Of a stretch of 64,000 nt of DNA, positions 1 through 64,000 are shown piece after piece. The notes under the pieces are model-generated. The model did not search any database. It saw nothing but the letters and a program-made list of their open reading frames with translations, and was not told the DNA's origin. Made by a program: the position numbers and the translations under genes. Where the stretch lies: positions 1,016 through 65,015 of the forward strand of contig CAIWCT010000110.1 in assembly GCA_903911225.1 (NCBI GenBank). Reading direction: 5' to 3'. This DNA is from an uncultured delta proteobacterium. Lineage in GTDB: Bacteria > Desulfobacterota > WTBG01 > CAIYCZ01 > CAIRTM01. Position 1 is the first letter of the stretch, and the number at the start of each line of letters is the position of its first letter.

Positions 1-578
<578 letters not shown>

Positions 579-656
579 TTTGGTTTACATAATATATATT
601 ATCAGACGCTTTGTTAGCATCTTTCATATTCTAGCTTCTTATCAAACTCTGCAATT

Positions 657-2558
657 TTACACGGCCATCAGTTTTGAACCTTGTTTATTCGGCAACGTAA
701 ACCAGAAACACGAACCTTTGCCCAACCCTTCAGACTCAACCCAAATCCTGCCGCCGTGCACCTCAACAATCCGCTTCACCAGCGCAAGGCCCAGGCCCGT
801 GCCTTCGATTTTAGGATTGAGTTTTTCAAACAGGCCAAACAGCTTGTCCTTATGCCTTGGATCGATGCCCAGGCCATTGTCGCGCACAAAGCACACTGCC
901 TCGCCGTTCTTTGTTTCAGCCCCTATTTCAATCATCGGCTCGCTCTGATCGCCCATAAACTTCACGGCATTGTCGATAAGATTTTGAAACACCTCCACCA
1001 GCCGGACCCTGTCGCCATAGAGCAGCTTCGGTTCTTTCGTAACCTGTACCCGTACGCTCCGCTGGGCAATACGGCCCGCAACCAAAGCTAAAGCCTCCAG
1101 CATGATGTCCTGCAGCGAAACTTCCACGGCTAAATTGGTTGTTCTCCCGATGCGCGACAAACCGAGCAGCTCTTCAAGCAGGTCATTCATCTTAATGGCT
1201 GCCGTATTAATAAAGCTAAAATCCTGCGCCACTCGTTCCGTATCGGCTTTTGCCATATCACTCTCAAGATAGCCAATAAAAGTTTTGATCGTTACCAGCG
1301 GGCTTTTCAGGTCATGGGAGACCGCGTAGTTAAAACGAATAAGCTCATCATTTTTTCTCTGCAGCAAATCCTCAGCCCGTATGCGCATCAGAGCCTCCCC
1401 GATATACGAGGAGATTTCTTCCAAGAGTTCAACCGTATTGAGTGTGAAACATCCTTTGCGCCGGTCGTTGAGTTGAATTAGACCAACAATACCATCACTG
1501 CTCCGAATGGGCACCAAGGCAACTGAGGCATAACCTTGCAGTATGCATTGGTTGCGCGGATGAAGCCGGGGATCCTGATCGGACGGAAGGTCAAGCAACG
1601 GGAAGGAACAGTTCGTCCAGAAGCTCCCCCCTCGCGTGAAAAACGGATGGGCCGGGTCGGTCTTGCCAGAAATGATCAGACCGCAGGTGCATTCAAGGCT
1701 GACTTTACCGTCTTTGTCCCGGCACAAACCCCCATCTGCGGCATGCGCGATCAGCGTGTTTTCTGTCTGCAGAAAATCTTTGGGAAAGCCTTGCTGGGCG
1801 CAATACGGGAAGTCATCCCCGGCTTGCAGGCGAATGCCTACGGCATCGAATGCGGTTCGCGCCTTCATAGCGGCAAGTACGCGCTGGATTAAATCATCCC
1901 GATTCTCCTTTTTGTTTAGTATCTGCAGGACTTCCCGGCCCAGCTCCCGATATGTTTCAGCCTGCTTGCGCTCGGGGTTGTCGCTCAATACGATGCGGAA
2001 CACGGACGCACCGTCGTTATCCTGCACGGCAGTTGACGCCAGATGCGCCCAGAATTGAGCGCCACCCTTTATTACCATTCGTAGTTCGTAGGCCTGCGGT
2101 GCGCCGGTTTTAAAGATTTTTTTGTGATATCGGTAAAAGATGTCCTGGTCCTCGGGAAAGATAAAGCGGGTTAAGGGTTGCTTAACCAGCGAACCCCGTT
2201 CCACGCCCAACAATGTTGCAGCCATTAAATTAGCTTCCAGTATAACCCCATTCCCATTGAGGGTGAAATATCCTACCGGGGCTAGATCGTACAAGTCGAA
2301 ATAACGCGCCCGTTCGGCGTCCAGCTCCTCGTGCGTCCGGCGCAAATCCTTGTTCTGCATCTCAAGCTCTATCTGATGCACCTCCAATTCATGGATAAGC
2401 TGTTTTGTTTCATCCATACTGCCCCCCCCCCCCCCATCCTCATCAGCATGGCGCCTCAGCAGGGTCTTTAGGGCCTTTTGTCGCAGTGTTTTGCCAGCAT
2501 CGTCAGCGTTAGAGGCGATAGCGACAGATGATGAAGAATTATTTTTCTTTTTAGTCAT
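657..2558 (-). CDS. Cytoplasmic sensor histidine kinase with PAS, GAF-like, HisKA and HATPase domains
   Basis: 633 aa. A coiled-coil region is followed by a PAS-like segment and a GAF-like middle. The HisKA H-box is VSHDLKSPLVTI and the C-terminal ATPase carries N, G1 (DNGLGID) and G2 (GTGLGL) boxes. Codons near the N-terminus contain a 14-nt G homopolymer (GGGGG). Confidence 0.8.
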   Translation of the reverse strand: MTKKKNNSSSSVAIASNADDAGKTLRQKALKTLLRRHADEDGGGGGSMDETKQLIHELEVHQIELEMQNKDLRRTHEELDAERARYFDLYDLAPVGYFTLNGNGVILEANLMAATLLGVERGSLVKQPLTRFIFPEDQDIFYRYHKKIFKTGAPQAYELRMVIKGGAQFWAHLASTAVQDNDGASVFRIVLSDNPERKQAETYRELGREVLQILNKKENRDDLIQRVLAAMKARTAFDAVGIRLQAGDDFPYCAQQGFPKDFLQTENTLIAHAADGGLCRDKDGKVSLECTCGLIISGKTDPAHPFFTRGGSFWTNCSFPLLDLPSDQDPRLHPRNQCILQGYASVALVPIRSSDGIVGLIQLNDRRKGCFTLNTVELLEEISSYIGEALMRIRAEDLLQRKNDELIRFNYAVSHDLKSPLVTIKTFIGYLESDMAKADTERVAQDFSFINTAAIKMNDLLEELLGLSRIGRTTNLAVEVSLQDIMLEALALVAGRIAQRSVRVQVTKEPKLLYGDRVRLVEVFQNLIDNAVKFMGDQSEPMIEIGAETKNGEAVCFVRDNGLGIDPRHKDKLFGLFEKLNPKIEGTGLGLALVKRIVEVHGGRIWVESEGLGKGSCFWFTLPNKQGSKLMAV

Positions 2559-2919
2559 AGCATTTGTGCCTGTGTTATTTCCCGGTGATTTTAAACAAAG
2601 GTTGAAGGCGTCGCAAAAAGTTGAAAGCTTTTTTTACTATAGTCGGCGTATCTATTCTGTCATCTTTACCGCAGTGAGATATCCTAACACCTTGATTATA
2701 CCACAGACTAAGATCTCTCCCTCCGGTTCAGATGACAATGTGGCTACAAAAGCACCGGGCACTTTTTTTTCTGGGGTGACTGCTTTATACGAAGCCATCA
2801 AAGTTTAATATTAAGGATTCAATGCAATAATTTTATCCATACTAAATAAATTATAGCATATTTAATATATAGGAAACTAAAAAGTTGAAGTTTATGAAGT
2901 TTGTATGAAGGGCCTAAAT

Positions 2920-3972
2920 TTATGAACTGTATGGATTGTCACCTGCAAGGGAATGACAACTGTGCACCCCTGCCCTTCCGTGGACCATCTGCACGGCTGT
3001 TTTTATGGCGCTGATCAGACTTGCCGGACTGGCAATGCCCCTGCCGGCAATATCATAGGCTGTGCCGTGGTCAACAGAAGTGCGAATAATGGGAAGGCCG
3101 AGTGTGACATTAACCCCTGTATCAAAATGCAGCAGTTTGAGAGGAATGAGACCCTGATCGTGGTACATACAAACCACTACGTCATACTTTCCTTGTGCGG
3201 CATAATAAAAAAGCGTGTCAGCAGGCATTGGGCCGGTTGCATCGATGCCGAGGCGGCATGCCTCAGCCACCGCAGGGCCAATTAAATTTTTTTCCTCTTC
3301 ACCGAACAGACCGCCCTCTCCCGCATGGGGATTGAGAGCCGCTACCGCTATGCGCGGTTTTTTGCCAGCAAGAACATTCTTGAGGCTTTCATGGGTGATG
3401 ATTATAGTTTTTAATATTTTTTCGGTTGTGAGAAATTTTGGCACATCGGTGTAGGCGCAGTGAATAGTGGCCAGAACCACCCGGAGCGTTTCGCCAGCAA
3501 GCATCATTACGACATCTTTTGCGCCAGTGAGAGCGGCAAGCATTTCAGTATGTCCCGGATAGTTGTAACCTGCATCATGCAGCACCGTCTTACTAATCGG
3601 TCCGGTGACGATGGCATCTATTTTTCCGGCATTTGCCATCTCAACAGCACTGATGATATAGGCGGCCATGGCCTTACCGCTTTCTGTCGTGGGACTTCCG
3701 TAACGCACACAGGAAGGATTAAGGCGGGATACTTCAAGAATGGCTAGTATGCCGGGGCAGACAGAGAAAGTCTCAGTCGAGGTAACAGTCTCAAACGTAC
3801 TGGAAATGACAAGACGGTCAGCTTCCCGTTCCAAAGCACCTCTATCGCCAAAAATGATGGGCTGGCATATTGAAGTGACAGAGTTATCCTGCATGGCCTT
3901 GACGATAATTTCCGGCCCGATACCTGCAGGATCGCCCATGGTTATGCCGATTACAGGTCGTTTGTTAGTCAT
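2920..3972 (-). CDS. pdxA: 4-hydroxythreonine-4-phosphate dehydrogenase
   Basis: The N-terminal PdxA signature is VIGITMGDPAGIGPEI. The internal Met at 3972 ([11 protein letters not shown]...) was chosen as the start; it overlaps the hisE stop by 8 nt. Confidence 0.85.
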   Translation of the reverse strand: MTNKRPVIGITMGDPAGIGPEIIVKAMQDNSVTSICQPIIFGDRGALEREADRLVISSTFETVTSTETFSVCPGILAILEVSRLNPSCVRYGSPTTESGKAMAAYIISAVEMANAGKIDAIVTGPISKTVLHDAGYNYPGHTEMLAALTGAKDVVMMLAGETLRVVLATIHCAYTDVPKFLTTEKILKTIIITHESLKNVLAGKKPRIAVAALNPHAGEGGLFGEEEKNLIGPAVAEACRLGIDATGPMPADTLFYYAAQGKYDVVVCMYHDQGLIPLKLLHFDTGVNVTLGLPIIRTSVDHGTAYDIAGRGIASPASLISAIKTAVQMVHGRAGVHSCHSLAGDNPYSS

Positions 3973-4321
3973 GGGCCTTCTTTGTTGTGCGTTGCTGTTT
4001 CTCGACAATTCCTGAGACCCCAAAGCGGCGCATAAGCTCGCTGTAGATTTCATCTGGGGCTATGTCCCACTGCCCCAAAAGCACCATCGTATGAAAAATA
4101 AGGTCGGCTGTCTCGTGGATAATGCCTTCACGATAGGCCTGCTGAGATGCCTCAATCAGCTCCCCGGATTCTTCGGCGATCTTGGCATGAATCTTCTCAG
4201 TACCTTTTTTGAAGAGCGATGCAACATAGGAGTCAGGGCTAAGACTTGCTTTGCGCTCCAGTATGACGCTATAGAGCTTGTCCAGGATGCGGGCATCACT
4301 TTTTATAGACTGATTCTTCAT
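3965..4321 (-). CDS. hisE: Phosphoribosyl-ATP pyrophosphatase
   Basis: Carries the HisE/MazG-like motifs [31 protein letters not shown] and [13 protein letters not shown]. The start was set at the ATG at 4321, which is preceded by GGAG. Confidence 0.8.
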
Positions 4322-4676
4322 CAAAGAGTTTCTCCCCGATTGCATCAAATGATGTGCCGTTCCATTTGCGGTAGAAACAGGATCGGTATCCGGTGTGGCA
4401 TGCGGCGACAATCTGTTCGACCTTCATAAGAATACAGTCTGCGTCGCAGTCTACAAACACTTCTTTAACCTGCTGGGTGTGGCCTGATGATTCGCCCTTC
4501 ATCCAGTATTTCTGTCGCGAGCGGCTCCAAAAATGCGTTTTGCCGGTTTCAAGAGTGCTTTTAAGGGATTCGCGATTCATGTAGGCAACCATAAGTAGCT
4601 CGCCGTTCTGAAAGTCCTGAACCACAACGGGCACCAGTCCGTTTGAGTCGTATTTAATTGTATCAAGTATTTCCAT
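4296..4676 (-). CDS. hisI: Phosphoribosyl-AMP cyclohydrolase
   Basis: 126 aa carrying the HisI motifs [33 protein letters not shown] and the [13 protein letters not shown] metal site. Confidence 0.85.
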
Positions 4677-4756
4677 CGCCGTAAACCTCCTGATTAATTT
4701 TCAATTTATCCGCCTCAGCGGTGATTTATTTTGCAGTATCAGACACAGTAATGTGA

Positions 4757-5533
4757 TTAAACCAAACGGACGGGAACACCCTTTTCATGCAGATACTGTT
4801 TAACATCTCGGATAGAATGCGTTCGGTAATGAAAAATGGATGCAGCAAGCACTGCATCAGCCTCGCCAAGCACAATGCCGTCATACAGATGCTCCATGAT
4901 ACCAACACCGCCCGAAGCGATAACCGGTATGGTGATGGCTCTGGCAATTGCCTTCGTGAGAGGCAGATCAAAGCCTTCCTGTGTGCCATCGCGATCCATG
5001 CTGGTGAGAAGTATCTCTCCTGAGCCGAGGGCCTCCATCTTTTTTGCCCAGGCAACGGCATCAATGCCTGTAGGGGTTCTTCCCCCATGGATGAAAACCT
5101 CCCAAGGGCTTTGAGTATCACTGCCGGCACGCGTCCGCTTAGCATCCACGGCCACCACAATGCACTGGCTGCCGAACTTTTCTGCAGCAGCCTGCACAAA
5201 ATCGGGATTGTTAACCGCGGCGGTATTTATTGAAACTTTGTCAGCCCCGGAATTCAGAAGATTGCGAATATCATCAAGATCGCGAATGCCGCCACCCACA
5301 GTTACCGGCATAAAAACCTCGGCAGCCGTGCGCTCAACAACCTTCAGGATAATATTTCTGCGTTCATGGGATGCGGTGATATCAAGAAAAACCAGTTCAT
5401 CAGCGCCCTCGGCATCGTAAAACTTGGCATTGTCAACTGGATCGCCGGCATCCCGCAGATTTACGAAATTAACACCTTTTACTACGCGGCCGTCTTTTAC
5501 ATCCAGACAGGGGATAATTCGTTTTGCTAGCAT
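4757..5533 (-). CDS. hisF: Imidazole glycerol phosphate synthase, cyclase subunit
   Basis: [20 protein letters not shown], the HisF barrel signature. Confidence 0.9.
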
Positions 5534-5574
5534 GATTCCTTAATTGAAGAATTAAAAAATTATTTTTTAATTTA

Positions 5575-6303
5575 TTAATTCGTTTTTGTTACCGCAAGCG
5601 CTTCTTTCAGATTAATCCCGCCGGTATACAGGGCGCGTCCGATGATTACACCCATAATGCCTGAAGCTTTAACGGAAAGAAGCTTTTGCACATCCTCTAT
5701 ATGTGACATACCGCCGGAGGCAATAACAGGAATAGAAATTGAGGCGGCGAGCTTTGCCGTTTCATCTATATTAGGGCCTGTAAGCATGCCGTCGCGGCTA
5801 ATGTCGGTGTAAACGATTGCTGCAACAGCATCTGCGTCAAGCTGTCGGGCTAATTCTACAGCGCTCAGCTGTGTGCTTTCTGTCCAGCCCTGGAGGGCCA
5901 CCATGCCGTTAAGAGCATCAATGCCGATAATGATTCTGCCTGGGTATTGTTTGCAGCAAGACTGGCGAAATGCAGGATCGCGCACTGCTGCAGTGCCCAG
6001 TATGGCGTACTGCACGCCTACGCTGAGATATTCGTCAACAGCGGCCAGGTCGCGAATACCGCCGCCCAGCTCAACCTCCATGGAAACAGAGGCGCAGATG
6101 CGTTTTACCAGTTCTTTGTTGCGAGGTATTCCGGACACAGCGCCGTCAAGATCAACAATGTGCAGCCTTTGGGCACCCATTGACTCCCAACGCAGGGCAA
6201 CTTCAACCGGGTCGCTTGAATAAATTGTGGCATCTTCCATGCGACCCTGCGACAGGCGAACACATTGGCCGTTTTTTAAATCAATTGCAGGAATAATGAT
6301 CAT
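5575..6303 (-). CDS. hisA: ProFAR isomerase
   Basis: MIIIPAIDLKNGQCVRL...HIVDLDGA. Confidence 0.9.
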   Translation of the reverse strand: MIIIPAIDLKNGQCVRLSQGRMEDATIYSSDPVEVALRWESMGAQRLHIVDLDGAVSGIPRNKELVKRICASVSMEVELGGGIRDLAAVDEYLSVGVQYAILGTAAVRDPAFRQSCCKQYPGRIIIGIDALNGMVALQGWTESTQLSAVELARQLDADAVAAIVYTDISRDGMLTGPNIDETAKLAASISIPVIASGGMSHIEDVQKLLSVKASGIMGVIIGRALYTGGINLKEALAVTKTN

Positions 6304-6329
6304 TTAAAACCTTTCTCAGCATAAAGGCG

Positions 6330-6968
6330 CTAAGCCTGAGCAGCAAATGCAGTAAAATTTTTCAGCAGTTGCAGGCCAACAGCCTGACTCTTCTCGGGAT
6401 GAAACTGGCAGGCAAAAACATTATCTTTGCAGATGCTTGAAACAAATTCAATGCCATAGTCTGTAGTGGTAGCAATAACAGCCGGGCCATCAGGGGCCAC
6501 ATAATATGAATGTACAAAATAGAAGTAAGCTCCTTCTGCAATGCCATTAAATAGCGGTGTGCATTTCTGTTGCCTTAGGCTGTTCCAGCCCATGTGAGGA
6601 ATCTTCAAAAGCACGCCGCCTGCATCGCGCTGCTCAGCAGGGAAGCGCACTACTCTGCCGCTGATCACGCCAAGGCCGGGGCAGGAGCCAAACTCTTCAC
6701 TCTCGGAAAATAAAATCTGCAGACCGAGGCAAATACCGAAAAATGGCTTGCCCGACTCTATGGATTTCACAATTGAGGATATAAGACCAAGGCGGTCGAG
6801 GTTTTCAAAACATTTCCTGAAAGCTCCGACTCCAGGCAGCACTAGCACACCGGCATTATCAACCTCATGAGCCGTTGTAACAATAGTAGACTGGCAGCCT
6901 GTTTGTTCAAATGCCTTTTGAACGCTGCGAAGGTTGCCCATGCCATAGTCGATTATAGACACACGCAT
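6330..6968 (-). CDS. hisH: Imidazole glycerol phosphate synthase, glutamine amidotransferase subunit
   Basis: MRVSIIDYGMGNLRSV...GICLGLQ...HPEKS, a class I GATase triad. Confidence 0.9.
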   Translation of the reverse strand: MRVSIIDYGMGNLRSVQKAFEQTGCQSTIVTTAHEVDNAGVLVLPGVGAFRKCFENLDRLGLISSIVKSIESGKPFFGICLGLQILFSESEEFGSCPGLGVISGRVVRFPAEQRDAGGVLLKIPHMGWNSLRQQKCTPLFNGIAEGAYFYFVHSYYVAPDGPAVIATTTDYGIEFVSSICKDNVFACQFHPEKSQAVGLQLLKNFTAFAAQA

Positions 6969-6971
6969 TAA

Positions 6972-7559
6972 CTACAGAACTCCCTTGGTCGAAGGCACAC
7001 CGCATATACGCTCGTCAAGCTGTGTGGCCCGATCAAGGGCCCTTCCCAGAGCCTTGAAAATCGCTTCTATAATGTGGTGGCTGTTCTTGCCGTAGGAAAC
7101 GTTGACGTGCAGCGTTGCCTTGCAGTTATTGACAAGGGCCTGAAGAAATTCTTCAACCAGCTCGCTGTCAAACTCTCCAATTTTGCCTTTAAGGCTGGGG
7201 GCATTATAAACAAGGCATGGCCGTCCGCTGAGGTCAAGGGCAACGCTTGCCAGAGACTCATCCATGGGCACAGTCGCCTGGCCATAGCGGCGTATACCGG
7301 ACTTGTCAGCCAAAGCTTTAACAATAGCCTGCCCAAGGCAGATGCCGATGTCCTCAACAGTATGATGAAAATCAATGGCAGTATCACCCTTTGCCTGCAC
7401 AGTGAGATTGAAAAGCCCGTGTCTGGCAAAAAGTTCCAGCATATGGTTGATAAAGCCGACTGGCGTCTGCACGCTATAGGCACCGGTTCCGTCAATCTCT
7501 AACTCAACCTTTATATCTGTTTCAGAGGTTTTTCGTTCAATCTGTGCTGAACGTGCCAT
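6972..7559 (-). CDS. hisB: Imidazoleglycerol-phosphate dehydratase
   Basis: Carries the dehydratase motifs [25 protein letters not shown] and HHIIEA. The start was chosen at the internal Met at 7559. Confidence 0.85.
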
Positions 7560-7706
7560 TTGATCTCCTGTATCTGTGATGTGTTTGTTGTAGCATACCA
7601 CGTAATAGGTTGATTTTTCAAGACGGATCAGCAATGGCTCCATCCGCAGTTAAAAAAAAATAAGTTTTTTTTCTGACTCTTTTATGAGCTGCGCAGGGCC
7701 ATAACA

Positions 7707-8027
7707 TTACGGAGCCGCCGATTCGCCATTGATGCTAAACAAGGAGAAAAAACGAAAAAACTGGGCAACCTTAATAAACCTGTTTCCAGCATTGATGACT
7801 TCAAAGGTTTTTGCTTCAGCAACAGCCTGGCGGTAGATGCCGATAATGAGATTTACACCCAGGGAGTCAACTATTTCAACACCAGTGGCATCCAGTATAA
7901 CACCTGTCACGTCGGGATGCTTTTTCATCTGCGCGAGCACAGCATCGCGAAGCACCTCAATCTGGCTTGCCACCATGTCAGACTGAGGCTGCAAAATAAG
8001 TCGTTTATCCTGTAGAATTGCGTTCAT
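7707..8027 (-). CDS. STAS-domain anti-sigma-factor antagonist (RsbV/SpoIIAA-like)
   Basis: About 100 aa with a STAS-like pattern (VTGVILDATGVEIVDSLGVNLIIGI). It sits immediately downstream of the PP2C/anti-sigma-kinase fusion gene. Confidence 0.7.
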   Translation of the reverse strand: MNAILQDKRLILQPQSDMVASQIEVLRDAVLAQMKKHPDVTGVILDATGVEIVDSLGVNLIIGIYRQAVAEAKTFEVINAGNRFIKVAQFFRFFSLFSINGESAAP

Positions 8028-8090
8028 ATTTATCCCTTCATATAAGTTATTCTATACATTTGGTTAAAAACAGCTCTCTAACCGGTGTTT

Positions 8091-10025
8091 TTAATGTTTA
8101 TTAAACACCATGGTAACTGTACCTCCTTCAACTGTCATGATGTCGGCTACTGCAAACATTGCAGGTAACCCGCGCTTGCCAAGCTGGTTTTCCGAAGTCG
8201 CTGCTGCGAGTGCATGATCCAGATCAAAACCAGGGCCTTCATCAGAAACCTCAATCACAACACTTTGCGGTGTTATGAAAACCATAACATCGACAAATGC
8301 ATTTGGATTATGACGATTGCCGTGTTCAACAGCATTGAGCATGGCTTCTCGAAACACAAGCAGTATGAAGTCGATATCCTTGCCTGTTGGAACCCTATCA
8401 TGAGTTAGAATATTTGCAGCCCACGAACATGCACGGTCAACGCCGTCATAGTCGGATGCAAAAGAATTGAATAGTTCAGAAGGCTCTGACGGCTGCGGTA
8501 TGTAATAAGAAAGAAGCACCATGTCATCCTGCTGGTCGGAATCAACATGTTTCAAAATTCGACGACAAAGGCCTTTGGCACACCCGGCATGGAGTATGGA
8601 CGGATCGGATGCAATAGCTGCCTGAATTGTCTGTTTATCAACACCATCGGAAGACAAAAATATATAGCTTTCCGCAGGGCAGACGACTGTACTGACACCA
8701 ATAAGATCATGGTCTGGCAGTAACCCAAGGCACATACCCCCGCCTTCAAGTTCATGAAAGGAAAAAAGCCCGTCTGCCGTACGTTCGAACAGCAAAGCTC
8801 CGGGATTGCCTGCCGTAGCGATATGCATGGTGCGGCGGGGGGCATCCCAGAGCATGGCGGAAACGCAAACGTGTGATTTTGAGTACCCAAGCTTGTTGAA
8901 TTCAGAATTAATCACACGCAGAAGACTTTCAGGTTGCTGATATGCATCCCAGCACGATGTAAGAATTCCAAGAAAAACGGCGCTCATATAGAGGCTTGGC
9001 AGGTCATGCCCGGCTATATCAGCCAGCACAAAACCACAACGACCGGCATGGTTGAATTTGCGGCAGCGTACGATATCACCTCCGGCATCACGCAGATTTC
9101 TGAAGTCAAGGTCGCATGACAGGCAGGGCTGCTCACACCCGAAAGCAATTAACTGTGCCTGAGCTAACTGCATCTGACCAGTAAGTCCGGCACCTGACAT
9201 GACACTTTGCTGCTGCCTGCGGTACAATGCCGACTCTATCATGCCCACGGCAGGGCCATCAAGAATCGATGCAGGGAAAATACCGTCAGCGCCCTGCAGC
9301 ATGGCAAGCTGGTACATATCAGGATCATATTTTTCCGTATAAATAAAAACTAGAACATCAGGATACTGCCGTCGAACCATGGCAAGCAGGCCCAGGGCAT
9401 CGATGCCGCTTGTGTATAGAGCGCTGATAATAATATCTACAGAGGCAGAATCTTGATACAGCATATCAAGCGCTTCGCTGCAGGTTGCAACGTGCCGCAG
9501 GGTAAAGCCAAAATGCCGCATGGTGGGGATGTATACAGCAGCACGCTTCGGATCTTCCTCTACAAAAAGCATGCGGAACCGGGAAAAATCAAACGACGGC
9601 CTTGCAACCGTCTTGACAGCCCCCGATGCTAAAACGTCGCAGTTCGGCTGACGTGTGAGGTAATCATCTATGATGTCTCGGATAGTTTCCAGATCGATGG
9701 GCTTGGATACAAAAGCGTTGCAGCCAACATCAATGGCACGATCCTTATCCTGCTTCATACTTAAGGCCGAAAGGGCAACAATGGGCGTGGTAATTTCCAT
9801 TGCACGAATCCGCCTGACGGTTTCAAAACCATCCATGCCCGGCATGAGCAAATCCATAAAAATAAGTGAAAAGAACTGTTCTTTAACTTTTCCAAGAGCT
9901 TCTCTGCCGTTCTCAGCCTGCTCGTACCGGCAGCCAGAGCTCTCTACAGCGGCAATAATCAGTTCGCGATTTAATGGGTTATCGTCAACAACAAGAATTG
10001 TTTTCTTGCCGGAATGACTTACCAT
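8091..10025 (-). CDS. Fusion protein: two REC domains, a PP2C/SpoIIE-type serine phosphatase and a C-terminal RsbW-like GHKL anti-sigma kinase
   Basis: REC1 is ILVVDDNPLNRE...IFMDLLMPGMDG...VSKP. A second, degenerate REC follows. The SpoIIE/PP2C core is GGDIVRCRK...GFVLADIAGHDLPSLYMSAV...DDMVLLSYY. The C-terminal HATPase_c_2-like region is FREAMLNAVEHGN...VSDEGPGFD. Confidence 0.75.
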   Translation of the reverse strand: MVSHSGKKTILVVDDNPLNRELIIAAVESSGCRYEQAENGREALGKVKEQFFSLIFMDLLMPGMDGFETVRRIRAMEITTPIVALSALSMKQDKDRAIDVGCNAFVSKPIDLETIRDIIDDYLTRQPNCDVLASGAVKTVARPSFDFSRFRMLFVEEDPKRAAVYIPTMRHFGFTLRHVATCSEALDMLYQDSASVDIIISALYTSGIDALGLLAMVRRQYPDVLVFIYTEKYDPDMYQLAMLQGADGIFPASILDGPAVGMIESALYRRQQQSVMSGAGLTGQMQLAQAQLIAFGCEQPCLSCDLDFRNLRDAGGDIVRCRKFNHAGRCGFVLADIAGHDLPSLYMSAVFLGILTSCWDAYQQPESLLRVINSEFNKLGYSKSHVCVSAMLWDAPRRTMHIATAGNPGALLFERTADGLFSFHELEGGGMCLGLLPDHDLIGVSTVVCPAESYIFLSSDGVDKQTIQAAIASDPSILHAGCAKGLCRRILKHVDSDQQDDMVLLSYYIPQPSEPSELFNSFASDYDGVDRACSWAANILTHDRVPTGKDIDFILLVFREAMLNAVEHGNRHNPNAFVDVMVFITPQSVVIEVSDEGPGFDLDHALAAATSENQLGKRGLPAMFAVADIMTVEGGTVTMVFNKH

Positions 10026-10138
10026 ATCATTACCTGCTGTGGTATGTAGGTTGACAGAATAAGGCGCAAAAATTTCACTCGCAGCATTAATTAATATTTA
10101 ATTTATGCAAGTATAACACAGTAGCAAATATGGCGCTT

Positions 10139-10423
10139 TTACCCTCCATCAAAGGGAATCATAATGGCTACCGTATCACCGTCTTTGAGCGGAGACTGAA
10201 GATCAAAGGTTGAACGCAATGCAGTACCGTTTACAAGTATAAGAAACGGCACAATCTCGCCGCTAAGCTGATCTCGTATCTGACGGGTAAATGCCGATCC
10301 GAAACGACATGTAAGCCGGGCAAGTAGTACGGCAAGACTCGACAGCGGCGGCAAATCAATTTCAAGCTCGCGGGAGCCCAGCACATCTCTGATATTTGCA
10401 AACGACTGCACAAGTATTTTCAT
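10139..10423 (-). CDS. MoaD/ThiS-family ubiquitin-like sulfur-carrier protein
   Basis: 94 aa ending in the diglycine ...DGDTVAIMIPFDGG. Its size and C-terminal GG are typical of MoaD/ThiS. Confidence 0.55.
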   Translation of the reverse strand: MKILVQSFANIRDVLGSRELEIDLPPLSSLAVLLARLTCRFGSAFTRQIRDQLSGEIVPFLILVNGTALRSTFDLQSPLKDGDTVAIMIPFDGG

Positions 10424-10529
10424 TGCATATCGCTGTCTCTATTCATTAGTTCTGGCTGCTAGCCCTGTAATCAAAAAAATATGCCTCGTCCAGCCTGAGT
10501 ATTTAAAAGCTGCAATTCATGCACGTGGG

Positions 10530-12245
10530 TTATTCATCAACGGGGTCAGCTATATTGTATTCAGAGAGTTTCCGGTACAAGGTCTGACGGCCGACACCTA
10601 GAATACGTGCAGCTTTTGCCTTGTTCCAGGCAGTTTTTTCCAGAGCTTTTCGCACAGAATCTTCGGAACAGTGCGTTAAGGGCTCCTTTTTGACGGGTGC
10701 TTTCTCTACTGGTACGGGCGCAACCAGTTCCGATGGCAGATGTGCAAGGGTTATTTCAGTGCTTCCGCAGACAACAAAAGCATGTTCCATGGCATGTTCA
10801 AGCTCCCGAATATTGCCGGGCCAGCGATATGTTAGAAATGCTTTGTAAACATCCTCAGCGATATGCAAAATATTTTTGTGAAACAGCCTGTTGAAAAGCA
10901 CCCTGAAATGTTCAACCAGCAGCGGGATATCATCCCTGTGCTCGCGAAGGGACGGCAGTGCTACCTCTACCACTTTGAGGCGGTAATAGAGGTCCTCTCG
11001 AAAAACACCCCGCTCGACCCTGGCCATCAAATTCTGATGGGTTGCGGTGATAACGCGCACGTTCACCTTTAAAGACCGGGTGTCGCCTACCCGTTCAAAC
11101 TCCTTCTGCTGTAGAAACCTGAGCAGCTTCACCTGCACGTTGGGGCTCAAGTCGCCAATCTCGTCCAGAAAAACAGTTCCTCCATCAGCCATCTCAAAAC
11201 GTCCTATTTTATCTTTTATGGCACCGGTAAATGCGCCTTTTACATGTCCAAACAGCTCGCTTTCAAGGAGATTTTCTGAAAGTGCTGAGCAATTTATTTT
11301 TATCAGCGGCTTGGAGCTACGCGGGCCGATAGCATGAAGCGCATCGGCAACAAGCTCCTTGCCAGTGCCGCTCTCTCCGGTTACCAGCACCGTTGTTTCC
11401 GTTTCGGCAAGGGCCTCAAGCAACTCATAGATTTCCTGCATCCGTTTGCTTTTGCCGATCAAGGCGCGAAAACTGCGCCGCTCCTGACCACCTTCAAGAT
11501 CGATAGTGCGCGTTATATCACGCAGCACAAGAACAGCTCCCGGAACTATGCTGCTGGGATCAACAAGTTGTGAACAGCTGATTAGAACCGTTTGAGGTTT
11601 GCCGTCTGGACATATCCATTCGGCCGGATATTCTTTGATCATTGCCCCTGTTTGCAGCGTCTTTTGTGCAACGTCGGTCAGAAATGGTTTCTGTGACTGG
11701 CTAACCACATCTGTCAGGATCTGACCGATAATCTCACCGGACGAACGTTGCAAAAAATTTTCTACAGCGTCGTTGACGGTAAGTATTGTCAGATTGGAAT
11801 CTATGGCCAAAATTGCCTCATAGACGCACTTAAATGTCGCTTCAAGGGTGCGGCGGTATGTTTCGCGCGATTCAACCGTATGCTTATGGCGAAGAGACTG
11901 ATCTGTTATGCGCAGCATCATCGTCCTGGTGACAGGTTTGGGCACATAATCGAAAGCGCCCATGCGAACAGCTTCTCCGGCAGTCGCAATATCCATTTTA
12001 CCCGTAATTATGACAACCTGCGTCGGAAGTTCGAGTTTTTTTACCTCACGCAAAATATCGATTCCCGTACGGGCACCATTGGATAAATCTGCAAAAATCA
12101 CATCAAAAACTTGCCTCGAAAGGGCCTCGATGGCGTCGTCATAGTTGCTGGCCGTTACAACTTCATGGCCCGTCTCAACAAGAAAGGCTTCTAAAGTCTC
12201 CTGAAGTTTCGGCTCATCATCAATAACTAAAATCCTACCATTCAT
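10530..12245 (-). CDS. Sigma-54-dependent response regulator (REC-PAS-AAA+-HTH, NtrC family)
   Basis: The REC domain is ILVIDDE...FADL. The AAA+ region carries Walker A GESGTGKE and the GAFTGA sigma54-contact motif, and ESELFGH. A C-terminal Fis-type HTH is present (RILGVGRQTLYRKL). The start was set at the second Met, after a GGGAG RBS. Confidence 0.85.
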   Translation of the reverse strand: MNGRILVIDDEPKLQETLEAFLVETGHEVVTASNYDDAIEALSRQVFDVIFADLSNGARTGIDILREVKKLELPTQVVIITGKMDIATAGEAVRMGAFDYVPKPVTRTMMLRITDQSLRHKHTVESRETYRRTLEATFKCVYEAILAIDSNLTILTVNDAVENFLQRSSGEIIGQILTDVVSQSQKPFLTDVAQKTLQTGAMIKEYPAEWICPDGKPQTVLISCSQLVDPSSIVPGAVLVLRDITRTIDLEGGQERRSFRALIGKSKRMQEIYELLEALAETETTVLVTGESGTGKELVADALHAIGPRSSKPLIKINCSALSENLLESELFGHVKGAFTGAIKDKIGRFEMADGGTVFLDEIGDLSPNVQVKLLRFLQQKEFERVGDTRSLKVNVRVITATHQNLMARVERGVFREDLYYRLKVVEVALPSLREHRDDIPLLVEHFRVLFNRLFHKNILHIAEDVYKAFLTYRWPGNIRELEHAMEHAFVVCGSTEITLAHLPSELVAPVPVEKAPVKKEPLTHCSEDSVRKALEKTAWNKAKAARILGVGRQTLYRKLSEYNIADPVDE

Positions 12246-12355
12246 AATGAATCTCCCCGGCATTCAGTTCAATATGTTTCGCAGCTTGAACTGCACATTC
12301 GCCGTGTGCTGATGCTGTCTCATCGTAGTGCAGCCAATTGCTGAATACAAAAAAG

Positions 12356-12808
12356 TTATAACTGTGCGGCAACTGTAAGTAAATTACCATCGGCCAGGAA
12401 ACTGCACTTAACAAAAGGCTCATTTGGATCAAACGGCCTGTCGGCTATCTCCGGAAGACCGAGGTGAAACGTACATTCTGCAGGAAGAACCCTTTTCATC
12501 ACGCGGCCCGATATAGTATTCAAAAGCTCACAGGTGACATCTTGAATCACAGCCTCAGTCGGCTCCCTATCGGAAATGCTGTACAGGTTCTTTGAAATTT
12601 CAATGGCTGTACTCTTGGGCATGGCCAGGCGAAGCAGGCCGGGTCTAGGCTCGAGCACCATGAGCGTTGCCATGACAGGATCACAACCGATGTCCTCGGA
12701 CAAACCGTTCAGATCAGTATCAATGACCATAAAAACCATATTCTCAATGCTCTCCGTCACCGCAGCTTTAATGGCCAGGCACAGGTTTATCTCATGCTGT
12801 TCCATCAA
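12356..12808 (-). CDS. CheX-like chemotaxis phosphatase (tentative)
   Basis: 150 aa acidic protein with an ELLNTISG motif resembling the CheX/CheC active-site region. It sits at the distal end of the che operon. Confidence 0.45.
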   Translation of the reverse strand: MMEQHEINLCLAIKAAVTESIENMVFMVIDTDLNGLSEDIGCDPVMATLMVLEPRPGLLRLAMPKSTAIEISKNLYSISDREPTEAVIQDVTCELLNTISGRVMKRVLPAECTFHLGLPEIADRPFDPNEPFVKCSFLADGNLLTVAAQL

Positions 12809-13190
12809 GTAACTCCTTTTTCTTGAACAAAGAACCTATCGATGCGATAAGCACAGGAGGGGTTATGGGCTTACTGAGCACAGCATAAGCCCCCTCGGCA
12901 ACCAGTTCAACATCGGATGCGGGGTTGCTGGCGCTTGAGATGACGACAACCGGTATTTCGCAAGTTCGGGGGCTCGATTTGAGTCGCTTGAGCATGTTTC
13001 TTCCGTCGAGCACAGGCATATTCAAGTCGGCAAGGATGAAATCAACGGGCATTTCCCGTAGCATATCAAGGGCCTCCCTGCCGTTACATGCTTCGTAAAA
13101 ATCAGCATCCTGACACCCCGATATTTCAAGACAGCGTCTGATGAACATACGGGCTGTACTGGAATCATCAACGATTAAAATTTTCTGCAT
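12792..13190 (-). CDS. Single-domain response regulator (CheY-like)
   Basis: ILIVDDSSTARM...ILADLNMPVLDG...LSKP, a stand-alone REC. Confidence 0.8.
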   Translation of the reverse strand: MQKILIVDDSSTARMFIRRCLEISGCQDADFYEACNGREALDMLREMPVDFILADLNMPVLDGRNMLKRLKSSPRTCEIPVVVISSASNPASDVELVAEGAYAVLSKPITPPVLIASIGSLFKKKELLDGTA

Positions 13191-14052
13191 TGCCTGCTCC
13201 TTTATTTACAAGGGCCATCGTTCTTTGAAATTCCTCATCTACGCGAAGCATAATGGCCGGCAACTGATTTTTGCGTATGCCCAGAAGCTCCTTATATCCG
13301 TTTTCGAGCTGATAGCACATGGAATCGCATCCGGTGCCGATCCCCCTCATCATGGCTATGATATCACCCAGGTGTACGGTGTAAATTATCCGGTGATATT
13401 TCTCATCAGCGGCCTGCGGATGATGATGATGGCGGATGATCTCTGGAAAAGGGGAAGGCAGCTTCCACATCTTGGCCATTGCGGCACCGATAATGCAGTG
13501 ATTTGTTCCTAGTTTTTCCTCCTCGGCCGTTAGATAATCCAGAACCAGGCCCCTGTCAATTTCCATAATAACCTCATCGACGGAGTCTGTTAAAAATTCC
13601 GACAGTACCGACTTGCCTATATCATGTAAAATTCCCCCGGTAAATGCCTCATCGGCATTAACCTCCATGGGGCTCATAATTGCAATGACTTTTGCCGCTA
13701 TAGCCGTCAGAAGGTTGTGTTCCCAGAGTTTACCCTGTTCGGCCTGATAGCCATCCAGCGGCTTAAGCATAAGCCCGTCGGTGCAGTAATCCAGAGCAAT
13801 GCCCAGCATGACCCTGTCTCCAATTGCTGTCATCGCGCCTGCAATTGTTGTAATGGGCGCAGCTGGAAAAAGTGTGTGCGCATTTACAATCGTCAGCACG
13901 CGTGCGGTAAGGGCTGCATCCGTTTCTATAATCCGGGCCAGCTTCTCGACAGACTGCCCTCTATCACACAAAATCTCCATGATCTGCTGGGCCGTATGTG
14001 ACAGAGGCTTCACACTTCTTATTCTGCTGATAATCTCATCCTTAAGAGGCAT
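13168..14052 (-). CDS. HDOD-domain signalling protein
   Basis: 294 aa with the HDOD pattern (LPSPFPEI...GGILHDIGK...LLGI); no output domain. Confidence 0.65.
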   Translation of the reverse strand: MPLKDEIISRIRSVKPLSHTAQQIMEILCDRGQSVEKLARIIETDAALTARVLTIVNAHTLFPAAPITTIAGAMTAIGDRVMLGIALDYCTDGLMLKPLDGYQAEQGKLWEHNLLTAIAAKVIAIMSPMEVNADEAFTGGILHDIGKSVLSEFLTDSVDEVIMEIDRGLVLDYLTAEEEKLGTNHCIIGAAMAKMWKLPSPFPEIIRHHHHPQAADEKYHRIIYTVHLGDIIAMMRGIGTGCDSMCYQLENGYKELLGIRKNQLPAIMLRVDEEFQRTMALVNKGAGNAENFNR

Positions 14053-14148
14053 ATCGTACCTGAATCATGGTGAACAATTATAAATTTTCGGATCCATCAA
14101 TTCTTTAATCACCAAAATCCCTGAATTATCCTAATCATCGGGTACTGC

Positions 14149-14514
14149 TCACTGAACATATCTTTTAATAACATCTATTAACTCTTGAAGCTGAACCGGC
14201 TTAGCCATAAAATGAGTAGCGCCCTGTTCAAGAAGGTGGGAAATTTCTTTAGCTCTGATTGCGCCCGATACAATAAGAATTGGAAGTTTGGAAAACCGGC
14301 TGTTTTCTCTAATAAGCTTGATTAATTCCATGCCTTCCATCTCAGGCATCAACATATCTGATATAAGAAATGAGATATCATCATTTGCCTGCAGCACCTC
14401 CCAGGCCATTCGTCCGTTTATAGCACGTACGACACAGTGGCCCATTGACTCTACTGTTGCGCTGAATATATCCAGCATTGAACTGTCATCCTCTGCTATA
14501 AGTATCTTTGCCAT
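14149..14514 (-). CDS. Single-domain response regulator (CheY-like)
   Basis: ILIAEDDSSMLD...ISDMLMPEMEG...MAKP. Confidence 0.8.
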   Translation of the reverse strand: MAKILIAEDDSSMLDIFSATVESMGHCVVRAINGRMAWEVLQANDDISFLISDMLMPEMEGMELIKLIRENSRFSKLPILIVSGAIRAKEISHLLEQGATHFMAKPVQLQELIDVIKRYVQ

Positions 14515-14577
14515 AGTTCACCCGCATCCATCTATCAAGATTGGGGCCGCGACTTTGTATTGTTTCAAAGGTGACGA

Positions 14578-15066
14578 TTAAATTTCCCAGCTTCCACGGC
14601 CGGCAGATGTGATAACAACTCTTCCGGAATCAACATCGGCCGCGATGCTTCTGCTAATATGTCCACCGACATCTTCAGCCTGCACGCCCATGCCCAGTGT
14701 CCAGAGCATTTTTTTTAGGGCCAGCTCATTGCGTTTGCCGATATTGAATGTATTGTTCGGATCCAGCACCTGCGCGCCGCCTACCATTTTTACAATAAAA
14801 CTTTTATCATTTTGAAGGTGCGAAATGCGCTTCATTGCATCGAAAAGGGCAAAAAAACCTGTGTCTGCGAAGTAGCCGGGTTTTGCCATTGCTTTCGCAC
14901 GGTCTATTGATGATTCAGGTAGTGCCACATGCACCATGCCTACAGACCTTGTCCTTGGCTCAAGTAAAATGAGCGCCACACATGAGCCAAGCGCAAGAGT
15001 TTTAATAACATCTCCTGGAGCATTTGATACGCCTAAATCTCCAACACCCAGTATTATAATCGACAT
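14578..15066 (-). CDS. cheD: Chemoreceptor glutamine deamidase
   Basis: 162 aa with the CheD motifs LGSCVALIL, VHVALP and VGGAQVL. Confidence 0.85.
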   Translation of the reverse strand: MSIIILGVGDLGVSNAPGDVIKTLALGSCVALILLEPRTRSVGMVHVALPESSIDRAKAMAKPGYFADTGFFALFDAMKRISHLQNDKSFIVKMVGGAQVLDPNNTFNIGKRNELALKKMLWTLGMGVQAEDVGGHISRSIAADVDSGRVVITSAGRGSWEI

Positions 15067-15186
15067 AAATTGTTCAGGTTTGAAATGTTATTTCCGCCAG
15101 CAGGGTTAAAAAAAAACCTCAGGCATATATTATTGATGCTATTGATGCACATCACCTTGGATCGTCAGATGTTTCTTATAGCAGGG

Positions 15187-15576
15187 CTAAGCCGTACCGC
15201 TCATGCTATCTTTCAACATCTCATAGCCTACAAGCGCTTGTGTAAGCTGCTCTTGGCTGATCACGCCCATCTCAACCAGTATTTCTCCCAGCTTCGGGCG
15301 TTTACTCATTTGAATGCTGAGAATGAAATCAGCCTGCTCGCGGGTAAGGAATCCAAGGGCAATTGCGATATCGCAAAACTTCAAATCGGTGTCGACCTGA
15401 CGGTTCAGTATGGTAAACATGTGGTTCATTTCAAGAAGGCGGTATTGCAGTGCTATCTTCCCGACAGCCATCTGTTTCTTCATCTGGCGGTCAAGGGCCT
15501 GTATGATATGTTCAGGGTTTACAACACCCTGCTTCACCAGAAATGTTCCAAAATGCATCATGTCTAAATCTTTCAA
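15187..15576 (-). CDS. Small protein made of four tandem MshEN/GspE-N-type 24-residue motifs (putative c-di-GMP receptor)
   Basis: 129 aa containing four motif copies: HFGTFLVKQGVVNPEHIIQALDRQ, AVGKIALQYRLLEMNHMFTILNRQ, KFCDIAIALGFLTREQADFILSIQ and KLGEILVEMGVISQEQLTQALVGY. Each matches the MshEN consensus xLGxxLLxxGLIxxxxLxxALxxQ. Confidence 0.6.
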   Translation of the reverse strand: MKDLDMMHFGTFLVKQGVVNPEHIIQALDRQMKKQMAVGKIALQYRLLEMNHMFTILNRQVDTDLKFCDIAIALGFLTREQADFILSIQMSKRPKLGEILVEMGVISQEQLTQALVGYEMLKDSMSGTA

Positions 15577-15744
15577 TCAGTTTTGCTTTTACCCCTCGTC
15601 GCTGTAACGCTTGCCCTCTATGATTTTTCTCAGGTAAAAAATTCAGCGCCGCACATTAAGAATTGAAAAAACAAGGCCTGCTGATTCTGATAGTCGTCCA
15701 GGGAGCGTGCGTATCGTTTTCCAAACGGACAGGGTATAGGGCAT

Positions 15745-16107
15745 TCAAATAGGCTCTTTTGATTTCTCGTATGCATCTAGAGCTTCCGTGAGCTGTTGCG
15801 GGCTTAAAACGCCCATCTCAACAAGTATTTCTCCAATGGGTGTTCGCATATTTTTTTGCATGGCAAGCAGATGATCAACCTGCTGCCGAGTAAGGTAACC
15901 GAGCTCAAATGCGATGTTGCCAAATTTTAAATTTACTTCAAACTGACGGTTTAATATTTCAAAAACCTGATTCATTTTAAGAAAGTGGTGTTCCAGCGCT
16001 ATCTTGCCGATCGGCACTTGCCGCTCCCGCTGGCAGTCGAGGGCTTTAACGATTTGCTCTGGGCTTACCAGCCCAAGCCTCACCATAAATAAGCCAAAAT
16101 GAATCAT
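15745..16107 (-). CDS. Paralogous small protein made of four tandem MshEN/GspE-N-type motifs
   Basis: 120 aa containing four motif copies: HFGLFMVRLGLVSPEQIVKALDCQ, PIGKIALEHHFLKMNQVFEILNRQ, KFGNIAFELGYLTRQQVDHLLAMQ and PIGEILVEMGVLSPQQLTEALDAY. It is a paralog of the adjacent gene. Confidence 0.6.
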   Translation of the reverse strand: MIHFGLFMVRLGLVSPEQIVKALDCQRERQVPIGKIALEHHFLKMNQVFEILNRQFEVNLKFGNIAFELGYLTRQQVDHLLAMQKNMRTPIGEILVEMGVLSPQQLTEALDAYEKSKEPI

Positions 16108-16179
16108 GTTATCATCCTTTCAAAAAGGAATCGAAAAACACATCTCATTGGCACATGAGAAAGCAGCCTAATCAGGTTC

Positions 16180-17226
16180 TTAAATATAACTCAATACTGT
16201 TTGAGCAATTTTGTCAAGCGGAACGAAGCTTTCAACCCCGCCGCGATCATAGGCACTCTTGGGCATGCCAAACACTATGCAGCTCTGCTCATCCTGTGCG
16301 ATAGTGCGGGCACCTGCTCTGCGCATGTGCAACATGCCTTCGGCGCCGTCATGGCCCATGCCGGTGAGCATGACGCCAACTGCATTAGCACCGACATGCT
16401 CTGCTACCGAAAGCATCATAGTATCAACCGACGGGCAGTGGCCGTTGACTTTTTCTCCTGTAAGGCAATCCACATAGTAAAAGCCACCCGTTCGTTTCAC
16501 TTTGATATGATAATCCCCTGGAGCAATAAGGATTCTGCCCGGCATTATCCTGTCGCCACTTTCGGCTTCTTTAACTTCCATGAGGCACTGCATATTCAAA
16601 CGCTCAGCAAATGCTTTTGTGAAACCTGCAGGCATGTGCTGAACAATAACAACACCTGGTGCAATCGCAGGAAAACGCTCAATAACAAGCCGGATAGCTT
16701 CGGTGCCACCGGTTGAAGCGCCGATGGCAATCACCTTATCGGTTGACTCGGCAAGAGATTTTGTCATTCCGATAACATTCGGTTTTTCGTCAGGGCGTTT
16801 AAGTTTCCAGTGGGAGACATTAGCCGTCGATGCTATTTTTACCTTGGTTCGAAGCTCCATCATCATATCGCTCAGGCTTTGAGCAATATTTGTAGATGGC
16901 TTTGGCACGATATCAACTGCGCCTGCCTCAAGGGCTTCGATGGTGATCTGTTTGCCCTTCTGTGTAAGGGCACTGACCATGACGACAGGCATCGGAAATT
17001 GCGGCATAAGACGCTTAAGAAATTCCACGCCGTCCATTCTGGGCATTTCCACATCCAGGGTGAGTACATCTGGCCGGTGCTTAATGATCATGTCGCGGGC
17101 AACATAGGGATCCGATGCAGCGCCAACAACTTCAATGCCGGGATCCTGTGAAAGACCCTGCGAAAGGATTGTGCGCACAAGGGCTGAATCATCAACAACA
17201 AGAACACGGATTTTTCTTTTGATCAT
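16180..17226 (-). CDS. cheB: Chemotaxis response-regulator methylesterase
   Basis: N-terminal REC (IRVLVVDDSALVR...LTLDVEMPRMDG) plus the methylesterase domain (GASTGGTEA...GMGHDGAEG). The start was chosen at the Met that begins MIKRKIRVLVVDD. Confidence 0.9.
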   Translation of the reverse strand: MIKRKIRVLVVDDSALVRTILSQGLSQDPGIEVVGAASDPYVARDMIIKHRPDVLTLDVEMPRMDGVEFLKRLMPQFPMPVVMVSALTQKGKQITIEALEAGAVDIVPKPSTNIAQSLSDMMMELRTKVKIASTANVSHWKLKRPDEKPNVIGMTKSLAESTDKVIAIGASTGGTEAIRLVIERFPAIAPGVVIVQHMPAGFTKAFAERLNMQCLMEVKEAESGDRIMPGRILIAPGDYHIKVKRTGGFYYVDCLTGEKVNGHCPSVDTMMLSVAEHVGANAVGVMLTGMGHDGAEGMLHMRRAGARTIAQDEQSCIVFGMPKSAYDRGGVESFVPLDKIAQTVLSYI

Positions 17227-17282
17227 GGCTATTCTGTCAATTGCAGCTCTAAAGAACTGCATTCGCGTCAGTGAAATCTATA

Positions 17283-18191
17283 TTACAGTTCCCGCCGCCT
17301 GTATACCGCCGGCATGATATATTTAAACAGGGCTTGTTCTCTGCCCAGGGATTCCGAGTGTCCTATAAAAAAATATCCCCCCGGTGCAAGGCTGTCATAA
17401 AATCTTTTAATAAGTCCGTCGCGGGTCGCCTGGTCGAAATAGATCATGACATTCCTGCAGAATATGACATGAAACAACTTTTTAAAGGGAAACGTCTTGT
17501 TCATTAGATTCAATCTGCGAAATGTTACTTCATGTTTGATCGCAGAAGTAACCTCATATTTGTCATCCTGAATTTTTTTAAAATAGTGCTGCGCATAGCC
17601 AGGAGCATTTTTAATGTTTTCGTAGGGATAAACACCTGCTACAGCCTTATTGAGAGCTTTTGCCGATATGTCTGTTCCGAGTACACCGGCATCCCACAGG
17701 TGGTAGTCATTACGAAAAAATTCCATCATCTCTATGATAATCGTATATGCTTCTTCGCCGGAAGAACATCCAGCGCACCATACCCTGAGATCCCTTCGCT
17801 GCTCCTGCTGCAATCGCAGCTTTATTTCCGGTAGAACCGTATTTTTGAAATAAGCAAAATGCGCGCATTCTCGATAGAAAAAAGTATGATTGGTTGAGAT
17901 CTGGTTTATAAGTGCATCAAGAGCAGAACCGCTTTTGTCCTGCACAAGATGCTCGTAAAATTGCATAAACGAATCAAACCTCAACTGCCTGAGCGTCTTC
18001 TGCAACCGTCCAACAACAAGAGATCTCTTGGCTTCGGTTAGGTTGATTCCGAACCGCTCATACACAAGAGTGCGAATTAGATTAAATTCATCATCAGTAA
18101 GTTGCATCAGTTTATGCACGAAAGGTTCAGGCGAAAAGCTTACGGGGGCATATATTTTTAAATCAACCATCATAGCCTGAAGCTTTACCAA
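17283..18191 (-). CDS. cheR: Chemotaxis protein methyltransferase
   Basis: The CheR N-terminal helical domain (LTDDEFNLIRTLVYERFGINL) is followed by a SAM-dependent methyltransferase domain (VWCAGCSSGEEAY...IFCRNVMIYF). Confidence 0.85.
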   Translation of the reverse strand: MVKLQAMMVDLKIYAPVSFSPEPFVHKLMQLTDDEFNLIRTLVYERFGINLTEAKRSLVVGRLQKTLRQLRFDSFMQFYEHLVQDKSGSALDALINQISTNHTFFYRECAHFAYFKNTVLPEIKLRLQQEQRRDLRVWCAGCSSGEEAYTIIIEMMEFFRNDYHLWDAGVLGTDISAKALNKAVAGVYPYENIKNAPGYAQHYFKKIQDDKYEVTSAIKHEVTFRRLNLMNKTFPFKKLFHVIFCRNVMIYFDQATRDGLIKRFYDSLAPGGYFFIGHSESLGREQALFKYIMPAVYRRREL

Positions 18192-18252
18192 TTATCATGT
18201 CTTGAGCCGTTTCTTATGCACCGGATAGTGCTATCAGACCTCTTATAAAACA

Positions 18253-20478
18253 CTACATTTGATCGAACTTTGTATCATCAGGACGAATCGGGAATTCTGT
18301 ATCTTGTCCCTCCGTCTTAAATCCACCCCAGGGTGTACTTTGCTTTGTATGTGACGCTACCATTGCCTCACCCATTCCAAGCATTCTTTGACCACTGCTA
18401 TCCTGCGGAGTTTCAAGTCTGCTATTAATACTGTTATCTTCAATTGTAAATGTTGCTACCAGTTGCTGTAGCACCAATGACTGGCTTGAAAGCTCCTCAG
18501 CGGCCGCCGCACTTTCTTCGGCATGGGCAGTATTCTGCTGCGTTACCTGATCAACCTGACCAAGGCCCTGCGTGATCTGGCTTATGCCTTGAGCCTGCTC
18601 ATTGGAAGCAGCAGCAATCTCGGCAACAAGGTCGGTCATCTTTCCTGCTGCTGTAACTATCTCGTGCAACGCCGTTGCTGTTTTGTCAGCCATCTGAGTC
18701 CCGTCAACAGCCTTCTTAACAGAACCTTCAATCAAATCTGCAGTTTCCCGGGCTGCTTTGGCGCTACGGGCGGCAAGATTTCTCACCTCCTCGGCCACTA
18801 CAGCAAAGCCTTTTCCGTATTTGCCGGCACGTGCAGCCTCAACCGCAGCATTCAACGCCAACAAGTTGGTTTGAAAGGCGATTTCATCAATAACTTTAAT
18901 AATTCTAGAAATGTTGCGGCTTGAATCATTGATTTCATGCATGGCGTCAACCATTCGATTCATCCGTTCATTGCCTCGTTCAGCAAGCATCTTTGTCTCA
19001 CCTGCAAGCATATTTGCCTGCCTTGCATTTTCTGCATTATGTTTCGTCTGCGATGCTATTTCATTCATGGAACTTACTATTTGCTCAAGAGAGCTTGCCT
19101 GTTCGGTTGCGCCCTGGCTCATGGCCTGGCTGGTTGAGCTCATTTGATGTGCCCCGGCAGCAACATTGTTGGCCAGCACATTAATATCTGCCATAGTGGA
19201 TAAAAGCGTTTCTACCATGGTTTTAAGTGAATAACCAAAAGCGTCGCTGTCGGAAAGCGGCACAACATTCACGGTTAAATCTCCGATAGCAATTTTTCTG
19301 GCAACTTCAACAAGACTCTGCATATTTTTAACCATTTTTTTCATGGCCTCGGCAAGTACGCCGATTTCATCATGCTGGTCAATGTTGATGGTTTGCTGCA
19401 GATCGCCTTCAGACACGGCATTTGCTAGTGCAACACTTGCACGTATCGGCTCAGTTATCATGCGTGTTAAAAAAAGCCCTATACCAATCGCAAAAAGTGT
19501 TCCAAAGATCATCCAAAAAATTTCTGTCTTAACTGTCGAAGATACTTCAAGCTTCACCCTGCTGCTTAGATCTCGTGCGGCAGTATCATTGATTTTAATA
19601 ACTCTGTCTATTAATGCAGTAACCACTACCTGCTTTTCGTGGCACTTTTCCAATACCTGTATGTTCATTTTATTATACAAATCAACAGCCAGGTTAGCTT
19701 CTGCCAGTATTTTTTCAAAAATTCTGAAGGTAATATTCATATTTTCAGTCATATCGTTATAGACTTTCAGGGCCGTATCCTTGTCTGCTTTGGTCATCAG
19801 TTCTTTCACATCATGCGCACCTTGATAAAATGCAAAGTGAAATTGCAAAACTTGTGAGATCAAGTCCTCAAGTTTGCTGTTTTTAGTCTTGAAGGTTGCA
19901 GACCATATTCCAAAATTGGATGTCGCAGGGTCGTCACCGCCTTCGAATGTGGCCCCATTGTAGATCAAGCCCGAAACAGCCACTGCCAACCGGTAATTTT
20001 CGGTGCGAAAAGACAGTATCTTTGCCATAAGATCGACCGGATTGCGGATATCGGTAGCGACAAGTTGTTTGGCATAATCAATAAATATGGTATTCTCCTG
20101 ATTCCATGCATCTACTGCATTCATCAGTTGCTTCAAAAGCATCGCCTCTTCATCTGTTTTGGGCAGGGATTCGTAGACTGTCCAGGCAGCCTTATAGCGT
20201 TCCTGCGCGTGTATAAAGTTATCAAACTGTTGGTCGTGTTCTTTATCAGCTAAAAGGGGATTTAGAAGGGTATACTGTGTTGCTCTGATGTTTTCAAATT
20301 CTTGTTTTATAATCCGCAGGTTGTCGATACTCGGCAGTCGAACATCGGCTACTTCTTCTGTGCTTCTGCCCAGATTAAGGGCGCCAATCAAGCCCATCAT
20401 GCCGACAATAAGTGTTATGAAAGCAACTAGGATAAATCCCCCGGTAAGTTTTATGCCAAGTTTTATGTTCTTAAGCAT
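18253..20478 (-). CDS. Methyl-accepting chemotaxis protein with a large helical periplasmic sensor domain
   Basis: Two TM segments flank a periplasmic region of about 280 aa, followed by HAMP and the MCP signalling domain ([32 protein letters not shown]). The start was set at the Met that follows an AAGGAG RBS. Confidence 0.9.
18430..19200. repeat. Paralogous MCP signalling-domain repeat, copy 1 of 3 (copies 2 and 3 at about 20730-21500 and 23380-24150)
   Basis: Segments such as gccgccgcactttcttcggcatgggcagtattctgctgcgttacctga are shared almost verbatim between copies. Over about 0.6-0.7 kb the three copies are roughly 85-90 percent identical by eye. Confidence 0.7.
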
Positions 20479-20531
20479 TATTACTCCTTTATCCAATTAC
20501 CAAAATTCAATAATCTGGAATAGTAAAACGT

Positions 20532-22478
20532 CTATTCCGCATTGTTCCATTCGCCAGACTCTTTATCATTTAAAAATATAACCGGCTCAGATTCACAGCT
20601 ATTTTCACTCTGGGCGAGTGTGCGCCTTCCTCCCCACGAATTTTCTGCCGTATGTACGGCTTGTCTGCCGGCAGAAGAGATATGGATTTGAGTAGGCCTA
20701 AACAGAATGCTCTGCTTACGGGGTGTTTCAAGGCGGTTCTTTATGTCTTCCGAAACCGTGAACGTGCTGACCAGTTCCAGCAGCATCTGAGCCTGGCCTG
20801 TCAGCTCTTCGGCAGCAGATGCACTCTCTTCGGCATGGGCTGTGTTCTGCTGAGTCACCTGATCCACCTGCGAAAGGCCCTTGGTTATCTGACTTACGCC
20901 CTGAGCCTGCTCGCTGGATGCGGCTGCTATCTCGGCAACAAGGTCGGTTACCTTGCCTGCCGCAGCAACTATTTCCTGCAGGGCATCCGCGGTCCTGCTT
21001 GCCATTGAAGTGCCTTCCTCAATTTTTCTTACTGCTCCTTCAATCATCTGTTCAGTCTCTTTAGCCGCTTTTGCACTGCGGGCCGCAAGATTACGAACCT
21101 CTTCTGCAACCACGGCAAACCCCTTACCATATTTGCCAGCACGGGCAGCCTCAACCGCTGCGTTTAGTGCAAGGAGGTTTGTCTGGAAGGCGATCTCATC
21201 GATGATTTTAATAATTTTGGATATGTTACTGCTTGCAACACTTATATCATTCATAGCAACGACCATATCCTTCGTCTGCAGGTCTCCCTTTTCCGCAGAA
21301 ACCCGTGACTCGCCGGCAATCTTGCTAGCTAGGGTAGCATTCTCGGAATTTTGTCTGGTCTGCGAGGCTATCTCATTCATAGAGCTTGATATTTCTTCAA
21401 GCGAGCTTGCCTGTTCGGTTGCGCCCTGGCTCATAGCCTGACTGGAAGCGCTTAATTGTTCAGATCCGGAGAGAACGTTACTGGCTGAAAGATGTATTTC
21501 TGAAATAATTTGAGAAAGTTTTTCAGCCATTCGCTTTAACGAATGCCCCAGAGTATCCTTCTCGGATAAAACCGAAAATTTTACCGTCAGATCACCGCCT
21601 GAAATTCTCTCTGCAGCTTGTGCGAGCACTCGCATGTTTTCAACCATTATATTCATGGATTCTGCAAGAATTCCAATCTCATCACGCTGCTGAAAATGAA
21701 GGTTGCCGGATAGATCTCCCTGGGAAATTTGTTGAACAAAAAGCATTGCCTTTTTGATTGGTGTGGTTACAGCCCGGTTTATAAAAAAATAGAGAATTGC
21801 AGCCACAAGCATGAGCAGAATTATTATATTAATAACAATACCAAGGGCAAACATGCGCAGTTCAGCAATTGTTTTCTGCATGGGAACGTAGACATTGAGT
21901 GTGCCAAGAATTACGTTTTGCTTCAAATCGCTGTCCAGTCCTTTGCGCAGCCCCTGATGACATTCAGCGCAGCCCGCATGCGCTTGGCTGACCAGCGGTA
22001 CGGCAACCCGCATATAACCATCACGCAGAACCTCAACACGGTCCCTCCCCTTTTTTATTTCCTCGGCCGCTTCTCGTTCAAAGGCTGTTTGAATGCCGGT
22101 CTTTTCCTTTGCGCCAAATGGTTCAATGCCAAAAATATTAGTGTCACCAATGAGTCTGACGCGAGTAGCTCCCTCACCTAAATCATGAGACAGGGCATCA
22201 TTCATAGCTGTCTTTGTGCGGCTCCAATCCTCAAGAGCCAGCAGTGTATCAACCTTACCGGATTCACGTGCCTTTTGGAAATCCTGATGAAATTTAGTGG
22301 TCGTCACCATAAGCATTTTTGTTGTGCGGTCAATTTGATTCTGCGCCTCAGTCGATGCATAATTAAAAACAAGCTTCTGGGCGCTTCTAAACATCATGAC
22401 AGAAAAACCCACCCCGCTCATGATAACTACCGTCAGCAGAATCATGACAACTTTAGTTTTTAATGAAAAGTTTTTCAT
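20532..22478 (-). CDS. Methyl-accepting chemotaxis protein with a periplasmic c-type haem-binding motif (DcrA-like)
   Basis: The periplasmic region contains a single CxxCH ([11 protein letters not shown]) just before TM2, followed by HAMP and a signalling domain nearly identical to the other two MCPs. Confidence 0.85.
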
Positions 22479-22605
22479 ATACCCTCCAGAAAACATTGCT
22501 CAAAATCTGATGGCTTTAACTATATACGGCATCAATAAATTTGTTTAGGTGAATTTCAAAACTGCATAAAATAAGTATTAATGCAACTTCCTACGCCCTA
22601 GTTGT

Positions 22606-23130
22606 CTAACTGAAATCCGCAAGTGATTTAATTGAATCCATGTGCTCCCTGCGCACCAGATTATCAACATCAAGCAGTATCTTCACATCTTCCCCAATCT
22701 TGCCAAGCCCCTTGATATAGCGCTGCAGATTGCCTTGCGCTACCTCCGGCGGTAACTCAATTTGATTTGCCGGAATGTCGACAACCTCTCTGACCGTGTC
22801 CACTACCAGACCTACCGCCGAACCGTTTACGCTCACAACCACAATGCAGGTTCTGTCGTCATAGCCTCGTTCCGGCATCCTGAATCGCAATCGTACATCC
22901 ATCACCGGGATTACTTTACCGCGCAGGTTGATAACACCTTTGACGTATGCGGGCATATCCGGTACATCGGTTATTTTCTGAATGCCGATAATTTCTGTTA
23001 CAAAGCATATTTCAATTCCATAGTCCTCTTTTCCAACGGTAAACGTCAGATATTTGTCCTTTTGGGTATCTTCATCGTCATCATCGTAGAAATCATCATC
23101 AATTCTCTCATTGTCTCTTTGATATTTCAT
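22606..23130 (-). CDS. cheW: Chemotaxis coupling protein
   Basis: CheW fold motifs FTVGKEDYGIEI...VINLRGKVIPVMDVRLRF...IVVV...GLVVD. The start was chosen at the Met preceded by AAGGAG. Confidence 0.85.
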   Translation of the reverse strand: MKYQRDNERIDDDFYDDDDEDTQKDKYLTFTVGKEDYGIEICFVTEIIGIQKITDVPDMPAYVKGVINLRGKVIPVMDVRLRFRMPERGYDDRTCIVVVSVNGSAVGLVVDTVREVVDIPANQIELPPEVAQGNLQRYIKGLGKIGEDVKILLDVDNLVRREHMDSIKSLADFS

Positions 23131-23189
23131 AATAGGGGCTCCTTTATTCATGATGTACGTAAATCGTCGAAACAAATCGTCATCAGGGG

Positions 23190-25049
23190 CTAGTATTTCC
23201 CGAACTCCCTGTCGTCCAGATAAATCACCGGATCGGGGCTTTGGTTTCCAGCCGTTGCTCCGCCCCAATGCGCTGCAGTACTTGTTCGAGCAGGGGCTTG
23301 TACCAGCTCCTTCCCGGGTTTCAGCATCAGGTTGCTGCCTGCTGACTGATGGGGGACATCGACTTTACTGCATGCTATTTTTTTTTCCAGCTTAAATGTG
23401 TTCACTAATTGCTGCAATACAATGGACTGGCTCGACAGCTCCTCAGCGGCCGCTGCACTTTCCTCGGCATGGGCAGTATTCTGCTGCGTTACCTGAGCCA
23501 CTTGTCCAAGTCCCTGCGTAATCTGACTCACGCCTTGAGCCTGCTCATTGGAAGCAGCCGCAATCTCGGCAACAAGGTCAGTCATCTTACCCGCAGAGGC
23601 AACTATCTCGCTCAATGCCGCTGCCGTTTTATCAGCAATCTGTGTGCCGTCACCTACCCTTTTCACGGAGCCCTCGATCAGATCTGCTGTCTCCCGGGCG
23701 GCTTTGGCGCTACGTGCGGCAAGATTTCTCACCTCTTCGGCCACTACAGCAAAACCCTTACCATACTTGCCGGCCCGTGCAGCCTCAACCGCAGCGTTTA
23801 GTGCCAGCAAATTGGTTTGAAAGGCTATTTCGTCAATAACTTTAATTATTCTAGAAATGCTGCGGCTTGACTCGTTTATCTCCCGCATGCCCGTTACCAT
23901 CTGGATCATTTGCGTATTACCCTTTTCAGCAAATGTTTTTGTTTCACCGGCAAGAATATTTGCCTGCGTTGCATTCTCTGCAGTCAACCTGGTCTGCGAG
24001 GCAATCTCGTTCATGGAGCTTGAAATCTCCTCAAGAGAGCTTGCCTGCTCGGTTGCTCCCTGGCTCATGGCCTGGCTTGTCGAACTCATCTGTCCAGCCC
24101 CAGACGCTACATAGTTTGCCGATATATTGATTTCAGTCATTGTTGCGGAAATTTTTTCAATCATATGCTGCAGTGCCTGCCCAAGTGAATCCCTCTCAGA
24201 GAGAACCTGCACTTTTATACTCAGATCGCCTTCGGCAATGCGTTGCGCAACATGAACGGCGCTTTTCATATTTGACGTCATTGTTCTCATAAAGTCGGCA
24301 AGCATGCCGGCCTCATCTTTTTGTCGTATATCAATATCGACATTTAGATCACCGACAGCCATGGATTTAATCATTTCAACCACCTTCATAATAGGACGGG
24401 TTATGCTTAGAGTGATGACAGTCCCAAGTACAATAGCAAGCACTAACCCTGCAAACACTTCCATAAGCATTATCCATGAAATACTCTGAGCAGTTGATCT
24501 GATTCCCTCAATCCCCTTTTCGAGCCGTAGGGCGCCCTCTTCGGATAAATGTTTCACCATTGCTTCAATTTTTTGGGTCTCATTTTTGTATGCCTCAATT
24601 GCGTTGTTTGCATCTTCAGCTGAGGCAAGAGTGCCGGTCTGAATCTGGCTGTAAACCATATTAAAGCCTTCTGCGTATATGGTAAAATTATCTTTTATTG
24701 CTTTAATGCTATCCTTATCATTTTGAGTTAATCCTGCTTTTTCAAGATCAGTCAGTCTGGTTAAGAAAAGCTCGCGCAAATCATTCCATTTTCTGAAATA
24801 CTCTGCACACTTTTCAGCAGAAGAAATGTTTATAAAAATTTCTTTTTCGATCCGTCGAAGTCCGGCAACATCAGCCAGCGCACCGGCAGCCTGCCGTTCA
24901 ATTTCGCCGTTTGTCTGTTGGAAATCAATTACTCTATACACAATTGATCCAACTCCCCATGAGCCTGCTCCAAAAACCAGCAGAAGCACAAAAACAAGTA
25001 AGCCAAAGCTTATTGCCAGGCGTAAGCCGATTTTCATATTTTTAATCAT
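23190..25049 (-). CDS. Methyl-accepting chemotaxis protein (small four-helix-bundle-type periplasmic domain)
   Basis: TM, a periplasmic helical domain of about 170 aa, TM, HAMP and the conserved MCP signalling domain. Confidence 0.9.
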
Positions 25050-25131
25050 TGTCTTATTCCCCTGAAAAAATAGGTTAGAATACATACCAGTATAACGGGC
25101 ATGTCAATGCCGTCGATGAAACCTGGTGCAA

Positions 25132-27369
25132 TCAACCTTCATGAATCTCGGCCTTTGCCTTTTTGATAAGGCTGCCCACGTCCAGTATCAGGCACACCTC
25201 ACCATCTCCCATGATGCAGCAACCCGAAAGGCCTTCCACCGACCCCATATAGTCGGGTATCCCTTTTATAACAGTCTGTATCTGACCGATTATTTCATCA
25301 GCAAACAGACAAAGTTGTTCGCCCTGATTTTCAATAATGACTAAAATCCCATCGTGGAGGTTCTCAGTATCAGGCTTTATGTTGTGCAGCCGGTACAAAC
25401 GGGATACCTGCAGCAGAGCATCACGAATTTTTACCACCTCGGTGCCATTGGGCAAAACCGTGATATGATGCTCCTTGGGTCTGAACGATTCCATAATAGC
25501 AAGCAGGGGGATGATATATTTTGACTGCCCTACCCTGACCAGCATCCCCTCGATGATAGCAAGGGTGAGGGGGATGCGAAGTACAAATGATGTGCCTTTG
25601 TCCGGCGCGCTTTTAATATCTACACGCCCCTTGATCTTCTCAAGGTTGCGCCTTACAACGTCCAGGCCCACTCCGCGGCCTGACACATCCGTGACCAGAT
25701 CAGCCGTGGAGAACCCAGGCTCAAATATCAAGTCGTATATGTCCTCGTCTTTTAAGGTATCGGGATTGCCACGCAGAAGCCCTTTTTCAAGGGACTTTTT
25801 GATAATCCTCTCCCTGTTCAAGCCTGCGCCGTCATCAGATATTTTTATGACAACATCGCCCCCGTCATACCGGGCCTCCATAACAATGACACCAGTTTCA
25901 TCCTTGCCGAGTTCCCGGCGTCGTTCGGGTGTTTCCATACCGTGGTCAATGGCATTTCTTATTATATGCACCAGCGGATCAGAAATATGTTCAATTACGG
26001 TTTTGTCAACCTCGGTCTCCTCGCCTTTGAGTTCAAGCCGTACCTTTTTTGAAAATTTTATAGCAAGGTCATGTACGAGACGTATCATTTTACGAAACGT
26101 GGTGGTAAGGGGAATCATGCGGATGGCAAGCGCCACATCCTGTAGATCGGTGCTGATGCGTTCGAGGTTATGGCATGACTTGTCGAAATTATCCAGATCA
26201 TAGCCCTTGTTCCGTAGGTCGGGGTTATGGATGACCATCATCTGTGCGATGACCATTTCTCCAACCAACTCCATCAAGAGATCTAGCTTGTCAAGATCGA
26301 CACGAATGTCCCTGCGAAAAATTTTTTGTATTCCCATTTTATCCTGTTCGGCAAATGCATACTCAGTGGCATCTGCGTGCAAGGACTGCTCATCAAGAAG
26401 TATCTCATCAAAGGTTTTGCCCTGGAGTTTCAAAGCCGTTTCCACCTCGCTTGCCGATGCTATGCCCCGGGCTATCAGTATCTCGCCCAGCTTCAGCTTT
26501 TTTGACTCCATATCCAGCTCGGGTGTCAGCCCGTTCAGCAAATCGACCATGAGATCACAACCCTTTATTATGCCGCTTCCGTCATGGGACAGATCCGCAA
26601 CGGCTCCACGAATGGAATCCATGGTTCGGATGATGATAGAAATATTTTGATTGGTTGGGGCTACAGCACCTGACTTCATGCATGCCAGAACATTTTCAAT
26701 GCTGTGGCTCAGGCGCTCAAGATCGCCAAAGCCCATAAACCCGCAGTTGCCCTTAAAGCTGTGAATATTACGAAATGCCGTATCCAAGCTCTCCTGCCTG
26801 TTACCGGACCGGTCAATTTCAAGCAGTGACTGCTCAACGGTTTCCAGCATTTCATCTGACTCTTGTATGTAGCTCTGACGCATTTCAGGAGTAATAGTCA
26901 TAACAGGGGGCTGCTGAGCATCAGGGGCATGGGCTGGTGCAGAGGATTCATCAAGGGTTGCAGCTATGATCTCCTGGGCAAAAGAATTGACCCGCTCTTC
27001 AAACCCATGGTCATGCCCCTGCTTTTCAATTGCCAGCAGCAGGGAACGCATAAAATCGCATGCACGGCAGAGCACGTCAGTTCGCGCGGTTGTAAGGATA
27101 ATCCTGCCGTCGCGGATACTGTTGAGCATTTCCTCAACTTCATGAGTCAGCCTGACCACATTGTGAAGTTTTAGAAATCCTGCGGCACCCTTAAGCGAAT
27201 GAAACAGACGAAAAACGGCGTTAAGCTTATCGACATCGACGCTGCCGCCCTCCTCGCAAAATTTGTGCAGCTCGATAAGGTCGGGTTCAAGCTCATCAAG
27301 CAGTTCGTGCCCGTCGGCTACAAATCCCTGCATCATTTCGCGGTCTTCTTCAAGTTGGGTCATGAGCAC
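25132..27369 (-). CDS. cheA: Chemotaxis histidine kinase CheA with two HPt domains
   Basis: There are two HPt domains (HSLKGAAGFL and HSFKGNCGFMGF), then dimerisation, HATPase (DDGAGLN...GRGVGLDVV) and the CheW-like P5 domain. Residues 293-316 form a single MshEN-like motif, KLGEILIARGIASASEVETALKLQ. Confidence 0.9.
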   Translation of the reverse strand: MLMTQLEEDREMMQGFVADGHELLDELEPDLIELHKFCEEGGSVDVDKLNAVFRLFHSLKGAAGFLKLHNVVRLTHEVEEMLNSIRDGRIILTTARTDVLCRACDFMRSLLLAIEKQGHDHGFEERVNSFAQEIIAATLDESSAPAHAPDAQQPPVMTITPEMRQSYIQESDEMLETVEQSLLEIDRSGNRQESLDTAFRNIHSFKGNCGFMGFGDLERLSHSIENVLACMKSGAVAPTNQNISIIIRTMDSIRGAVADLSHDGSGIIKGCDLMVDLLNGLTPELDMESKKLKLGEILIARGIASASEVETALKLQGKTFDEILLDEQSLHADATEYAFAEQDKMGIQKIFRRDIRVDLDKLDLLMELVGEMVIAQMMVIHNPDLRNKGYDLDNFDKSCHNLERISTDLQDVALAIRMIPLTTTFRKMIRLVHDLAIKFSKKVRLELKGEETEVDKTVIEHISDPLVHIIRNAIDHGMETPERRRELGKDETGVIVMEARYDGGDVVIKISDDGAGLNRERIIKKSLEKGLLRGNPDTLKDEDIYDLIFEPGFSTADLVTDVSGRGVGLDVVRRNLEKIKGRVDIKSAPDKGTSFVLRIPLTLAIIEGMLVRVGQSKYIIPLLAIMESFRPKEHHITVLPNGTEVVKIRDALLQVSRLYRLHNIKPDTENLHDGILVIIENQGEQLCLFADEIIGQIQTVIKGIPDYMGSVEGLSGCCIMGDGEVCLILDVGSLIKKAKAEIHEG

Positions 27370-27935
27370 CTCATTGTTCTTTATATCTAATGAACTAAAT
27401 ATAGTCGTGGAAACATTTGTGCGAACTCACAAGCATCTATCAAACAACAAAGGCACGATGCTTTTTAACCATTATGTAAAAAATGACTGTCGAAGGCTGC
27501 ATCATAACACCATGAGCCACTGGCATGTATCTGGTTTTGAATGCTTACTGGCAGGAATGCAAGTCTAGTTTGTAATAATGAATGCGCCTGGTAATTCTGA
27601 TCTGCACGGGAATCACCATAGTCTACGACCGCAGCAGCTTCGGAAACAAAATTCCGGTAGCCTACTATCATGCCGACAAGGAGTCTTTCTGTAATGCTTG
27701 ATGGTACACCAGTTATCATAGGATGCACCTTCATGTAATGGAGGCAAATTAAACTGTTACAAGCATCACATGGTATATATTATAAATTGATATTATAAAT
27801 ACAAACAGAATACAACTGCTAATTCAATTTTTTAGGATTGATTTTTTCGATGTATATTGCATGCATAATAGATAAAATACTTCACTGTGAATAGAACGGT
27901 AAATACTACAAAAGTAATTTTAACTTGTTCTGAAC

Positions 27936-27964
27936 AATAAAAAAAGAGCTTTGAAAAGCTCTTT
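27936..27964 (-). terminator. Intrinsic terminator downstream of glnS
   Basis: On the minus strand a stem aagagcttt/aaagctctt is followed by a run of seven or more U. It lies 70 nt past the glnS stop. Confidence 0.6.
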
Positions 27965-28034
27965 TCCATAATAAATCCATAGTTGCAAATCTAGAATTGT
28001 TTAATTGCAAGCTCAATTCTGATCATAAAGAGCT

Positions 28035-29765
28035 TCATTTCTTCCCCTTTTTAATTTTTGTCCATTCATCTCTGAGTGTCACTGTACGGTTAAAAACTAA
28101 ACTACCGTTGGACGAACCAGCGGAATCAATACAAAAATAGCCAAGACGCTCAAACTGGTAAAGGTCTCCAGGCTTAGCTGAAGCTAGACTAGGCTCGATG
28201 CGGCAGCCATTCATACACTCTATTGAATAGGGATTAAGATAGTCTTTGTAGTCCTTTCCCTCACTGGTATCGCTTGGATCGGAAACGCTAAAAAGCTTGT
28301 CATAAAGATTGACTTGAGCCTCAACGGCATGGCTGGCTGATACCCAGTGAAGGGTTGCTTTCACCTTGCGGCCATCGGGCGAATCGCCGCCTCTGGTTGC
28401 CGGATCATAGGTGCAGTGCAGCGCTATAATATCACCCGTTGCTGTGTCTTTCTCAATGCTCTCGCACTTTATAAAATAAGCATACCGGAGACGAACCTCG
28501 CGGCCCGGGGCTAAGCGGAAAAATTCCTTGGGTGGATTTTCCATAAAATCATCCTGCTCAATGAATATTTCGCGTGAGAAAGGAACCATGCGTGTGCCTG
28601 CGGATTGGTCTTCAGGATTATTGATAGCGTGTAGTTCATCAATTTGGCCTTCAGGATAATTATCGATAATAATACGCAGGGGCCGCAGTACAGCCATAAC
28701 GCGGCGCGCGCGCTTATTGAGGTCCTCACGCAGACAGTGCTCCAGCAAGGCCATATCAACAGTGCTATCGCGCTTGGCAACACCGATGCGGTCGCAGAAA
28801 CTGCAAATGGCCTCTGGCGTATAGCCCCGCCGTCGCATACCAGACAGCGTCGGCATGCGCGGATCGTCCCAGCCTGATACAAGTCCCTGCTGCACAAGTT
28901 CCAGCAGCCGACGCTTGCTCATGACAGTGTATGTAAGATTGAGGCGCGCAAATTCGATCTGTTGAGGATGGCCAAGCTCTGCGAACTGATCGAGAAACCA
29001 GTCATACAATGGGCGATGGTCTTCAAACTCAAGCGTGCAAATGGAATGCGTGATGCCCTCCAGTGCATCTGAAACGCAGTGAGCATAATCATACATGGGG
29101 TAGATGCACCAGAGATTGCCAGTCCGGTGATGATCGGCCCGAAGAATGCGGTACATGATCGGATCGCGCATATTGAAATTGGGCGAGGCCATATCGATTT
29201 TTGCCCGTAGCGTACGGCTGCCGTCGGGAAAATCGCCAGCTCGCATACGGCTGAAAAGATCAAGATTTTCTTCAATGCTCCGACTGTAGAACGGGCTTGG
29301 GGTTCCCGGTTCAGTAAGCGAGCCGCGATGCTGCCGAACCTGGTCGGGCGTCAAGTCACAGACAAATGCTTTGCCGAGATTGATGAGTTCAACGGCATAC
29401 TGGTAGAGTTTTTCAAAATAATCTGAAGCAAAAAACTCTCGATCATCCCAGTCAAAACCAAGCCAGCGCACATCCTCCCGGATGGAGTCGACATACTCAG
29501 TGTCTTCCTTGCTTGGATTGGTGTCGTCAAACCGCAGATTGCATAATCCCTTATAGTCACGGGCTATACCAAAATTCAGACAGATGGATTTGGCATGCCC
29601 TATATGCAGATAACCGTTGGGCTCGGGCGGGAAACGGGTATGCACACGGCTGCCGTTTTTACACGTGCACAGATCCTCATCAATGATGTCACGTATGAAA
29701 TTTGATACAGCAGAAGCAGTATTTTTGTCTGCAGTATCTTTTAAGCCAGCATCCGAAGACGACAT
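28035..29765 (-). CDS. glnS: Glutaminyl-tRNA synthetase
   Basis: Class I aaRS HIGH motif [18 protein letters not shown] and the KMSKS-like VMSKR; 576 aa with a GlnRS-type architecture. Confidence 0.85.
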
Positions 29766-29841
29766 GATAGTTCCTCTTTACAGTTTTATCATTTGGTAGA
29801 TGCGCACATTAGAGACAGACCCCAATATGTCTTTTATTCCA

Positions 29842-31152
29842 TTATGCTTTAAAAACCTTTTCATGCGCAAGTCTGTAAACATTGCGCGTATCTAAAATAA
29901 GCTGTGCGTTAGCAAGTATTTCATCATATGCAAAAGAGCTGTGATCTGTTACCACAATAACCAGATCATAAGATGCTATGGCTGCCGGGCTGTAAACAAT
30001 TGAGCGAAGCTTCATGCCGGGAAAGTGGCGATGCGGCCCGGTTTCAGGGATAAACGGATCATAATAGTCAACAAGCGCGCCCTGTTTGACAATAAGCTCA
30101 TGAAGGGTAAGTGCCGGACTTTCCCGCACGTCATCAATGTCCTTTTTATATGCCACGCCCAGCAGCAGGATGCGGCTTCCGCGCAGTGACTTGTTATGCT
30201 GGTTAAGCGCTGCGCCCGCCTTTTGAACCACAAAGTACGGCTGCTGAGTATTGATCTCACCAGCGAGTTCGATGAAGCGGGTTGTAAACTCGTACTCTTT
30301 TGCCTTCCAGGTAAGATAGTACGGATCTATGGGAATGCAGTGCCCTCCGAGCCCGGGGCCGGGATAAAAAGCCTGAAACCCGAATGGTTTGCTTTTTGCC
30401 GCGTCAATAACCTCCCAGACATTTATGCCCATGCGGTCAAAGAGCATTTTTAATTCATTGACCATGGCGATATTGACCGCGCGGTAGGTGTTTTCAAGTA
30501 TCTTTGACGCCTCGGCTACTTTTGGTGTAGAAACCCTGACGGTTGTCACAATTTCGCGATACAGGCAGTCGACAACCTCAAGGCAGTCCGGCGTCACACC
30601 GCTGACGATCTTGGGAATCGTACCGGTTGAAAAATCCTTATTGCCCGGATCTTCCCGCTCTGGAGAGTAACCGAGATAATAGTCCACACCGACCTTCAGG
30701 CCCGTTGCTTCCAGAATTGGCATCATATCATCCTCTGTCGTTCCAGGATAAGTGGAGCTTTCAAGTACAACTACATGCCCGGTGCGTAAATGCTGAGCAA
30801 TACTGCGGGTGGAATTAAGAACATACGACAGGTCGGGGTTTCGGTGCTTGCCTAGAGGGGTCGGCACGCACACAAGTATATAGTCGACGTCGGCAAGCCT
30901 TGCAAAATCCGAGGTGGCAGTAAGTTTTTTAGTTTCCAGAACGTGTTTTTTTAAAAAATCATCTTGAATATGCTTAATATAACTTTGTCCGGTTTTAAGC
31001 ATTTCAACCTTATTAAGGTCAACATCAAAACCGCATACTTTAAAACCTTCTTTAAGAAATTCTCGCGCAAGAGGCAAACCAACGTAGCCAAGTCCGATTA
31101 TGCCAATCACAGCCTCGCGGGCAACAACTTTACTGCACAGTTTGTTTTTCAT
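29842..31152 (-). CDS. Nucleotide-sugar dehydrogenase (UDP-N-acetylglucosamine/mannosamine dehydrogenase-like, WbpA/TviB family)
   Basis: N-terminal Rossmann IGIIGLGYVGLPLAREF, a catalytic Cys region (GGHCIPIDP), 436 aa. Confidence 0.8.
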   Translation of the reverse strand: MKNKLCSKVVAREAVIGIIGLGYVGLPLAREFLKEGFKVCGFDVDLNKVEMLKTGQSYIKHIQDDFLKKHVLETKKLTATSDFARLADVDYILVCVPTPLGKHRNPDLSYVLNSTRSIAQHLRTGHVVVLESSTYPGTTEDDMMPILEATGLKVGVDYYLGYSPEREDPGNKDFSTGTIPKIVSGVTPDCLEVVDCLYREIVTTVRVSTPKVAEASKILENTYRAVNIAMVNELKMLFDRMGINVWEVIDAAKSKPFGFQAFYPGPGLGGHCIPIDPYYLTWKAKEYEFTTRFIELAGEINTQQPYFVVQKAGAALNQHNKSLRGSRILLLGVAYKKDIDDVRESPALTLHELIVKQGALVDYYDPFIPETGPHRHFPGMKLRSIVYSPAAIASYDLVIVVTDHSSFAYDEILANAQLILDTRNVYRLAHEKVFKA

Positions 31153-31281
31153 AGCACCCCCTGAAGTTAATTGAAATTATACACCATTGAATTGTGCTTT
31201 TAACACATTCCGAGCCTCCTGTCATCAATATCGCAACTTAAATTAACAGGCGGGAATGATCTTGTTTTGCGAGCAAACTTG

Positions 31282-31434
31282 TTGACGAAAAAAATACACT
31301 GTGATAAATTTTTATATATATAAAAGTTTCCTAGTCTGCCTTATGCAGACCGATAAGGTTGAGCGCGGCTCAGCCCGCCATGTTGCGAAGGAAGCCTGAA
31401 GGTGATTTGCGCCTTCAGGCTTTTTTTATTTTTT
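31282..31434 (+). promoter_or_regulatory. Sigma70-type promoter plus a leader RNA of about 118 nt ending in a strong intrinsic terminator, directly upstream of fdhA
   Basis: The -35 is TTGACG (31282-31287), followed by a 17-nt spacer and -10 TAAATT (31305-31310). The leader contains the hairpins gtctgccttatgcagac and tgagcgcggctca. It ends in an 11-bp stem aagcctgaagg/ccttcaggctt (31392-31422) followed by TTTTTTTATTTTTT. The fdhA RBS and ATG lie 38 nt after the U-tract. Confidence 0.5.
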
Positions 31435-31471
31435 ATCCAGCAATTTTTTATAACACAAGGAGGACTCAAGG

Positions 31472-34400
31472 ATGAACATCACGCGAAGGGGATTTCTTAA
31501 AATCTCCGGGGGAGCGGTGGCCGCCGGCAGCCTCGGGCTGAACCTCTCAGAGGTCAAAGCAAGTGCCGCAACAACCAAGATAACATCAGCCAAGGAAACG
31601 ACAACCGTATGCCCGTACTGCTCAGTCGGGTGCAGCATTATCGTGCACACTCAGAACGGCAAAGTGGTTAATACCGAAGGCGATCCTGATTCTCCAATAA
31701 ACCAGGGTAGCCTGTGCAGCAAGGGCATGTCGGTATACCAACTTACCCATGTTAACCCGGACCGCCTGACCAAGCCCCTCTACCGCGCTCCCAAAAGTGA
31801 CAAGTGGGAAGAAAAATCATGGGAGTGGACGCTCGAAAAAATCGCAAATAATATAAAAAAGAGCCGGGATGAAAGCTTCAAGCAAACAAATACCAAAGGC
31901 GAAATTGTTAACCGTACGGAAGCCATTGCTTCTGTTGGCAGCGCCGCCATGGATAATGAAGAGTGTTTTATATATCAAAAATTTCTCAGGAGCCTGGGAC
32001 TCGTCTACATCGAGCACCAGGCACGGATATGACACTCCGCAACTGTAGCGGCTCTGGCAGAGTCGTTTGGACGCGGTGCAATGACCAATCACTGGATCGA
32101 TTTCCGCAACAGTGACTGTATTCTTGTTATGGGCAGCAACCCTGCCTGCAACCATCCTGTTTCTTTCAAGTGGATTCAAAAAGCAATTGATAAAGGCGGT
32201 AAGCTCGTGTGCGTCGACCCACGGTTCACGCAGACAGCGGCCAAGTCAAGCCTCTATGCCCCGTTGCGTTCTGGCTCTGACATTGCCTTTCTTGGGGGCA
32301 TGATAAAATACATTCTCGAAAACAACCTTTTTTTTGAAGACTATGTCAGGCAGTACACAAATGCCACCTACCTTGTAAACCCTGCTTTCAAGCTGCCCGG
32401 CGACAATGACGGCGTCTTCTCCGGCCTTACCGGTACAAAAACTAAAGAAGGGTATGTAAGCGGCAAGTACGACAGGTCGACCTGGTCTTTCCAGATGAAC
32501 GAGGACGGCACCGCAAAAAAAGATCCAACTATGCAAGATCCCAACTGTGCCTTTCAGCTCTTGAAAAAGCATTTCAGCCGCTACACAGTTGAAAAGGTCG
32601 TTGAAATCACTGGAACACCCAAAGACAAGCTTCTAGCGGTTTATCAGGCATATGCCGTAACAGGCAAGCCTGACAAGGCAGGCACGATTCTCTATGCCAT
32701 GGGTTGGACACAGCATACCGTAGGAGTTCAGAATATTCGTGCTATGTCCATTATCCAGCTGTTGCTGGGCAATATGGGTGTTGCCGGAGGCGGCGTGAAT
32801 GCGCTGCGCGGTGAGGCAAACGTACAGGGTTCAACCGATCACGGCCTGCTGTTTCACATTCTGCCGGGCTATCTTAAAGCCCCGGCAGCATCCATGCCTA
32901 CCCTTGCAGACTACAATGAAAAGAATACGCCAAAAACAAAAGAACCGAAAAGCGCCAACTGGTGGGGCAATACGCCCAAGTACTCGGCAAGTCTGCTGCG
33001 CTCGTTTTACGGCGCGGAAGTACCGCTTGATGCTGCCTATGGCTATCTCCCGAAAATTGATGATGGCGCTAATTACTCCTGGCTGACCATTTTTGACAAG
33101 ATGTACAAAGGTCAGTTCAGTGGCTTTTTTGCCTGGGGTCAGAACCCGGCATGCTCGGGTGCTAATGCCAACAAAGTGCGGCAGGCCCTTGCCAAGCTCA
33201 AGTGGATGGTCAATGTAAATCTCTTCCCAAATGAAACCGGTGATTTCTGGAATGGCCCTGGCATGAACCCGGCAAAGATCGATACAGAGGTCTTCATGCT
33301 TCCCTGCGCGGCATCTATGGAAAAGGAAGGCAGCATTTCTAACAGTGGCCGTTGGATGCAGTGGCGTTACAAGGCGACCAATGCGCCCGGAGAGGCCATG
33401 CCCGACGGTGAAATAATTTCTGAGCTGTTTCGCAAGGTGCGCGAACTCTACGAAAAGGACGGCGGACCTGTCTCCGATCCCATTTTAAAGCTCAGCTGGG
33501 ATTACGGCAAATCATTTGATGCGCATACTGTTGCCAAGGAAATTAACGGCTATTTCCTTGAGGACAAAGAAATCGATGGCAAACTCTACAAGAAGGGATC
33601 CCTTGTGCCCGCGTTTAAATTTCTGCAGGCCGACGGCTCTACCTCATCGGGTTGTTGGGTATACTGTGGCTCCTATACCGCCGACGGAAATAAAGCCGCA
33701 AAACGCGGGAAGGATGACCCGACAGGTATCGGCCAGTACTCGAATTGGGCATGGGCCTGGCCGGTCAATCGCAGAATCATCTATAACCGTGCTTCGGTTG
33801 ATATCAGCGGTAAACCCTATGCCCCTGACAAGCCGGTAATTTCATGGGACGGCACGGCATGGAAGGGCGATGTGCCTGATGGGCCGTGGCCTCCGCTTGC
33901 GTCAGAAACTGATGGCAAACTGCCTTTTATCATGAAGCCCGACGGCGTTGCCAGCATCTTCGGCCCCGGCCTTGCAGACGGCCCCTTCCCTGAGCACTAT
34001 GAACCTCTCGAGTGTCCAATAGAAAAGAACCCAATGTCCCCGCAGTTCGTCAACCCGACGGTCAAACGCTGGGAAAATGATGGCGTACCTGAACTGGACA
34101 AACGTGCCTCCTGCGATCCACGCTTTCCCATTGTCTGCACGACGTACCGCGTCAGCGAGCACTGGCAGACCGGTGTGATGACGCGCTGGACGCCGTGGCT
34201 GCTTGAGTTGCAACCAGAAATGTTTGTGGAGATGAGTCGAGAGTTAGCAGAGCTCAAGGGCTTTAAAAACGGCGAACGCGTTATGGTGAAATCAGCCCGT
34301 GGCGAAGTCAATGCCGTTGCTATCGTGACGCCCCGCTTTAAGCCTTTTACGATTGCAGGACAGATCGTGCATGAGGTTGGCATACCGTGGCACTATGGCT

Positions 34401-34534
34401 GGCGTTACCCAAACCCTGATAAGAAAGAACTCCGCAGCGCCAATCTGCTGACCCCGAGCATCGGTGACCCTAACACCATGATACCCGAATCAAAAGCCTT
34501 CATGGTGGACGTTATCAGGAAGGAGGGCAAATAA
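31472..34534 (+). CDS. fdhA: Formate dehydrogenase alpha subunit, Tat-exported and selenocysteine-containing (in-frame TGA at 32030-32032)
   Basis: The Tat signal is MNITRRGFLKISGGAVAAG. The FeS-binding motif is CPYCSVGCS. ORF 31472-32032 and ORF 32081-34534 are in the same frame (both start at positions of form 3k+2). The separating TGA sits in the canonical motif ...QARI-U-HSATVAALAESFGRGAM. The remainder is a molybdopterin oxidoreductase. Confidence 0.9.
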
Positions 34535-35325
34535 TGAATGAAAAAATAATGCTGGTTGACCTGTCGAAATGCACTGCCTGCCGCTCCTGTCAGGTGGCGT
34601 GTAAAAACTGGAACGGCCTGCCTGCGGTGCCGACTATTAACCGCGGCACCTACCAGAATCCACCTGATCTTAACGCGCAAACCTATACCCTGATACGATT
34701 TCAGGAAATTGAGGCCAAAGACGGCGCCATCAAGTGGTTGTTCCGCAATGACAAATGCTTTCACTGCACAGATGCAGGCTGCATGAAAGCGTGCCCTGTG
34801 CCCGGCTGTATCACCAGAACAGAATCGGGCGCAGTAGTTCTTGACAGCACGAAATGCATCGGCTGCAAGTATTGCTACCATGCCTGCCCGTTTTCGGTAC
34901 CGCAGTTTGATGCTGCAACGGAGAAAATGTACAAGTGCCACTGGTGCCATGATCGCCAGGCAGAAGGCAGAATACCGGCCTGTGCGAAAGCCTGCCCGAC
35001 TGGAACAATCCAATTTGGCGACAAAGATGCCATGATAACGCTTGCCGGCAAACGAGCTAAAGAGCTTGGCGGCGATGCCAGCGTCTATGGCGAAAAGCAC
35101 CTTGATGGCACCCATGTGGTATACGTGCTAACTGAAAAGCCGGAAGTATATGAAAAACTGCCGGTTAATCCGAAAATATCCCCGTTAATTTTTCTGTGGA
35201 AGGATGTGCTCAAACCATTTTCAATGCTGAGTTTCCTTGGCGGTTTAGGCGCATGCGCTCTCTACTATTTGATCAAAGGTCCCAAGCGGCCAAAGTTTGA
35301 AGAAGGAGGTGAAAAGCATGAGTAG
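34534..35325 (+). CDS. fdhB: Formate dehydrogenase iron-sulfur subunit (FdnH/FdhB-like, with C-terminal membrane anchor)
   Basis: Four ferredoxin-type cysteine clusters (CTACRSCQVAC, CFHCTDAGCMKACP, CIGCKYCYHACP, CHWCHD...CAKACP) and a C-terminal hydrophobic helix. A TAATG junction couples it to fdhA. Confidence 0.85.
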   Translation: MNEKIMLVDLSKCTACRSCQVACKNWNGLPAVPTINRGTYQNPPDLNAQTYTLIRFQEIEAKDGAIKWLFRNDKCFHCTDAGCMKACPVPGCITRTESGAVVLDSTKCIGCKYCYHACPFSVPQFDAATEKMYKCHWCHDRQAEGRIPACAKACPTGTIQFGDKDAMITLAGKRAKELGGDASVYGEKHLDGTHVVYVLTEKPEVYEKLPVNPKISPLIFLWKDVLKPFSMLSFLGGLGACALYYLIKGPKRPKFEEGGEKHE

Positions 35326-35962
35326 CACGGTAAAAAATTCAAACTATGAGCTTATAGATGTAACGACACCGTTTGAGCGGCTGGTGCACCTTGCTTTTGC
35401 CGGGAGTTGCATCATGCTGTTCATTTCGGGCTTTGCTTTAATGTTTCATACTTTAAGCTTTATCAGCACTGTATTTGGAGGGCTTTACGTCACCAAGTAT
35501 GTTCATAACTTTTCGGGCCTTTTGTTTGCGGTAAGCGGACTTTTTGCCGTGGTTATCTGGTTTAAAGAAGGTGCAATTTTTGACGCTGATGATATCAAGT
35601 GGTTCATGAAGGGCGGTGGCTATCTCTGGACAAAAGAAGGCATCCCTCCGCAGGGCAGATTCAATGCGGGTCAGAAGATGTATTTTGTGTTGAAAGCCTC
35701 TACCTGGGCCCTCATGTCCGTCACGGGCATCATCATGTGGTTTCCCTATTTTTTCGGTAAAGAAATCACCATCTTCTGCTATCCTCTGCACGCCCTTGGT
35801 GTTGCAAGCCTGGCTGGTGCAGTTGTTGTTCACGGGTTTCTCGGCTCCCTTGGCAACCCGGGCACTATTCAGGCAATGATAACAGGGAAATGCACCAGAG
35901 CCTGGGCAAAGTTGCAGCATGCCAAGTGGCTTAAGGAATATGACGAAAAACACAGTAAGTAA
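35318..35962 (+). CDS. fdhC: Formate dehydrogenase cytochrome b (gamma) subunit
   Basis: Four predicted TM helices with conserved His residues (HLAFAG, HTLSF, HALGV, VVHGFLG). The gene overlaps the fdhB stop by 8 nt and is preceded by a GAAGGAGG RBS. Confidence 0.75.
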   Translation: MSSTVKNSNYELIDVTTPFERLVHLAFAGSCIMLFISGFALMFHTLSFISTVFGGLYVTKYVHNFSGLLFAVSGLFAVVIWFKEGAIFDADDIKWFMKGGGYLWTKEGIPPQGRFNAGQKMYFVLKASTWALMSVTGIIMWFPYFFGKEITIFCYPLHALGVASLAGAVVVHGFLGSLGNPGTIQAMITGKCTRAWAKLQHAKWLKEYDEKHSK

Positions 35963-35984
35963 AGTAAGCTAGACCAGAAAAAAA

Positions 35985-36016
35985 AGGACTGCCGAAATTC
36001 GGCAGTCCTTTTTTTT
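35985..36016 (+). terminator. Intrinsic terminator after fdhABC
   Basis: Stem aggactgccg/cggcagtcct with loop aaatt, followed by eight T; an A-run sits on the other side. Confidence 0.75.
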
Positions 36017-36488
36017 CTGACACATTGAACACATTCTTGTTTTGAACCATCAGAACTATTTGTTGCGGGGAAATTCACCTTTCTCAAAATTAAAATTTAC
36101 CATTAAATTTTAATTGACTTTTTGATGCCCATACATTAAAAATTAGTACACTAAATATTCTCGAGCTGCTGCTCCTGTAACCTTATGTCATGGAGCTTCA
36201 GCCGATAGGGTGGAAGCCGAAAGGCTACCGCCTCCTTGGTTTGGAAAGAGGATAAAGATTCACGTATCGAGCAGCGTTTTAGACTGCCCTGCACGCATGG
36301 AAAATCCGAATCTGATATCCCGTACCTTCAATCCTGAAGGAGTAGACAGCTTATACTCAATCCAGGCCAAATCTAAGCGCAAGACAGGCATACCCATGCA
36401 GCTTTCGTTGCTGCATGAAGGCTGCTGTTACACATAGTATCAGGGCTGTACATACACTGGTCAACAGATGAACCAGAAAGGAGAATGC

Positions 36489-37673
36489 ATGGGCAGACAA
36501 AAGGATAAAAGCTACCAGAGCACGGTCAGCAGGCAATACCGCCAGCTGATGGAACAGTGCAAAATCAATCTCGACAAAATGGAGCAGGAACTTCCCCCAC
36601 CGCGTGATGATTTGAAGGATACCCTTAAAGAACGGGGTGTAAGCCGTCGTGATTTCCTTAAGTGGGCTTCACTGACGACATCAGCGCTCATGCTTCCGCC
36701 AATGTTCAAGCCCTTAGTGGCTCGGGCTGCTGAAAACTTTAGCCGCCTGCCAGTAGTGTGGCTGCACTTTGCCGAATGTACGGGCTGCAGCGAGGCGCTG
36801 CTGCGCTCCACATACCCGAATGTTGATGACATACTGCTTGATACAATATCTCTGGAATACCACGAAACCATAATGGCTGCAGCAGGCTATCAGGCAGAGG
36901 CATGCCTTGAAAAGGCACTTCATGATTTTCCGGGCAAATTCATCTGCGTTGTCGAAGGCGCCATACCAATGGGTCTTGATGGCCATTACCTTACCCTTGG
37001 CCCTAAAGGGAAAACCGGCCTTGAAGTAGCAAAAGAAGTCACATCCAAGGCCGCGGTAACTATCTGCATCGGCAGCTGCTCCTGCTTCGGCAATGTACCG
37101 GCAGCCAAGCCCAACCCGACCGACTGCCTCGGCGTAGGGGATGCTCTTGGCATTAAAACGATTAATATTGCAGGTTGTCCTCCAAACCCTGTTAATTTTG
37201 TCGGAACGCTGCTCCACTACCTTATGTTCGGTGCCCTGCCCCCCTGCGATTCTTTGGGTAGACCAGTGTGGGCTTATGGTAAACGCATTCATGATTACTG
37301 CGAGCGCAGGCCTCACTACGATGCAGGCGAGTATGTTGAAGAATGGGGCGATGACGGCGCAAAGAAGGGCTGGTGTCTGTACAAAATGGGCTGCAAAGGC
37401 CCCTACACATTCGCCAACTGTGCAAAAGTACGCTTTAACGCAGGCGTATCCTGGCCGGTAATGGCAGGCCACGGCTGCATCGGCTGCACCGAACCGGCCT
37501 TCTGGGACAGCATGGCACCACTAGAAAAGCCCATTGCCGAGAAAAACGTCATTGGCGGTGAAGTTACCGTGGATAAGGCCGGGGCAGCACTTCTCGGTGT
37601 GACGCTAGCCGGTATGGCAGCTCACGGCGTCATTTCGGCTATCAAAGGCCACAAACCAGAGAATCATGACTGA
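36489..37673 (+). CDS. [NiFe] hydrogenase small subunit, Tat-exported
   Basis: Twin-arginine GVSRRDFLKW. The small-subunit cysteine ligand motifs are HFAECTGCSE, GSCSCFG, CPPNP and GCIGCTEP. The start was chosen at ATG 36489 after AAGGAG; the later Met at 36579 is an alternative. Confidence 0.9.
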   Translation: MGRQKDKSYQSTVSRQYRQLMEQCKINLDKMEQELPPPRDDLKDTLKERGVSRRDFLKWASLTTSALMLPPMFKPLVARAAENFSRLPVVWLHFAECTGCSEALLRSTYPNVDDILLDTISLEYHETIMAAAGYQAEACLEKALHDFPGKFICVVEGAIPMGLDGHYLTLGPKGKTGLEVAKEVTSKAAVTICIGSCSCFGNVPAAKPNPTDCLGVGDALGIKTINIAGCPPNPVNFVGTLLHYLMFGALPPCDSLGRPVWAYGKRIHDYCERRPHYDAGEYVEEWGDDGAKKGWCLYKMGCKGPYTFANCAKVRFNAGVSWPVMAGHGCIGCTEPAFWDSMAPLEKPIAEKNVIGGEVTVDKAGAALLGVTLAGMAAHGVISAIKGHKPENHD

Positions 37674-37716
37674 GCCTATCCGCTCTAGTTCAGCATAAAA
37701 AAGGAGGCACAATATT

Positions 37717-39390
37717 ATGGCACAGAGAATCATCGTCGATCCGATAACCAGAATCGAAGGCCATCTTCGCATCGAGGTCGAAGTCGACAATAATAATGTT
37801 ATTACCGACGCATGGAGTTCTATAACTCTGTGGCGCGGCATCGAAACCATACTGAAGGGCCGCGACCCGCGCGATGCCGGCCTTATGGTTCAGCGCTTTT
37901 GCGGCGTATGCACGTATTCGCACTACGAGGCAAGCATCCTTGCCTGCGAAGACGCCTTCGGCGTCCGGCCTCCGGCAAATGCCCGGCTCGTACGCAATCT
38001 CATTAATGCATCGCAGTATCTTTACGATCATGTGATGCATTTTTATCACCTGCATGGCCTTGACTGGGTTGATATCGTTAGCGCCCTTTCAGCAGACCCG
38101 GCTAAAGCCGTGGCGCTTGCACGCCAGTACAGCGACAACCCCTACAACTGTTCTGAAAGCGGCTATAAAGCTGTTCAGACGCGTCTTAAAAAGTTTGTCG
38201 AGTCCGGTCGTTTAGGCCCTTTTGCAAACGCGTACTGGGGCAATCCCTCGTTTAAAATGTCGCCTGAAGCCAATCTCATCGTCGTCTCCCATTACCTTGA
38301 CGCCCTTTCGGTATCAAAGATAGGCGCCCAGATGATGGCAATTTTCGGAGGCAAAAACCCCCATCCGCAAAGCCTTGTCGTTGGCGGCGTGACCTGTGTC
38401 ATGGATACACTCGACGCAAGCCGCATCGGTGAATACAAGTTCCGTTTTAATGAAGTACGCGACTTTGTTGAACGCGCGTACCTGCCCGACGTGCTGCTTG
38501 CAGCCTCTTTTTACAAAGATGAAGGCATCAAGGGCATCGGCTGCGGAGTTAAAAATTATATGGCCTATGGCGGTTTTCCCCTTGATGATGGCTGGAATAC
38601 AACACTGCTGCCGCGCGGCATAGTTAAAAATGGGGATATCTCCAAAGTCTTCCCCCTTGATGAAAACAAAATTACCGAGGAAGTGACCCATTCATGGTAT
38701 AAAGGCACAGATGCCCTGCATCCTTATGATGGCAAAACAGAGCCTGAATATACGGGCTATGACGCCAAGGGCAATGTCAAAGGCGATGAAAAATATACCT
38801 GGAGCAAAGCTCCCCGCTATGATGGAGAACCCTATGAGGTCGGCCCCCTTGCCCGCTTCATCATCGGTTATGCTCAGGGTCATAAGGAAATAAAAGCGTT
38901 GGTTGACTCAACCCTTAAGGCAACAGGACTTCCTGTGACCGCCCTCTTTTCCACCCTTGGCAGAACCGCTGCCCGAGCCCTTGAGACGAAGCTTATTGCC
39001 GACAATACCGAGCGTTGGATCGGTGAGCTTATCGAAAATATCAAGGGAGGCGATACCCGCACCTGGACACGCTGCGACGTGCCAGATCAGGGACAGGGAC
39101 GAGGCATGACCGAAGTTCCCCGCGGCGCCCTCGGTCACTGGATCAAAATCAAGAACAAGGTCATCGAAAATTATCAGGCCGTTGTGCCATCAACCTGGAA
39201 TAGTTCGCCGCGCGATAAGGCCGGCAAACGCGGGCCCTATGAACAAGCGCTCATCGGCACAAAGCTCGCTAATGTCGAGCAACCCCTTGAGATTATTCGC
39301 ACGATTCATTCGTTTGACCCGTGTATGGCCTGCGCAGTGCACATCATCGACCCGAAAACCGACAAGGTCAGAAAATTCAAGGTTCTGTAA
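37717..39390 (+). CDS. [NiFe] hydrogenase large subunit
   Basis: The N-terminal motif is RIEGHLRIE...RFCGVCTYSH. The C-terminal is DPCMACAVH plus a cleavable extension IIDPKTDKVRKFKVL. Cys, not Sec, occupies the Ni-ligand positions. Confidence 0.9.
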   Translation: MAQRIIVDPITRIEGHLRIEVEVDNNNVITDAWSSITLWRGIETILKGRDPRDAGLMVQRFCGVCTYSHYEASILACEDAFGVRPPANARLVRNLINASQYLYDHVMHFYHLHGLDWVDIVSALSADPAKAVALARQYSDNPYNCSESGYKAVQTRLKKFVESGRLGPFANAYWGNPSFKMSPEANLIVVSHYLDALSVSKIGAQMMAIFGGKNPHPQSLVVGGVTCVMDTLDASRIGEYKFRFNEVRDFVERAYLPDVLLAASFYKDEGIKGIGCGVKNYMAYGGFPLDDGWNTTLLPRGIVKNGDISKVFPLDENKITEEVTHSWYKGTDALHPYDGKTEPEYTGYDAKGNVKGDEKYTWSKAPRYDGEPYEVGPLARFIIGYAQGHKEIKALVDSTLKATGLPVTALFSTLGRTAARALETKLIADNTERWIGELIENIKGGDTRTWTRCDVPDQGQGRGMTEVPRGALGHWIKIKNKVIENYQAVVPSTWNSSPRDKAGKRGPYEQALIGTKLANVEQPLEIIRTIHSFDPCMACAVHIIDPKTDKVRKFKVL

Positions 39391-39414
39391 ACCTTCAACG
39401 GAAAGGAGAATGAT

Positions 39415-40092
39415 GTGGAAAAGACTGATATAAGATTTCCAAAGAAGGAATGGTCGGTAGCAGTTCGCATCAATCACTGGTGCATGGTCTCCTTCATCAT
39501 GATGCTGGTTATAACCGGCATTTATATAGCAAAACCATTCACGTATCTGAGCGGCGAAACATATTATAAGTTTCTGATGGGCAACACCCGATTTGTGCAT
39601 ATATTGTTTGGGGTGGGGCTGGTCTTAATTTTTATCTGGCGCGTGTACCTTATGTTTTTCTCACGCTTCCATGCCGACTTTAAGGATTTTTTCGCCTTTA
39701 CAGATATCAAGAACACCATCGCGCAAATCAAGTTCTATCTGTTGGTTTCCAACAAGCCCGCAGAGCACAAATACCTGTATGGTCCGCTGCAGTCGCTTGC
39801 CTATGGCGGACTCATGATCATGCTGTTTGCCATGTGCCTCACGGGTGTCATTCTTATGGGCCCTGCACATAGCGCAGGGCTCACAGGTTTTGTTTATAAA
39901 CTGGTGAAGCCGCTTGAAAACATCATGGGCGGCTTGGCCGTAGTGCGGGTGATACATCATATTCTCACTTGGGGTTTTATACTTTTTGGGTTTGTGCACC
40001 TGTACATGGCCTTCTGGTATGACTGTGTATTTCAGGAAGGTACGGTGTCATCCATGATCGCCGGGCTCCTGTTTAAAAAGAAAAAACATTAA
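39415..40092 (+). CDS. Ni/Fe-hydrogenase b-type cytochrome subunit (HyaC/HupC-like)
   Basis: GTG start after AGGAG. Four TM helices with His pairs (INHWCM, HILFG, HHILTWGF...FVHLY). Confidence 0.8.
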   Translation: MEKTDIRFPKKEWSVAVRINHWCMVSFIMMLVITGIYIAKPFTYLSGETYYKFLMGNTRFVHILFGVGLVLIFIWRVYLMFFSRFHADFKDFFAFTDIKNTIAQIKFYLLVSNKPAEHKYLYGPLQSLAYGGLMIMLFAMCLTGVILMGPAHSAGLTGFVYKLVKPLENIMGGLAVVRVIHHILTWGFILFGFVHLYMAFWYDCVFQEGTVSSMIAGLLFKKKKH

Positions 40093-40127
40093 ATCAGAAA
40101 TTAAATTTTTCTTAACATTGCTGCACC

Positions 40128-40150
40128 GGGGGATGAAAATCCCCCTTTTT
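40128..40150 (+). terminator. Short GC hairpin plus T5, a partial terminator between the hydrogenase structural genes and the maturation genes
   Basis: ggggg-atgaaaat-ccccc followed by ttttt. Confidence 0.4.
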
Positions 40151-40164
40151 CATGACTGGAGATC

Positions 40165-40674
40165 ATGGCCGACCAGCGACACTATCTGACCATCCTCGGC
40201 CTTGGCAATATATTGCTGCAGGATGAAGGCTTCGGTGTTTATTTTATAGGCTGGTTCAGCGAGCGCTACAGGTTGCCAGACAGTGTCAGGATCATTGATG
40301 GCGGCACACTTGGCTTTGGTCTGTTTGATACCATTACAAGCTGTGAAAATCTTATAGTTATTGATGCCATAAAAACTGATGATGAGCCCGGGTCGATTTA
40401 CCGCTTTACTCAAAACGAAATGGAGCTTTCACACCCACCGGCAACATCAGCCCATGAAGTAGAGTTTGCAGATATTCTCTGCAAAGCCGATCTTATTGAT
40501 CAAGCGCCTAATGCGGTTTTTATCTGTATTGTACCGGCGCAGTACGATGTCCATAACATGCATATGGGGATGACCCCCCTTATGTATGAGCGTTTTGCCG
40601 ATATGGAAAATTTTTTACTTAAAGAGCTTGCAGATCTCGATATCTACCCCGTTAGGAAGCAGAGCCATGCATGA
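40165..40674 (+). CDS. Hydrogenase maturation endopeptidase (HyaD/HybD/HynC family)
   Basis: ILGLGNILLQDEGFGVYF...IIDGGT...IDAI, the aspartic protease family that trims the large-subunit C-terminus. Confidence 0.85.
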   Translation: MADQRHYLTILGLGNILLQDEGFGVYFIGWFSERYRLPDSVRIIDGGTLGFGLFDTITSCENLIVIDAIKTDDEPGSIYRFTQNEMELSHPPATSAHEVEFADILCKADLIDQAPNAVFICIVPAQYDVHNMHMGMTPLMYERFADMENFLLKELADLDIYPVRKQSHA

Positions 40675-41011
40675 GCTGTCTCTGGTGAACTCGCTGCTTG
40701 AAATCGTTGATGACTATGCAAGCCGAGAGTCTTTCAAAACAGTCAACTGTCTGCATCTCTCAATGGGCAGGTTGTCCTGTGTCGATAGGGATTCGCTTCA
40801 GTTTGCCTTTGATGTGCAGGCAAAGGGCACCATAGCTGAAGGGGCACGCCTTTCTGTTGAATTACTACCTGCTGTAATTTACTGCTTTGCCTGCGGCTGC
40901 GAAACACGGCAGAATTATTTTGACGCTGTCTGCAGTAAATGTGGCAGCGGACAGGTTACGCTCACGGGGGGCACAGAGGAATTAAGGCTGGTTGATATGG
41001 ATGTTGATTAA
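40667..41011 (+). CDS. hypA: Hydrogenase nickel-incorporation protein HypA
   Basis: MHELSLVNSLLEIV at the N-terminus. The zinc site is CFACGC...CSKCGS. Confidence 0.85.
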   Translation: MHELSLVNSLLEIVDDYASRESFKTVNCLHLSMGRLSCVDRDSLQFAFDVQAKGTIAEGARLSVELLPAVIYCFACGCETRQNYFDAVCSKCGSGQVTLTGGTEELRLVDMDVD

Positions 41012-41054
41012 CAGGTAAATCCCCAAATTCTTACATTATAACTTATTGGCTAAT

Positions 41055-41285
41055 ATGTGTATCGCATTCCCCGGAAAAATTCTTTCAATCGACGAAAACA
41101 ATTATGCTGTCATAGATATTGGTGGCTCGCAGCGCGAGGCATGCCTTGATATCATCGACGAAGAAGTCACAACCGGTGATTACATAATTTGCCATGCCGG
41201 GTTTGCCATCCATAAGGTCGATGAAGAGACGGCACAGGAAAAGCTGTCTTTTTTAAAACATCTTATAGATAACGAAATTTTTTGA
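41055..41285 (+). CDS. hypC: Hydrogenase assembly chaperone HypC/HupF
   Basis: Begins MCIAFPGKI, the canonical MC(L/I)A(I/V)P N-terminus; 76 aa. Confidence 0.85.
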   Translation: MCIAFPGKILSIDENNYAVIDIGGSQREACLDIIDEEVTTGDYIICHAGFAIHKVDEETAQEKLSFLKHLIDNEIF

Positions 41286-41399
41286 ACATTTAAATTGAAA
41301 GGGGTGGTGTAAAAACTGTTTGTCCTGTGAAAAACATCTGGTACTGAACTTGAAAAGAAACTGCAACAACATATTGTGAACTTAAAAAAAGGAGTGGGA

Positions 41400-42308
41400 A
41401 TGAAAAAATCAGCTTTTATTATGACGGCAGTTTTTTGTGCCGCGGCACTCTGCAGCACGCTTGCCCATGCAGGCAGCGACAATAACACCTTTGACCGGTT
41501 CATTAAGCCGATGACCAATCCTGTCTATTTTGATGATGCGCGCAACCAGACTTACGTGCATGTGTATCATGCCATTCAGGCGATGCCGAAGAAAATCAAT
41601 ACACGTATTGGCAAAGTCCCCCTTGATGGTAATCTGGATCTGACCGCAGTTCGTATCAACTATGCTATCAATGAGCGCTTCTCAATAGTTGCGGCAAAGG
41701 ACGGCTATATTGATTTTGATCCAGATCACACATTGAAACATGAACACGGCTGGGCCGATATCGCCGGAGGCGCCAAGTATGCATTCATTTATGACCCGAA
41801 AAATGAATTCATTTTCTCAGGTAAACTGCTTTTTGAAATGAGCCAGGGTAGCAGCGAAGTCTATCAGGGGAATGGCCACGGTAACCTCGCGCCATCACTG
41901 ACCTTTCTGAAGGGCTGGGACAAGTTCCAGTTCACCGGGATGCTGGGCGGCGTGATTCCCTTTCAGAACAGCCAGGAAAGCACCATGATGTTTGACAGCT
42001 GGCATGTAAGCTATAATATTATGGATAAGCTGTTCCCCCTGATCGAGCTCAATCATTTTTGGATCGTCCGTCAGGCAGACAGCAAGGATCTGGTTGCGAG
42101 CGTTGCCAAATTTGAAGGAGGCGATCTGATCAACATGGGCTCACAACACGGCATGGACCACCGCCACCTGGTCAGCGCGGCGGCAGGTGCACGCTTCCGG
42201 GTTATAAAAAATATTGATATAGGCATTGCCTATGAATTTCCGCTTACAGAACAGAGAAACGGGTTGATGGATAACCGCTGGAATTTCGACATAATATATC
42301 ATTTCTAA
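41400..42308 (+). CDS. Outer-membrane beta-barrel protein of unknown function, encoded inside the hyp cluster
   Basis: Signal peptide MKKSAFIMTAVFCAAALCSTLAHA, alternating amphipathic strands and a C-terminal ...FDIIYHF with terminal Phe. An AAGGAG RBS is present. Confidence 0.55.
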   Translation: MKKSAFIMTAVFCAAALCSTLAHAGSDNNTFDRFIKPMTNPVYFDDARNQTYVHVYHAIQAMPKKINTRIGKVPLDGNLDLTAVRINYAINERFSIVAAKDGYIDFDPDHTLKHEHGWADIAGGAKYAFIYDPKNEFIFSGKLLFEMSQGSSEVYQGNGHGNLAPSLTFLKGWDKFQFTGMLGGVIPFQNSQESTMMFDSWHVSYNIMDKLFPLIELNHFWIVRQADSKDLVASVAKFEGGDLINMGSQHGMDHRHLVSAAAGARFRVIKNIDIGIAYEFPLTEQRNGLMDNRWNFDIIYHF

Positions 42309-42357
42309 AAGATACTGCCATACACCGTGCCGGTGCAGTTGACCGGCACGGTTTTAT

Positions 42358-43455
42358 TTGAGAACTATGAAATATATAGATGAATACCGCGATCCTGAAC
42401 TTGCCCGAAAGCTTTTAAGCGGCATTAAAATAAAAGCATCGCAGCTTGGCAGGCCGGTGGCGATAATGGAGGTTTGCGGAAGCCACACGCAGGCCATAGG
42501 TCGCTATGGCATTCGCGGGATGCTTCCGGAAAATATCAGGCTCATTTCGGGTCCCGGCTGTCCGGTCTGCGTGACATCTGTAGCCGATGTAAACACTGCA
42601 TTGTGGCTTGCCGCTCAACCCGGCATTTTGCTGGCAACATTTGGTGATATGATGCGCGTGCCGGGTACAGACGGCAGAAGTCTTCAGCAGCTGCGGGCAG
42701 AAGGCGCCGATATTCGGGTTGTGGCATCGGCTGCTGATTGTCTGGGGATTGCGCTTGAGAATCCGCAACTTGAAATTATTTTTATGGGCATAGGTTTTGA
42801 AACGACCTCTCCAACCATAGCCGCCACCGTACTTGCAGCTCAGCGTCAATCAATCCGGAATTTCACCGTATTCTCCGTACACAAGGTCATTCCTCCTGCC
42901 ATAGAAGCACTGCTTGCCGACCCAGCCCTTTCAATCGATGGTTTTCTTTGCCCGGGCCATGTCAGTGTTATAATCGGCGCCGATGCATATCGCTGCATAC
43001 CAGCGGCTGGTCGTGCTGCGGTGATTACAGGCTTTGAGCCGGTAGATGTCCTTGAGGGCATTCATCTTCTCCTTAATCAGTTATTAACCGAAAAAAAAGA
43101 AGTTGTCATACAGTATGGCCGTGGGGTAAAAGCTGAGGGTAATTTAAAAGCTATGGCAGTTCTTACCACGATCTTTGAGCCTGCAGATGCACAGTGGCGT
43201 GGCCTTGGCATCATACCGGGCAGCGGTCTTGTGTTTCGGGAGGCCTATGCAGCCTTTGACGCTTTGCGTACATTCTCAATCCCAGCAGTAGCTTCTGAAG
43301 ATATTAAGGGCTGCCGCTGTGGCGATATCCTGCGTGGCATCATAGCGCCACCCGAATGCCCATTGTTCAGAAATGTCTGCATGCCTCACAATCCTATTGG
43401 ACCCTGCATGGTTTCATCGGAGGGCACCTGTGCGTCATATTATCGATATTCATAA
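42358..43455 (+). CDS. hypD: Hydrogenase maturation factor HypD
   Basis: Carries the HypD motifs CGSHT, GPGCPVCV and FETTSP, with a C-terminal CxxC cluster. Confidence 0.9.
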   Translation: MRTMKYIDEYRDPELARKLLSGIKIKASQLGRPVAIMEVCGSHTQAIGRYGIRGMLPENIRLISGPGCPVCVTSVADVNTALWLAAQPGILLATFGDMMRVPGTDGRSLQQLRAEGADIRVVASAADCLGIALENPQLEIIFMGIGFETTSPTIAATVLAAQRQSIRNFTVFSVHKVIPPAIEALLADPALSIDGFLCPGHVSVIIGADAYRCIPAAGRAAVITGFEPVDVLEGIHLLLNQLLTEKKEVVIQYGRGVKAEGNLKAMAVLTTIFEPADAQWRGLGIIPGSGLVFREAYAAFDALRTFSIPAVASEDIKGCRCGDILRGIIAPPECPLFRNVCMPHNPIGPCMVSSEGTCASYYRYS

Positions 43456-43472
43456 AAACAAGGAATTTCAAT

Positions 43473-44138
43473 ATGAAAATCAGCATTGTTAAGAATGTTC
43501 TTGATGCCAACAATCGTATTGCCGTCAATAATCGAGTTCTGTTTGATGCTAAGAAAATATATGTCATCAACCTCATGAGTTCACCCGGCGCAGGCAAAAC
43601 CACACTTGTGGAGCGCACCATTGATGCACTGAAATGCACGTATCGTATTGCCGTCGTTGAAGGCGATATTCAGGACACCTGCGATGCCGAGCGCGTGGCT
43701 GCCCACGGTATACCGGCAGTACAGATAAACACCGGCGGCTCCTGCCATATCGACGGCAATATGGTGCACGAGGCGCTGCAGTCACTCAATCTTGATGAAA
43801 TAGATTTTCTCATTGTGGAAAATGTCGGCAATCTTGTCTGCCCTGCTGAATTCAGCGTCGGTGAAAATATCAAGGTTATGCTATTGAGCACCCCCGAGGG
43901 CGCAGACAAGCCGTCGAAATATCCTCTCATGTTCCATGAATCAGCTGCGTTAATCATCAATAAAATAGACCTGCTACCTTATGTTGATTTTGATATGGAC
44001 AAAGCAAAACGCGTATCCGCAGCAATAAATCCGAAACTTGCAATCCATGAAGTCTCATGCAAAACAGGACAGGGACTTGATGAATTTTATCAGTGGCTGA
44101 GAAGCCAAATTGAGGCATTCAGGGCAACCGTTAAATGA
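43473..44138 (+). CDS. hypB: Hydrogenase nickel-insertion GTPase HypB
   Basis: P-loop SSPGAGKTTL. The metal-binding motif is CHIDGNMVH, followed by ENVGNLVCP. Start at ATG 43473 after AAGGAA. Confidence 0.9.
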   Translation: MKISIVKNVLDANNRIAVNNRVLFDAKKIYVINLMSSPGAGKTTLVERTIDALKCTYRIAVVEGDIQDTCDAERVAAHGIPAVQINTGGSCHIDGNMVHEALQSLNLDEIDFLIVENVGNLVCPAEFSVGENIKVMLLSTPEGADKPSKYPLMFHESAALIINKIDLLPYVDFDMDKAKRVSAAINPKLAIHEVSCKTGQGLDEFYQWLRSQIEAFRATVK

Positions 44139-46411
44139 CCAAGCGTATACGTTATCACTTTATGGGCATTGTTCAGGGGGTGGGTTTCCGCCCTTTTGTT
44201 TTTCGTACTGCACTACAATGCGGCCTTACAGGATTTGTGCAGAATACGATTGATGGTGTTATTGCCGAAGTTCAGGGCTCCGACAGCGCTTTGAAGGAAT
44301 TTTTTTTATATATCAACAATAATGCCCCCCCGCTTTCTGAAATCACAGGCCAAGCATGCTCGGAAATCAATACTCTGGATGAATCAGACTTTAAAATTCT
44401 TGAAAGCCGAAGCCGTGGCGATCTTGATGCTTACAGCCCTCCAGACAGCGCAACCTGTGAGAACTGTCTGCAGGAGCTTTTCGACCCGAACGACCGGCGC
44501 TTCCGCTATCCGTTTATCAACTGCACCAACTGCGGACCACGGCTTACCATTGTGAACGAACTGCCATATGACCGCGATAGAACGGCCATGGCATGCTTTC
44601 CACTTTGCCCGACCTGCAAAAAGGAATACAACACTCCTTCCGACAGGCGTTTTCATGCCGAACCCAATGCCTGCCCGGTCTGCGGCCCTCGTGTAAGGCT
44701 GATTGATGCCTCCGGAAATGAATGTCTGTTCGATGACCCGGTTGAGGAGGCAATTCACACGCTTAAACAAGGGCTGATTATTGCAATAAAAGGCCTTGGA
44801 GGATTTCACCTTGCGGTGGACGCAGGAAATGATGCGGCTGTGCAGCGGCTGCGCGAACGCAAATGCCGGGAGGAAAAACCCCTGGCCATCATGGTTCGTA
44901 ATTTAAATACAGCTCGTGAGATAGTTGAAACAGGCATCCAGGAAGAGCGTCTGCTTGCTTCACCGCAGCGGCCTATCGTTCTACTTACAAAAAAAAATAC
45001 CGGGTTTATATCTGAATTTATTGCTCCGCATATGAACCGACTTGGTGTTATGCTTGCTTATACCCCACTGCAGCACCTGTTACTTGAAAATGACTTTACC
45101 GCACTTGTAATGACCAGCGCCAACCGAACCGATGAGCCCATCTGCACAGGCAACCGAGAAGCCGTGAAGCGCCTTCAGGGGATAGCGGACTTTTTTTTAG
45201 TTCATAACAGAGACATACTTGTACGCTGCGATGATTCTATTGCCATGGTGGCATCAGGCAAGCCGCGTCTAATGCGCCGTGCTCGCGGTTTTGTGCCCTG
45301 TCCTATTATGCTGACCCAGCATCACCCGTCTGTGCTTGCCCTTGGCCCGCATCTTAAATCAGCGGTTTGCATCATAAAAGACAATCAGGCATTCCTGAGC
45401 CCCCATATTGGCGACATGGAAACACCTCAGGCCAGGGATTTTTTTCATGAAAATATTAAGCTTCTGAAAAAAATAACTGATTGCTCACCCGGCATTGTTG
45501 CATGCGATCTCCATCCCGGCTATTACTCAACCTCAGTTGCAAATAGCATGCAGGATGTTACAGTTGTACGGATTCAACATCATCACGCTCATATTGCAAG
45601 CTGCATGGCCGAAAACGGTATTAAAGGCAAAGTTATCGGCCTGGCCATGGATGGTACGGGCTTCGGCGCTGACGGCACTATATGGGGTGGAGAGTTCCTT
45701 ATTGCTGATGAGGTGGATTTTATCAGGGCGGGCCATATCCGGCAGTTCAAGCTACCTGGCTCCGAAGCAGCAATCCGGGAGCCGTGGCGAATAGGCGCCG
45801 GCTTACTGCGGGATTCCTATGGTGATGAGTGGCAGACTATTGCAACCAGACTGCCGCTTGCGCTGCATTCGCAGGACTATGCGGTTGTTGAAAAAATGCT
45901 TACTGCAAATATCAACAGCCCTGTCTGCTCAAGCCTTGGCCGCCTGTTTGATGGCGTTGCTGCAATTATTGGCATCAGAGCGAAAGTAAATTTTGAGGGT
46001 CAGGCAGCAATGGAGCTTGAAGCTGTCGCAGACAGTTCAGATGTTTCGGCCTTACCCTTCAAAATCGACGACTATGAAAACACCTTAAGTTTAAATTATA
46101 TACCTTCAATTAAAGAACTAACCACGCAAAGGTTAAAAGGTGCCCCCCCCCCTGCACTTGCAGCTTCATTTCATGCTATGCTCATCTGTTCATTTATCGA
46201 GATGACTGTACGCATTCGCAGTGCATCCGGCCTTAACCGCGTTGTTTTAAGCGGCGGCTGCTTTCAAAACCGGCTCTTGCTTGAAGGATGTATCGAAGGA
46301 CTTATGAAGGCTGATTTTAATGTTTACTCACACCATCTTGTCCCCACCAATGACGGCGGTATCTCCCTCGGGCAGGCGCTCGTAGCAGCCTCGCATTTTC
46401 CATTTCAATAA
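44135..46411 (+). CDS. hypF: Carbamoyltransferase HypF
   Basis: Acylphosphatase domain (HFMGIVQGVGFRPFV), two CxxC-x18-CxxC zinc fingers, YrdC-like and Kae1-like domains. Contains a 10-nt C homopolymer (46143-46152) encoding PPP. Confidence 0.9.
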   Translation: MTKRIRYHFMGIVQGVGFRPFVFRTALQCGLTGFVQNTIDGVIAEVQGSDSALKEFFLYINNNAPPLSEITGQACSEINTLDESDFKILESRSRGDLDAYSPPDSATCENCLQELFDPNDRRFRYPFINCTNCGPRLTIVNELPYDRDRTAMACFPLCPTCKKEYNTPSDRRFHAEPNACPVCGPRVRLIDASGNECLFDDPVEEAIHTLKQGLIIAIKGLGGFHLAVDAGNDAAVQRLRERKCREEKPLAIMVRNLNTAREIVETGIQEERLLASPQRPIVLLTKKNTGFISEFIAPHMNRLGVMLAYTPLQHLLLENDFTALVMTSANRTDEPICTGNREAVKRLQGIADFFLVHNRDILVRCDDSIAMVASGKPRLMRRARGFVPCPIMLTQHHPSVLALGPHLKSAVCIIKDNQAFLSPHIGDMETPQARDFFHENIKLLKKITDCSPGIVACDLHPGYYSTSVANSMQDVTVVRIQHHHAHIASCMAENGIKGKVIGLAMDGTGFGADGTIWGGEFLIADEVDFIRAGHIRQFKLPGSEAAIREPWRIGAGLLRDSYGDEWQTIATRLPLALHSQDYAVVEKMLTANINSPVCSSLGRLFDGVAAIIGIRAKVNFEGQAAMELEAVADSSDVSALPFKIDDYENTLSLNYIPSIKELTTQRLKGAPPPALAASFHAMLICSFIEMTVRIRSASGLNRVVLSGGCFQNRLLLEGCIEGLMKADFNVYSHHLVPTNDGGISLGQALVAASHFPFQ

Positions 46412-46511
46412 ACAGCATGTTCATGCATTAGTTACAGATAAATATTTTATTTGATTATATTTTCTCAATAATGTTATTTTAGTAAAAATTATCAAAATAG
46501 GACTTCTTCGC

Positions 46512-49500
46512 ATGTCGCTAAAGTCCAAACTTGGTATAATTTTTATCTCTACTGCCCTCCTGCTGTGTGTCTCGTCTGCTGTGACATACACGCATGCGCA
46601 AGGCAGCATCGGACAACTGCGCGTTTTAATCATTAATTCCTACCATTATGGATACGGTTGGTCTGATGATGAGATGCGGGGTATCAAAGAAACATTAAAC
46701 ACTGCACAGCCCGATATCGATATTTTTACCGAATATCTTGATTGCAAGCACTTTCCTGAACCTGAGCACCTTCAATTCATGCGTGATAACCTTGCGCATA
46801 AATTCAAGGATATTGCTCCTTCCATCATTATAGTTGCAGATGACCCAGCCCTTGATTTCATAATAAAATACAGAGACGGACTCTTCGGGCCCGTCCCTGT
46901 CGTTTTCTGCGGGATAAACAACTATAAGCCTGAAATGATTAGCAGTTTCTCTAACTGCACCGGTGTCCCCGAGCTGCTGGACGTGCGCAATACCATGAAA
47001 ACAATGCTGCGCCTGCACCCGAAAACCCGCAAATTGTATATTGTCTGCGACCAAACTATAACAGGGCTGGCCACAAGAAAGCTTACTGAAGATGCTCTGA
47101 AGGAGCTGCCAAACAGCGTAAAATTTACGATTACGGAAAATATCAGCATAGTCGATATACTGCAGCAGATCAGCATGCTTGATCACGACTCGCTGGTACT
47201 ATCGCTGTCCTACAGCCGGGATAGCAAAGGAAGGGTCTTTGACCACGCGGAACTTGCCTCCATGATCGAGAGCATCTCTCCAGTGCCCGTGTATGCCGTG
47301 CATGAAGAGCGCCTTGGCCACGGCATTGTCGGAGGCTGGCTCCTGGGCGGCAAACCCCATGGGGAACAAACTGCGCACATCGCGCTGCGCATTCTGGATG
47401 GCGCCCAGCCGGGCAGCATACCCGTGGATATGAAATCGGCATCGCGGCCCATGTTCGATTATACGCTGATGCTTCGTTTCGACATTTCTGCTTTAGATAT
47501 ACCCGTGGACAGCATCATCATCAACCGGCCCGAGTCATTCTACGAAAAATACAAGCGCTTGTTCTGGTTGATCATCTGCGTAATTAGTCTCTTGACCGTG
47601 GTAATAATTTTTTTGAGCATCAACAACATGCGCCGCAGACGCGCCGAGCAGGCATTGCGCGAAAGCGAACAAAAGTACCGTGAGCTGGTCGAAAACGCTA
47701 ATAGCATCATCATGAGGTGGACACCCGACGGAACGATCACCTTTTTCAATAATTTCGCACAGCGCTTATTCGGCTACGGTGAAAATAGTATCATTGGCCG
47801 GAATTTGATCAACACCATTGTGCCCGAGCATGAATCAACTGGCCGCAATTTAACCGAAATGATTCATGCCATCGGAAAGCATCCCGGAGATTTCGTCAGC
47901 AATCTCAATGAAAACATGTGCTGCGATGGCAGGCGTGTCTGGATATCCTGGGCCAACAGGCCGGTATTTGATACTACCGGACAGCTTAAAGAAATATTGT
48001 CGATCGGAATCGATGTGACCGAACAAAGGCATGTCGAAGAGATTCGTTTACAGCTGTTTGCCGCCATCGAACAGGCAGTTGAAAGCATCTCTATCACCGA
48101 TAAGCAAAGCTGTTATGTGTACGTCAATCCTTCATTTGAACGTATGAGCGGCTATGCGCGTTATGAGCTCATAGGGCAGCACATAAAAATGATGATCCCC
48201 GATGATTTTATTGATATGTATCTCCGCGAAAATATCCCGGCCCTTGTGCGCGGTGATGCCTGGGCCGGAACTATTATAAAAAAAAGACGCAGCGGACAAG
48301 TATATGAAGTCGATGCCAATATTTCTCCCGTACGCAATGATGCCGGTCAGATCATAAGTTTCGTGACTGTCGAATCCGACGTTACCCGCGAGCGAGAGCT
48401 TGAGCGCCAGCTGCAGCATTCACAAAAAATGGAAGCTATAGGAACGCTGGCGGGCGGTATCGCCCACGATTTTAACAATATTCTGGGAATCATCATAGGC
48501 TTTACCGAACTGGCCCAGGCTAAAATCCAGCCTCAAGACCCTATAGCAGAAGACCTCGACCAGATACTTATTGCCTCCGACAGGGCGCGCAACCTGGTGC
48601 GCCAGATCCTGGCTTTTAGCCGCAAAACAGACTATGTACGGCGGGTCATTGATCCGGTGCCGATTGTGAATGAAACCATCAAACTGCTGCGCGCAACCAT
48701 TCCAACTACCATCAACATACAGAAGGAAATAGATACCGAGTGCGGCCATATTTTTGCCGATCCTACTGAGTTGCACCAGGTTATTATGAACATGTCCACA
48801 AATGCCGCCCATGCCATGGAAACCACAGGCGGCATTCTAAAGGTGCGCATGGCTGCATGCAACCTCTGCAGTGAAAGTGCTGAACAGTTCCCCGGCCTGC
48901 TTTCCGGTAAATATATACGCATATTGATTTCTGACACAGGCACCGGCATCTCCCCCGATATTATTGATCGTATCTTCGAGCCGTTCTTTACAACTAAAAA
49001 AGTAGGCAAAGGAACAGGCATGGGACTTGCTGTGGTGCATGGCATCATAAAAAGCCTTGGGGGAGGGATCAGTGTGGCCGGCACCTCAGACGCAGGAACA
49101 ACCTTTGAGGTAATTGTTCCAGAAACAAACAAAGACGGCATCTCAAACATTCCTGACACCTCAATTCAGTTGGCCGATACCGGCCGTATCATGTTTGTTG
49201 ATGATGAAAAGATGCTTGCTGAAATGGGCCTGCGCATGCTTATGTCCCTGGGATATGACGCAGTTGCCGTGGAGGACAGCCGTGAGGCCTTAGCACTGTT
49301 TAAGCGTGATCCGCATTCTTTTGATCTCATAATTACCGACCAGACCATGCCGTATATGACTGGCTATGACCTTGCGCTGCAGGTACTTGCACTCAGGCCT
49401 GATATGCCCATCATATTATGTACAGGCTACAGTGAAACAGTAACAGAAAATATGGCGGTAGCCGCAGGCATACGTATGCTTCTGATGAAACCATTAATGC

Positions 49501-49550
49501 GAAAAAAACTTTCTGAAGCCATCCATCGTACATTACTAAGTAAGACATGA
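46512..49550 (+). CDS. Hybrid sensor histidine kinase with a periplasmic solute-binding-protein-like domain, two PAS domains, HisKA/HATPase and a C-terminal REC
   Basis: Signal/TM, a periplasmic domain of about 330 aa, TM, PAS x2, H-box AHDFNNILGII, ATPase G-boxes (DTGTGI...GTGMGL) and a C-terminal REC (IMFVDDE...ITDQTMPYMTG...MKP). Confidence 0.85.
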   Translation: MSLKSKLGIIFISTALLLCVSSAVTYTHAQGSIGQLRVLIINSYHYGYGWSDDEMRGIKETLNTAQPDIDIFTEYLDCKHFPEPEHLQFMRDNLAHKFKDIAPSIIIVADDPALDFIIKYRDGLFGPVPVVFCGINNYKPEMISSFSNCTGVPELLDVRNTMKTMLRLHPKTRKLYIVCDQTITGLATRKLTEDALKELPNSVKFTITENISIVDILQQISMLDHDSLVLSLSYSRDSKGRVFDHAELASMIESISPVPVYAVHEERLGHGIVGGWLLGGKPHGEQTAHIALRILDGAQPGSIPVDMKSASRPMFDYTLMLRFDISALDIPVDSIIINRPESFYEKYKRLFWLIICVISLLTVVIIFLSINNMRRRRAEQALRESEQKYRELVENANSIIMRWTPDGTITFFNNFAQRLFGYGENSIIGRNLINTIVPEHESTGRNLTEMIHAIGKHPGDFVSNLNENMCCDGRRVWISWANRPVFDTTGQLKEILSIGIDVTEQRHVEEIRLQLFAAIEQAVESISITDKQSCYVYVNPSFERMSGYARYELIGQHIKMMIPDDFIDMYLRENIPALVRGDAWAGTIIKKRRSGQVYEVDANISPVRNDAGQIISFVTVESDVTRERELERQLQHSQKMEAIGTLAGGIAHDFNNILGIIIGFTELAQAKIQPQDPIAEDLDQILIASDRARNLVRQILAFSRKTDYVRRVIDPVPIVNETIKLLRATIPTTINIQKEIDTECGHIFADPTELHQVIMNMSTNAAHAMETTGGILKVRMAACNLCSESAEQFPGLLSGKYIRILISDTGTGISPDIIDRIFEPFFTTKKVGKGTGMGLAVVHGIIKSLGGGISVAGTSDAGTTFEVIVPETNKDGISNIPDTSIQLADTGRIMFVDDEKMLAEMGLRMLMSLGYDAVAVEDSREALALFKRDPHSFDLIITDQTMPYMTGYDLALQVLALRPDMPIILCTGYSETVTENMAVAAGIRMLLMKPLMRKKLSEAIHRTLLSKT

Positions 49551-49845
49551 ATAATAATTCCGTAACTCTTGGTGAGAAGCAAAATCCTTTCTATGGCGAA
49601 ATCTTGATATGTCATTTCAGTTTTAAATCTTTGTCTGCGAAAATCTTTTTAATTAAATTCAAATACATCCCACTAAACAAATTATGGACATTCTCATATA
49701 CATAAAACCATTCAGAAGCAGAATTCATGCAAGGCATTTGCCCTGGCTGGGCAAAAAAAGCTCTAACCTGAATTAAAATTAAATACCCGCAAAGATACTA
49801 ACCCCCTGACAACATACACACGCGGGGCGTAATTATACTAGTGAT

Positions 49846-50703
49846 TCATCTTGCCACATCTTCAATTGCCTCCTCGATTTTTTTAAACTTGAAAGAAAAA
49901 CCAGCATCAAGAAGACGTTTGGGCAAAACGCTCTGGCCGTCAAGCAGTACCGTTGCGCCTTCTCCAAAAAGAAGCCTAAGGGCAAAGGCCGGCACCGGAA
50001 GTATTGCAGGCCTCCTGAGCACGTAGGCAAGAGCTTTAGTGAGGCCCCGATTGGTTGTCGGATTCGGCGCAGTAAGGTTATAAGCCCCGCGATAGCTATC
50101 GTCTTGCAGCGCCACGCAGTGGGCCTTTGCAAGATCGGCAATATGTACCCAGGAAAATGCCTGCTCCCCGCTTCCGATTACACCACCCAATCCCAATTTA
50201 AAAATCGGTAACATTTTAGCCAGAGCACCACCACCGCGGCCCAGTACAACACCAAACCGAAAGACCACAGTCCGAATGCCTGCATCATGCGCCTTCAATG
50301 CCGACAGTTCCCAGTCATTAGCAAGCTGCCCGAGAAAATCATTCGAATTCACAGTGTCATATTCGGTATAGTGCCCACCAGTGGGATAAATGCCTGCGCC
50401 GCAGGCAGATATAAACACTTTGGGTTTACGCTCAAGACCGCACATGGTACTAACTAACACATTCGTGACAGGCACGCGGCTTGCATATAATTCTTTCTTG
50501 TAGCTTTCAGTCCACCGAGCAGCAATCGGGGCCCCGGCTAGATTTATAACTGCGTCAGATTGCAAAAGCTTGTCGCGAAGCGACCCCCCCTCGATGGAGA
50601 AATCCTGACGCGTCAAAGGTACTGTTTCCCAGCCTTTCTCCGCGAAAATTTTTTTTAAAAAAGAACCTATATATCCTGTTGAACCACTCATTGCGATACG
50701 CAT
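49846..50703 (-). CDS. NAD-dependent epimerase/dehydratase family protein (YfcH-like, with C-terminal DUF1731-type extension)
   Basis: Rossmann motif MSGSTGYIGSFL; 285 aa with a short SDR-type architecture. Confidence 0.7.
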   Translation of the reverse strand: MRIAMSGSTGYIGSFLKKIFAEKGWETVPLTRQDFSIEGGSLRDKLLQSDAVINLAGAPIAARWTESYKKELYASRVPVTNVLVSTMCGLERKPKVFISACGAGIYPTGGHYTEYDTVNSNDFLGQLANDWELSALKAHDAGIRTVVFRFGVVLGRGGGALAKMLPIFKLGLGGVIGSGEQAFSWVHIADLAKAHCVALQDDSYRGAYNLTAPNPTTNRGLTKALAYVLRRPAILPVPAFALRLLFGEGATVLLDGQSVLPKRLLDAGFSFKFKKIEEAIEDVAR

Positions 50704-50815
50704 ATCCTGTCCTCCTTATATTGGAGTATCGACAGAACCATTACTTGACTTGAACTTTGATATATGAAAAATTAAGTCATCACCATAACAATACTTGACA
50801 CGGAAAAGATATCTC

Positions 50816-51829
50816 ATGAAACTGCATGATAAAATTCTTCTTGAACACGGCGGTGGCGGCCAATTAACCGGTGAGCTGATAGAGCAGGTATTTCTGCCGC
50901 GATTGGGTAATCCACATCTCATGCAACTCACCGACAGCGCACTTGTGGCTATTGGCGATCAACGAATCTGTTTTACTACCGATTCCTACGTGGTTAGCCC
51001 CCTGTTCTTTCCGGGAGGCGATATCGGCTCGCTTGCCGTTCATGGAACGGTCAATGACCTTGCGGTCTGCGGCGCACAGCCTCTGTTTTTAAGCGCCGGC
51101 TTCATCATCGAGGAGGGATTTGCAACGGCACAGCTTGAACAGATCGTTGATTCAATGGCCTCTGCTGCCGCACTGGCTGGCGTACAGGTTGTCACGGGAG
51201 ACACCAAGGTTGTCCCCCACGGTGCTACCGACGGCCTCTATATAACGACTTCAGGCATAGGTCGGTTTGTATACGATAAACCATTGTCTCCCTCCACCAT
51301 CAGGCCCGGTGACGCTGTTATTGTAAACGGCCCTGTGGGCGACCATGGCGCTGCCATACTATGCGCGCGGCAGGATCTTGGATTTTTATCAACGGTGCTA
51401 TCCGATTCCGCGCCACTGGGTAGCCTTGTACGGAATATTTTAAATGCTAGCCCGCACATTCACTGCATGCGCGATGCAACGCGAGGGGGGCTTGGGGCTG
51501 TGCTTGCGGAAATAGCGCAGCAGTCGGGCCACGATATTTTCGCTCGGGAAAACGACATCCCGTTGCGGGAAAGCGTACGGGGGATCTGCGAAATGCTGGG
51601 GTTTGACCCCCTTTACCTCGCTAATGAAGGAAAACTGGTTGTCTTTTGCGCAGCTGACGATGCCCCGGCAGTGCTTGCTGCCATGCATAGCCATGAGTTG
51701 GGCCATGAGGCAACCCGTATTGGAACTGTCCAGGAATCGGGCCGCGGACGTGTCGTGCTCACTACCCTAATCGGCGGAGAACGTGTTATTGATCGCCCTA
51801 CGGGTGAGCTGGTGCCGAGAATATGCTGA
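50816..51829 (+). CDS. hypE: Hydrogenase maturation factor HypE
   Basis: AIR-synthase-like fold (LEHGGGG...DAATR) ending in the diagnostic C-terminal ...ELVPRIC. Confidence 0.9.
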   Translation: MKLHDKILLEHGGGGQLTGELIEQVFLPRLGNPHLMQLTDSALVAIGDQRICFTTDSYVVSPLFFPGGDIGSLAVHGTVNDLAVCGAQPLFLSAGFIIEEGFATAQLEQIVDSMASAAALAGVQVVTGDTKVVPHGATDGLYITTSGIGRFVYDKPLSPSTIRPGDAVIVNGPVGDHGAAILCARQDLGFLSTVLSDSAPLGSLVRNILNASPHIHCMRDATRGGLGAVLAEIAQQSGHDIFARENDIPLRESVRGICEMLGFDPLYLANEGKLVVFCAADDAPAVLAAMHSHELGHEATRIGTVQESGRGRVVLTTLIGGERVIDRPTGELVPRIC

Positions 51830-51907
51830 AAGAAGTTTTTTATCACCACGTTTTTCAACATCGCAGCGGGATATTCGTGTTGTCATATCCAATCTGAAAA
51901 AAAGCAT

Positions 51908-52498
51908 CTAAAACTTAATCACCTTTCCAGCAGATGTCATGGCCTCAAGAATTTCCAGGGCATTTGAGATCGTACCAACTTGCACGTTTTCCCTTATTTT
52001 ATAAAAATTAAGGCATGTCCCGCAGATTAAAATTGTAAAGCCTTTTTTCTCAAGATCCTGAAGAACTTCAAGCATATAAGATCCGGAAGTAGCCAGCCGC
52101 ACTGCCTTGCTAATAAAAACGATTACACAATTTTTGTTTTGAAGATTCTGCATTGCGGACAGAAACCCGTTCATAAGAACCTTACCCAGTTCCATATTCG
52201 AACCGATATGATCAGCGTCAAACAGGTAGGCAATATTTTGCGTGTTAGACGGTGCCGCAGCGCAGGCTGGGCTTGCAGCATCCTTTTTGATCAGCAACTC
52301 GAAAATATTCTCGCCCTTGTCGATAACGCTAACAGTGCAGCCCTGTCCCGCCGCAAACCGCAAGATGTTTTCCCGGGCTGTATCATTATCTACAAGAACT
52401 GTTATTTCGCCGTGATTAAATCCTTCAAGCGCCTGTTTGGTAAGTACAACGGGCTGCGGACAGGCAAGACCTTTTGCATCAATATGTGTGTGTTTCAT
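51908..52498 (-). CDS. yedF: YedF-like selenium-metabolism protein (TusA-like N-domain fused to a DsrE-like domain)
   Basis: The N-terminal TusA motif is IDAKGLACPQPVVLTKQAL, followed by a C-terminal DsrE/DsrF-like redox-carrier fold of about 120 aa. The start was set at Met 52498, which overlaps the upstream stop (TAATG). Confidence 0.7.
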   Translation of the reverse strand: MKHTHIDAKGLACPQPVVLTKQALEGFNHGEITVLVDNDTARENILRFAAGQGCTVSVIDKGENIFELLIKKDAASPACAAAPSNTQNIAYLFDADHIGSNMELGKVLMNGFLSAMQNLQNKNCVIVFISKAVRLATSGSYMLEVLQDLEKKGFTILICGTCLNFYKIRENVQVGTISNALEILEAMTSAGKVIKF

Positions 52499-53415
52499 TA
52501 CGGTTGAACTCCTTGAAAAATAAACTCGTTCTGTTGTGTTGAACAACAATCATGTTCAGACAGTACGCGGTTGAGGGCATCAGGTATGCGTGCAATGATT
52601 TCGTGAATCTGTGTTGCAGGGGTAGGCTGTGCAAGCAGGCCTGCCATGCGGTTGGCCCTGCATGCTGTAGCACATGCATCGGGGATGGCATATCCGTGAT
52701 GGACAAGTGCAGCCGCCATGCCCGTCACCGTGTCGCCAGTGCCCCCGATGGGCTCCAACTCCTCAACAACAGGCTCATCAACCTGCTGGATGACCGCACC
52801 CTCATGGCAGATATAATCAGTGCGCCCCTTAACGCAAAGATATCGGGCAGCGTTGCCGAAAGAGTGGGTTTTTTTAATCAGTTCTGCCGGCTCTGCTTCA
52901 AGACGTGTTAGAAACCCGCGGGTATAGGCCGGGTGCGAAGCTTTTTCATCTGCCAGAAAAGCAAGCTCACCAATATCGGGCAGGAAAAGATCGTAAAATG
53001 GCGCTTGCCCGCTTGCCTTTGCCACATACATGAAACCGGCATCTGCTATCATAACAGGCTTTGCCTGCATTTTGCGCACTGCAGTGAGCACCTGGTTATG
53101 AAGCCCAATGTCTGGGATTATATAGTGCAGGCAAAGCGTATCAGCATGTGTCTTGGGTAAATGTTTGATTAAATAACGGTAGACCTCCCGGCTGCCTTCG
53201 CGTGTGCCGATATCGCCTCCGATTATGCACTCAGGTGCAGTGTCGCCTAAAAAATCCGCAGTGGCGCACACAGCGCCGATCATGGCAGCTGTTCCCCGAT
53301 TGAGCGAAAAGCTGCGGCCGTCGATGATAATGGAGGTTCCCTGCAGCTGCGCAGTGCCGACAGCCAGCGATAAATTCTGATCAGGTATTGTTCCGGCCAG
53401 CAGCATCGTTTTCAT
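52498..53415 (-). CDS. Ribokinase-superfamily protein related to the YjeF C-terminal domain (ADP/ATP-dependent NAD(P)HX dehydratase-like)
   Basis: The C-terminal motif PIGGTGDTVTGMAAALV matches the GGxGDVLxG motif of YjeF_C/ThiM-type kinases. Upstream are CVKGRTDYI (versus VLKGAGTVV) and PDIGELAFL (versus PHPGEAARL). ATGA couples it to the upstream gene. Confidence 0.5.
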   Translation of the reverse strand: MKTMLLAGTIPDQNLSLAVGTAQLQGTSIIIDGRSFSLNRGTAAMIGAVCATADFLGDTAPECIIGGDIGTREGSREVYRYLIKHLPKTHADTLCLHYIIPDIGLHNQVLTAVRKMQAKPVMIADAGFMYVAKASGQAPFYDLFLPDIGELAFLADEKASHPAYTRGFLTRLEAEPAELIKKTHSFGNAARYLCVKGRTDYICHEGAVIQQVDEPVVEELEPIGGTGDTVTGMAAALVHHGYAIPDACATACRANRMAGLLAQPTPATQIHEIIARIPDALNRVLSEHDCCSTQQNEFIFQGVQP

Positions 53416-53966
53416 GCAAGCAGTCTCCGCGCCTCATCAAAAGCGATATTAAGAGTGTAGGCGCACAGTGTGTAGCCGATTTGGCGGGGTGTGGATGCCG
53501 AATCAAGAGTTTTGCCGATCAGATCAAGGGCAAGATAGGGCACATCAGAGCATCCGCCGCCGGAAATATTGACAATCATTTTCGTCTCTTTTTCGACCGT
53601 AATCTTCATATTAGCCGAACGCACCATGAGATAGCGGCCAAAGTCTTTAGTTGAACAAATTTCTGTTGGCTGCATCAACTCTTCATTGACATAAATAATG
53701 TCCCGTGGCTCGTTACCGCTGTCTTTAAGTATGCGCTCGATTCCCATGCGCTCCATGATAGGGAACCTGATGGCAAGGTCGCAGCCCGTTCGGTACTGGG
53801 GCGGCGGAGCAACGACTTTAATATTTGCAAATGCAGCCATCTTCAGCGTTGCCTCGGCATGAATAACATCATTAACGCTGTCAAAAATAAGCAGCCCCTG
53901 CTCGACAGTCCCTTCTACAGACATGTCGTTTTTGTTTGAGCTGATAAGATTCTTTAAAAAACCCAT
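53412..53966 (-). CDS. Protein with N-terminal DUF3343-like (putative Se/S carrier) domain and a C-terminal domain of unknown function
   Basis: The N-terminal 70 aa (LLIFDSVNDVIHAEATLKMAAFANIKVVAPPPQYRTGCDLAIRF) fits the DUF3343 pattern of a conserved Cys in a beta-alpha-beta fold. The C-terminal half has an ISGGGCSD motif. Confidence 0.45.
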   Translation of the reverse strand: MGFLKNLISSNKNDMSVEGTVEQGLLIFDSVNDVIHAEATLKMAAFANIKVVAPPPQYRTGCDLAIRFPIMERMGIERILKDSGNEPRDIIYVNEELMQPTEICSTKDFGRYLMVRSANMKITVEKETKMIVNISGGGCSDVPYLALDLIGKTLDSASTPRQIGYTLCAYTLNIAFDEARRLLA

Positions 53967-53979
53967 GACAGCATGCCTG

Positions 53980-54213
53980 CTATTTTATTAATGTCAGTAC
54001 GATATCATCACTTTCAGTGCGAACTGCAACAGCCCAGCCGCAGTTTCCAGCAAGTCGGCTGATATTATCACGTGCCGTACCGGTATCAACGATAATTTCA
54101 AATTCACCGGAATCTGTTTTATCAATAAAACTCTTTGTTAAAACTACCGGCTGCGGACATGAAAGCCCGCGCGCATCAATACGTTCCATAGTAATCTCCA
54201 AATAAAGAAACAA
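53980..54213 (-). CDS. TusA-family sulfur/selenium carrier protein
   Basis: 77 aa with the TusA CPxP motif (IDARGLSCPQPVVLTK). Confidence 0.75.
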   Translation of the reverse strand: MFLYLEITMERIDARGLSCPQPVVLTKSFIDKTDSGEFEIIVDTGTARDNISRLAGNCGWAVAVRTESDDIVLTLIK

Positions 54214-54265
54214 CTAATCTGATTTGAGCACAGCATGCCATGCCCATTCATCCAACCAAAAAAAT

Positions 54266-55339
54266 TTAACCTATCTTTTTTATCATGGTCAGACCTATGG
54301 TTATGCAGGATGCAAGGCCGATAGTAACAAAAAGAGGCGTCCACTCACCTATTCCCTTGGGCGATGCGGCAACACCAAAGTTATGCGCAAAAGCGGCGCC
54401 AAGCAAAAGGCCAAAAACAAAAACCGCGGCATCCCCATCGCCTTCACCGCTCATGAAAAGCTGCCTGCCCGGACAGCCACCCGCAAGGGTGAAGGCAAGG
54501 CCAGCAAGCACCATGCCTGTAAAATTCCAGAACGTATTGGTGTGGGCTATAGGCTGAACGTCAAGGGTGGGGTGAAACTGGCCAAAAAAAAGATTAGCGG
54601 CAAAGGCGCCTAACACCAGCCCCAAGACTCCGGCCATGAGATAGAAATCGCGAACAAGAATCACATCGCGCACGGCCCCGATCGTGCAGAATCGCGTGCG
54701 CTGCGCAAGTATGCCTATTACCAGTCCGGCCAAAAGGCTCCATATGACGGGCGCATGCATTGATCCCGGACCTTTCACGCTGAAAAATGGTGCGCCTGTT
54801 GAAAGCTGGGGCCTGGCAAGCAGCAGAATCAGCAGTCCTGCCATAATGACAGGCAAAATAAGCCCTGCGGCCGTGTAGGTGTTCTGACTTCTGCCCAGAT
54901 TAAATCCTGCCTTAAGGAAAAGAATACCAATCCAAATGCCGGCCACAAGTCCGGCGATTCCGGCAATAGCATTAGGGTCGCCTCCAGCAAGCCGCAGCAA
55001 CGCACGCCACGGACAACCCAAAAACACAAGCGCACCGATGGCGGCAAAAAAACCAAGAACAAATCTCACAACCGGCGCAGAACCTGCGCGGGGTTTAAAC
55101 TCTTTAAAAGCAACTGCAGATAAAAGCGACCCCAGCACAAAGCCTATAATTTCGGGCCGTAGATACTGTACAACATCTGCACGATGCAAGCCCAGAGCTC
55201 CTGCTATATCGCGACAAAAACAGGCAACGCAGACACCCATGTTAGCAGGATTGCCATTAAATTGAAGAAAAGCGGCGATCAGGCCTATGACAAGTCCGAC
55301 AGCAAAGATCGCCTTCTTTGTGGTAAATAGGTTTTTCAT
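54266..55339 (-). CDS. yedE: YedE/YeeE-family inner-membrane transporter (putative selenium/thiosulfate uptake)
   Basis: 357 aa polytopic membrane protein with two internally repeated halves, each carrying a conserved Cys motif (GVCVACFCRD and FCTIGAVRD). An AAGGA RBS is present. Confidence 0.7.
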   Translation of the reverse strand: MKNLFTTKKAIFAVGLVIGLIAAFLQFNGNPANMGVCVACFCRDIAGALGLHRADVVQYLRPEIIGFVLGSLLSAVAFKEFKPRAGSAPVVRFVLGFFAAIGALVFLGCPWRALLRLAGGDPNAIAGIAGLVAGIWIGILFLKAGFNLGRSQNTYTAAGLILPVIMAGLLILLLARPQLSTGAPFFSVKGPGSMHAPVIWSLLAGLVIGILAQRTRFCTIGAVRDVILVRDFYLMAGVLGLVLGAFAANLFFGQFHPTLDVQPIAHTNTFWNFTGMVLAGLAFTLAGGCPGRQLFMSGEGDGDAAVFVFGLLLGAAFAHNFGVAASPKGIGEWTPLFVTIGLASCITIGLTMIKKIG

Positions 55340-55696
55340 TGAAATCCTTTCATCAGAAAAATTAAATACTTACAATTTTTATTTAAAGCTTTTTAAAGAT
55401 TTTTTCAAATTGATTAAACCTATGCAATAGGCGTTTAGGATAGAGGAAACAAATAGTTCGCAATTTGCTATTCACCTGCAAAATATGAAGATGTGAATGA
55501 CCGTATAGCAGACAGCGTCCTTTGGATGAATTGAAAAATTTAAATTCAATTTTTCAGCATAATCTATGTTGTACCAATAACCCGCAAATTCAAAAAACCT
55601 ATACATGGGCGCTTAGGCATTGGAATAATCAAATTGACGGTTTGGGATTCATAAGCGATGTATTAATAACAGCTAATTTATTTATAAGGATCATCA

Positions 55697-56455
55697 ATGT
55701 ATTCTGCAGGTATAGACATCGGGTCGGTTGCGACAAAAGGCGTCATCTATAATGGCGCAGTTGCAGCAAGCGTTATCATCCCAACGGGCTGGAGTCCGCG
55801 TGACGCCTCTCGCCTTGCTCTGAATATGGTTCTTGACAAAACCGGTATCAGCCATGATGCGGTCAAGACAATTATTGCAACCGGCTACGGCAGAGTGTCG
55901 GCTGATTTTGCAAGCCGCTCAGTCACAGAAATCACCTGCCATGCCAGGGGAGCATTCGCCCTGCATCCCGGTATCCGAACCGTGCTTGATATCGGCGGTC
56001 AGGATGCCAAAGTTATACGGCTTGACGACAGCGGCGCAGTGGCTGATTTTGCCATGAACGACAAATGCGCGGCTGGCACAGGCCGGTTTCTGGAAGTCAT
56101 GTCCCGGATACTCGGCACCGAGGTAGAGGATCTTGACAGCCTTGCTGTAAACGCCGACCCTGTTCCAATCACCAGCATGTGTGCAGTTTTTGCAGAATCT
56201 GAAGTTGTAAGCCTTATGGCAAAAGGCGCAACACGAGAAGCTATAGCCCGTGGCGTTCTTGAATCGATAGCAGACCGGGTGATTGCGCTGCTAGGCAGAA
56301 TTTCTCCTACAGGCTCCATTGCCTTCACCGGCGGGCTGTCACGCAGCCGCGTGCTTGTCAGCATTATTGAGAAGCGTCTCGGCATGCCGCTGTTCACCTC
56401 CCCAAGCTCCCAAATAGCCGGTGCACTCGGCGGCGCTGTAATTGGCTGGAACTGA
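55697..56455 (+). CDS. BadF/BadG/BcrA/BcrD-type ATPase (CoA-substrate-specific enzyme activase, HgdC-like)
   Basis: Acetate/sugar-kinase-fold ATPase motifs GIDIGSVATKGV and DIGGQDAKVI. C-terminal Cys residues suit the bridging [4Fe-4S] (AFAESE...). Confidence 0.75.
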   Translation: MYSAGIDIGSVATKGVIYNGAVAASVIIPTGWSPRDASRLALNMVLDKTGISHDAVKTIIATGYGRVSADFASRSVTEITCHARGAFALHPGIRTVLDIGGQDAKVIRLDDSGAVADFAMNDKCAAGTGRFLEVMSRILGTEVEDLDSLAVNADPVPITSMCAVFAESEVVSLMAKGATREAIARGVLESIADRVIALLGRISPTGSIAFTGGLSRSRVLVSIIEKRLGMPLFTSPSSQIAGALGGAVIGWN

Positions 56456-56466
56456 GAAAGTGCAAA

Positions 56467-57618
56467 ATGCAGCATATCGACAGTATGATTCAGGCTTTAG
56501 CAAAAACGCGCGATAGCGCCATTGCCGATTTACAGCAACTCAAAGATGCTGGTACAAAAATCGTTGGGGCGTACTGCCTGTTTGCTCCCATAGAGCTTAT
56601 AGCCGCGGCAGGGGCTGTCCCCGTGTCGCTCTGTGGCATGACAAATGATCCCATTATCCATGCTGAAAAGCATTTGCCGCGTAATCTCTGCCCGCTTATC
56701 AAATCAAGCTACGGCTATGCCGTTACCGGAACCTGCCCGTATTTCTATTATTCCGATCTTGTTGTGGGGGAGACCACTTGTGATGGTAAGAAAAAAATGT
56801 TTGAACTTCTTGCCAAAATTGCGCCCGTGCATGTGATGCGCCTGCCGCAGGCAAACGACCGGCCAGAGGATGTCCAGGCCTGGAAGCAGGAGATCATCAG
56901 ATTAAAGGACAGAATCGAGCAGGAGTTTAACCTTATTATAACCGATGATACACTTCGACAGGCAATCAAAGAAAAAAATGAGGAACGCCGGGTGTATCGC
57001 GAACTCTACGGACTGTCAAAGCTTACCCCCCCTCCCCTTCGTGGCAGCCAGGTGCATCGCGTGCTGTATGGATCGGGCTATGCCTTTGACAAAACCGCGC
57101 AACTTACAAAAGTGCGAAGCCTGATAGATGCAATCAAAGATGCCTGCAACCGCGGAGAGATACATTCGCCTGTTGGCAGGCCTCGAATTCTGATAACCGG
57201 CTGCCCAATCGGTGGTGCAACGGAAAAAATCATCACTCTTATCGAAGAAAGCGGAGGTGAGATTGTTTGCTTTGAGAACTGCGGCGGCGCCAAGGACAGG
57301 GAATTTTTGGTTGATGAAACAATCGACCCCTATGATGCGCTTGCACAAAAGTATATCCGCCTTGCCTGTTCATGCATGAGCCCGAACAATTCCAGGATCG
57401 AGTTACTCTCGCGCCTTATTGACGAGTACCGTGCACAGGGGGTTATCGATGTCGTTCTGCACGCCTGCCACACCTACAATATGGAAACCTGGAGGGTGAA
57501 AGAGCTTGCACAGAAAGACAAGGGCATACCGTATCTGCACCTGGAAACTGACTACTCTCCCGGCGATGAAGGCCAGCTTCGCACCCGTATCAGCGCATTT
57601 GTCGAAATGCTTTCCTAA
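56467..57618 (+). CDS. 2-hydroxyacyl-CoA dehydratase family protein (HgdB/D-component-like)
   Basis: 383 aa with conserved Cys residues (CLFAP, CGM, CPLIK) typical of the HgdAB/BcrBC/HadBC family. It sits immediately downstream of the activase. Confidence 0.7.
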   Translation: MQHIDSMIQALAKTRDSAIADLQQLKDAGTKIVGAYCLFAPIELIAAAGAVPVSLCGMTNDPIIHAEKHLPRNLCPLIKSSYGYAVTGTCPYFYYSDLVVGETTCDGKKKMFELLAKIAPVHVMRLPQANDRPEDVQAWKQEIIRLKDRIEQEFNLIITDDTLRQAIKEKNEERRVYRELYGLSKLTPPPLRGSQVHRVLYGSGYAFDKTAQLTKVRSLIDAIKDACNRGEIHSPVGRPRILITGCPIGGATEKIITLIEESGGEIVCFENCGGAKDREFLVDETIDPYDALAQKYIRLACSCMSPNNSRIELLSRLIDEYRAQGVIDVVLHACHTYNMETWRVKELAQKDKGIPYLHLETDYSPGDEGQLRTRISAFVEMLS

Positions 57619-58583
57619 CTTACAGCCGAGTGCTTACGCCAGGAGCGATAGCTTGCTACGGCTGATTCAAGCAAAGAATGCGACGAGAGAACGTTTGTGG
57701 GGCATACGCCCACGCAGCGGTTGCAGCCCATGCACTCTATGGTACGCACTTCGCCTTTCTCGCGCACCAACCTGGCGATGGGAATGCCCATGTCGCAGAC
57801 ACTTTCGCACTTTTTACAGCCGGTGCAATCATCCTGCTTTGCCTTGATGTGAAAAAGCCCGGCAAAGCTGAGAGTCCCCCACAGTGCGGCATACGGACAC
57901 AGTATGCGGCAGAAATTTCGGTTGCCCGTGAACGGTATGAGAAGAAAACTGATATAGTACCCATAGGTTATAATGTCGTAATAAAGTTTGCCGGCGCGGT
58001 CATAGGAGGTGTTAACATCGTTTATCATGCACCCGAGGTACACCACCAACAGCCCCAGGAGTACAAATTTCAGCCAGCGCAGGCGCCACCAGAATTGGTT
58101 GCGCGGTGTTTTGTCGCGGAATGGATAGCCGATGGTTTCACGCGCCGTTACGCACGGACAGCACCATCCGCAATCGATGCGCTTGCCGAATAGCAGTATC
58201 AGTATAAAGTAGAGGAAAAACATCAGGGACCCGATGGCGTGAATAGCGGGGAAGCTGTACCACTGATCGGCGATTCCCGGTACCTGGAGCTTGAACCCAA
58301 GGGGCACGATCATCCAGAAAAATGCATAGGTTGAGATAATTACAATCAGACGTATTCTTTGAAAGCGGTCTTTTTCGGTGTCAATGCGCCATATTCCAAA
58401 CAGTATAAGGATGCATGGTGCGGCAAGACCGATAGGATGGGTACTGAGTTTAGTGTAAAAAAGTTCCAGCGCGGCATATGCAACCAGACTGATCATGGCT
58501 ACGATTTTTACCATAGGGCTTATGCCATGTGTTTGCGTCTGCGGATTAGCGAACGCTATGTCGAATTTTCGCATCATGTTCAT
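57615..58583 (-). CDS. Integral-membrane polyferredoxin (NapH/MauN/CcoG-like: TM helices plus two 4Fe-4S motifs)
   Basis: Several TM helices, a CGWCCPC motif and two C-terminal CxxCxxCxxxCP motifs (CTGCKKCESVCD and CMGCNRCVGVCP). Confidence 0.6.
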   Translation of the reverse strand: MNMMRKFDIAFANPQTQTHGISPMVKIVAMISLVAYAALELFYTKLSTHPIGLAAPCILILFGIWRIDTEKDRFQRIRLIVIISTYAFFWMIVPLGFKLQVPGIADQWYSFPAIHAIGSLMFFLYFILILLFGKRIDCGWCCPCVTARETIGYPFRDKTPRNQFWWRLRWLKFVLLGLLVVYLGCMINDVNTSYDRAGKLYYDIITYGYYISFLLIPFTGNRNFCRILCPYAALWGTLSFAGLFHIKAKQDDCTGCKKCESVCDMGIPIARLVREKGEVRTIECMGCNRCVGVCPTNVLSSHSLLESAVASYRSWRKHSAVS

Positions 58584-58613
58584 GAGTGCTTTATTGCCTT
58601 TGCAAGTTCAAGG

Positions 58614-59579
58614 TTAGTCGGCCTTTTTCGGCCCGGCAAAATAATACACTACTGCGAACGAATACTGACAGCCGCCGGATATATTTTTTCCGTAGGGATA
58701 TGCCGTGTAGCTAACTTCGGTAAACCAGGAATTTGTCAGTTTAAAGCACAAAGCGGTTTCAAGCTTCCCTAAGTCGTATTGAAGTCCGAGCGATGGATTA
58801 GACGATGCCTGCGCTGAAGCATCCGAGGCGCTTGATACGATCACCTGTCCGGTGGCATAATCGACATAAGCGCTACGAGCTTGTTTGGGTATGGGGATTC
58901 TTCGGGCGTTGTGCATGCTCTTTGTACCGTCAAGCTTTACCCGCAGTGACAGTGGTCCAAAAAGGTCCATGCCGAATTCGATGAGGTATTTAAATTCATC
59001 TGAAGGCGCTTTGGTTCTAAAGCGGTAGCCTGCTTCAAGACCGCAGTATCCCGGAAACGGCCACAGCGACTTTCCCGCAAGAAGCCGTATCTCGTAATCG
59101 CTCTGGTTGTTGCCGGGCAGTATCTTCTCGCGATTTGTATATAGTCCGGCATTCTTGTAGAGAAACTGAACAGAGCCGACAAATGGCTCTTTAATAAGCC
59201 CCAGCTTCAGCCCTGCCTCCACATCACCCGGGCCGGTATAATGCGTAGCCACATACCGCCGTTTCTCAACATCGTTTTCCGTATAGTCGTTCCATGCGCT
59301 TGACCTGAGCCATTTGTAGGGCAGCGAGCAGGAAAGCGTGAGTCTTTCAAGCAATCCGTATTCACCATAAAATGTCATATTAGTATCGTAAAATTTGCCG
59401 CCGTTGGCCAGATGATCCTGGCTGCCGTTTGAGGTAAAAGTTTTGTCGGTAGTGTAACGATTAATGGAAAGTTTGCCGTAGAAAGCACCTTGAGGCTCGC
59501 ACCAGGCACCGGCAAAACACTCCTGAACTGACAGGAGGAACAAAAGACAGATAAAGCCAACCATTCTGAACAGTTTCAT
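58614..59579 (-). CDS. Predicted outer-membrane beta-barrel protein of unknown function
   Basis: Signal peptide MKLFRMVGFICLLFLLSVQECFA, Tyr/Gly-rich alternating strands, 321 aa. Confidence 0.45.
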   Translation of the reverse strand: MKLFRMVGFICLLFLLSVQECFAGAWCEPQGAFYGKLSINRYTTDKTFTSNGSQDHLANGGKFYDTNMTFYGEYGLLERLTLSCSLPYKWLRSSAWNDYTENDVEKRRYVATHYTGPGDVEAGLKLGLIKEPFVGSVQFLYKNAGLYTNREKILPGNNQSDYEIRLLAGKSLWPFPGYCGLEAGYRFRTKAPSDEFKYLIEFGMDLFGPLSLRVKLDGTKSMHNARRIPIPKQARSAYVDYATGQVIVSSASDASAQASSNPSLGLQYDLGKLETALCFKLTNSWFTEVSYTAYPYGKNISGGCQYSFAVVYYFAGPKKAD

Positions 59580-59766
59580 ATACTATCGACTCCGCTTTCA
59601 AGCATAAAATTTTAATTAGTATGAAATCATCACTTGAAAATAACAAATAGATATTACCTATTGGATTACCATTTATAATAGGAATTACCAAATTGACTTG
59701 AACTCAGTCCTTCTGCGATGCTGTTAGAAAATCTTAACTGCAAACTTTTTGAACAGGTGACGTATT

Positions 59767-60210
59767 ATGAGCCGAAAATATATGATTTCAATTCTGGCCT
59801 TGTTTGCCCTATGCACCGCAAATTTGACCTATGCAGCTGATGCCAGCACTTTCAATGTGCAGGTTTTATTACCCGGCATGACTAAAAGCATAGATATCCG
59901 GCAGCAGCAGACACTGCCACTCGGATGCCCGCAATTTTTCATATTCACTATTGGTTCAGGCATGCTCGGCTTATCAGTTTCAAAAAATGATGTTGCAGGA
60001 GATACCATTTTTATGGCCGGTTTTGTTAGTACCGGCGGAATGATTGTTCCGGTTGTGCGCATCGGTACTTCAACAGGCATGATCGATCAAGTCATTGAAA
60101 TCAGAGGAAATCAAAACACGATCAGTTTCGGTTGGATCTGGTGTGGTGTTGCCGCATCGCAGAATGTTCCAATCTACAGCTCTGTGTTCAGACTTTCACT
60201 GGAGCCATAA
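59767..60210 (+). CDS. Small secreted hypothetical protein
   Basis: Signal peptide MISILALFALCTANLTYA; no recognisable motif and a weak RBS. Confidence 0.35.
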   Translation: MSRKYMISILALFALCTANLTYAADASTFNVQVLLPGMTKSIDIRQQQTLPLGCPQFFIFTIGSGMLGLSVSKNDVAGDTIFMAGFVSTGGMIVPVVRIGTSTGMIDQVIEIRGNQNTISFGWIWCGVAASQNVPIYSSVFRLSLEP

Positions 60211-60254
60211 TAATCCCGGGGTATATCCCCATAAACAATTTTCAAGGAGGAAAC

Positions 60255-61925
60255 ATGAAAAGGATTTTGAAACTGGTTTGTGCTGTGGCAGTGGTAGCGC
60301 TGCTGGCAGCAGGCTGCAATGGCAAGTCGTTATTTGTTACGTCGGACTGGCTGGCAAAAAATATGACGGATACAAAAATCGTCATCGTTGATGCCAACAA
60401 CAAAGCAGCCTATGCCGCTGGTCATATCCCCGGTGCAATCAACATCTGGTATGAAGATTATAACGACACCTCTCTGCAATTGAATCTTTTACCCCCTGCA
60501 ACCCTTGCTGAAAAACTTGGTGCTAAGGGCATTGATGGCAGCGAAACATTCGTAATTTATGGCGAAGCACCGTTTTATATCGGCCGCATTAGCTGGATGC
60601 TTGATTATTTGGGCTGCAAAAACATCTATATTCTTGACGGTGGACTCACTAAATGGAAAAGCGAAAGCAGGGAAACAAACACAGATAATGCAACCGTTGA
60701 ACCCAAAACTTTTGTCACCGATGTTGATGATGATGTCTATGCCACAACCGAGGAAGTGGTTGCAGGCCTTGATGATCCAAAAACCGTTATTATCGATGTT
60801 CGAACCGATGAGGAGTACAATGGCTGGCAGCTAAGCAAGGAACCCCGCCCAGGCCATATTACCGGCGCAATCCATCTGCCTATCACCAGCTGGTTTAATG
60901 CCGACAAGACCATCAAATCCGTCAAAGAACTGACCGATATGTTCAGTGCTGCCGGAGTAAAAAGAGGCAAAAATCTTATTTTTTACTGCACCATCGGTGG
61001 TCGCAGCGGCCTGGGGCCCGAACTTGCGCTGAAATATCTCCACTATACCAGATCTGCTTCAAACTATGACGGTTCGATCCGCGAATGGGGTCTGGATGCA
61101 ACCAGACCAATGGAAGCAGGTTTTGTAAATTTCAAACTGCTTTATCCGGCTAAATATGTGAATTCAAATCTCTCCAAGTTGAAGATTATAGATTGCCGCT
61201 CTGAAGACGATTATAAGGCAGGCCATATACCAGGAGCTATTCACCTCATGTGGCAGGCTCTCGACGACAATACAACCGGCGACCTTCGACCTAACACAGA
61301 AATTGCTTCTATTCTTGGTGATCACGGCATCACCGCTGAGGATAATGAAACCGTGTTGATCTATACCACTGTTGAAGGCTCATGGGGAGCAGACGGTCGT
61401 TTGTTTTGGGCCCTTGAATACATGGGACATAAAGATGTCCATATCCTGAACGGCGGCTGGAAAGCCTGGGTCGACAGCGGCTATGCTACTGAAACAACGG
61501 TTAACACTCCTGCACCTGAGACCTATACAGGTATGGTAACCGCCTCAGTGCTTGCCACAACTGATTATATTGAAGGAAATCTCAAGGCTTCCGGAGTCAA
61601 AATTATCGACACACGAGCAGATGATGAATGGAGCGGTCAGGCTCTCTACGGCGCAGCCCGCGGTGGAAGAATACCCGGAGCTGTTCATTACAACTACGAC
61701 ACTTATTTTGACAGCGACTGGACTCTCAAAGATCACAACCAGTTGCAGGCAGCCTATACAGCTCTAGGTGTAACTGAAGAAAAGACAGCAATTTTTTATT
61801 GTGCTGTGGGCATCCGATCAGGCTTCGGATACTTCACCCTCAGGCTTCTGGGATATCCATCGATCAAAAATTATGATGGCTCATGGAATGCATGGGCAGC
61901 TGATTCGTCACTGCCGATTGAGTAA
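60255..61925 (+). CDS. Periplasmic lipoprotein with four rhodanese domains (two with catalytic Cys); thiosulfate/polysulfide sulfurtransferase
   Basis: Lipobox LLAAGC. Active-site loops are CTIGGRSG (domain 2) and CAVGIRSG (domain 4); domains 1 and 3 lack Cys. Start at ATG 60255 after AAGGAGG. Confidence 0.8.
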   Translation: MKRILKLVCAVAVVALLAAGCNGKSLFVTSDWLAKNMTDTKIVIVDANNKAAYAAGHIPGAINIWYEDYNDTSLQLNLLPPATLAEKLGAKGIDGSETFVIYGEAPFYIGRISWMLDYLGCKNIYILDGGLTKWKSESRETNTDNATVEPKTFVTDVDDDVYATTEEVVAGLDDPKTVIIDVRTDEEYNGWQLSKEPRPGHITGAIHLPITSWFNADKTIKSVKELTDMFSAAGVKRGKNLIFYCTIGGRSGLGPELALKYLHYTRSASNYDGSIREWGLDATRPMEAGFVNFKLLYPAKYVNSNLSKLKIIDCRSEDDYKAGHIPGAIHLMWQALDDNTTGDLRPNTEIASILGDHGITAEDNETVLIYTTVEGSWGADGRLFWALEYMGHKDVHILNGGWKAWVDSGYATETTVNTPAPETYTGMVTASVLATTDYIEGNLKASGVKIIDTRADDEWSGQALYGAARGGRIPGAVHYNYDTYFDSDWTLKDHNQLQAAYTALGVTEEKTAIFYCAVGIRSGFGYFTLRLLGYPSIKNYDGSWNAWAADSSLPIE

Positions 61926-61954
61926 AGAGATTCGCATTGTAATCTAAGTTAACA

Positions 61955-61984
61955 AAAGAGGGGTCACCTGACCCCTCTTTTGTA
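61955..61984 (+). terminator. Intrinsic terminator after the rhodanese gene
   Basis: aaagaggggtca-cc-tgacccctcttt followed by tgtatt, a GC-rich perfect palindrome with a short U-tract. Confidence 0.6.
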
Positions 61985-62366
61985 TTAGAACATTCTGAAA
62001 GCAGAAGTTTGTAGCGGGCATGAAACATCGTCAAGTTCACATCGCACCTTTTTCATAGTACGCTAGACATTTTTGATCAAACAGCCGACGCGGGTGTACA
62101 CTGGTTTGACAGCTAATACTGCAAGTGTGATTCTCAGAAACAAGACCTAAATACCGTTATCAATAGAGGCTCTCTCCTGCACTTTAAAAAATCGCGCACA
62201 ATGTTACGGAGCTAAAGTATGCTCCTCGATCAATAGAACCAGCCTATGATAAATCAGTATGAAAAAATCCAATAGAAACCATGACGAGTATTTAATTTAT
62301 CAATTTGTCCTTACAGGTACAGCCTGTTATTAATTCAATTTTCTATTAAAAGTTCTATTTCGTTTT

Positions 62367-63524
62367 ATGACAAAATCAAACATAGTAGCCATAATTCTTG
62401 CTGCAGGTTATTCGTCCCGCTTTCAAGGCGCCTTTAAGCCTTTGGCAACTATAAGCTCCAAGCCTGTACTGGAGCATGCCGTAAATCTTTTTCAGACAGC
62501 AGACATCAAGGATATTGTTGTAGTTGTAGGCCACCGCTGGGCTGCTATGGGCCATAAACTCAGCCGTCTACCCGTTAAAGTTGTGATAAATGAAAACTAC
62601 GCACAAGGCATGTTTTCATCGATAAAAACTGGGGTTGAAAATCTGCCTGGTCATGCAGAGGCTTTTTTTTTACTGCCGGTAGATATTTGTTTGGTAAGGC
62701 CCAGTACCATTCTTGCACTTATACGGGCACAACGGCAAAATAAGGCTGAAATACTACATCCAGTGTTTATGGAAAAACGCGGACATCCACCCCTTGTCGG
62801 GCGGCGGATTGCCAGGGCAATTGGGGTATGGGGCGGCGATGGAGGGCTAAGCAGCTTGCTGGAGCAGTATGAAGACTATTCAGCCGATGTACCCGTTGCC
62901 GACGAGTTCATCCATCTTGATCTGGATACACGAAGTGACCTGCTCCGGTTGCGCAAGCGCTACCAGCGCTATGACATCCCTACCGAACAGGAATGCATTG
63001 CTTTGCAGAGGCTATGGAATGTTCCGGGTTTGGTCATAGCTCATTGCCGGACGGTAGCCAGGGTTGCCGACATACTGGCCGAAGCATTAAACAATGCCGG
63101 ATGTCGTCTGGATACTGACTTACTGCATGCGGTAGCGTTGCTGCATGATTGCGCAAAAGGTTTACCTGATCATGCTAAAACAGGTGCATGGTTGCTGGCA
63201 GATGCGGGTTTAAAAAAAACGGCTGATATTGTAGAGCGGCATATGGATGTTGTCTTTGAGGACTCCGAAATGCTTAATGAAAGCCATATACTGTATCTTG
63301 CAGATAAACTGGTGGAAAACACGACACTAGTGACACTTGATGAACGGCTGCACATCATGTTGACTCGTTTTAGAGGCTCGGCGCGCCAGGTAGCCATCTA
63401 CAGGCTGGCTAAGGCTCAGAATATAGGCAAGCGTGTCGAGACGCTTATCGGCGTTTCTCTAACCTCTGTGCTTTCAACAGGCAACTGGAAGCTGTCCGGT
63501 AAACAGCAATCTCTGATACCGTGA
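62367..63524 (+). CDS. MobA/MocA-like nucleotidyltransferase fused to a C-terminal HD phosphohydrolase domain
   Basis: The N-terminal motif is AIILAAGYSSRF...LLPVD (the molybdenum-cofactor NTP-transferase fold). The C-terminal HD motif is HAVALLHDCAKG...D. Confidence 0.7.
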   Translation: MTKSNIVAIILAAGYSSRFQGAFKPLATISSKPVLEHAVNLFQTADIKDIVVVVGHRWAAMGHKLSRLPVKVVINENYAQGMFSSIKTGVENLPGHAEAFFLLPVDICLVRPSTILALIRAQRQNKAEILHPVFMEKRGHPPLVGRRIARAIGVWGGDGGLSSLLEQYEDYSADVPVADEFIHLDLDTRSDLLRLRKRYQRYDIPTEQECIALQRLWNVPGLVIAHCRTVARVADILAEALNNAGCRLDTDLLHAVALLHDCAKGLPDHAKTGAWLLADAGLKKTADIVERHMDVVFEDSEMLNESHILYLADKLVENTTLVTLDERLHIMLTRFRGSARQVAIYRLAKAQNIGKRVETLIGVSLTSVLSTGNWKLSGKQQSLIP

Positions 63525-64000
63525 ATATCAGTGATAAATTCCGTTCCGATGGACCAAAAAGGATTTTATTTATTAGCATTGGCCAAAACAAAACCCCTTT
63601 TCCCCTCTAGGCCTAGCCATAGAGTTCAGCATAAAAATGTCGGGTTTTTATTCTTCAACCCGATCTTCTTGTTCACTTGAGGAAAAGGTCTTGATTCCTC
63701 AGTTGCTCCGTTTCTCTGTGTTATTCGAACTGCCATTTTGAGGATAATAGTCGCTATGTTATTGATATCGGAAAAACCAATTAAAGATATCGAATATATC
63801 ACATATATCAATTCGACTTATGCGTACATTAATATAAGAATACTACTTCGAAAACGTGATTGAATGTTATGAATGAATGAGGAGTTGCGTATTAGTACGG
63901 AAGAATGGGTGACCTCATTTGATAACGACGAGTAATTCACAAGTTGATTACCGATAAGATTCCACTATGCCAGATTGTAAAGTTATTGGGAAGGAAGCCG

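Follow-up and report, generated by a model that had tools for sequence, protein, structure and literature searches.

Upstream of fdhA, the gene for the catalytic subunit of a formate dehydrogenase, the DNA of an uncultured delta proteobacterium carries a promoter, a series of hairpins and a strong intrinsic terminator in direct succession. The locus, analysed within a stretch of 64,000 nucleotides (the window), raises the question of why transcription should be set to stop immediately before the gene, and what kind of RNA is made there. The answer to which the comparison of sequences and predicted folds points, with somewhat better than an even chance, is that the fdhA leader is a miniaturised ON riboswitch of the Moco/Tuco type, which has its own sigma-70 promoter and a fused intrinsic terminator and would act by anti-termination. 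Four kinds of observation were made here, namely the anatomy of the leader, its conservation together with covariation, its similarity to Moco RNA and a pairing that is mutually exclusive with the terminator.

The fdhA Locus and Its Promoter

A spacer of 320 nt separates fdhA from its upstream neighbour, and because this neighbour is divergent the terminator serves no upstream gene. The features of the locus are the following (positions in the window).

29842-31152, minus strand: UDP-glucose dehydrogenase gene, divergent upstream neighbour
31282-31310, plus strand: sigma-70-type promoter (consensus scan and conserved spacing)
31459-31474, plus strand: Shine-Dalgarno sequence GGAGG (31459-31463) and fdhA start codon ATG (31472-31474), from the sequence and the ORF list
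31472-34534, plus strand: fdhA/fdnG, the putatively regulated gene (Pfam; translation across TGA)
34534-35325, plus strand: fdhB, 4Fe-4S subunit, 3' of fdhA
35297-35962, plus strand: cytochrome b gene, 3' of fdhB

According to Pfam the FdhA protein possesses a TAT signal and Fe4S4 and molybdopterin domains and is the catalytic subunit of a Mo/W-bis-PGD formate dehydrogenase, while translation across the in-frame selenocysteine TGA at 32030-32032 gives the motif ARI-U-HSATVAAL. Together fdhA, fdhB and the cytochrome b gene encode a selenocysteine-containing enzyme of the fdnGHI type (FDH-N type). The nearest FdhA relatives in the genome collection are found among Syntrophales MAGs, and a homologue search with GlnRS had as its closest named matches a "Proteobacteria bacterium" (89%) and then a "Desulfobacterota bacterium" (75%).

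The promoter consists of a -35 element TTGACG (31282-31287), a 17-nt spacer and a -10 element TAAATT (31305-31310), with an extended -10 TG at 31302-31303, and matches the consensus at 9 of 12 positions in the scan. Five promoter-like sites were found in 3 kb against 3.4 expected, so that the match alone is not beyond chance. The elements TTGAC(N), TGn and TAnnTn stand at a constant spacing from the RNA motif in each of the four lineages covering the region, that is, in the window and in the homologous contigs L144, L143 and L149, and the near-consensus sigma-70 promoter of the original prediction is confirmed with this conserved spacing. Transcription probably starts at about 31317. In the window the consensus scan revealed no second promoter-like site between the leader terminator and the fdhA ATG, and hence fdhA appears to be dependent on read-through.

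Homologous Leaders and Their Conservation

A search for the same leader in relatives, which had been proposed as a check of the original prediction, yielded four diverged homologues with a covariation-supported structure, all on metagenome contigs and all before fdhA, and an identical leader on six more contigs (L137-L142). Compared with the window, FdhA is 96% identical in L144 and 83% in L146 over a large part of the protein, and 93% in L143 and 78% in L149 over an N-terminal fragment; the L146 contig begins inside the motif, and the 5' part is absent. The set thus comprises five distinct sequences, one of them incomplete, all belonging to one narrow uncultured clade.

The RNA core (31326-31395) retains 91% identity to the window in L144 and 87% in L143, whereas the third-codon positions of fdhA in the same comparisons retain 76% and 67%, and the intergenic DNA flanking the motif is 70-72% identical between the window and L144. 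The leader is kept even where identity drops to 78-80% in the N-terminal fragment of FdhA and to about 52% at third-codon positions. In all lineages the motif immediately precedes a selenocysteine-encoding fdhA in the same orientation, and what lies on its other side varies: the window and L144 have UDP-glucose dehydrogenase there, L149 a Moco RNA with an HTH-domain gene. The terminator and the start codon are about 100 nt apart in L146. As far as sequence comparison goes, conservation in four diverged lineages lifts the promoter, the hairpins and the terminator above chance.

Beyond these homologues the searches were negative. The leader was present at none of the 80 fdhA loci of the genome collection that were found by an FdhA N-terminus scan (up to 74% identity), blastn and nhmmer searches with the leader against 143 fdhA loci returned close relatives only, and a metagenome scan with the FdhA signal-peptide region had no close relatives among the matches listed. 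The motif is also absent at L147 and L148 (FdhA 82% identical) and at L081 (the contig of P0004, FdhA N-terminal fragment 81% identical), and searches of 149 loci (about 0.9 Mb) and of the whole window with the covariance models R1 and R2 described below gave no further members of the small type.

Fold of the Leader

The predicted fold of 31315-31475 contains three hairpins (31334-31350, 31357-31375 and 31376-31387) followed by a long terminator hairpin, with a minimum free energy (MFE) of -54.7 kcal/mol (z = -4.39) that was equalled by none of 200 shuffled sequences. The three hairpins of the original prediction and its strong terminator, with an 11-bp GC-rich stem and a U-tract, are accordingly found where they had been placed. 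When the transcript is ended at the 3' strand of P1, the MFE structure in all four full-length lineages is one four-helix junction, P1-P2-P4-P5, of about 70 nt, and its parts and the terminator are arranged as follows.

31326-31331, plus strand: 5' strand of P1, GUUUCC (aptamer-only MFE in four lineages; covariance-model alignments to Moco P1)
31334-31350, plus strand: P2, GUCUGC-CUUAU-GCAGAC (folding; covariation)
31351-31356, plus strand: junction J2/4, CGAUAA (alignments)
31357-31375, plus strand: P4, GGUUGAGC-GCG-GCUCAGCC (folding; covariation)
31376-31389, plus strand: P5 mini-hairpin, CGC-CAUGUU-GCG, then AA (folding; alignments)
31390-31395, plus strand: 3' strand of P1, GGAAGC, doubling as the 5' base of the terminator stem (constraint folding)
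31387-31427, plus strand: intrinsic terminator (scan, 18 pairs; hairpin of -26.9 kcal/mol)

P1, which can be extended to A31324 and U31332, has CuCC of the Moco consensus as the counterpart of its 5' strand, and the UA that follows this strand is replaced by GA in L143 and L149, giving UCCGAG, to be compared with CuCCGAGC of Moco RNA. P2 is uninterrupted in every lineage, 6-9 bp long and changed on both sides in five of its seven pairs (the stem of L149 is GCCUUUUU/AAAAAGGC); it possesses no internal bulge and therefore no tetraloop receptor. J2/4 is identical in all five sequences, and canonical relatives have CGAU or CGAUA there. P4 is an 8-bp stem with a 3-nt loop where Moco RNAs have the GAAA tetraloop; two of its pairs vary on both sides and one U-G pair becomes C-G, while the loops of the five sequences are GCG, GUG, GCG, AGG and, in L146, one of 8 nt. 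P5 with the subsequent AA corresponds to CC-CgUauUU-GG-AAA of Moco RNA, and the P5 loop of L146, CGUAUUU, is identical to the consensus loop CgUauUU.

In the alignment A6 the assigned partners are paired in 92% of cells, as against 24-49% when the partners are slid, and eight pairs show compensatory changes on both sides, of which P2 holds five, P4 two and outer P1 one; this number was reached by none of 500 shuffles, although these alignment-based counts are biased by the choice of helices with the Moco architecture in mind. P1 and P5 are nearly invariant, and what argues for them is energy and analogy instead of covariation. No consistent complementarity was found between the P2 and P4 loops that could stand in for a tetraloop-receptor contact.

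Similarity to the Moco Riboswitch

The Moco RNAs (Rfam RF01055) were characterized by Regulski et al. 2008 as having P4 capped by a GNRA tetraloop, the receptor of which lies in a bulge of P2 (PMC2408646). The tetraloop is GAAA in all but five of 176 Moco RNAs, the receptor is missing in 6 of the 176, all six still with a GNRA tetraloop, and P3 is missing in 58, a class that correlates with tungsten-cofactor metabolism (PMC2408646). The evidence for the riboswitch is genetic, gene control being dependent on cofactor synthesis (PMC2408646).

The fdhA leader agrees with the P3-lacking ("Tuco") subclass of RF01055 in that P1, P2, P4 and P5 follow each other in the same order around a single junction, and, as in that known class, has no P3. 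The strings UCCGAG, CGAU(A), GCC and UUG..AAGGA are common to both, GCC followed by a P5 of 2-3 bp comes after P4 in both, and purines precede the 3' strand of P1 in both; the linker between P2 and P4 reads CGAUAA in the leader and GCC-G-A-UA-GGG in the window's own canonical copy. Both are located 5' of the gene of an enzyme with a molybdenum or tungsten cofactor, and expression platforms of the terminator type are known in the Moco family. In contrast, the leader is only about 70 nt long, compared with about 105-135 nt for Moco RNA, its P4 is without a GNRA tetraloop (GAAA, rarely GCAA, in Moco RNAs) and its P2 without the bulge that forms the receptor there. Of the junction nucleotides conserved in the family (CuCCGAGC, GCC, AGGG, CCUCCC and UUGGAAAGGaG) the leaders keep (U)CCGAG, G(A/G)CCGAU, the GG with which P4 starts, GCC and UUG..AAGGA, while all five have CCCGCC for CCUCCC, UGC for UGG, GGAAG for GGAG and AAGG for AGGG. 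Also fixed in all five are GC/GC for CC/GG in P5, UUCC/GGAA for CUCC/GGAG in P1 and an extra A in J2/4.

The Rfam/Infernal scan for Moco_RNA_motif that accompanied the original prediction as a suggested check turned out negative for the leader, with no RF01055 match at the gathering score (36 bits) or, when its 115 nt were searched separately, at E <= 10, and the leaders of L143, L144, L146 and L149 were likewise without a match. No other Rfam family reached its gathering score on the leader in the scan of the whole window, and no meaningful one appeared at E <= 10 in 501 nt or 115 nt; the best noise, the trpB motif (25 bits against a cut-off of 59), a Thr leader, HrrF and microRNAs, was confined to the terminator hairpin.

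Covariance models built for this clade were then compared with the Moco family in both directions; their E-values, which come from a short calibration, are rough. The model R1, made of four leaders, had its best match in 508 kb at L004:2864-2962 (29.2 bits, E = 1.8e-5), full length and in register, a site that RF01055 scores at 83 bits. The model R2, run with filters off on 13 loci (75 kb), gave RF01055 sites as its top five matches (E from 2.4e-5 to 0.2) and recovered 9 of the 13 RF01055 sites; in a further 209 kb its only other matches with E < 0.05, in L136 and L117, were weak and both RF01055 sites. In the reverse direction the model R3, which was made of 15 canonical Moco RNAs that lack P3 and come from related organisms, ranked the four full-length leaders immediately below four true positives, at 24.3 bits for L143 (E = 1.4e-4), 18.9 for the window (0.005), 18.1 for L144 (0.008) and 17.9 for L149 (0.009), with the background starting from 11 bits. 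In the R3 alignments the leaders lack the distal 21-26 nt of P2, which hold CUAA...AUG, and the P4 cap is reduced from 8 nt to 3. In both directions leader and Moco RNA are aligned helix to helix. According to these data the leader is very probably related to Moco RNA; by Rfam criteria it is not a member of that family, and its sequence marks it as a reduced relative.

Canonical Moco riboswitches occupy the same position before many related fdhA genes, and they are also present in the genomes that bear the small leader. The window itself contains one at 36147-36267 (70.5 bits with RF01055) before a NiFe hydrogenase operon, and others are located at L144:7019-7139 and at L149:2233-2354 and 401-521, the latter pair on the opposite strand from the small form and within 400 nt and 2.3 kb of it. 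All these same-genome copies agree with the small leader in the family of fold and the broad metabolic theme, but are full-size, have the GAAA tetraloop and its receptor, score 68-80 bits with RF01055 and precede other genes, namely the NiFe hydrogenase operon in the clade of the window and unknown genes in L149. Because canonical copies co-occur with it in the same genomes, the small form is not simply a local version of the family.

Among the canonical leaders that precede fdhA in relatives, about half have an MFE structure in which the true Shine-Dalgarno GGAG is paired with CUCC of the P1 5' strand, which is only suggestive of translational ON control in those leaders.

Terminator and Proposed Switching Mechanism

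The terminator has a G+C-rich core stem of 11 bp (G31394-G31404 with C31410-C31420) closed by the loop AUUUG and lengthened by A/G-U pairs to G31387; the stem is followed by the U7 tract at 31421-31427, an A and a second run of T6 at 31429-31434. The fdhA ATG lies 44 nt after the end of the first run and 37 nt after the second. In all five sequences the terminator directly adjoins P1, with hairpin energies from -21 to -42 kcal/mol. The stem sequences are unrelated, the window having GCCUGAAGGUG (L144 and L143 differ from it at the top), L146 GGCCCCGGACAAAGAGC and L149 CCCGCAGCAA. Nevertheless the base of the stem is supplied in every lineage, L146 included, by the 3' strand of P1 (GGAAGCC or GGAGGCC).

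As a result of this overlap G31390-C31395 can pair either with G31326-C31331 in P1 or with G31419-U31424 in the terminator, and constraint folding shows that the two pairings are mutually exclusive. Constraint folding of four lineages gave the complete terminator with open P1 as the full-length MFE structure throughout, and enforcing P1 cost 4.1-7.4 kcal/mol and the loss of 2-4 G-C pairs beside the U-tract, leaving a residual hairpin at least 2-4 nt away from it. In the window the overlap between P1 and the core stem is only 2 G-C pairs (3-4 elsewhere), and a residual 9-bp hairpin is left 2 nt from the U-tract. Read-through upon P1 formation is thus plausible in this folding model but not assured, because the overlap is short and the 9-bp hairpin persists. 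No conserved alternative pairing with the 5' arm of the terminator, as expected of an antiterminator, was detected by eye or in the MFE structures. An OFF switch is argued against by the fact that the terminator arms vary between the lineages and the aptamer does not.

In intrinsic termination the closure of the stem base beside the U-tract is the critical step, and for this reason a P1 stabilised by ligand should result in read-through, that is, in ON logic, which is appropriate for an enzyme of no use when its cofactor is missing. The adenine riboswitch of pbuE/ydhL is of this ON type; the 3' strand of its P1 is shared with the terminator, and the ligand-stabilised P1 competes with termination. 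The fdhA leader is similar in that its aptamer would be transcribed and folded before the 3' arm of the terminator and in that the controlled gene, as proposed, benefits from the ligand. Sequence and ligand are unrelated in the two systems, and while the terminator of pbuE takes up much of the 3' half of the aptamer, that of the leader overlaps with the aptamer only at its base.

From these features we infer that the leader binds a ligand, that this is a molybdopterin-type cofactor (Moco, Tuco or a derivative) and that its binding turns fdhA on. During transcription the aptamer would fold before the terminator, and the bound ligand would hold P1; with P1 held, GGAAGC would be kept from the bottom G-C pairs of the terminator, which could then not close beside the U-tract, and the polymerase would read through into fdhA, fdhB and the cytochrome b gene. 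Without ligand the 3' strand of P1 would be taken up by the complete terminator, and transcription would end with the release of an RNA of about 110 nt. The transcription-attenuating riboswitch with a Moco/Tuco link, as originally suggested, thus gains support from the compensatory changes, the shared junction, the reciprocal covariance-model matches and the conserved overlap of P1 and terminator, while the purely metal-ion sensor named with it is less well supported. That the leader works as a ligand-responsive ON switch is considered somewhat more probable than not; the tetraloop and the receptor are absent, so that a pocket for the ligand may fail to form.

Alternative Explanations

It is possible, although rather unlikely, that the small aptamer, in genomes which possess standard Moco riboswitches of the P3-less ("Tuco-type") kind as well, represents a separate specificity class and not a trimmed copy, in which the fixed substitutions of the core would serve to recognise another form of the pterin cofactor, such as the molybdenum versus the tungsten form, or the mature bis-guanine-dinucleotide form that is used by formate dehydrogenase.

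Similarly doubtful is the view that the leader is a Moco-derived RNA that does not bind a small ligand and functions as an attenuator, either constitutive or modulated by a protein or a small RNA, the junction being a protein site (for example, for a cofactor carrier or an FDH maturation factor) or a signal for pausing or partial termination. The loss of tetraloop, receptor and P3, the altered core bases (CCUCCC to CCCGCC, P5 GG to GC, CUCC/GGAG to UUCC/GGAA), the failure of RF01055 on the leader and the terminated form as the full-length MFE structure in all lineages are what such an RNA would explain. However, the junction strands, which line the pocket in riboswitches, are the best conserved part while the helices covary, and the overlap of P1 and terminator survives the complete turnover of the terminator, which is the signature of a switch and not of a fixed terminator; moreover, no conserved candidate for a partner gene is adjacent, as the upstream neighbours vary.

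The separate small RNA that the original prediction had offered as an alternative is less well supported by the data and is regarded as improbable. An independent trans-acting RNA of about 110 nt, merely situated 5' of fdhA, would account for the discrete promoter, for the strong terminator (the hairpin of -26.9 kcal/mol with U7), for the short RNA being the product in the predicted ground state and for the wide distance from terminator to start codon in L146, but not for the strict same-strand linkage to fdhA in all lineages despite the changing upstream neighbour, nor for the homology to a cis-acting riboswitch aptamer; in addition, no other promoter-like site stands before fdhA in the window and no single-stranded seed is conserved outside the junction.

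It is very improbable that the leader has no present function, whether as what is left of a decaying canonical Moco riboswitch or as hairpins that arose by chance: relatives do have full-size Moco RNAs at the same position, and the leader resembles one with its peripheral parts deleted, but its core is conserved far above synonymous sites and the flanking intergenic DNA, it shows compensatory changes and a fold z-score of -4.4, and it has been retained at 78-80% identity of the FdhA N-terminal fragment and about 52% at third-codon positions.

Finally, ribosome-mediated attenuation through a leader peptide was rejected, since the ATG of the 18-codon ORF at 31343-31399 (MQTDKVERGSARHVAKEA), which spans the hairpins and stops inside the 5' arm of the terminator, is not conserved, L144 and L143 having CUUCGG in the P2 loop instead, and the ORF has neither a Shine-Dalgarno sequence before it nor a run of regulatory codons.

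Significance

To our knowledge, direct binding of a ligand by the Moco riboswitch has not been shown and no structure of it has been solved, and in the literature searched no later description of a minimal Moco variant was found. The relatives reported here indicate that annotation based on Rfam overlooks real relatives of the Moco RNA class. If the small aptamer were a separate specificity class, the cell would have two cofactor sensors with different outputs, and the RNA of about 70 nt would be the smallest Moco-type aptamer, in need of no tetraloop-receptor docking and tractable for the proof of ligand binding.

If, as preferred here, the leader is a functional ON riboswitch of the Moco/Tuco type, this minimised form would demonstrate that P3, the tetraloop and the receptor are dispensable and would provide biochemical and structural work with a shorter construct, while its co-occurrence with canonical Moco RNAs would give a handle on the discrimination between Moco and Tuco. 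For the uncultured anaerobes that carry it, the leader would be a clear case of ON-type control of a selenocysteine formate dehydrogenase by the availability of its cofactor.

Canonical Moco riboswitches

The NiFe hydrogenase operon of the window is preceded by a canonical member of the Rfam Moco RNA family, and two further canonical copies are found in L149, one of the compared contigs with an fdhA relative.

Window, 36114-36143: promoter-like site belonging to the canonical riboswitch
Window, 36147-36267: Moco riboswitch of the canonical form lacking P3 (70.5 bits with RF01055)
Window, from 36468: NiFe hydrogenase small subunit gene
L149, 401-521 and 2233-2354, minus strand: canonical Moco riboswitches, scoring 74.9 and 80 bits respectively
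L079 (Geobacteraceae MAG), 2572-2665: tRNA-Sec gene (RF01852, 75 bits)

The operon starts about 200 nt downstream of the riboswitch (region 36114-36467), where the small subunit gene is followed by genes for the large subunit, cytochrome b and a HycI-like protease and then by hypD, hypB, and hypF. This arrangement is kept in L144 (riboswitch at 7019-7139) and L145 (4441-4561). Moco is not a cofactor of hydrogenase, and hydrogenase is absent from the text of the 2008 Moco paper (Regulski et al., PMC2408646).

In L149 the second canonical riboswitch is followed by a terminator and then by a 424-aa gene with weak HTH_23/HTH_28 matches, while the small Moco-like motif (2656-2735) lies on the strand opposite to both canonical copies, so that three Moco-type RNAs are present inside 2.4 kb. 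In L079 the tRNA-Sec gene is directly followed by a Moco riboswitch, located at 2769-2892, and by an fdhA that contains Sec.

The covariance model R3, built from 15 canonical P3-less Moco RNAs, also gave a weak match on the minus strand of the window (23134-23244; 11.2 bits, E = 0.72), which includes CCGAUCC...GGACGAC-AGGG...GGAAA...AAAGGAG, is overlapped by long minus-strand ORFs and is probably due to chance.

Elements flanking the fdh operon

A small palindrome, TTTGC-GA-GCAAA (31266-31277), adjoins the -35 hexamer of the fdhA promoter and may be a transcription-factor site; L144 retains part of it (TTTAGC-G-TGCAAA), and no counterpart is evident in L149.

At the other end, 3' of the cytochrome b gene, the operon is closed by a clear hairpin with T8 (35977-36018, GGACTGCCG-AAATT-CGGCAGTCC-TTTTTTTT), missing from the terminator-scan output for 35800-36600. 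Because A8 precedes it, this terminator-like hairpin is possibly bidirectional.

Smithella-type loci and possibly selenium- or sulfur-related genes

The Smithella-type fdhA loci (L005, L006, L009-L016, L022, L024-L030, L032, and L035) share a perfect palindrome, TTATGTCA-N4-TGACATAA, about 270 nt upstream of fdhA, followed by a TTGACAAC promoter and then by a conserved leader, which is about 170 nt long. No Rfam family matched at gathering score in the 13 such loci scanned, nor did the small-motif models match in loci of this type; palindrome and leader may represent a separate, undescribed operator plus leader.

Two adjoining genes were also found in the window.

50795-51829: AIR-synthase-family gene, SelD- or HypE-like
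51908-52549, minus strand: TusA/DsrE-domain gene

This pair (50795-52549), in the vicinity of the clusters for Sec-FDH and hydrogenase, may have a connection with the handling of selenium or sulfur.

Follow-up and report, generated by a model that had tools for sequence, protein, structure and literature searches.

An fdhA gene with an in-frame UGA predicted to encode selenocysteine in an uncultured delta proteobacterium

Gene content and reading frame of the fdhABC locus

The DNA analyzed here (the window) is a 64-kb stretch of a contig from an uncultured delta proteobacterium. Positions 31472-34534 (+) carry fdhA, which encodes the catalytic (alpha) subunit of a predicted periplasmic Sec-containing formate dehydrogenase. 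The ORF list gives this gene as two ORFs, 31472-32032 and 32081-34534, 609 nt apart. Translation placed both in one frame, as the original prediction had stated; this frame of 1020 codons ends at the TAA at 34532-34534 and has a sole internal stop, the TGA at 32030-32032, in the context ...IEHQARI-stop-HSATVAALAESFGRGAMTNHW. A 1020-codon frame with one lone stop is far beyond chance. Identical genes are present in samples ERZ27245625 and JGI 3300025162. A Shine-Dalgarno sequence, AAGGAGG, can be read directly from the sequence at 31457-31463 (+), 8 nt 5' of the ATG at 31472.

The N-terminus of the product, MNITRRGFLK..., carries a predicted Tat export signal, MNITRRGFLKISGGAVAAGSLGLNLSEVKASA, encoded at 31472-31567 (+) with an approximate end point and containing the twin-arginine motif RRGFLK; the alignment of the mature D. 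gigas chain begins at query residue 35. A 4Fe-4S motif of the CxxCxxxC...C type follows (CPYCSVGC, 27 residues, C), and PF04879 (Molybdop_Fe4S4) matches the 186-aa N-terminal fragment of the split gene. Read through the TGA, FdhA scored 1424.1 bits against TIGR01553 (formate dehydrogenase-N alpha; cutoff 814.2) and covered positions 2-1007 of the 1009-position model. Full-length matches among solved structures were found to 1H0H (1390 bits), 6SDR (1337 bits) and 1KQF (966 bits). By its family score, its Tat signal and 4Fe-4S motif, a Sec/Cys position followed by His, and its partner subunits, the protein belongs to the Sec-containing FDH-N alpha family (FdnG/FdhA).

Two further subunit genes follow on the same strand. 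The iron-sulfur (beta) subunit gene fdhB (34534-35325, +) has an ATG that overlaps the fdhA stop (TAATG), and its product ends in a membrane anchor (PF09163, Form-deh_trans); the TIGR01582 match (E = 7e-76, 255 bits) lies under the curated equivalog cutoff of 334.7. The gene for the cytochrome b (gamma) membrane subunit, fdhC (35318-35962, +), begins with an ATG that still lies within fdhB, so that the two genes share 8 nt, and its product exceeds the TIGR01583 cutoff (128.8 bits against 115.85); a 214-aa fdhC gene has also been called at two other loci (L082 and L083). The operon appears to end at a hairpin resembling a terminator, GGACUGCCG-aaauu-CGGCAGUCC, with a U run on its 3' side (35986-36016, +), which was read from the sequence and is absent from the consensus-scan listing. 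Judged from these matches, FdhABC is probably a membrane-bound, FDH-N-like alpha-beta-gamma enzyme with a Tat-exported alpha subunit that is closest to the tungsten/selenocysteine enzymes of Desulfovibrio.

A structured leader RNA upstream of fdhA

The 5' leader of fdhA contains a structured element at 31327-31394 (+) that resembles a reduced Moco/tungsten-cofactor riboswitch aptamer with helices P1, a short P2, P4 and P5. In the leader alignment (A4, 8 loci), 95.8% of the cells are paired and 9 pairs have changed on both sides; the covariation score was 0.435 compared with 0.208 +/- 0.028 after shuffling, and 0 of 500 shuffles scored as high. Rfam returned no match to RF01055 at 31327-31394 even at E <= 10, and the element has no P3, GNRA tetraloop, receptor or gathering score that would place it in that family. 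A model built from the leader only (R1) matched canonical RF01055 sites at E values of 1e-8 to 1e-3, including window positions 36150-36257 and one further locus (L026). These cross-matches indicate that the leader is probably homologous to the Moco/Tuco riboswitch.

Between the aptamer and the fdhA ribosome-binding site, the consensus scan placed an intrinsic-terminator-like hairpin with a U run at 31387-31427 (+), which is presumed to be the expression platform of the leader. Its stem shows compensatory changes in six loci (L001, L002, L120, L124, L156 and L166). Leader-type RNAs were found upstream of Sec-fdhA, AOR-like and Fe-S protein genes at a total of at least 8 loci; at L160, such an RNA lies 5' of an aldehyde:ferredoxin-oxidoreductase-like gene. 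A pattern scan of metagenomes gave 117 matching stretches with 80 loci listed, most of them chance matches within coding regions. A real leader was present in six of the 80 listed loci, and five of them are distinct from the loci of the genome collection (L129 and L143 duplicate L002).

A P3-less Moco riboswitch (RF01055) also precedes the adjacent [NiFe] hydrogenase operon. Our literature search for papers connecting the Moco riboswitch with hydrogenases returned nothing relevant, and the word "hydrogenase" is absent from Regulski et al. (2008; PMC2408646).

The in-frame UGA, the downstream hairpin and selenium-related genes

Aligned with solved enzymes and orthologues, the TGA at 32030-32032 (+), codon 187, coincides with the X (Sec) of 1H0H, 6SDR and 1KQF within the block "iehqarixhsatvaalaes" and is followed by His, which bears out the original placement of the TGA within a conserved ARI-U-HSATV motif. 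In a set of 80 orthologues, each from a different species and 63-86% identical, the codon at this position was TGA in 77 and TGC (Cys) in 3. This distribution is the classical signature of a Sec/Cys pair, as judged from sequence comparison; the Cys-type comparators number three only, all from Syntrophus/Syntrophaceae MAGs.

Public gene calls for exactly this sequence split fdhA into 186 + 817 aa, as they do in an independently assembled contig of another sample (L081), and an ATG lies 16 codons past the TGA. Both points would suit a genuine stop, that is, either a pseudogene or a split gene that yields a 186-aa Fe-S/Tat fragment and an 817-aa molybdopterin fragment starting at the ATG at 32081. 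However, 77 of the 80 orthologues retain the same TGA at the exact Sec position of the solved enzymes, and the large fragment would be left without the Tat signal, the Fe-S domain and the metal ligand. In addition, the ATG at 32081 has no ribosome-binding site in front of it (...GGACGCGGTGCA ATG). In the 16-codon stretch that separates the TGA from this ATG, and that would be intergenic if the stop were genuine, 7/8 comparisons showed no amino-acid change (3 changes in L037), and we therefore regard this stretch as translated. Synonymous differences between the window and its orthologues were at least as numerous as non-synonymous ones, 5' as well as 3' of the TGA, down to ~70% identity, and the two became roughly equal at ~64% identity. 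Against one orthologue (L001), for example, the N-terminal part differed by 55 synonymous and 10 non-synonymous changes and the C-terminal part by 282 and 129. By these comparisons, fdhA is under purifying selection on either side of the TGA and across the 16 codons up to the next ATG.

A sequencing or assembly error in place of TGC or TGG has a probability close to nil. Although TGC is only one base away, the independently assembled contig L081 is split at the same place, and the same TGA occurs in a locus from the JGI metagenome collection (L166) and in 77 other species.

The original prediction had expected a SECIS hairpin within about 32035-32085, and a conserved element does lie in this interval. 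RNAalifold consensus folding of 78 sequences, together with zero synonymous entropy at codons 193-198, located the SECIS core CGGCUCU-GGC-AGAGUCG at 32049-32065 (+). It can be drawn with 7 bp, one of them G-U, and a 3-nt loop GGC (32056-32058), or with 6 bp and a 5-nt loop UGGCA (32055-32059). The hairpin starts 17 nt past the UGA and its apical G-G lies 23 nt past it, with a UGA-to-loop spacing of 23 nt (32033-32055) to GGC and 22 nt to the 5-nt loop. In the loop, G27 and G28 are invariant and are followed by C or G at the middle N, and U26-A30 is paired in 78/78 sequences. The invariant sequence of 17-18 nt is shared by 78 orthologues from Syntrophales, Desulfobacterales, a Nitrospirota MAG and others, and the motif occurs a single time in the window.

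Codons 193-198 (+6 to +11, 32048-32065) are the only ones without synonymous variation in TGA-type genes (6/698 informative columns); the synonymous ratio of this 6-codon window is 0.0 compared with 0.876 +/- 0.123 gene-wide. In the three Cys-type genes the same codons vary and the hairpin is not formed, which shows an RNA constraint beyond protein need. A genuine stop would leave this synonymous freeze without explanation, and together with the evidence given above this makes such a stop very improbable. The earlier reading of the TGA as a recoded stop within one selenoprotein gene, and not a pseudogene, is supported by the alignment with the Sec of solved enzymes, the 77 TGA/3 TGC distribution, the purifying selection and a hairpin that is invariant only in TGA-type genes.

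Folding of single sequences was no better than that of shuffled ones (z = -0.91 for the 61 nt 32030-32090; z = -0.07 for the 131 nt 32000-32130), and the support for the SECIS element is therefore comparative. The bare 17-nt core has an energy of -7.1 kcal/mol, and the segment 32047-32068 reaches -9.8 kcal/mol (z = -3.29). The orthologue alignment contains no covariation in the SECIS fold because the core is invariant; its helical nature thus rests on thermodynamics and synonymous-site conservation and not on compensatory changes. This particular sequence can also form an extended stem at 32037-32076 (+; -18.0 kcal/mol), in which the U at 32046 forms a single-nucleotide bulge. Of 71 distinct sequences, between 18 and 40 disrupt each of its pairs 8-47, 10-45, 15-40 and 18-38, and 22-25 disrupt the pairs beside the bulge; because orthologues do not keep the lower helices, we report the extended 40-nt structure for this sequence only.

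Two short palindromes had been pointed out in the original prediction. The second, ggctctggcagagtc, holds the core at 32049-32065, but the first (ccgc...gcgg, 32037-32051) corresponds to no conserved helix; in the fold, CCGC at 32037-32040 pairs instead with GCGG at 32073-32076, and this pairing is lost in orthologues. Likewise, the stem-loop that had been anticipated is present, but its loop is (U)GG(C/G)(A) and not GU, and the pairs that would define a bulged U are unconserved.

Bacterial SECIS criteria compiled in PMC13188914 are a loop of 3-9 nt on a stem of 4-16 bp, a loop sequence N1-G-[G/U]-N-N2, a spacing of 16-37 nt and an MFE <= -7.5 kcal/mol; in this bSECIS model, a G occupies the first or second loop position and N1:N2 are typically paired (PMC13188914). 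The element agrees with 4/4 of them, with the loop U-G-G-C-A, a spacing of 23 and an MFE of -9.8 or -18.0 kcal/mol, that of the core alone being -7.1 kcal/mol. Two named types were considered and rejected. The sole match among the Rfam SECIS families was to SECIS_3 (RF01989, the enterobacterial fdnG/fdoG type), at 33.3 bits where the gathering threshold is 63, with most model pairs unformed and many non-canonical, and the score was driven by the shared coding sequence; the element is therefore not filed in SECIS_3. An E. coli fdhF-type SECIS does not fit either, since the loop is GG(C/G) and not GU and the U bulge at 32046 occurs in the extended fold of this sequence only.

A cluster for selenium handling lies at 51908-55339, 17-21 kb downstream of fdhA, and encodes YedE, two YedF-type proteins and a Se_S_carrier protein; the roles of YedE, YedF and the Se carrier are predictions (PMC9312934). 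Searches for selA, selB, selD and tRNA-Sec genes found none in the 64-kb window or in the 10 kb beyond its right end, where the family scans for selA, selB and selD covered 46 ORFs in or just outside the window; the 83 loci checked (80 orthologue loci and three loci on contigs of the same species) likewise yielded none. The window has no tRNA genes of any kind. These results would suit a genuine stop; as the sel genes were not found in these DNAs, we assume the Sec machinery of the organism, with selA, selB, selC and selD presumably encoded elsewhere in the genome. The YedE/YedF/Se_S_carrier cluster lends this assumption indirect support. FdhA has the widest distribution of all bacterial selenoproteins, and the Deltaproteobacteria, Syntrophus among them, are rich in such proteins (PMC1794560).

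The search for more selenoprotein candidates with an in-frame TGA gave nothing convincing in the window besides fdhA. The large subunit of the [NiFe] hydrogenase scored near the NiFeSe model but has DPCMAC at its C-terminus, and we therefore regard it as the Cys type. A rhodanese ORF just outside the window was tested as a tRNA 2-selenouridine synthase and is not one. To the right of the window, an ArsM and an AhpD-like ORF lie in the same frame and were considered as a fused selenoprotein, but several different stop codons intervene.

The UGA might instead be read without selenium, through a near-cognate Trp or Cys tRNA, through Cys-tRNA(Sec) or after reassignment of UGA to sense, and the three TGC orthologues indicate that Cys is tolerated functionally at this position. 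However, fdhA is the only one of 37 family-supported window genes with an in-frame internal TGA, and TGA terminates 12/37 others, none with an internal TGA, so there is no codon reassignment. Non-specific read-through would have no need for a synonymously frozen hairpin with SECIS geometry, and selenium-uptake genes lie nearby. We consider this explanation very unlikely.

We are therefore highly confident that fdhA (31472-34534) is a single Sec-FDH alpha gene whose UGA 187 is decoded as selenocysteine by the standard bacterial SECIS/SelB route. As a ribosome nears the UGA at 32030-32032, the mRNA hairpin at 32049-32065 would then lie downstream; the C-terminal domain of SelB carrying Sec-tRNA(Sec) would bind this hairpin, and the tethered SelB ternary complex would outcompete release factor 2 at the A site. 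Selenium would in this way be incorporated into FdhA, and Sec 187 would ligate a Mo or W atom.

A Sec-fdhA gene cut in two by automatic callers is an ordinary and already well-known kind of gene. For annotation, fdhA should be entered as a single CDS in which codon 187 carries a Sec translation exception, rather than as a pseudogene or a pair of ORFs. The gene would also identify the organism as a user of selenium. The enzyme is probably a tungsten/selenium formate dehydrogenase, a type studied for CO2 reduction. Moreover, synonymous-site analysis provides a clean and transferable way of placing a SECIS element where single-sequence folding is uninformative.

Comparison with known formate dehydrogenases and RNA elements

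The D. gigas W-FDH (1H0H) and the D. vulgaris Hildenborough FdhAB (6SDR) are the best matches to FdhA among solved structures. The block IEHQARI-Sec-HSATVAALAES(F/Y)GRGAMTNHW of the D. gigas enzyme is essentially identical to that of FdhA, with one F/Y difference, and three residues are substituted in the active-site block of D. vulgaris FdhAB (HSPTVPALAES). A Tat signal, an N-terminal 4Fe-4S motif and a Sec metal ligand are common to the Desulfovibrio enzymes and FdhA. The D. gigas and D. vulgaris enzymes are soluble alpha-beta heterodimers. Unlike these heterodimers, the locus described here adds a cytochrome b gamma gene, and its FdhB carries an FDH-N-type membrane anchor. E. coli FdnGHI (1KQF) has the same three-gene alpha-beta-gamma layout, and TIGR01553, TIGR01582 and TIGR01583 match all three subunits (beta below cutoff); its alpha subunit is more distant from FdhA, as its lower score reflects.

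In E. coli FDH-N, Sec occupies the homologous position and the SECIS lies directly 3' of the UGA; according to Berg et al. (1991), as cited in PMC13188914, this stem-loop is essential for decoding. The element at 32049-32065 differs from the E. coli-type hairpin (Rfam SECIS_3), which has a different register and a GUC loop. All four constraints of the bSECISearch consensus (Zhang & Gladyshev, as given in PMC13188914) fit 32049-32065 with its extension; that model is generic and permissive, whereas the element here is one invariant sequence in 78 orthologues.

The fdhA leader has the same helix order, P1, P2, P4, P5, as the Moco/Tuco riboswitch (RF01055; Regulski et al. 2008, PMC2408646) and shares with it the blocks UCCGAG, CCG..AGG and CC.CC...UUG.AAGGA. 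It differs in having no P3, a short P2 with no receptor bulge and a P4 with no GNRA tetraloop, and it sits 5' of fdhA in a clade whose nearest solved homologues are tungsten enzymes. One speculative reading, which we hold to be rather unlikely, is that the leader represents a minimized Tuco-sensing subclass of the Moco riboswitch in which P3 disappeared along with the receptor of P2 and the tetraloop of P4, and that with the P3-less aptamer of the hydrogenase operon it forms a cofactor-dependent formate/H2 electron-carrier switch; separately, and just as tentatively, the 17-nt SECIS core may represent a distinct SelB-recognition class that has no Rfam model. The leader RNA and the riboswitch of the hydrogenase operon are the parts of this locus that a specialist might pursue.

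The fdhA reading frame and its internal TGA

Translation of fdhA (31472-34534, + strand) gave 1020 codons with the TGA at 32030-32032 (codon 187) as the sole internal stop, and both the coordinates and the ..ARI-TGA-HSATV.. context of the original prediction were exact. In the ORF list the gene appears as two ORFs in one frame, 31472-32032 (186 aa) and 32081-34534 (817 aa). Once the stop was replaced, the protein scored 1424 bits against NCBIfam TIGR01553 (formate dehydrogenase-N alpha; cutoff 814 bits), matching model positions 2-1007 of 1009. At its N-terminus are a twin-arginine signal (MNITRRGFLK) and a 4Fe-4S motif of the form CxxCxxxC...C, and a good Shine-Dalgarno match (AAGGAGG, 31457-31463, + strand) lies ahead of the start. 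Of the solved structures, 1H0H, the Desulfovibrio gigas enzyme with tungsten and selenocysteine, matched best (1390 bits), ahead of D. vulgaris FdhAB (about 1337 bits; 6SDR and many later entries) and E. coli FdnG (1KQF, 966 bits). The TGA aligns exactly with the 'x' denoting selenocysteine in the solved chains (block iehqarixhsatvaalaes-grgamtnhw), where the D. gigas chain is essentially identical to FdhA here and the chain from D. vulgaris has three differences.

We compared fdhA with orthologues at 80 loci (one genome per species, 63-86% protein identity), mostly from MAGs of Syntrophales, Desulfobacterales and other Thermodesulfobacteriota, together with the complete genome of Syntrophus buswellii. 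The homologous codon is TGA in 77 of the 80 and TGC (cysteine) in three, and such Sec/Cys pairing at one codon is a signature for recognising selenoproteins (PMC13188914). In pairwise comparisons down to about 70% identity, synonymous differences equalled or outnumbered non-synonymous ones both upstream and downstream of the TGA; for the orthologue locus L001 the counts were 55 against 10 before it and 282 against 129 after it. Pairs at about 64% identity, the most distant, had roughly equal counts of the two. Were fdhA truly truncated or split, as the ORF list draws it, the stretch of 16 codons from the TGA to the next ATG would go untranslated; these codons showed no amino-acid change in seven of eight comparisons, the exception being the relative L037 with three. 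TGA terminates 12 of the 37 family-supported genes in the window and is internal to none except fdhA, so UGA is not reassigned. A sequencing error at this codon is excluded: the identical TGA is present in L166 (JGI metagenome collection), and fdhA is split at the identical place in L081, an independently assembled contig from another sample. Public metagenome calls for the identical fdhA sequence in L081 (6939-10001) are two proteins of 186 and 817 aa, so the split has already propagated in protein databases.

A conserved hairpin 3' of the TGA

Folds of 61 and 131 nt around the TGA contained a hairpin with energies no better than those of shuffled sequences (z = -0.91 and -0.07). Folding of these single segments alone proves nothing, and the comparative data are decisive. 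Synonymous variation was zero across 78 distinct sequences of the TGA type at codons +6 to +11, counted from the TGA (GCG GCT CTG GCA GAG TCG, 32048-32065), while the codons beside them varied near the level expected from codon usage. These six were the only ones of 698 informative columns gene-wide with essentially zero synonymous entropy; the six-codon score was 0.0, and the mean for the gene 0.876 +/- 0.123. From the same 78 sequences, RNAalifold returned a single consensus helix (columns 20-36, corresponding to 32049-32065), CGGCUCU-GGC-AGAGUCG, with seven pairs including one G-U and both loop G's invariant; covariation was absent across these sequences because nothing varies in the helix.

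The 17-nt core (32049-32065), which occurs once in the window, folded alone at -7.1 kcal/mol (z = -2.56), and with one more pair on each side at -9.8 kcal/mol (z = -3.29; no shuffle out of 200 did as well). In the window sequence the whole 40-nt stem reached -18.0 kcal/mol; since many orthologues break its lower helices, the claim is limited to the 17-nt core. The hairpin agrees with all four criteria of a published bacterial consensus model (PMC13188914): a loop of 3-9 nt on a stem of 4-16 bp (3 nt on 7 bp, or 5 nt on 6 bp, found), the loop pattern N1-G-[G or U]-N-N2 (U-G-G-C-A), a UGA-to-loop spacing of 16-37 nt (23 nt) and a minimum free energy of -7.5 kcal/mol or lower (-9.8 and -18.0 kcal/mol). 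The expectation of a SECIS 3' of the TGA was borne out in the conserved hairpin, which is not of the originally expected E. coli fdhF type with its GU loop and conserved bulged U. Rfam SECIS_3 (RF01989), the only related model, scored 33.3 bits where 63 are required; most of its pairs do not form, and this partial match is owed largely to shared coding sequence.

The three TGC orthologues, from Syntrophus/Syntrophaceae (L040:4556, L041:4556 and L043:1776), share correlated changes from Ile to Leu at -1 and from Ala to Ser at +3 (ARLCHSS). They use different codons at the positions homologous to 32048-32065, and on folding the SECIS hairpin did not form in any of the three. L040 still has part of the SECIS sequence as a remnant (GCTCTGGCGGAGTCG), which fits published FdhA cases in which Sec gave way to Cys and a SECIS remnant stayed behind (PMC1794560).

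The alignment with selenocysteine, the 77 TGA and three TGC orthologues and the constrained hairpin support the original reading of one selenoprotein gene with a recoded TGA. Read-through of the TGA without selenium, a gene that is truly truncated or split, and sequencing error are, even taken jointly, very improbable. We are nearly certain that this is one fdhA gene with standard SelB/SECIS-dependent insertion at codon 187, in which SelB would be recruited via the hairpin and selenocysteine would be inserted at the UGA.

The fdhABC operon, its leader RNA and a neighbouring riboswitch

The start codon of fdhB (34534-35325) shares its first base with the end of the fdhA stop (TAATG), there is an 8-nt overlap between fdhB and fdhC (cytochrome b, 35318-35962), and a hairpin with a U run (35986-36016) ends the operon. 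The enzyme is an FDH-N-like alpha-beta-gamma complex, because FDH beta and gamma models recognise FdhB and FdhC and FdhB has the FDH-N membrane-anchor domain; its alpha subunit is nearest to the Desulfovibrio W/Sec enzymes. A large chemotaxis cluster (16180-27369, - strand; CheB, CheR, three methyl-accepting chemotaxis proteins and CheA), unrelated to the selenocysteine codon, lies upstream of glnS and the fdh operon.

In the fdhA leader, a promoter-like site (31282-31310) is followed by a conserved structured RNA (31327-31394, + strand) and, before the ribosome-binding site, by a terminator-like hairpin with a U run (31387-31427, + strand). The RNA recurs in L001 (438-520) and L002 (963-1047), and a metagenome pattern scan found other copies upstream of TGA-type fdhA (L124:1369-1452, - strand; L166:1305-1387), an aldehyde:ferredoxin-oxidoreductase-like ORF (L160:2839-2923) and a small 4Fe-4S protein (L120:1279-1364, - strand; L156:7509-7595). 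In an eight-sequence alignment, its four-helix structure was 95.8% paired with nine pairs changed on both sides, and covariation was 0.435 against 0.208 +/- 0.028 after shuffling (0/500 as high) and 0.03-0.20 with slid partners. The leader had no Rfam match even at E <= 10. It resembles the Moco riboswitch block by block but is without P3, the receptor bulge of P2 and the GNRA tetraloop of P4. When a covariance model was made from the eight leaders alone, it matched Moco-type sites directly upstream of fdhA at about 20 other loci, and RF01055 (the Rfam Moco/tungsten-cofactor riboswitch family) confirmed three of these; the model also matched the RF01055 site in the window. Because of this cross-matching, the leader looks like a candidate reduced relative of that family. 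P3-less Moco RNAs have been linked to tungsten-cofactor use (Regulski et al. 2008, PMC2408646), and the nearest homologues and the leader RNA suggest W as the FdhA metal.

The RF01055 match in the window (36147-36267, + strand, 70.5 bits), whose P3 hairpin is missing from the Rfam alignment, is situated between the fdhC terminator and, about 200 nt further on, a [NiFe] hydrogenase operon (36468-40674, + strand; small and large subunits, cytochrome b, maturation protease and hyp genes), whose product is not a molybdenum- or tungsten-cofactor enzyme. In the relatives L011, L026 and L037, the riboswitch instead lies directly upstream of fdhA, and we found no precedent in the literature for an association of this riboswitch with hydrogenase. 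The large subunit (37717-39390, + strand) scored 597.6 bits on the NiFeSe-hydrogenase model (cutoff 600); a NiFeSe type was rejected, as the absence of an in-frame TGA and the C-terminus DPCMACAVH make it cysteine-type.

Selenium genes and comparison with known selenoproteins

The 64-kb window holds no tRNA gene, selA, selB and selD were absent among 46 scanned ORFs in the window or just beyond and from a further 10 kb to its right, and tRNA-Sec was absent from 83 loci (the 80 orthologue loci and three same-species contigs); selABCD would presumably lie elsewhere in the genome. Family matches delineated a selenium-handling cluster (51908-55339, - strand) encoding the putative selenium transporter YedE (54266-55339, TIGR04112, 477 bits), a short YedF/TusA-like protein (53980-54213), a Se_S_carrier (DUF3343) protein (53412-53966), a 305-aa protein (52498-53415) and full YedF (51908-52549, TIGR03527, 187 bits). 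The YedE, YedF and Se_S_carrier families are predicted from SelD-linked neighbourhoods to act in selenium metabolism (PMC9312934), and the cluster lends indirect support to the presence of Sec machinery. A multi-rhodanese protein (60132-61925, + strand) and a DVU_1551-family NTP transferase (62367-63524, + strand) are also encoded in the window. About 1.9 kb past its right end, arsenite-methyltransferase-like and AhpD/CMD-like ORFs lie in one frame 120 nt apart (L084:13869-15356); an 'ArsM/AhpD selenoprotein' architecture was rejected, since several TAA, TAG and TGA stops in the gap make them separate genes.

FdhA is the most widespread bacterial selenoprotein, recorded by one survey for 67 of 75 genomes that use Sec, and Deltaproteobacteria are selenoprotein-rich, including Syntrophus aciditrophicus with four Sec-FdhA genes (PMC1794560). 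One mildly notable point is that the SECIS core, invariant across several orders, falls outside the Rfam SECIS_3 model, which represents the enterobacterial fdnG type. Nothing at the selenocysteine codon or in its context departs from the known kind: fdhA is a textbook selenoprotein gene, and its split in the ORF list an equally textbook artefact of gene calling.

Follow-up and report, generated by a model that had tools for sequence, protein, structure and literature searches.

A conserved YedE-TusA-carrier-kinase-fold gene module with a predicted role in selenium capture and delivery

Organization of the locus

What does a ribokinase-fold protein do when it is encoded in the midst of genes for selenium and sulfur trafficking? 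This question is raised by a locus in a 64,000-nucleotide stretch of DNA from an uncultured delta proteobacterium (the whole stretch is hereafter the window), for which the original prediction, made from the sequence alone, had proposed a translationally coupled five-gene operon at 51908-55339 of the minus strand. Five co-directional ORFs are indeed read at these coordinates, in the 5' to 3' order YedE, a TusA-like protein, a carrier combining DUF3343 and DUF8182, a 305-aa ribokinase-fold protein with NnrD/YjeF_C as its nearest fold (hereafter KIN), and a long YedF. The prediction also held that a kinase-fold gene is foreign to described selenium and sulfur relays; in agreement with this, neither KIN nor the four-gene module delineated below is described in any paper or curated model that we found. 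The features of the locus are as follows:

54266..55339, minus strand: yedE; 357-aa polytopic membrane protein, putative selenium channel (TIGR04112, PF04143 Sulf_transp)
53980..54189, minus strand: tusA-like gene; 69 aa, CPxP cysteine (GLSCPQP), ORF extendable to TTG 54213 (PF01206)
53412..53966, minus strand: carrier gene; 184 aa, DUF3343 and DUF8182
53697..53897, minus strand: DUF3343/Se_S_carrier domain of the carrier, residues 24-90 (PF11823); invariant Cys62 in RTGCDL
53415..53678, minus strand: DUF8182 domain of the carrier, approximately residues 97-184 (PF26554); invariant Cys139 and Cys168, AANMK motif
53412..53415, minus strand: ATGA overlap of carrier stop and KIN start, read in the sequence
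52498..53415, minus strand: KIN; 305 aa, ribokinase superfamily, NnrD/YjeF_C-related, GGTGD with D228, no invariant cysteine
52496..52500, minus strand: TAATG overlap of KIN stop and yedF start, read in the sequence
51908..52498, minus strand: long yedF; 196 aa, TusA domain with CPxP and DsrE-like domain with CGTC
55340..55696, no strand: divergent intergenic region; 357 bp, AT-rich, presumed site of the operon promoter
55697..57618, plus strand: divergent gene pair; ATP-dependent activase (DCCP-R type) and double-cubane-cluster reductase

The four junctions of the operon comprise two overlaps and two short spacers, which refines the description of the whole as a translationally coupled five-gene operon. 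Both predicted overlaps are read directly, with GCATGAAAA yielding ATGA at the carrier/KIN junction and CGTAATGAAA yielding TAATG at the KIN/yedF junction. The TusA-carrier spacer is 13 nt, as predicted. The predicted yedE-tusA gap of 52 nt is obtained only from the TTG start at 54213; ATG 54189, which has GGAG 8 nt upstream and agrees with a 69-aa JGI gene call, is the better start and results in a gap of 76 nt. In the intergenic region a consensus scan recovered no more sites than in shuffled sequence, and no Rfam match was found. The claim that the window encodes a selenocysteine-containing FdhA was confirmed: its reading frame is open across 31454-34534, and the in-frame TGA codon (32030-32032) falls opposite U140 of E. 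coli FdhF in the alignment.

Family assignments and domain architectures

The predicted identities of both YedE and YedF are borne out by scores above curated cut-offs. YedE scores 477.3 bits against the seleno_YedE model TIGR04112 (cut-off 200) and also matches PF04143 (Sulf_transp), and it reaches 51.6 bits against the TsuA thiosulfate transporter model NF052577 (cut-off 400). Likewise, the TsuB model NF041048 gives 12.4 bits on the proteins of the window (cut-off 147.5). The long YedF scores 187.2 bits against TIGR03527 (cut-off 110) and combines PF01206 with PF02635, the CGxC motif taking the form ICGTC. The TusA-like protein, also correctly named, matches PF01206 with 54 bits (gathering cut-off 28.6).

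The carrier matches PF11823 over residues 24-90 (53.3 bits, cut-off 25), which upholds the DUF3343 assignment. The "uncharacterised C-terminal domain" that had been noted in it is present, but now bears the Pfam name DUF8182. This assignment rests on precomputed PF26554 tags, found on an identical protein and on all 120 homologues listed; a local Pfam search returned no PF26554 match for the carrier. Alignments reveal three invariant cysteines, namely Cys62 (RTGCDL, invariant across 34 aligned sequences), Cys139 (SGGGC[SP]DVPY) and Cys168 (TLC[AG]Y). A search of 1.84 billion proteins placed DUF8182 in only 117 representative clusters and found no remote relatives, and the domain has no significant match among solved structures. 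A relationship to the IscU/NifU scaffolds was considered and rejected, as there is no significant sequence or structure similarity. The AlphaFold model of the carrier (pLDDT 87, pTM 0.79) has a disordered segment of 19-22 residues at its N-terminus.

KIN displays a central α/β ribokinase-like fold with a C-terminal nucleotide-binding motif, and its nearest structural neighbors are NnrD structures. Its motifs IADAG, PDxGE, VKG and GGTGD align with DADAL, PHPGE, LKG and GGMGD of E. coli Nnr, which is a YjeF_N-fused form. GGTGD corresponds to the GGxGD anion-hole motif with the invariant catalytic D228, and in PDxGE an aspartate replaces the histidine of PHxGE. Fifty-eight positions are invariant in the alignment, the catalytic aspartate being one of them, and no cysteine is. 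No alignment with Nnr is obtained for the N-terminal half, which is remodeled with an extra β-hairpin region, and an invariant insert or loop, DEKAxHPxYTRGF, is specific to KIN. The protein scores below the cut-off of PF01256 (YjeF_C; 22.3 bits against 27) and far below that of the NnrD equivalog model TIGR00196 (21.2 bits against 129.85). Many relatives carry a precomputed PF01256 tag, which places the family at the margin of this Pfam model. Automated pipelines label relatives NAD(P)H-hydrate dehydratase. The description of KIN as a YjeF_C-like protein with GGxGD is thus sound, and it is not a member of an unrelated housekeeping family. It keeps the nucleotide-binding and catalytic motifs of NnrD. 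We regard these family assignments and the fold of KIN as established.

Conservation of the gene neighborhood

Relatives of KIN occur in at least 550 species genomes. Their neighborhoods were counted in the best 80 loci, drawn from about six phyla, with denominators that vary by feature. The carrier lies directly upstream of KIN in 73/75 loci, TusA lies between YedE and the carrier in 63/73, and YedE is found on the same strand within 3 kb upstream of KIN in 54/58; a long YedF follows KIN in only 5/59. In 69 of 70 relatives, as judged from approximately estimated starts, the stop codon of the carrier overlaps the KIN start codon or is separated from it by no more than 7 nt. YedE, TusA, carrier and KIN, in this order, therefore constitute a conserved four-gene module with the long YedF as an optional extra, and the predicted five-gene unit holds for four of its genes. 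The carrier and KIN, the middle genes whose conservation beside yedE was in question, are the most conserved part. The module is present in hundreds of anaerobic bacteria, the operon of the window being one copy, and the arrangement is conserved far beyond chance, the same gene order recurring across phyla. Most hosts of KIN are sulfur-cycling anaerobes.

The carrier and KIN are also fused in single chains, in about 42 protein clusters at 90% identity and 5 representative clusters at 50% identity. These chains run DUF3343, DUF8182, linker and KIN, and are still placed after YedE and TusA. The invariant gene order, the carrier-KIN translational coupling and the fusion are thus established features of the module.

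A gene for SelD (TIGR00476, 351 bits) occurs in 24/77 loci within flanks of at most 10 kb on each side, compared with about 0.4 expected by chance if, as we estimate, each locus has some 15 called genes and selD occurs once in roughly 3000 genes; SelD falls outside these flanks in about two thirds of loci. In 10 of the 24, SelD is on the same strand 49-238 nt downstream of KIN. The selenium-type LysR regulator LysR_Sec_metab (NF040786, 308 bits) is present in 18/77 loci. The genomic link of the module to SelD and to this regulator is established, and through the loci of its relatives the YedE family is genomically associated with selenium-utilization genes. This comparative evidence points to SelD as the probable downstream partner. 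Together with the fusions, it strengthens the proposal of an unrecognized route for selenium activation or hand-off; the hydrogenase and formate dehydrogenase (FDH) cofactor genes and the multi-rhodanese lipoprotein encoded nearby, which had been suggested as targets, are not indicated, and neither is the local HypE. Within the 64-kb window itself there is no gene for SelD, LysR_Sec_metab or DUF1858.

In 12 loci KIN is followed on its own strand by a gene for a DUF1858 protein with a CxxC motif, at a distance that in 10 of the 12 would be consistent with a short stop/start overlap. In one protein (P0112) DUF1858 is fused to KIN, and further KIN homologues of 356-370 aa may be similar fusions. 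A HAD-type phosphatase-like gene is found repeatedly in the vicinity of KIN, YedF and SelD (9-10 loci). In a subset of loci (L002, L021, L038, L057) a ThiS-like protein is coupled to the carrier-KIN pair; L002 and L057 share a further gene family downstream, which is ThiF in L002, where Pfam was checked. This arrangement could reflect sulfur chemistry or a different end product.

Relationship to known systems

The YeeE-YeeD (TsuA-TsuB) thiosulfate uptake system resembles the first two genes of the module in that a Sulf_transp channel is followed by a small TusA-fold protein with a CPxP cysteine (Ikei et al. 2024, PMC11073785). YeeE depends on YeeD, a TusA-like protein on whose cysteine the transported substrate leaves a modification (PMC11073785), and by analogy this pair is likely to be a working model for YedE and TusA. 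However, the YedE of the window belongs to a selenium-associated clade, the proteins of the window fail the TsuA and TsuB models, and the thiosulfate system has neither a three-cysteine carrier nor a kinase-fold enzyme. The two-gene YedE-YedF or FdhT-FdhU loci of E. coli and Campylobacter jejuni likewise pair a TIGR04112 YedE with a TusA-domain partner and have been connected with selenium-dependent formate dehydrogenase (PMC5322559 and references therein). The module differs in its core of four genes, to which the long YedF is optional. To our knowledge, the two-gene loci lack the DUF3343-DUF8182 carrier and KIN. A 2012 study by Shaw is said to have found that C. jejuni fdhT/fdhU mutants have no FDH activity unless selenium is supplied.

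With the NnrD/YjeF_C dehydratases (PF01256, TIGR00196) KIN shares the DADAL-like, P(H/D)xGE, (V/L)KG and GGxGD motifs, and like NnrD it probably uses ATP or ADP to activate a hydroxyl group. In contrast to them, it scores below the family cut-offs, has a remodeled N-terminal half, and is paired with or fused to a cysteine carrier and never with YjeF_N, which is absent from the operon of the window and from the annotated same-strand neighbors of KIN in the best 80 loci. In the TusA-DsrE/DsrEFH persulfide relays, as here in TusA and YedF with their TusA and DsrE domains, small single-cysteine proteins hand on a chalcogen; we know of no such relay that uses ATP before the final acceptor or includes a ribokinase-fold component. 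The likeness to SelD and HypE, enzymes of the PurM superfamily whose substrate sits at a flexible loop or tail bearing a cysteine, is conceptual and lies in the use of ATP to convert a species bound to cysteine: a cysteine-bound carboxamide is dehydrated by HypE, and SelD phosphorylates selenide near a glycine-rich Cys/Sec loop. Their PurM-like fold is unrelated to the ribokinase-like fold of KIN, and in the module the cysteine loop belongs instead to a carrier domain, whether separate or fused. Among the neighbors of the module, HypE is not conserved.

Proposed function and alternatives

We propose, with a probability of roughly 0.6, that the locus is a conserved module for selenium capture and delivery which feeds SelD, with the carrier and KIN as one ATP-dependent unit. 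YedE, a homologue of YeeE, would admit a selenium anion across the membrane, and the TusA-like protein would accept selenium on its CPxP cysteine at the cytoplasmic face, after the YeeE-YeeD precedent. Selenium would then move to the three-cysteine carrier, acting as one unit with KIN, a putative descendant of an ATP/ADP-dependent NAD(P)HX dehydratase, and the processed selenium would be delivered to the selenophosphate synthetase SelD. Dithiol proteins, either DUF1858 with CxxC or the long YedF with CGxC, may give or take disulfide equivalents. The direction of flow, the identity of the element as selenium and not sulfur, and all of the chemistry are what we infer from the genomic evidence. 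No clear selenium phenotype followed from deleting yedE in Methanococcus maripaludis (PMC11097638).

For the reaction of KIN we can offer a tentative suggestion, namely that it still works as its ancestor did, by phosphorylation of a hydroxyl and subsequent displacement of the phosphate, where the hydroxyl would be the Se-OH group of either selenite or a seleninic intermediate bound to cysteine. The latter would sit on the glycine-rich Cys139 loop of the carrier, and phosphorylation would drive S-Se bond formation at nanomolar selenium. Thiols reduce selenite in vitro without ATP, so that a role for ATP is not forced, and the substrate could equally be an organic compound with a hydroxyl group or a serine residue on the carrier. 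It is similarly speculative that KIN is a new NnrD-derived ribokinase-fold ATP-dependent selenium activator, acting on an Se-O or Se nucleophile on the carrier, and obligatory between channel and SelD in glutathione-poor anaerobes. If true, KIN would catalyze a new enzymatic reaction in selenium assimilation, and this step would explain the specific capture of nanomolar selenium.

Alternatively, KIN might phosphorylate a carrier-held perselenide (Cys-S-Se-) to yield selenophosphate or a precursor, in parallel to or ahead of SelD. The complete phosphotransfer motif set of KIN, its tethering to a carrier whose SGGGC loop resembles the glycine-rich Cys/Sec loop of SelD, the fusions that bring this loop within reach of the active site, and the recurrent HAD-type phosphatase-like gene are all consistent with such a reaction. 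It is nevertheless unlikely, given that SelD directly downstream in many loci suggests cooperation with SelD and not its replacement, and that the invariant Asp228 as a general base would suit a hydroxyl nucleophile and not an ionized selenolate. Moreover, SelD spends two phosphoanhydride bonds, and hence the conversion of ATP to ADP alone may not suffice for KIN.

A module for sulfur (thiosulfate, persulfide or polysulfide), with the selenium tie a by-product of YedE-family annotation, would accord with the membership of YedE in the Sulf_transp family, the sulfur-cycling life of most hosts, the pairing of carrier-KIN with ThiS-like genes in some loci (and ThiF in L002), and the presence of TusA, DsrE and DUF3343 in sulfur relays and SelD-lacking organisms (PMC5322559). 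We consider it improbable, since YedE scores 477 bits on the selenium-specific model against 52 (cut-off 400) on TsuA, SelD is near in 24 loci and LysR_Sec_metab in 18, and TIGR04112 is reported essentially only in SelD-containing organisms (PMC5322559).

There is similarly little to recommend a KIN without a catalytic part in selenium chemistry, be it a nucleotide-sensing or scaffolding subunit that gates or stabilizes the channel or the carrier, or an NAD(P)HX repair enzyme that has diverged and is co-transcribed by accident. The NnrD-like fold and C-terminal motifs, and the name given to relatives by annotation pipelines, fit such a reading, but the NnrD equivalog score of 21 bits (cut-off 130), the unalignable N-terminal half with its own DEKAxHPxYTRGF insert and the lack of a YjeF_N partner do not. 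Housekeeping repair is hard to square with a neighborhood that stays constant across phyla and with repeated carrier fusions, and the 58 invariant positions with the catalytic aspartate would argue for an active enzyme. Least credible is selenium detoxification or export, with YedE an efflux channel and the carrier a sequestering protein: cysteine-rich carriers can serve as sinks, but the module shares its neighborhood with SelD, through which all known use of selenium begins, and the reported loss of FDH activity in C. jejuni fdhT/fdhU mutants unless selenium is added also speaks against it. An exporter role for YedE was even considered by Lin et al. 2015, whereas selenium starvation raises yedE mRNA in M. 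maripaludis (PMC11097638).

Divergent activase and reductase genes

The pair encoded divergently from the operon matches TIGR00241 (262 bits) and NF040772 (511 bits), and is possibly accessory to the four-gene module, lying outside its core. [quoted passage not shown]

Gene composition of the operon

Reading of the ORFs bears out the original prediction of five co-directional genes on the minus strand at 51908-55339, and profile searches give them the identities listed below, including the DUF3343 assignment predicted for the 184-aa protein (henceforth the carrier).

Genes of the operon in the window, in the order of transcription
54266-55339, minus strand: YedE (TIGR04112, 477 bits; cut-off 200)
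53980-54213, minus strand, TTG start: TusA-like protein (PF01206, 54 bits)
53412-53966, minus strand: carrier, 184 aa, with DUF3343/Se_S_carrier at residues 24-90 (PF11823, 53 bits)
52498-53415, minus strand: KIN, a 305-aa ribokinase-fold protein with sub-threshold family matches only
51908-52498, minus strand: long YedF, with TusA and DsrE-like domains (TIGR03527, 187 bits against 110)

The ATGA overlap at 53412-53415 and the TAATG overlap at 52496-52500 lie exactly where they had been placed. The predicted gap of 13 nt likewise stands, but that of 52 nt holds only with the TTG start of the TusA-like gene; it becomes 76 nt because the ATG at 54189, a candidate start with a GGAG 8 nt upstream, is the likelier one. 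The YedE protein belongs by score to the selenium-specific model, and does not qualify under the TsuA model for thiosulfate. Scans of the operon for promoters and terminators and against Rfam returned nothing above background.

Conservation of the gene neighborhood

Relatives of KIN are found in at least 550 genomes, counting one genome per species. We compared the best 80 of these loci by calling ORFs and searching them with the proteins of the window. The majority are from Thermodesulfobacteriota, with the remainder distributed across Bacillota, Nitrospirota, Synergistota and Omnitrophota, and a single MAG labeled as Bacteriovoracaceae. A carrier with both of its domains lies directly upstream of KIN in 73 of the 75 loci with enough flank, and is preceded by a TusA-like gene in 63 of 73. 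A co-directional YedE gene is located no more than 3 kb upstream in 54/58 loci, while the long YedF is found downstream of KIN in only 5/59. In 69 of 70 loci the stop codon of the carrier gene overlaps the start of KIN or is at most 7 nt away from it, as judged from an approximate estimate of the starts. These counts from the best 80 loci define the conserved unit as YedE>TusA>carrier>KIN, with the carrier and KIN as its tightest pair and the YedF of the window as an optional fifth gene; hence, the middle genes of the operon are indeed conserved beside yedE in relatives. The same order is seen in the complete genome of Desulfovibrio piger (locus L087, CP189842.1, 5057-8038), a cultured sulfate reducer of the human gut, in which KIN is annotated as "NAD(P)H-hydrate dehydratase".

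KIN as a distinct subfamily of the NnrD lineage

In HMM searches KIN scored 22 bits against the Carb_kinase/YjeF_C model (cut-off 27) and 21 bits against TIGR00196 (cut-off 130), with further sub-threshold matches to ThiM and Phos_pyr_kin. Searches of the PDB with the KIN sequence gave no match, and a KIN profile recovered only weak matches to ThiM and Nnr, confined to the C-terminal part. An AlphaFold model built from 37 homologs is confident (pLDDT 91.4, pTM 0.90). Profile comparison aligned residues 107-260 of KIN with 335-472 of Escherichia coli Nnr, pairing the motifs IADAG with DADAL, PDIGELAFL with PHPGEAARL, VKG with LKG, and GGTGDTVTG with GGMGDVLSG. KIN thus retains the phosphotransfer apparatus, of which Asp228 is an invariant part. 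Its first 100 residues have no alignment to Nnr, and the family carries a peculiar invariant insert, DEKAxHPxYTRGF, situated in a less confidently modeled loop. Homologs at about 50% identity share 58 invariant columns, none of which is a cysteine. The retention of the motifs, taken together with the unalignable N-terminal half and the private insert, argues that KIN is a distinct subfamily of the NnrD lineage rather than an NnrD ortholog. The labels of its relatives in public databases, namely "NAD(P)H-hydrate dehydratase" or "sugar kinase", appear to reflect a systematic annotation error that is corrected here.

The carrier and its DUF8182 domain

Precomputed annotation of an identical protein places DUF8182 (PF26554) in the C-terminal half of the carrier. 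An alignment of 34 carrier homologs revealed three invariant cysteines, namely Cys62 (motif RTGCDL) in the DUF3343 domain, and Cys139 (SGGGC[SP]DVPY) and Cys168 (TLC[AG]Y) in the DUF8182 domain, along with a conserved AANMK motif. The predicted structure is good (pLDDT 87, pTM 0.79), with the two domains packed against each other. A PDB sequence search with the carrier gave no match, and comparison of DUF8182 with solved structures showed no convincing likeness, its profile search being likewise devoid of meaningful matches; a likeness to IscU that was apparent at first failed on testing. A profile of DUF8182 alone, searched against 1.84 billion representative proteins, recovered 117 clusters, every one of the same family. 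This suggests that DUF8182 is a narrow, highly constrained domain essentially dedicated to the carrier-KIN context.

Fusions and thiol partners

Five of the DUF8182 representatives are single-chain proteins of 514-588 residues combining DUF3343, DUF8182, a low-complexity linker and KIN, in that order. One of them, P0266, shows 42% identity to the carrier of the window (6e-46) and 43% to its KIN (3e-80), and a search initiated with it recovered about 42 carrier-KIN fusion clusters at 90% identity, some of them present on dozens of contigs. YedE and TusA precede the fusion gene in the two loci examined. Such fusions are classic evidence, at the level of sequence, for physical cooperation between the two proteins.

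KIN is also linked to a second kind of domain. In the homologous protein P0112 the C-terminus of KIN continues, in one chain, into a DUF1858 domain with a CxxC motif ("prismane-associated redox disulfide"), and other KIN homologs of 356-370 aa may be of the same type. In 12 loci KIN is followed by a separate, co-directional DUF1858 gene; for 10 of these the distances, with coordinates checked for L010 alone, are consistent with a short overlap of the KIN stop and the next start. DUF1858 directly follows KIN in L010, L013, L014, L026, L028, L058, L061, L071, L075 and L082. It is probably a dithiol partner of KIN.

Association with selenium metabolism

All-against-all clustering of the neighboring genes identified SelD (TIGR00476, 351 bits) in 24 of 77 loci, against a chance expectation estimated at about 0.4 loci (taking a locus to contain about 15 called genes and a genome a single selD), and the selenium-type LysR regulator LysR_Sec_metab (NF040786, 308 bits) in 18 of the 77. 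In 10 loci selD is found downstream of KIN at a distance of 49-238 nt and in the same orientation, and in three further loci it follows YedF and a HAD-like gene. L048 and L051 have a gene of the SelD cluster nearby. Apparent "HypE" matches in other loci are most likely SelD, which has the same fold.

tblastn searches of the 64-kb window recovered no selD, LysR_Sec_metab or DUF1858, and the local evidence for selenium is therefore the predicted Sec-containing FdhA (formate dehydrogenase alpha subunit; 31454-34534, plus strand): its in-frame TGA (32030-32032) falls opposite U140, the selenocysteine of E. coli FdhF, a sequence-level confirmation that the organism decodes Sec. A genuine HypE (50795-51829, plus strand; TIGR02124, 443 bits), ending in PRIC, converges on yedF at a distance of 78 nt. 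Its adjacency is not conserved in relatives; HypE was accordingly rejected as a functional partner, and its position lends no weight to a connection of the operon with the maturation of hydrogenases.

About 9-10 loci encode, between YedF and SelD, a 156-aa HAD-superfamily protein that resembles soluble P-type ATPases and bears a DYNGT motif. In L033, L056 and L064 the order is KIN, a small ORF (L033 and L064 only), YedF, HAD-like protein and SelD. The occurrence of a phosphatase-like protein beside a kinase-fold enzyme may be meaningful.

A proposed mechanism and its alternatives

The conserved module, the fusions and the co-location with SelD and LysR_Sec_metab support and sharpen the original interpretation of the operon as an unrecognized route for selenium or sulfur. 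We rate the module as a chalcogen relay with an unprecedented, putatively ATP-dependent ribokinase-fold component. The YeeE-YeeD system cannot work without its TusA-like member, whose cysteine becomes modified by the anion that is transported (PMC11073785). By analogy, YedE would admit a selenium anion that is captured by TusA. The coupling and fusion of the carrier and KIN suggest that the carrier would then receive the selenium and present it to KIN, probably on the glycine-rich Cys139 loop. KIN, going by its ancestry and retained general base, might activate a hydroxyl group at the expense of ATP or ADP, the favored candidate being an Se-OH that belongs either to selenite or to a seleninic intermediate bound to cysteine, after which a carrier thiol would displace the phosphate to form an S-Se bond. 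This activation and displacement is a guess, with perhaps one chance in four or five of being correct. The classical reaction of thiols with selenite needs four thiols, a number that one cysteine of TusA and three of the carrier would match. The resulting disulfides could possibly be recycled by partners with CxxC or CGxC motifs, such as DUF1858 and YedF.

As alternatives for the KIN step, the enzyme could directly phosphorylate a perselenide on the carrier, or its substrate could be an organic compound with a hydroxyl group, or a serine of the carrier. A branch handling sulfur or yielding another product may be represented by a minority of loci (L002, L021, L038 and L057) that join carrier-KIN to a ThiS-like protein, with a ThiF-type gene family downstream in L002 and L057. 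A role in selenium export or detoxification is less consistent with the data, as the adjacency of SelD fits it less well. The idea that the module handles sulfur only is contradicted by the evidence from SelD, LysR_Sec_metab and TIGR04112. That KIN is a housekeeping NnrD is contradicted by its model scores, remodeled N-terminal half, fixed context and fusions. The unclear phenotype of a yedE deletion in M. maripaludis counts against all selenium models (PMC11097638).

Relation to earlier work

Comparative genomics led in 2015 to the proposal that YedE, YedF, TusA and DUF3343 are selenium genes (PMC5322559), and they are still termed uncharacterized in later literature; a transporter dedicated to selenium had still not been demonstrated in 2024 (PMC11097638). 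KIN, DUF8182, their fusion and the four-gene module leave no trace in the 2015 paper (PMC5322559), and are absent from the ten gene families that head the selD-overlap list of Kayrouz and Seyedsayamdost in their work on selenoneine, among which there is no kinase. Full-text literature searches likewise found them undescribed, although Shaw 2012 (fdhTU) or Haft and Gwadz 2023 may mention them, and NCBIfam release 20 has a model for neither KIN nor the carrier. The module, widespread, tightly conserved and unannotated, is more than a quirk of one genome, and bears on the question of how trace selenium is specifically taken up and handed over to selenophosphate synthetase. Its two least-known genes are the most tightly linked, with translational coupling nearly throughout and a single fused chain in dozens of lineages. 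They constitute a testable candidate for the missing step between selenium uptake and selenophosphate synthetase, and would imply an energy-dependent reaction outside every current selenium scheme; this would be categorically new if KIN proves to carry out a new selenium-activating reaction. The presence of the module in the cultured Desulfovibrio piger and Desulfatitalea alkaliphila makes genetics and biochemistry feasible.

Variant loci and neighboring genes of the window

In the ThiS-type variant (L002, 8868-13375, and the three loci resembling it) the ThiS-like protein following carrier-KIN ends in GG. It is succeeded in L002, L021 and L057 by a family of about 190-200 aa without known function (188 aa in L002). 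Further on, L002 and L057 encode two members of a family that in L002 is adenylosuccinate-lyase-like (Pfam Lyase_1), in addition to one of the family that is ThiF in L002. From the sequence, an MFS-like transporter lies directly upstream of the carrier in L021 and L038. The variant suggests a branch with a ubiquitin-like carrier to load, perhaps for a metabolite containing selenium or sulfur.

Two genes diverge from yedE in the window (55697-57618, plus strand): one encodes an ATP-dependent activase (TIGR00241, 262 bits), the other a double-cubane-cluster reductase (NF040772, 511 bits). The two are also found as a pair beside the module in L033 (2039-4087), L059 (1707-3892) and L079 (5883-7938). 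[quoted passage not shown] The pair may reduce selenium species at low potential.

Genes beyond the activase/double-cubane pair
57615-58583, minus strand: NapH-like ferredoxin membrane protein
58614-59579, minus strand: 321-aa secreted protein, no family match, may be an outer-membrane barrel
59767-60210, plus strand: 147-aa secreted protein
60132-61925, plus strand: multi-rhodanese lipoprotein (partial ExtH match, NF040901, 84 bits against a cut-off of 200)

ExtH is a rhodanese of the Geobacter selenite/tellurite reduction operon, and the genes at 57615-61925 could form a set for selenium or sulfur handling on the envelope side. A NapH-like homolog (Fer4mem match) occurs in few of the relatives' loci (L005, L008 and L026). 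The sole Rfam match in the window is a molybdenum/tungsten cofactor riboswitch (36147-36267, plus strand; RF01055, 70.5 bits). Close to the rhodanese gene lies an NTP transferase of the DVU_1551 family (62367-63524, plus strand; NF045665, 394 bits), which combines a MocA/MobA-like domain with an HD-like C-terminal part.
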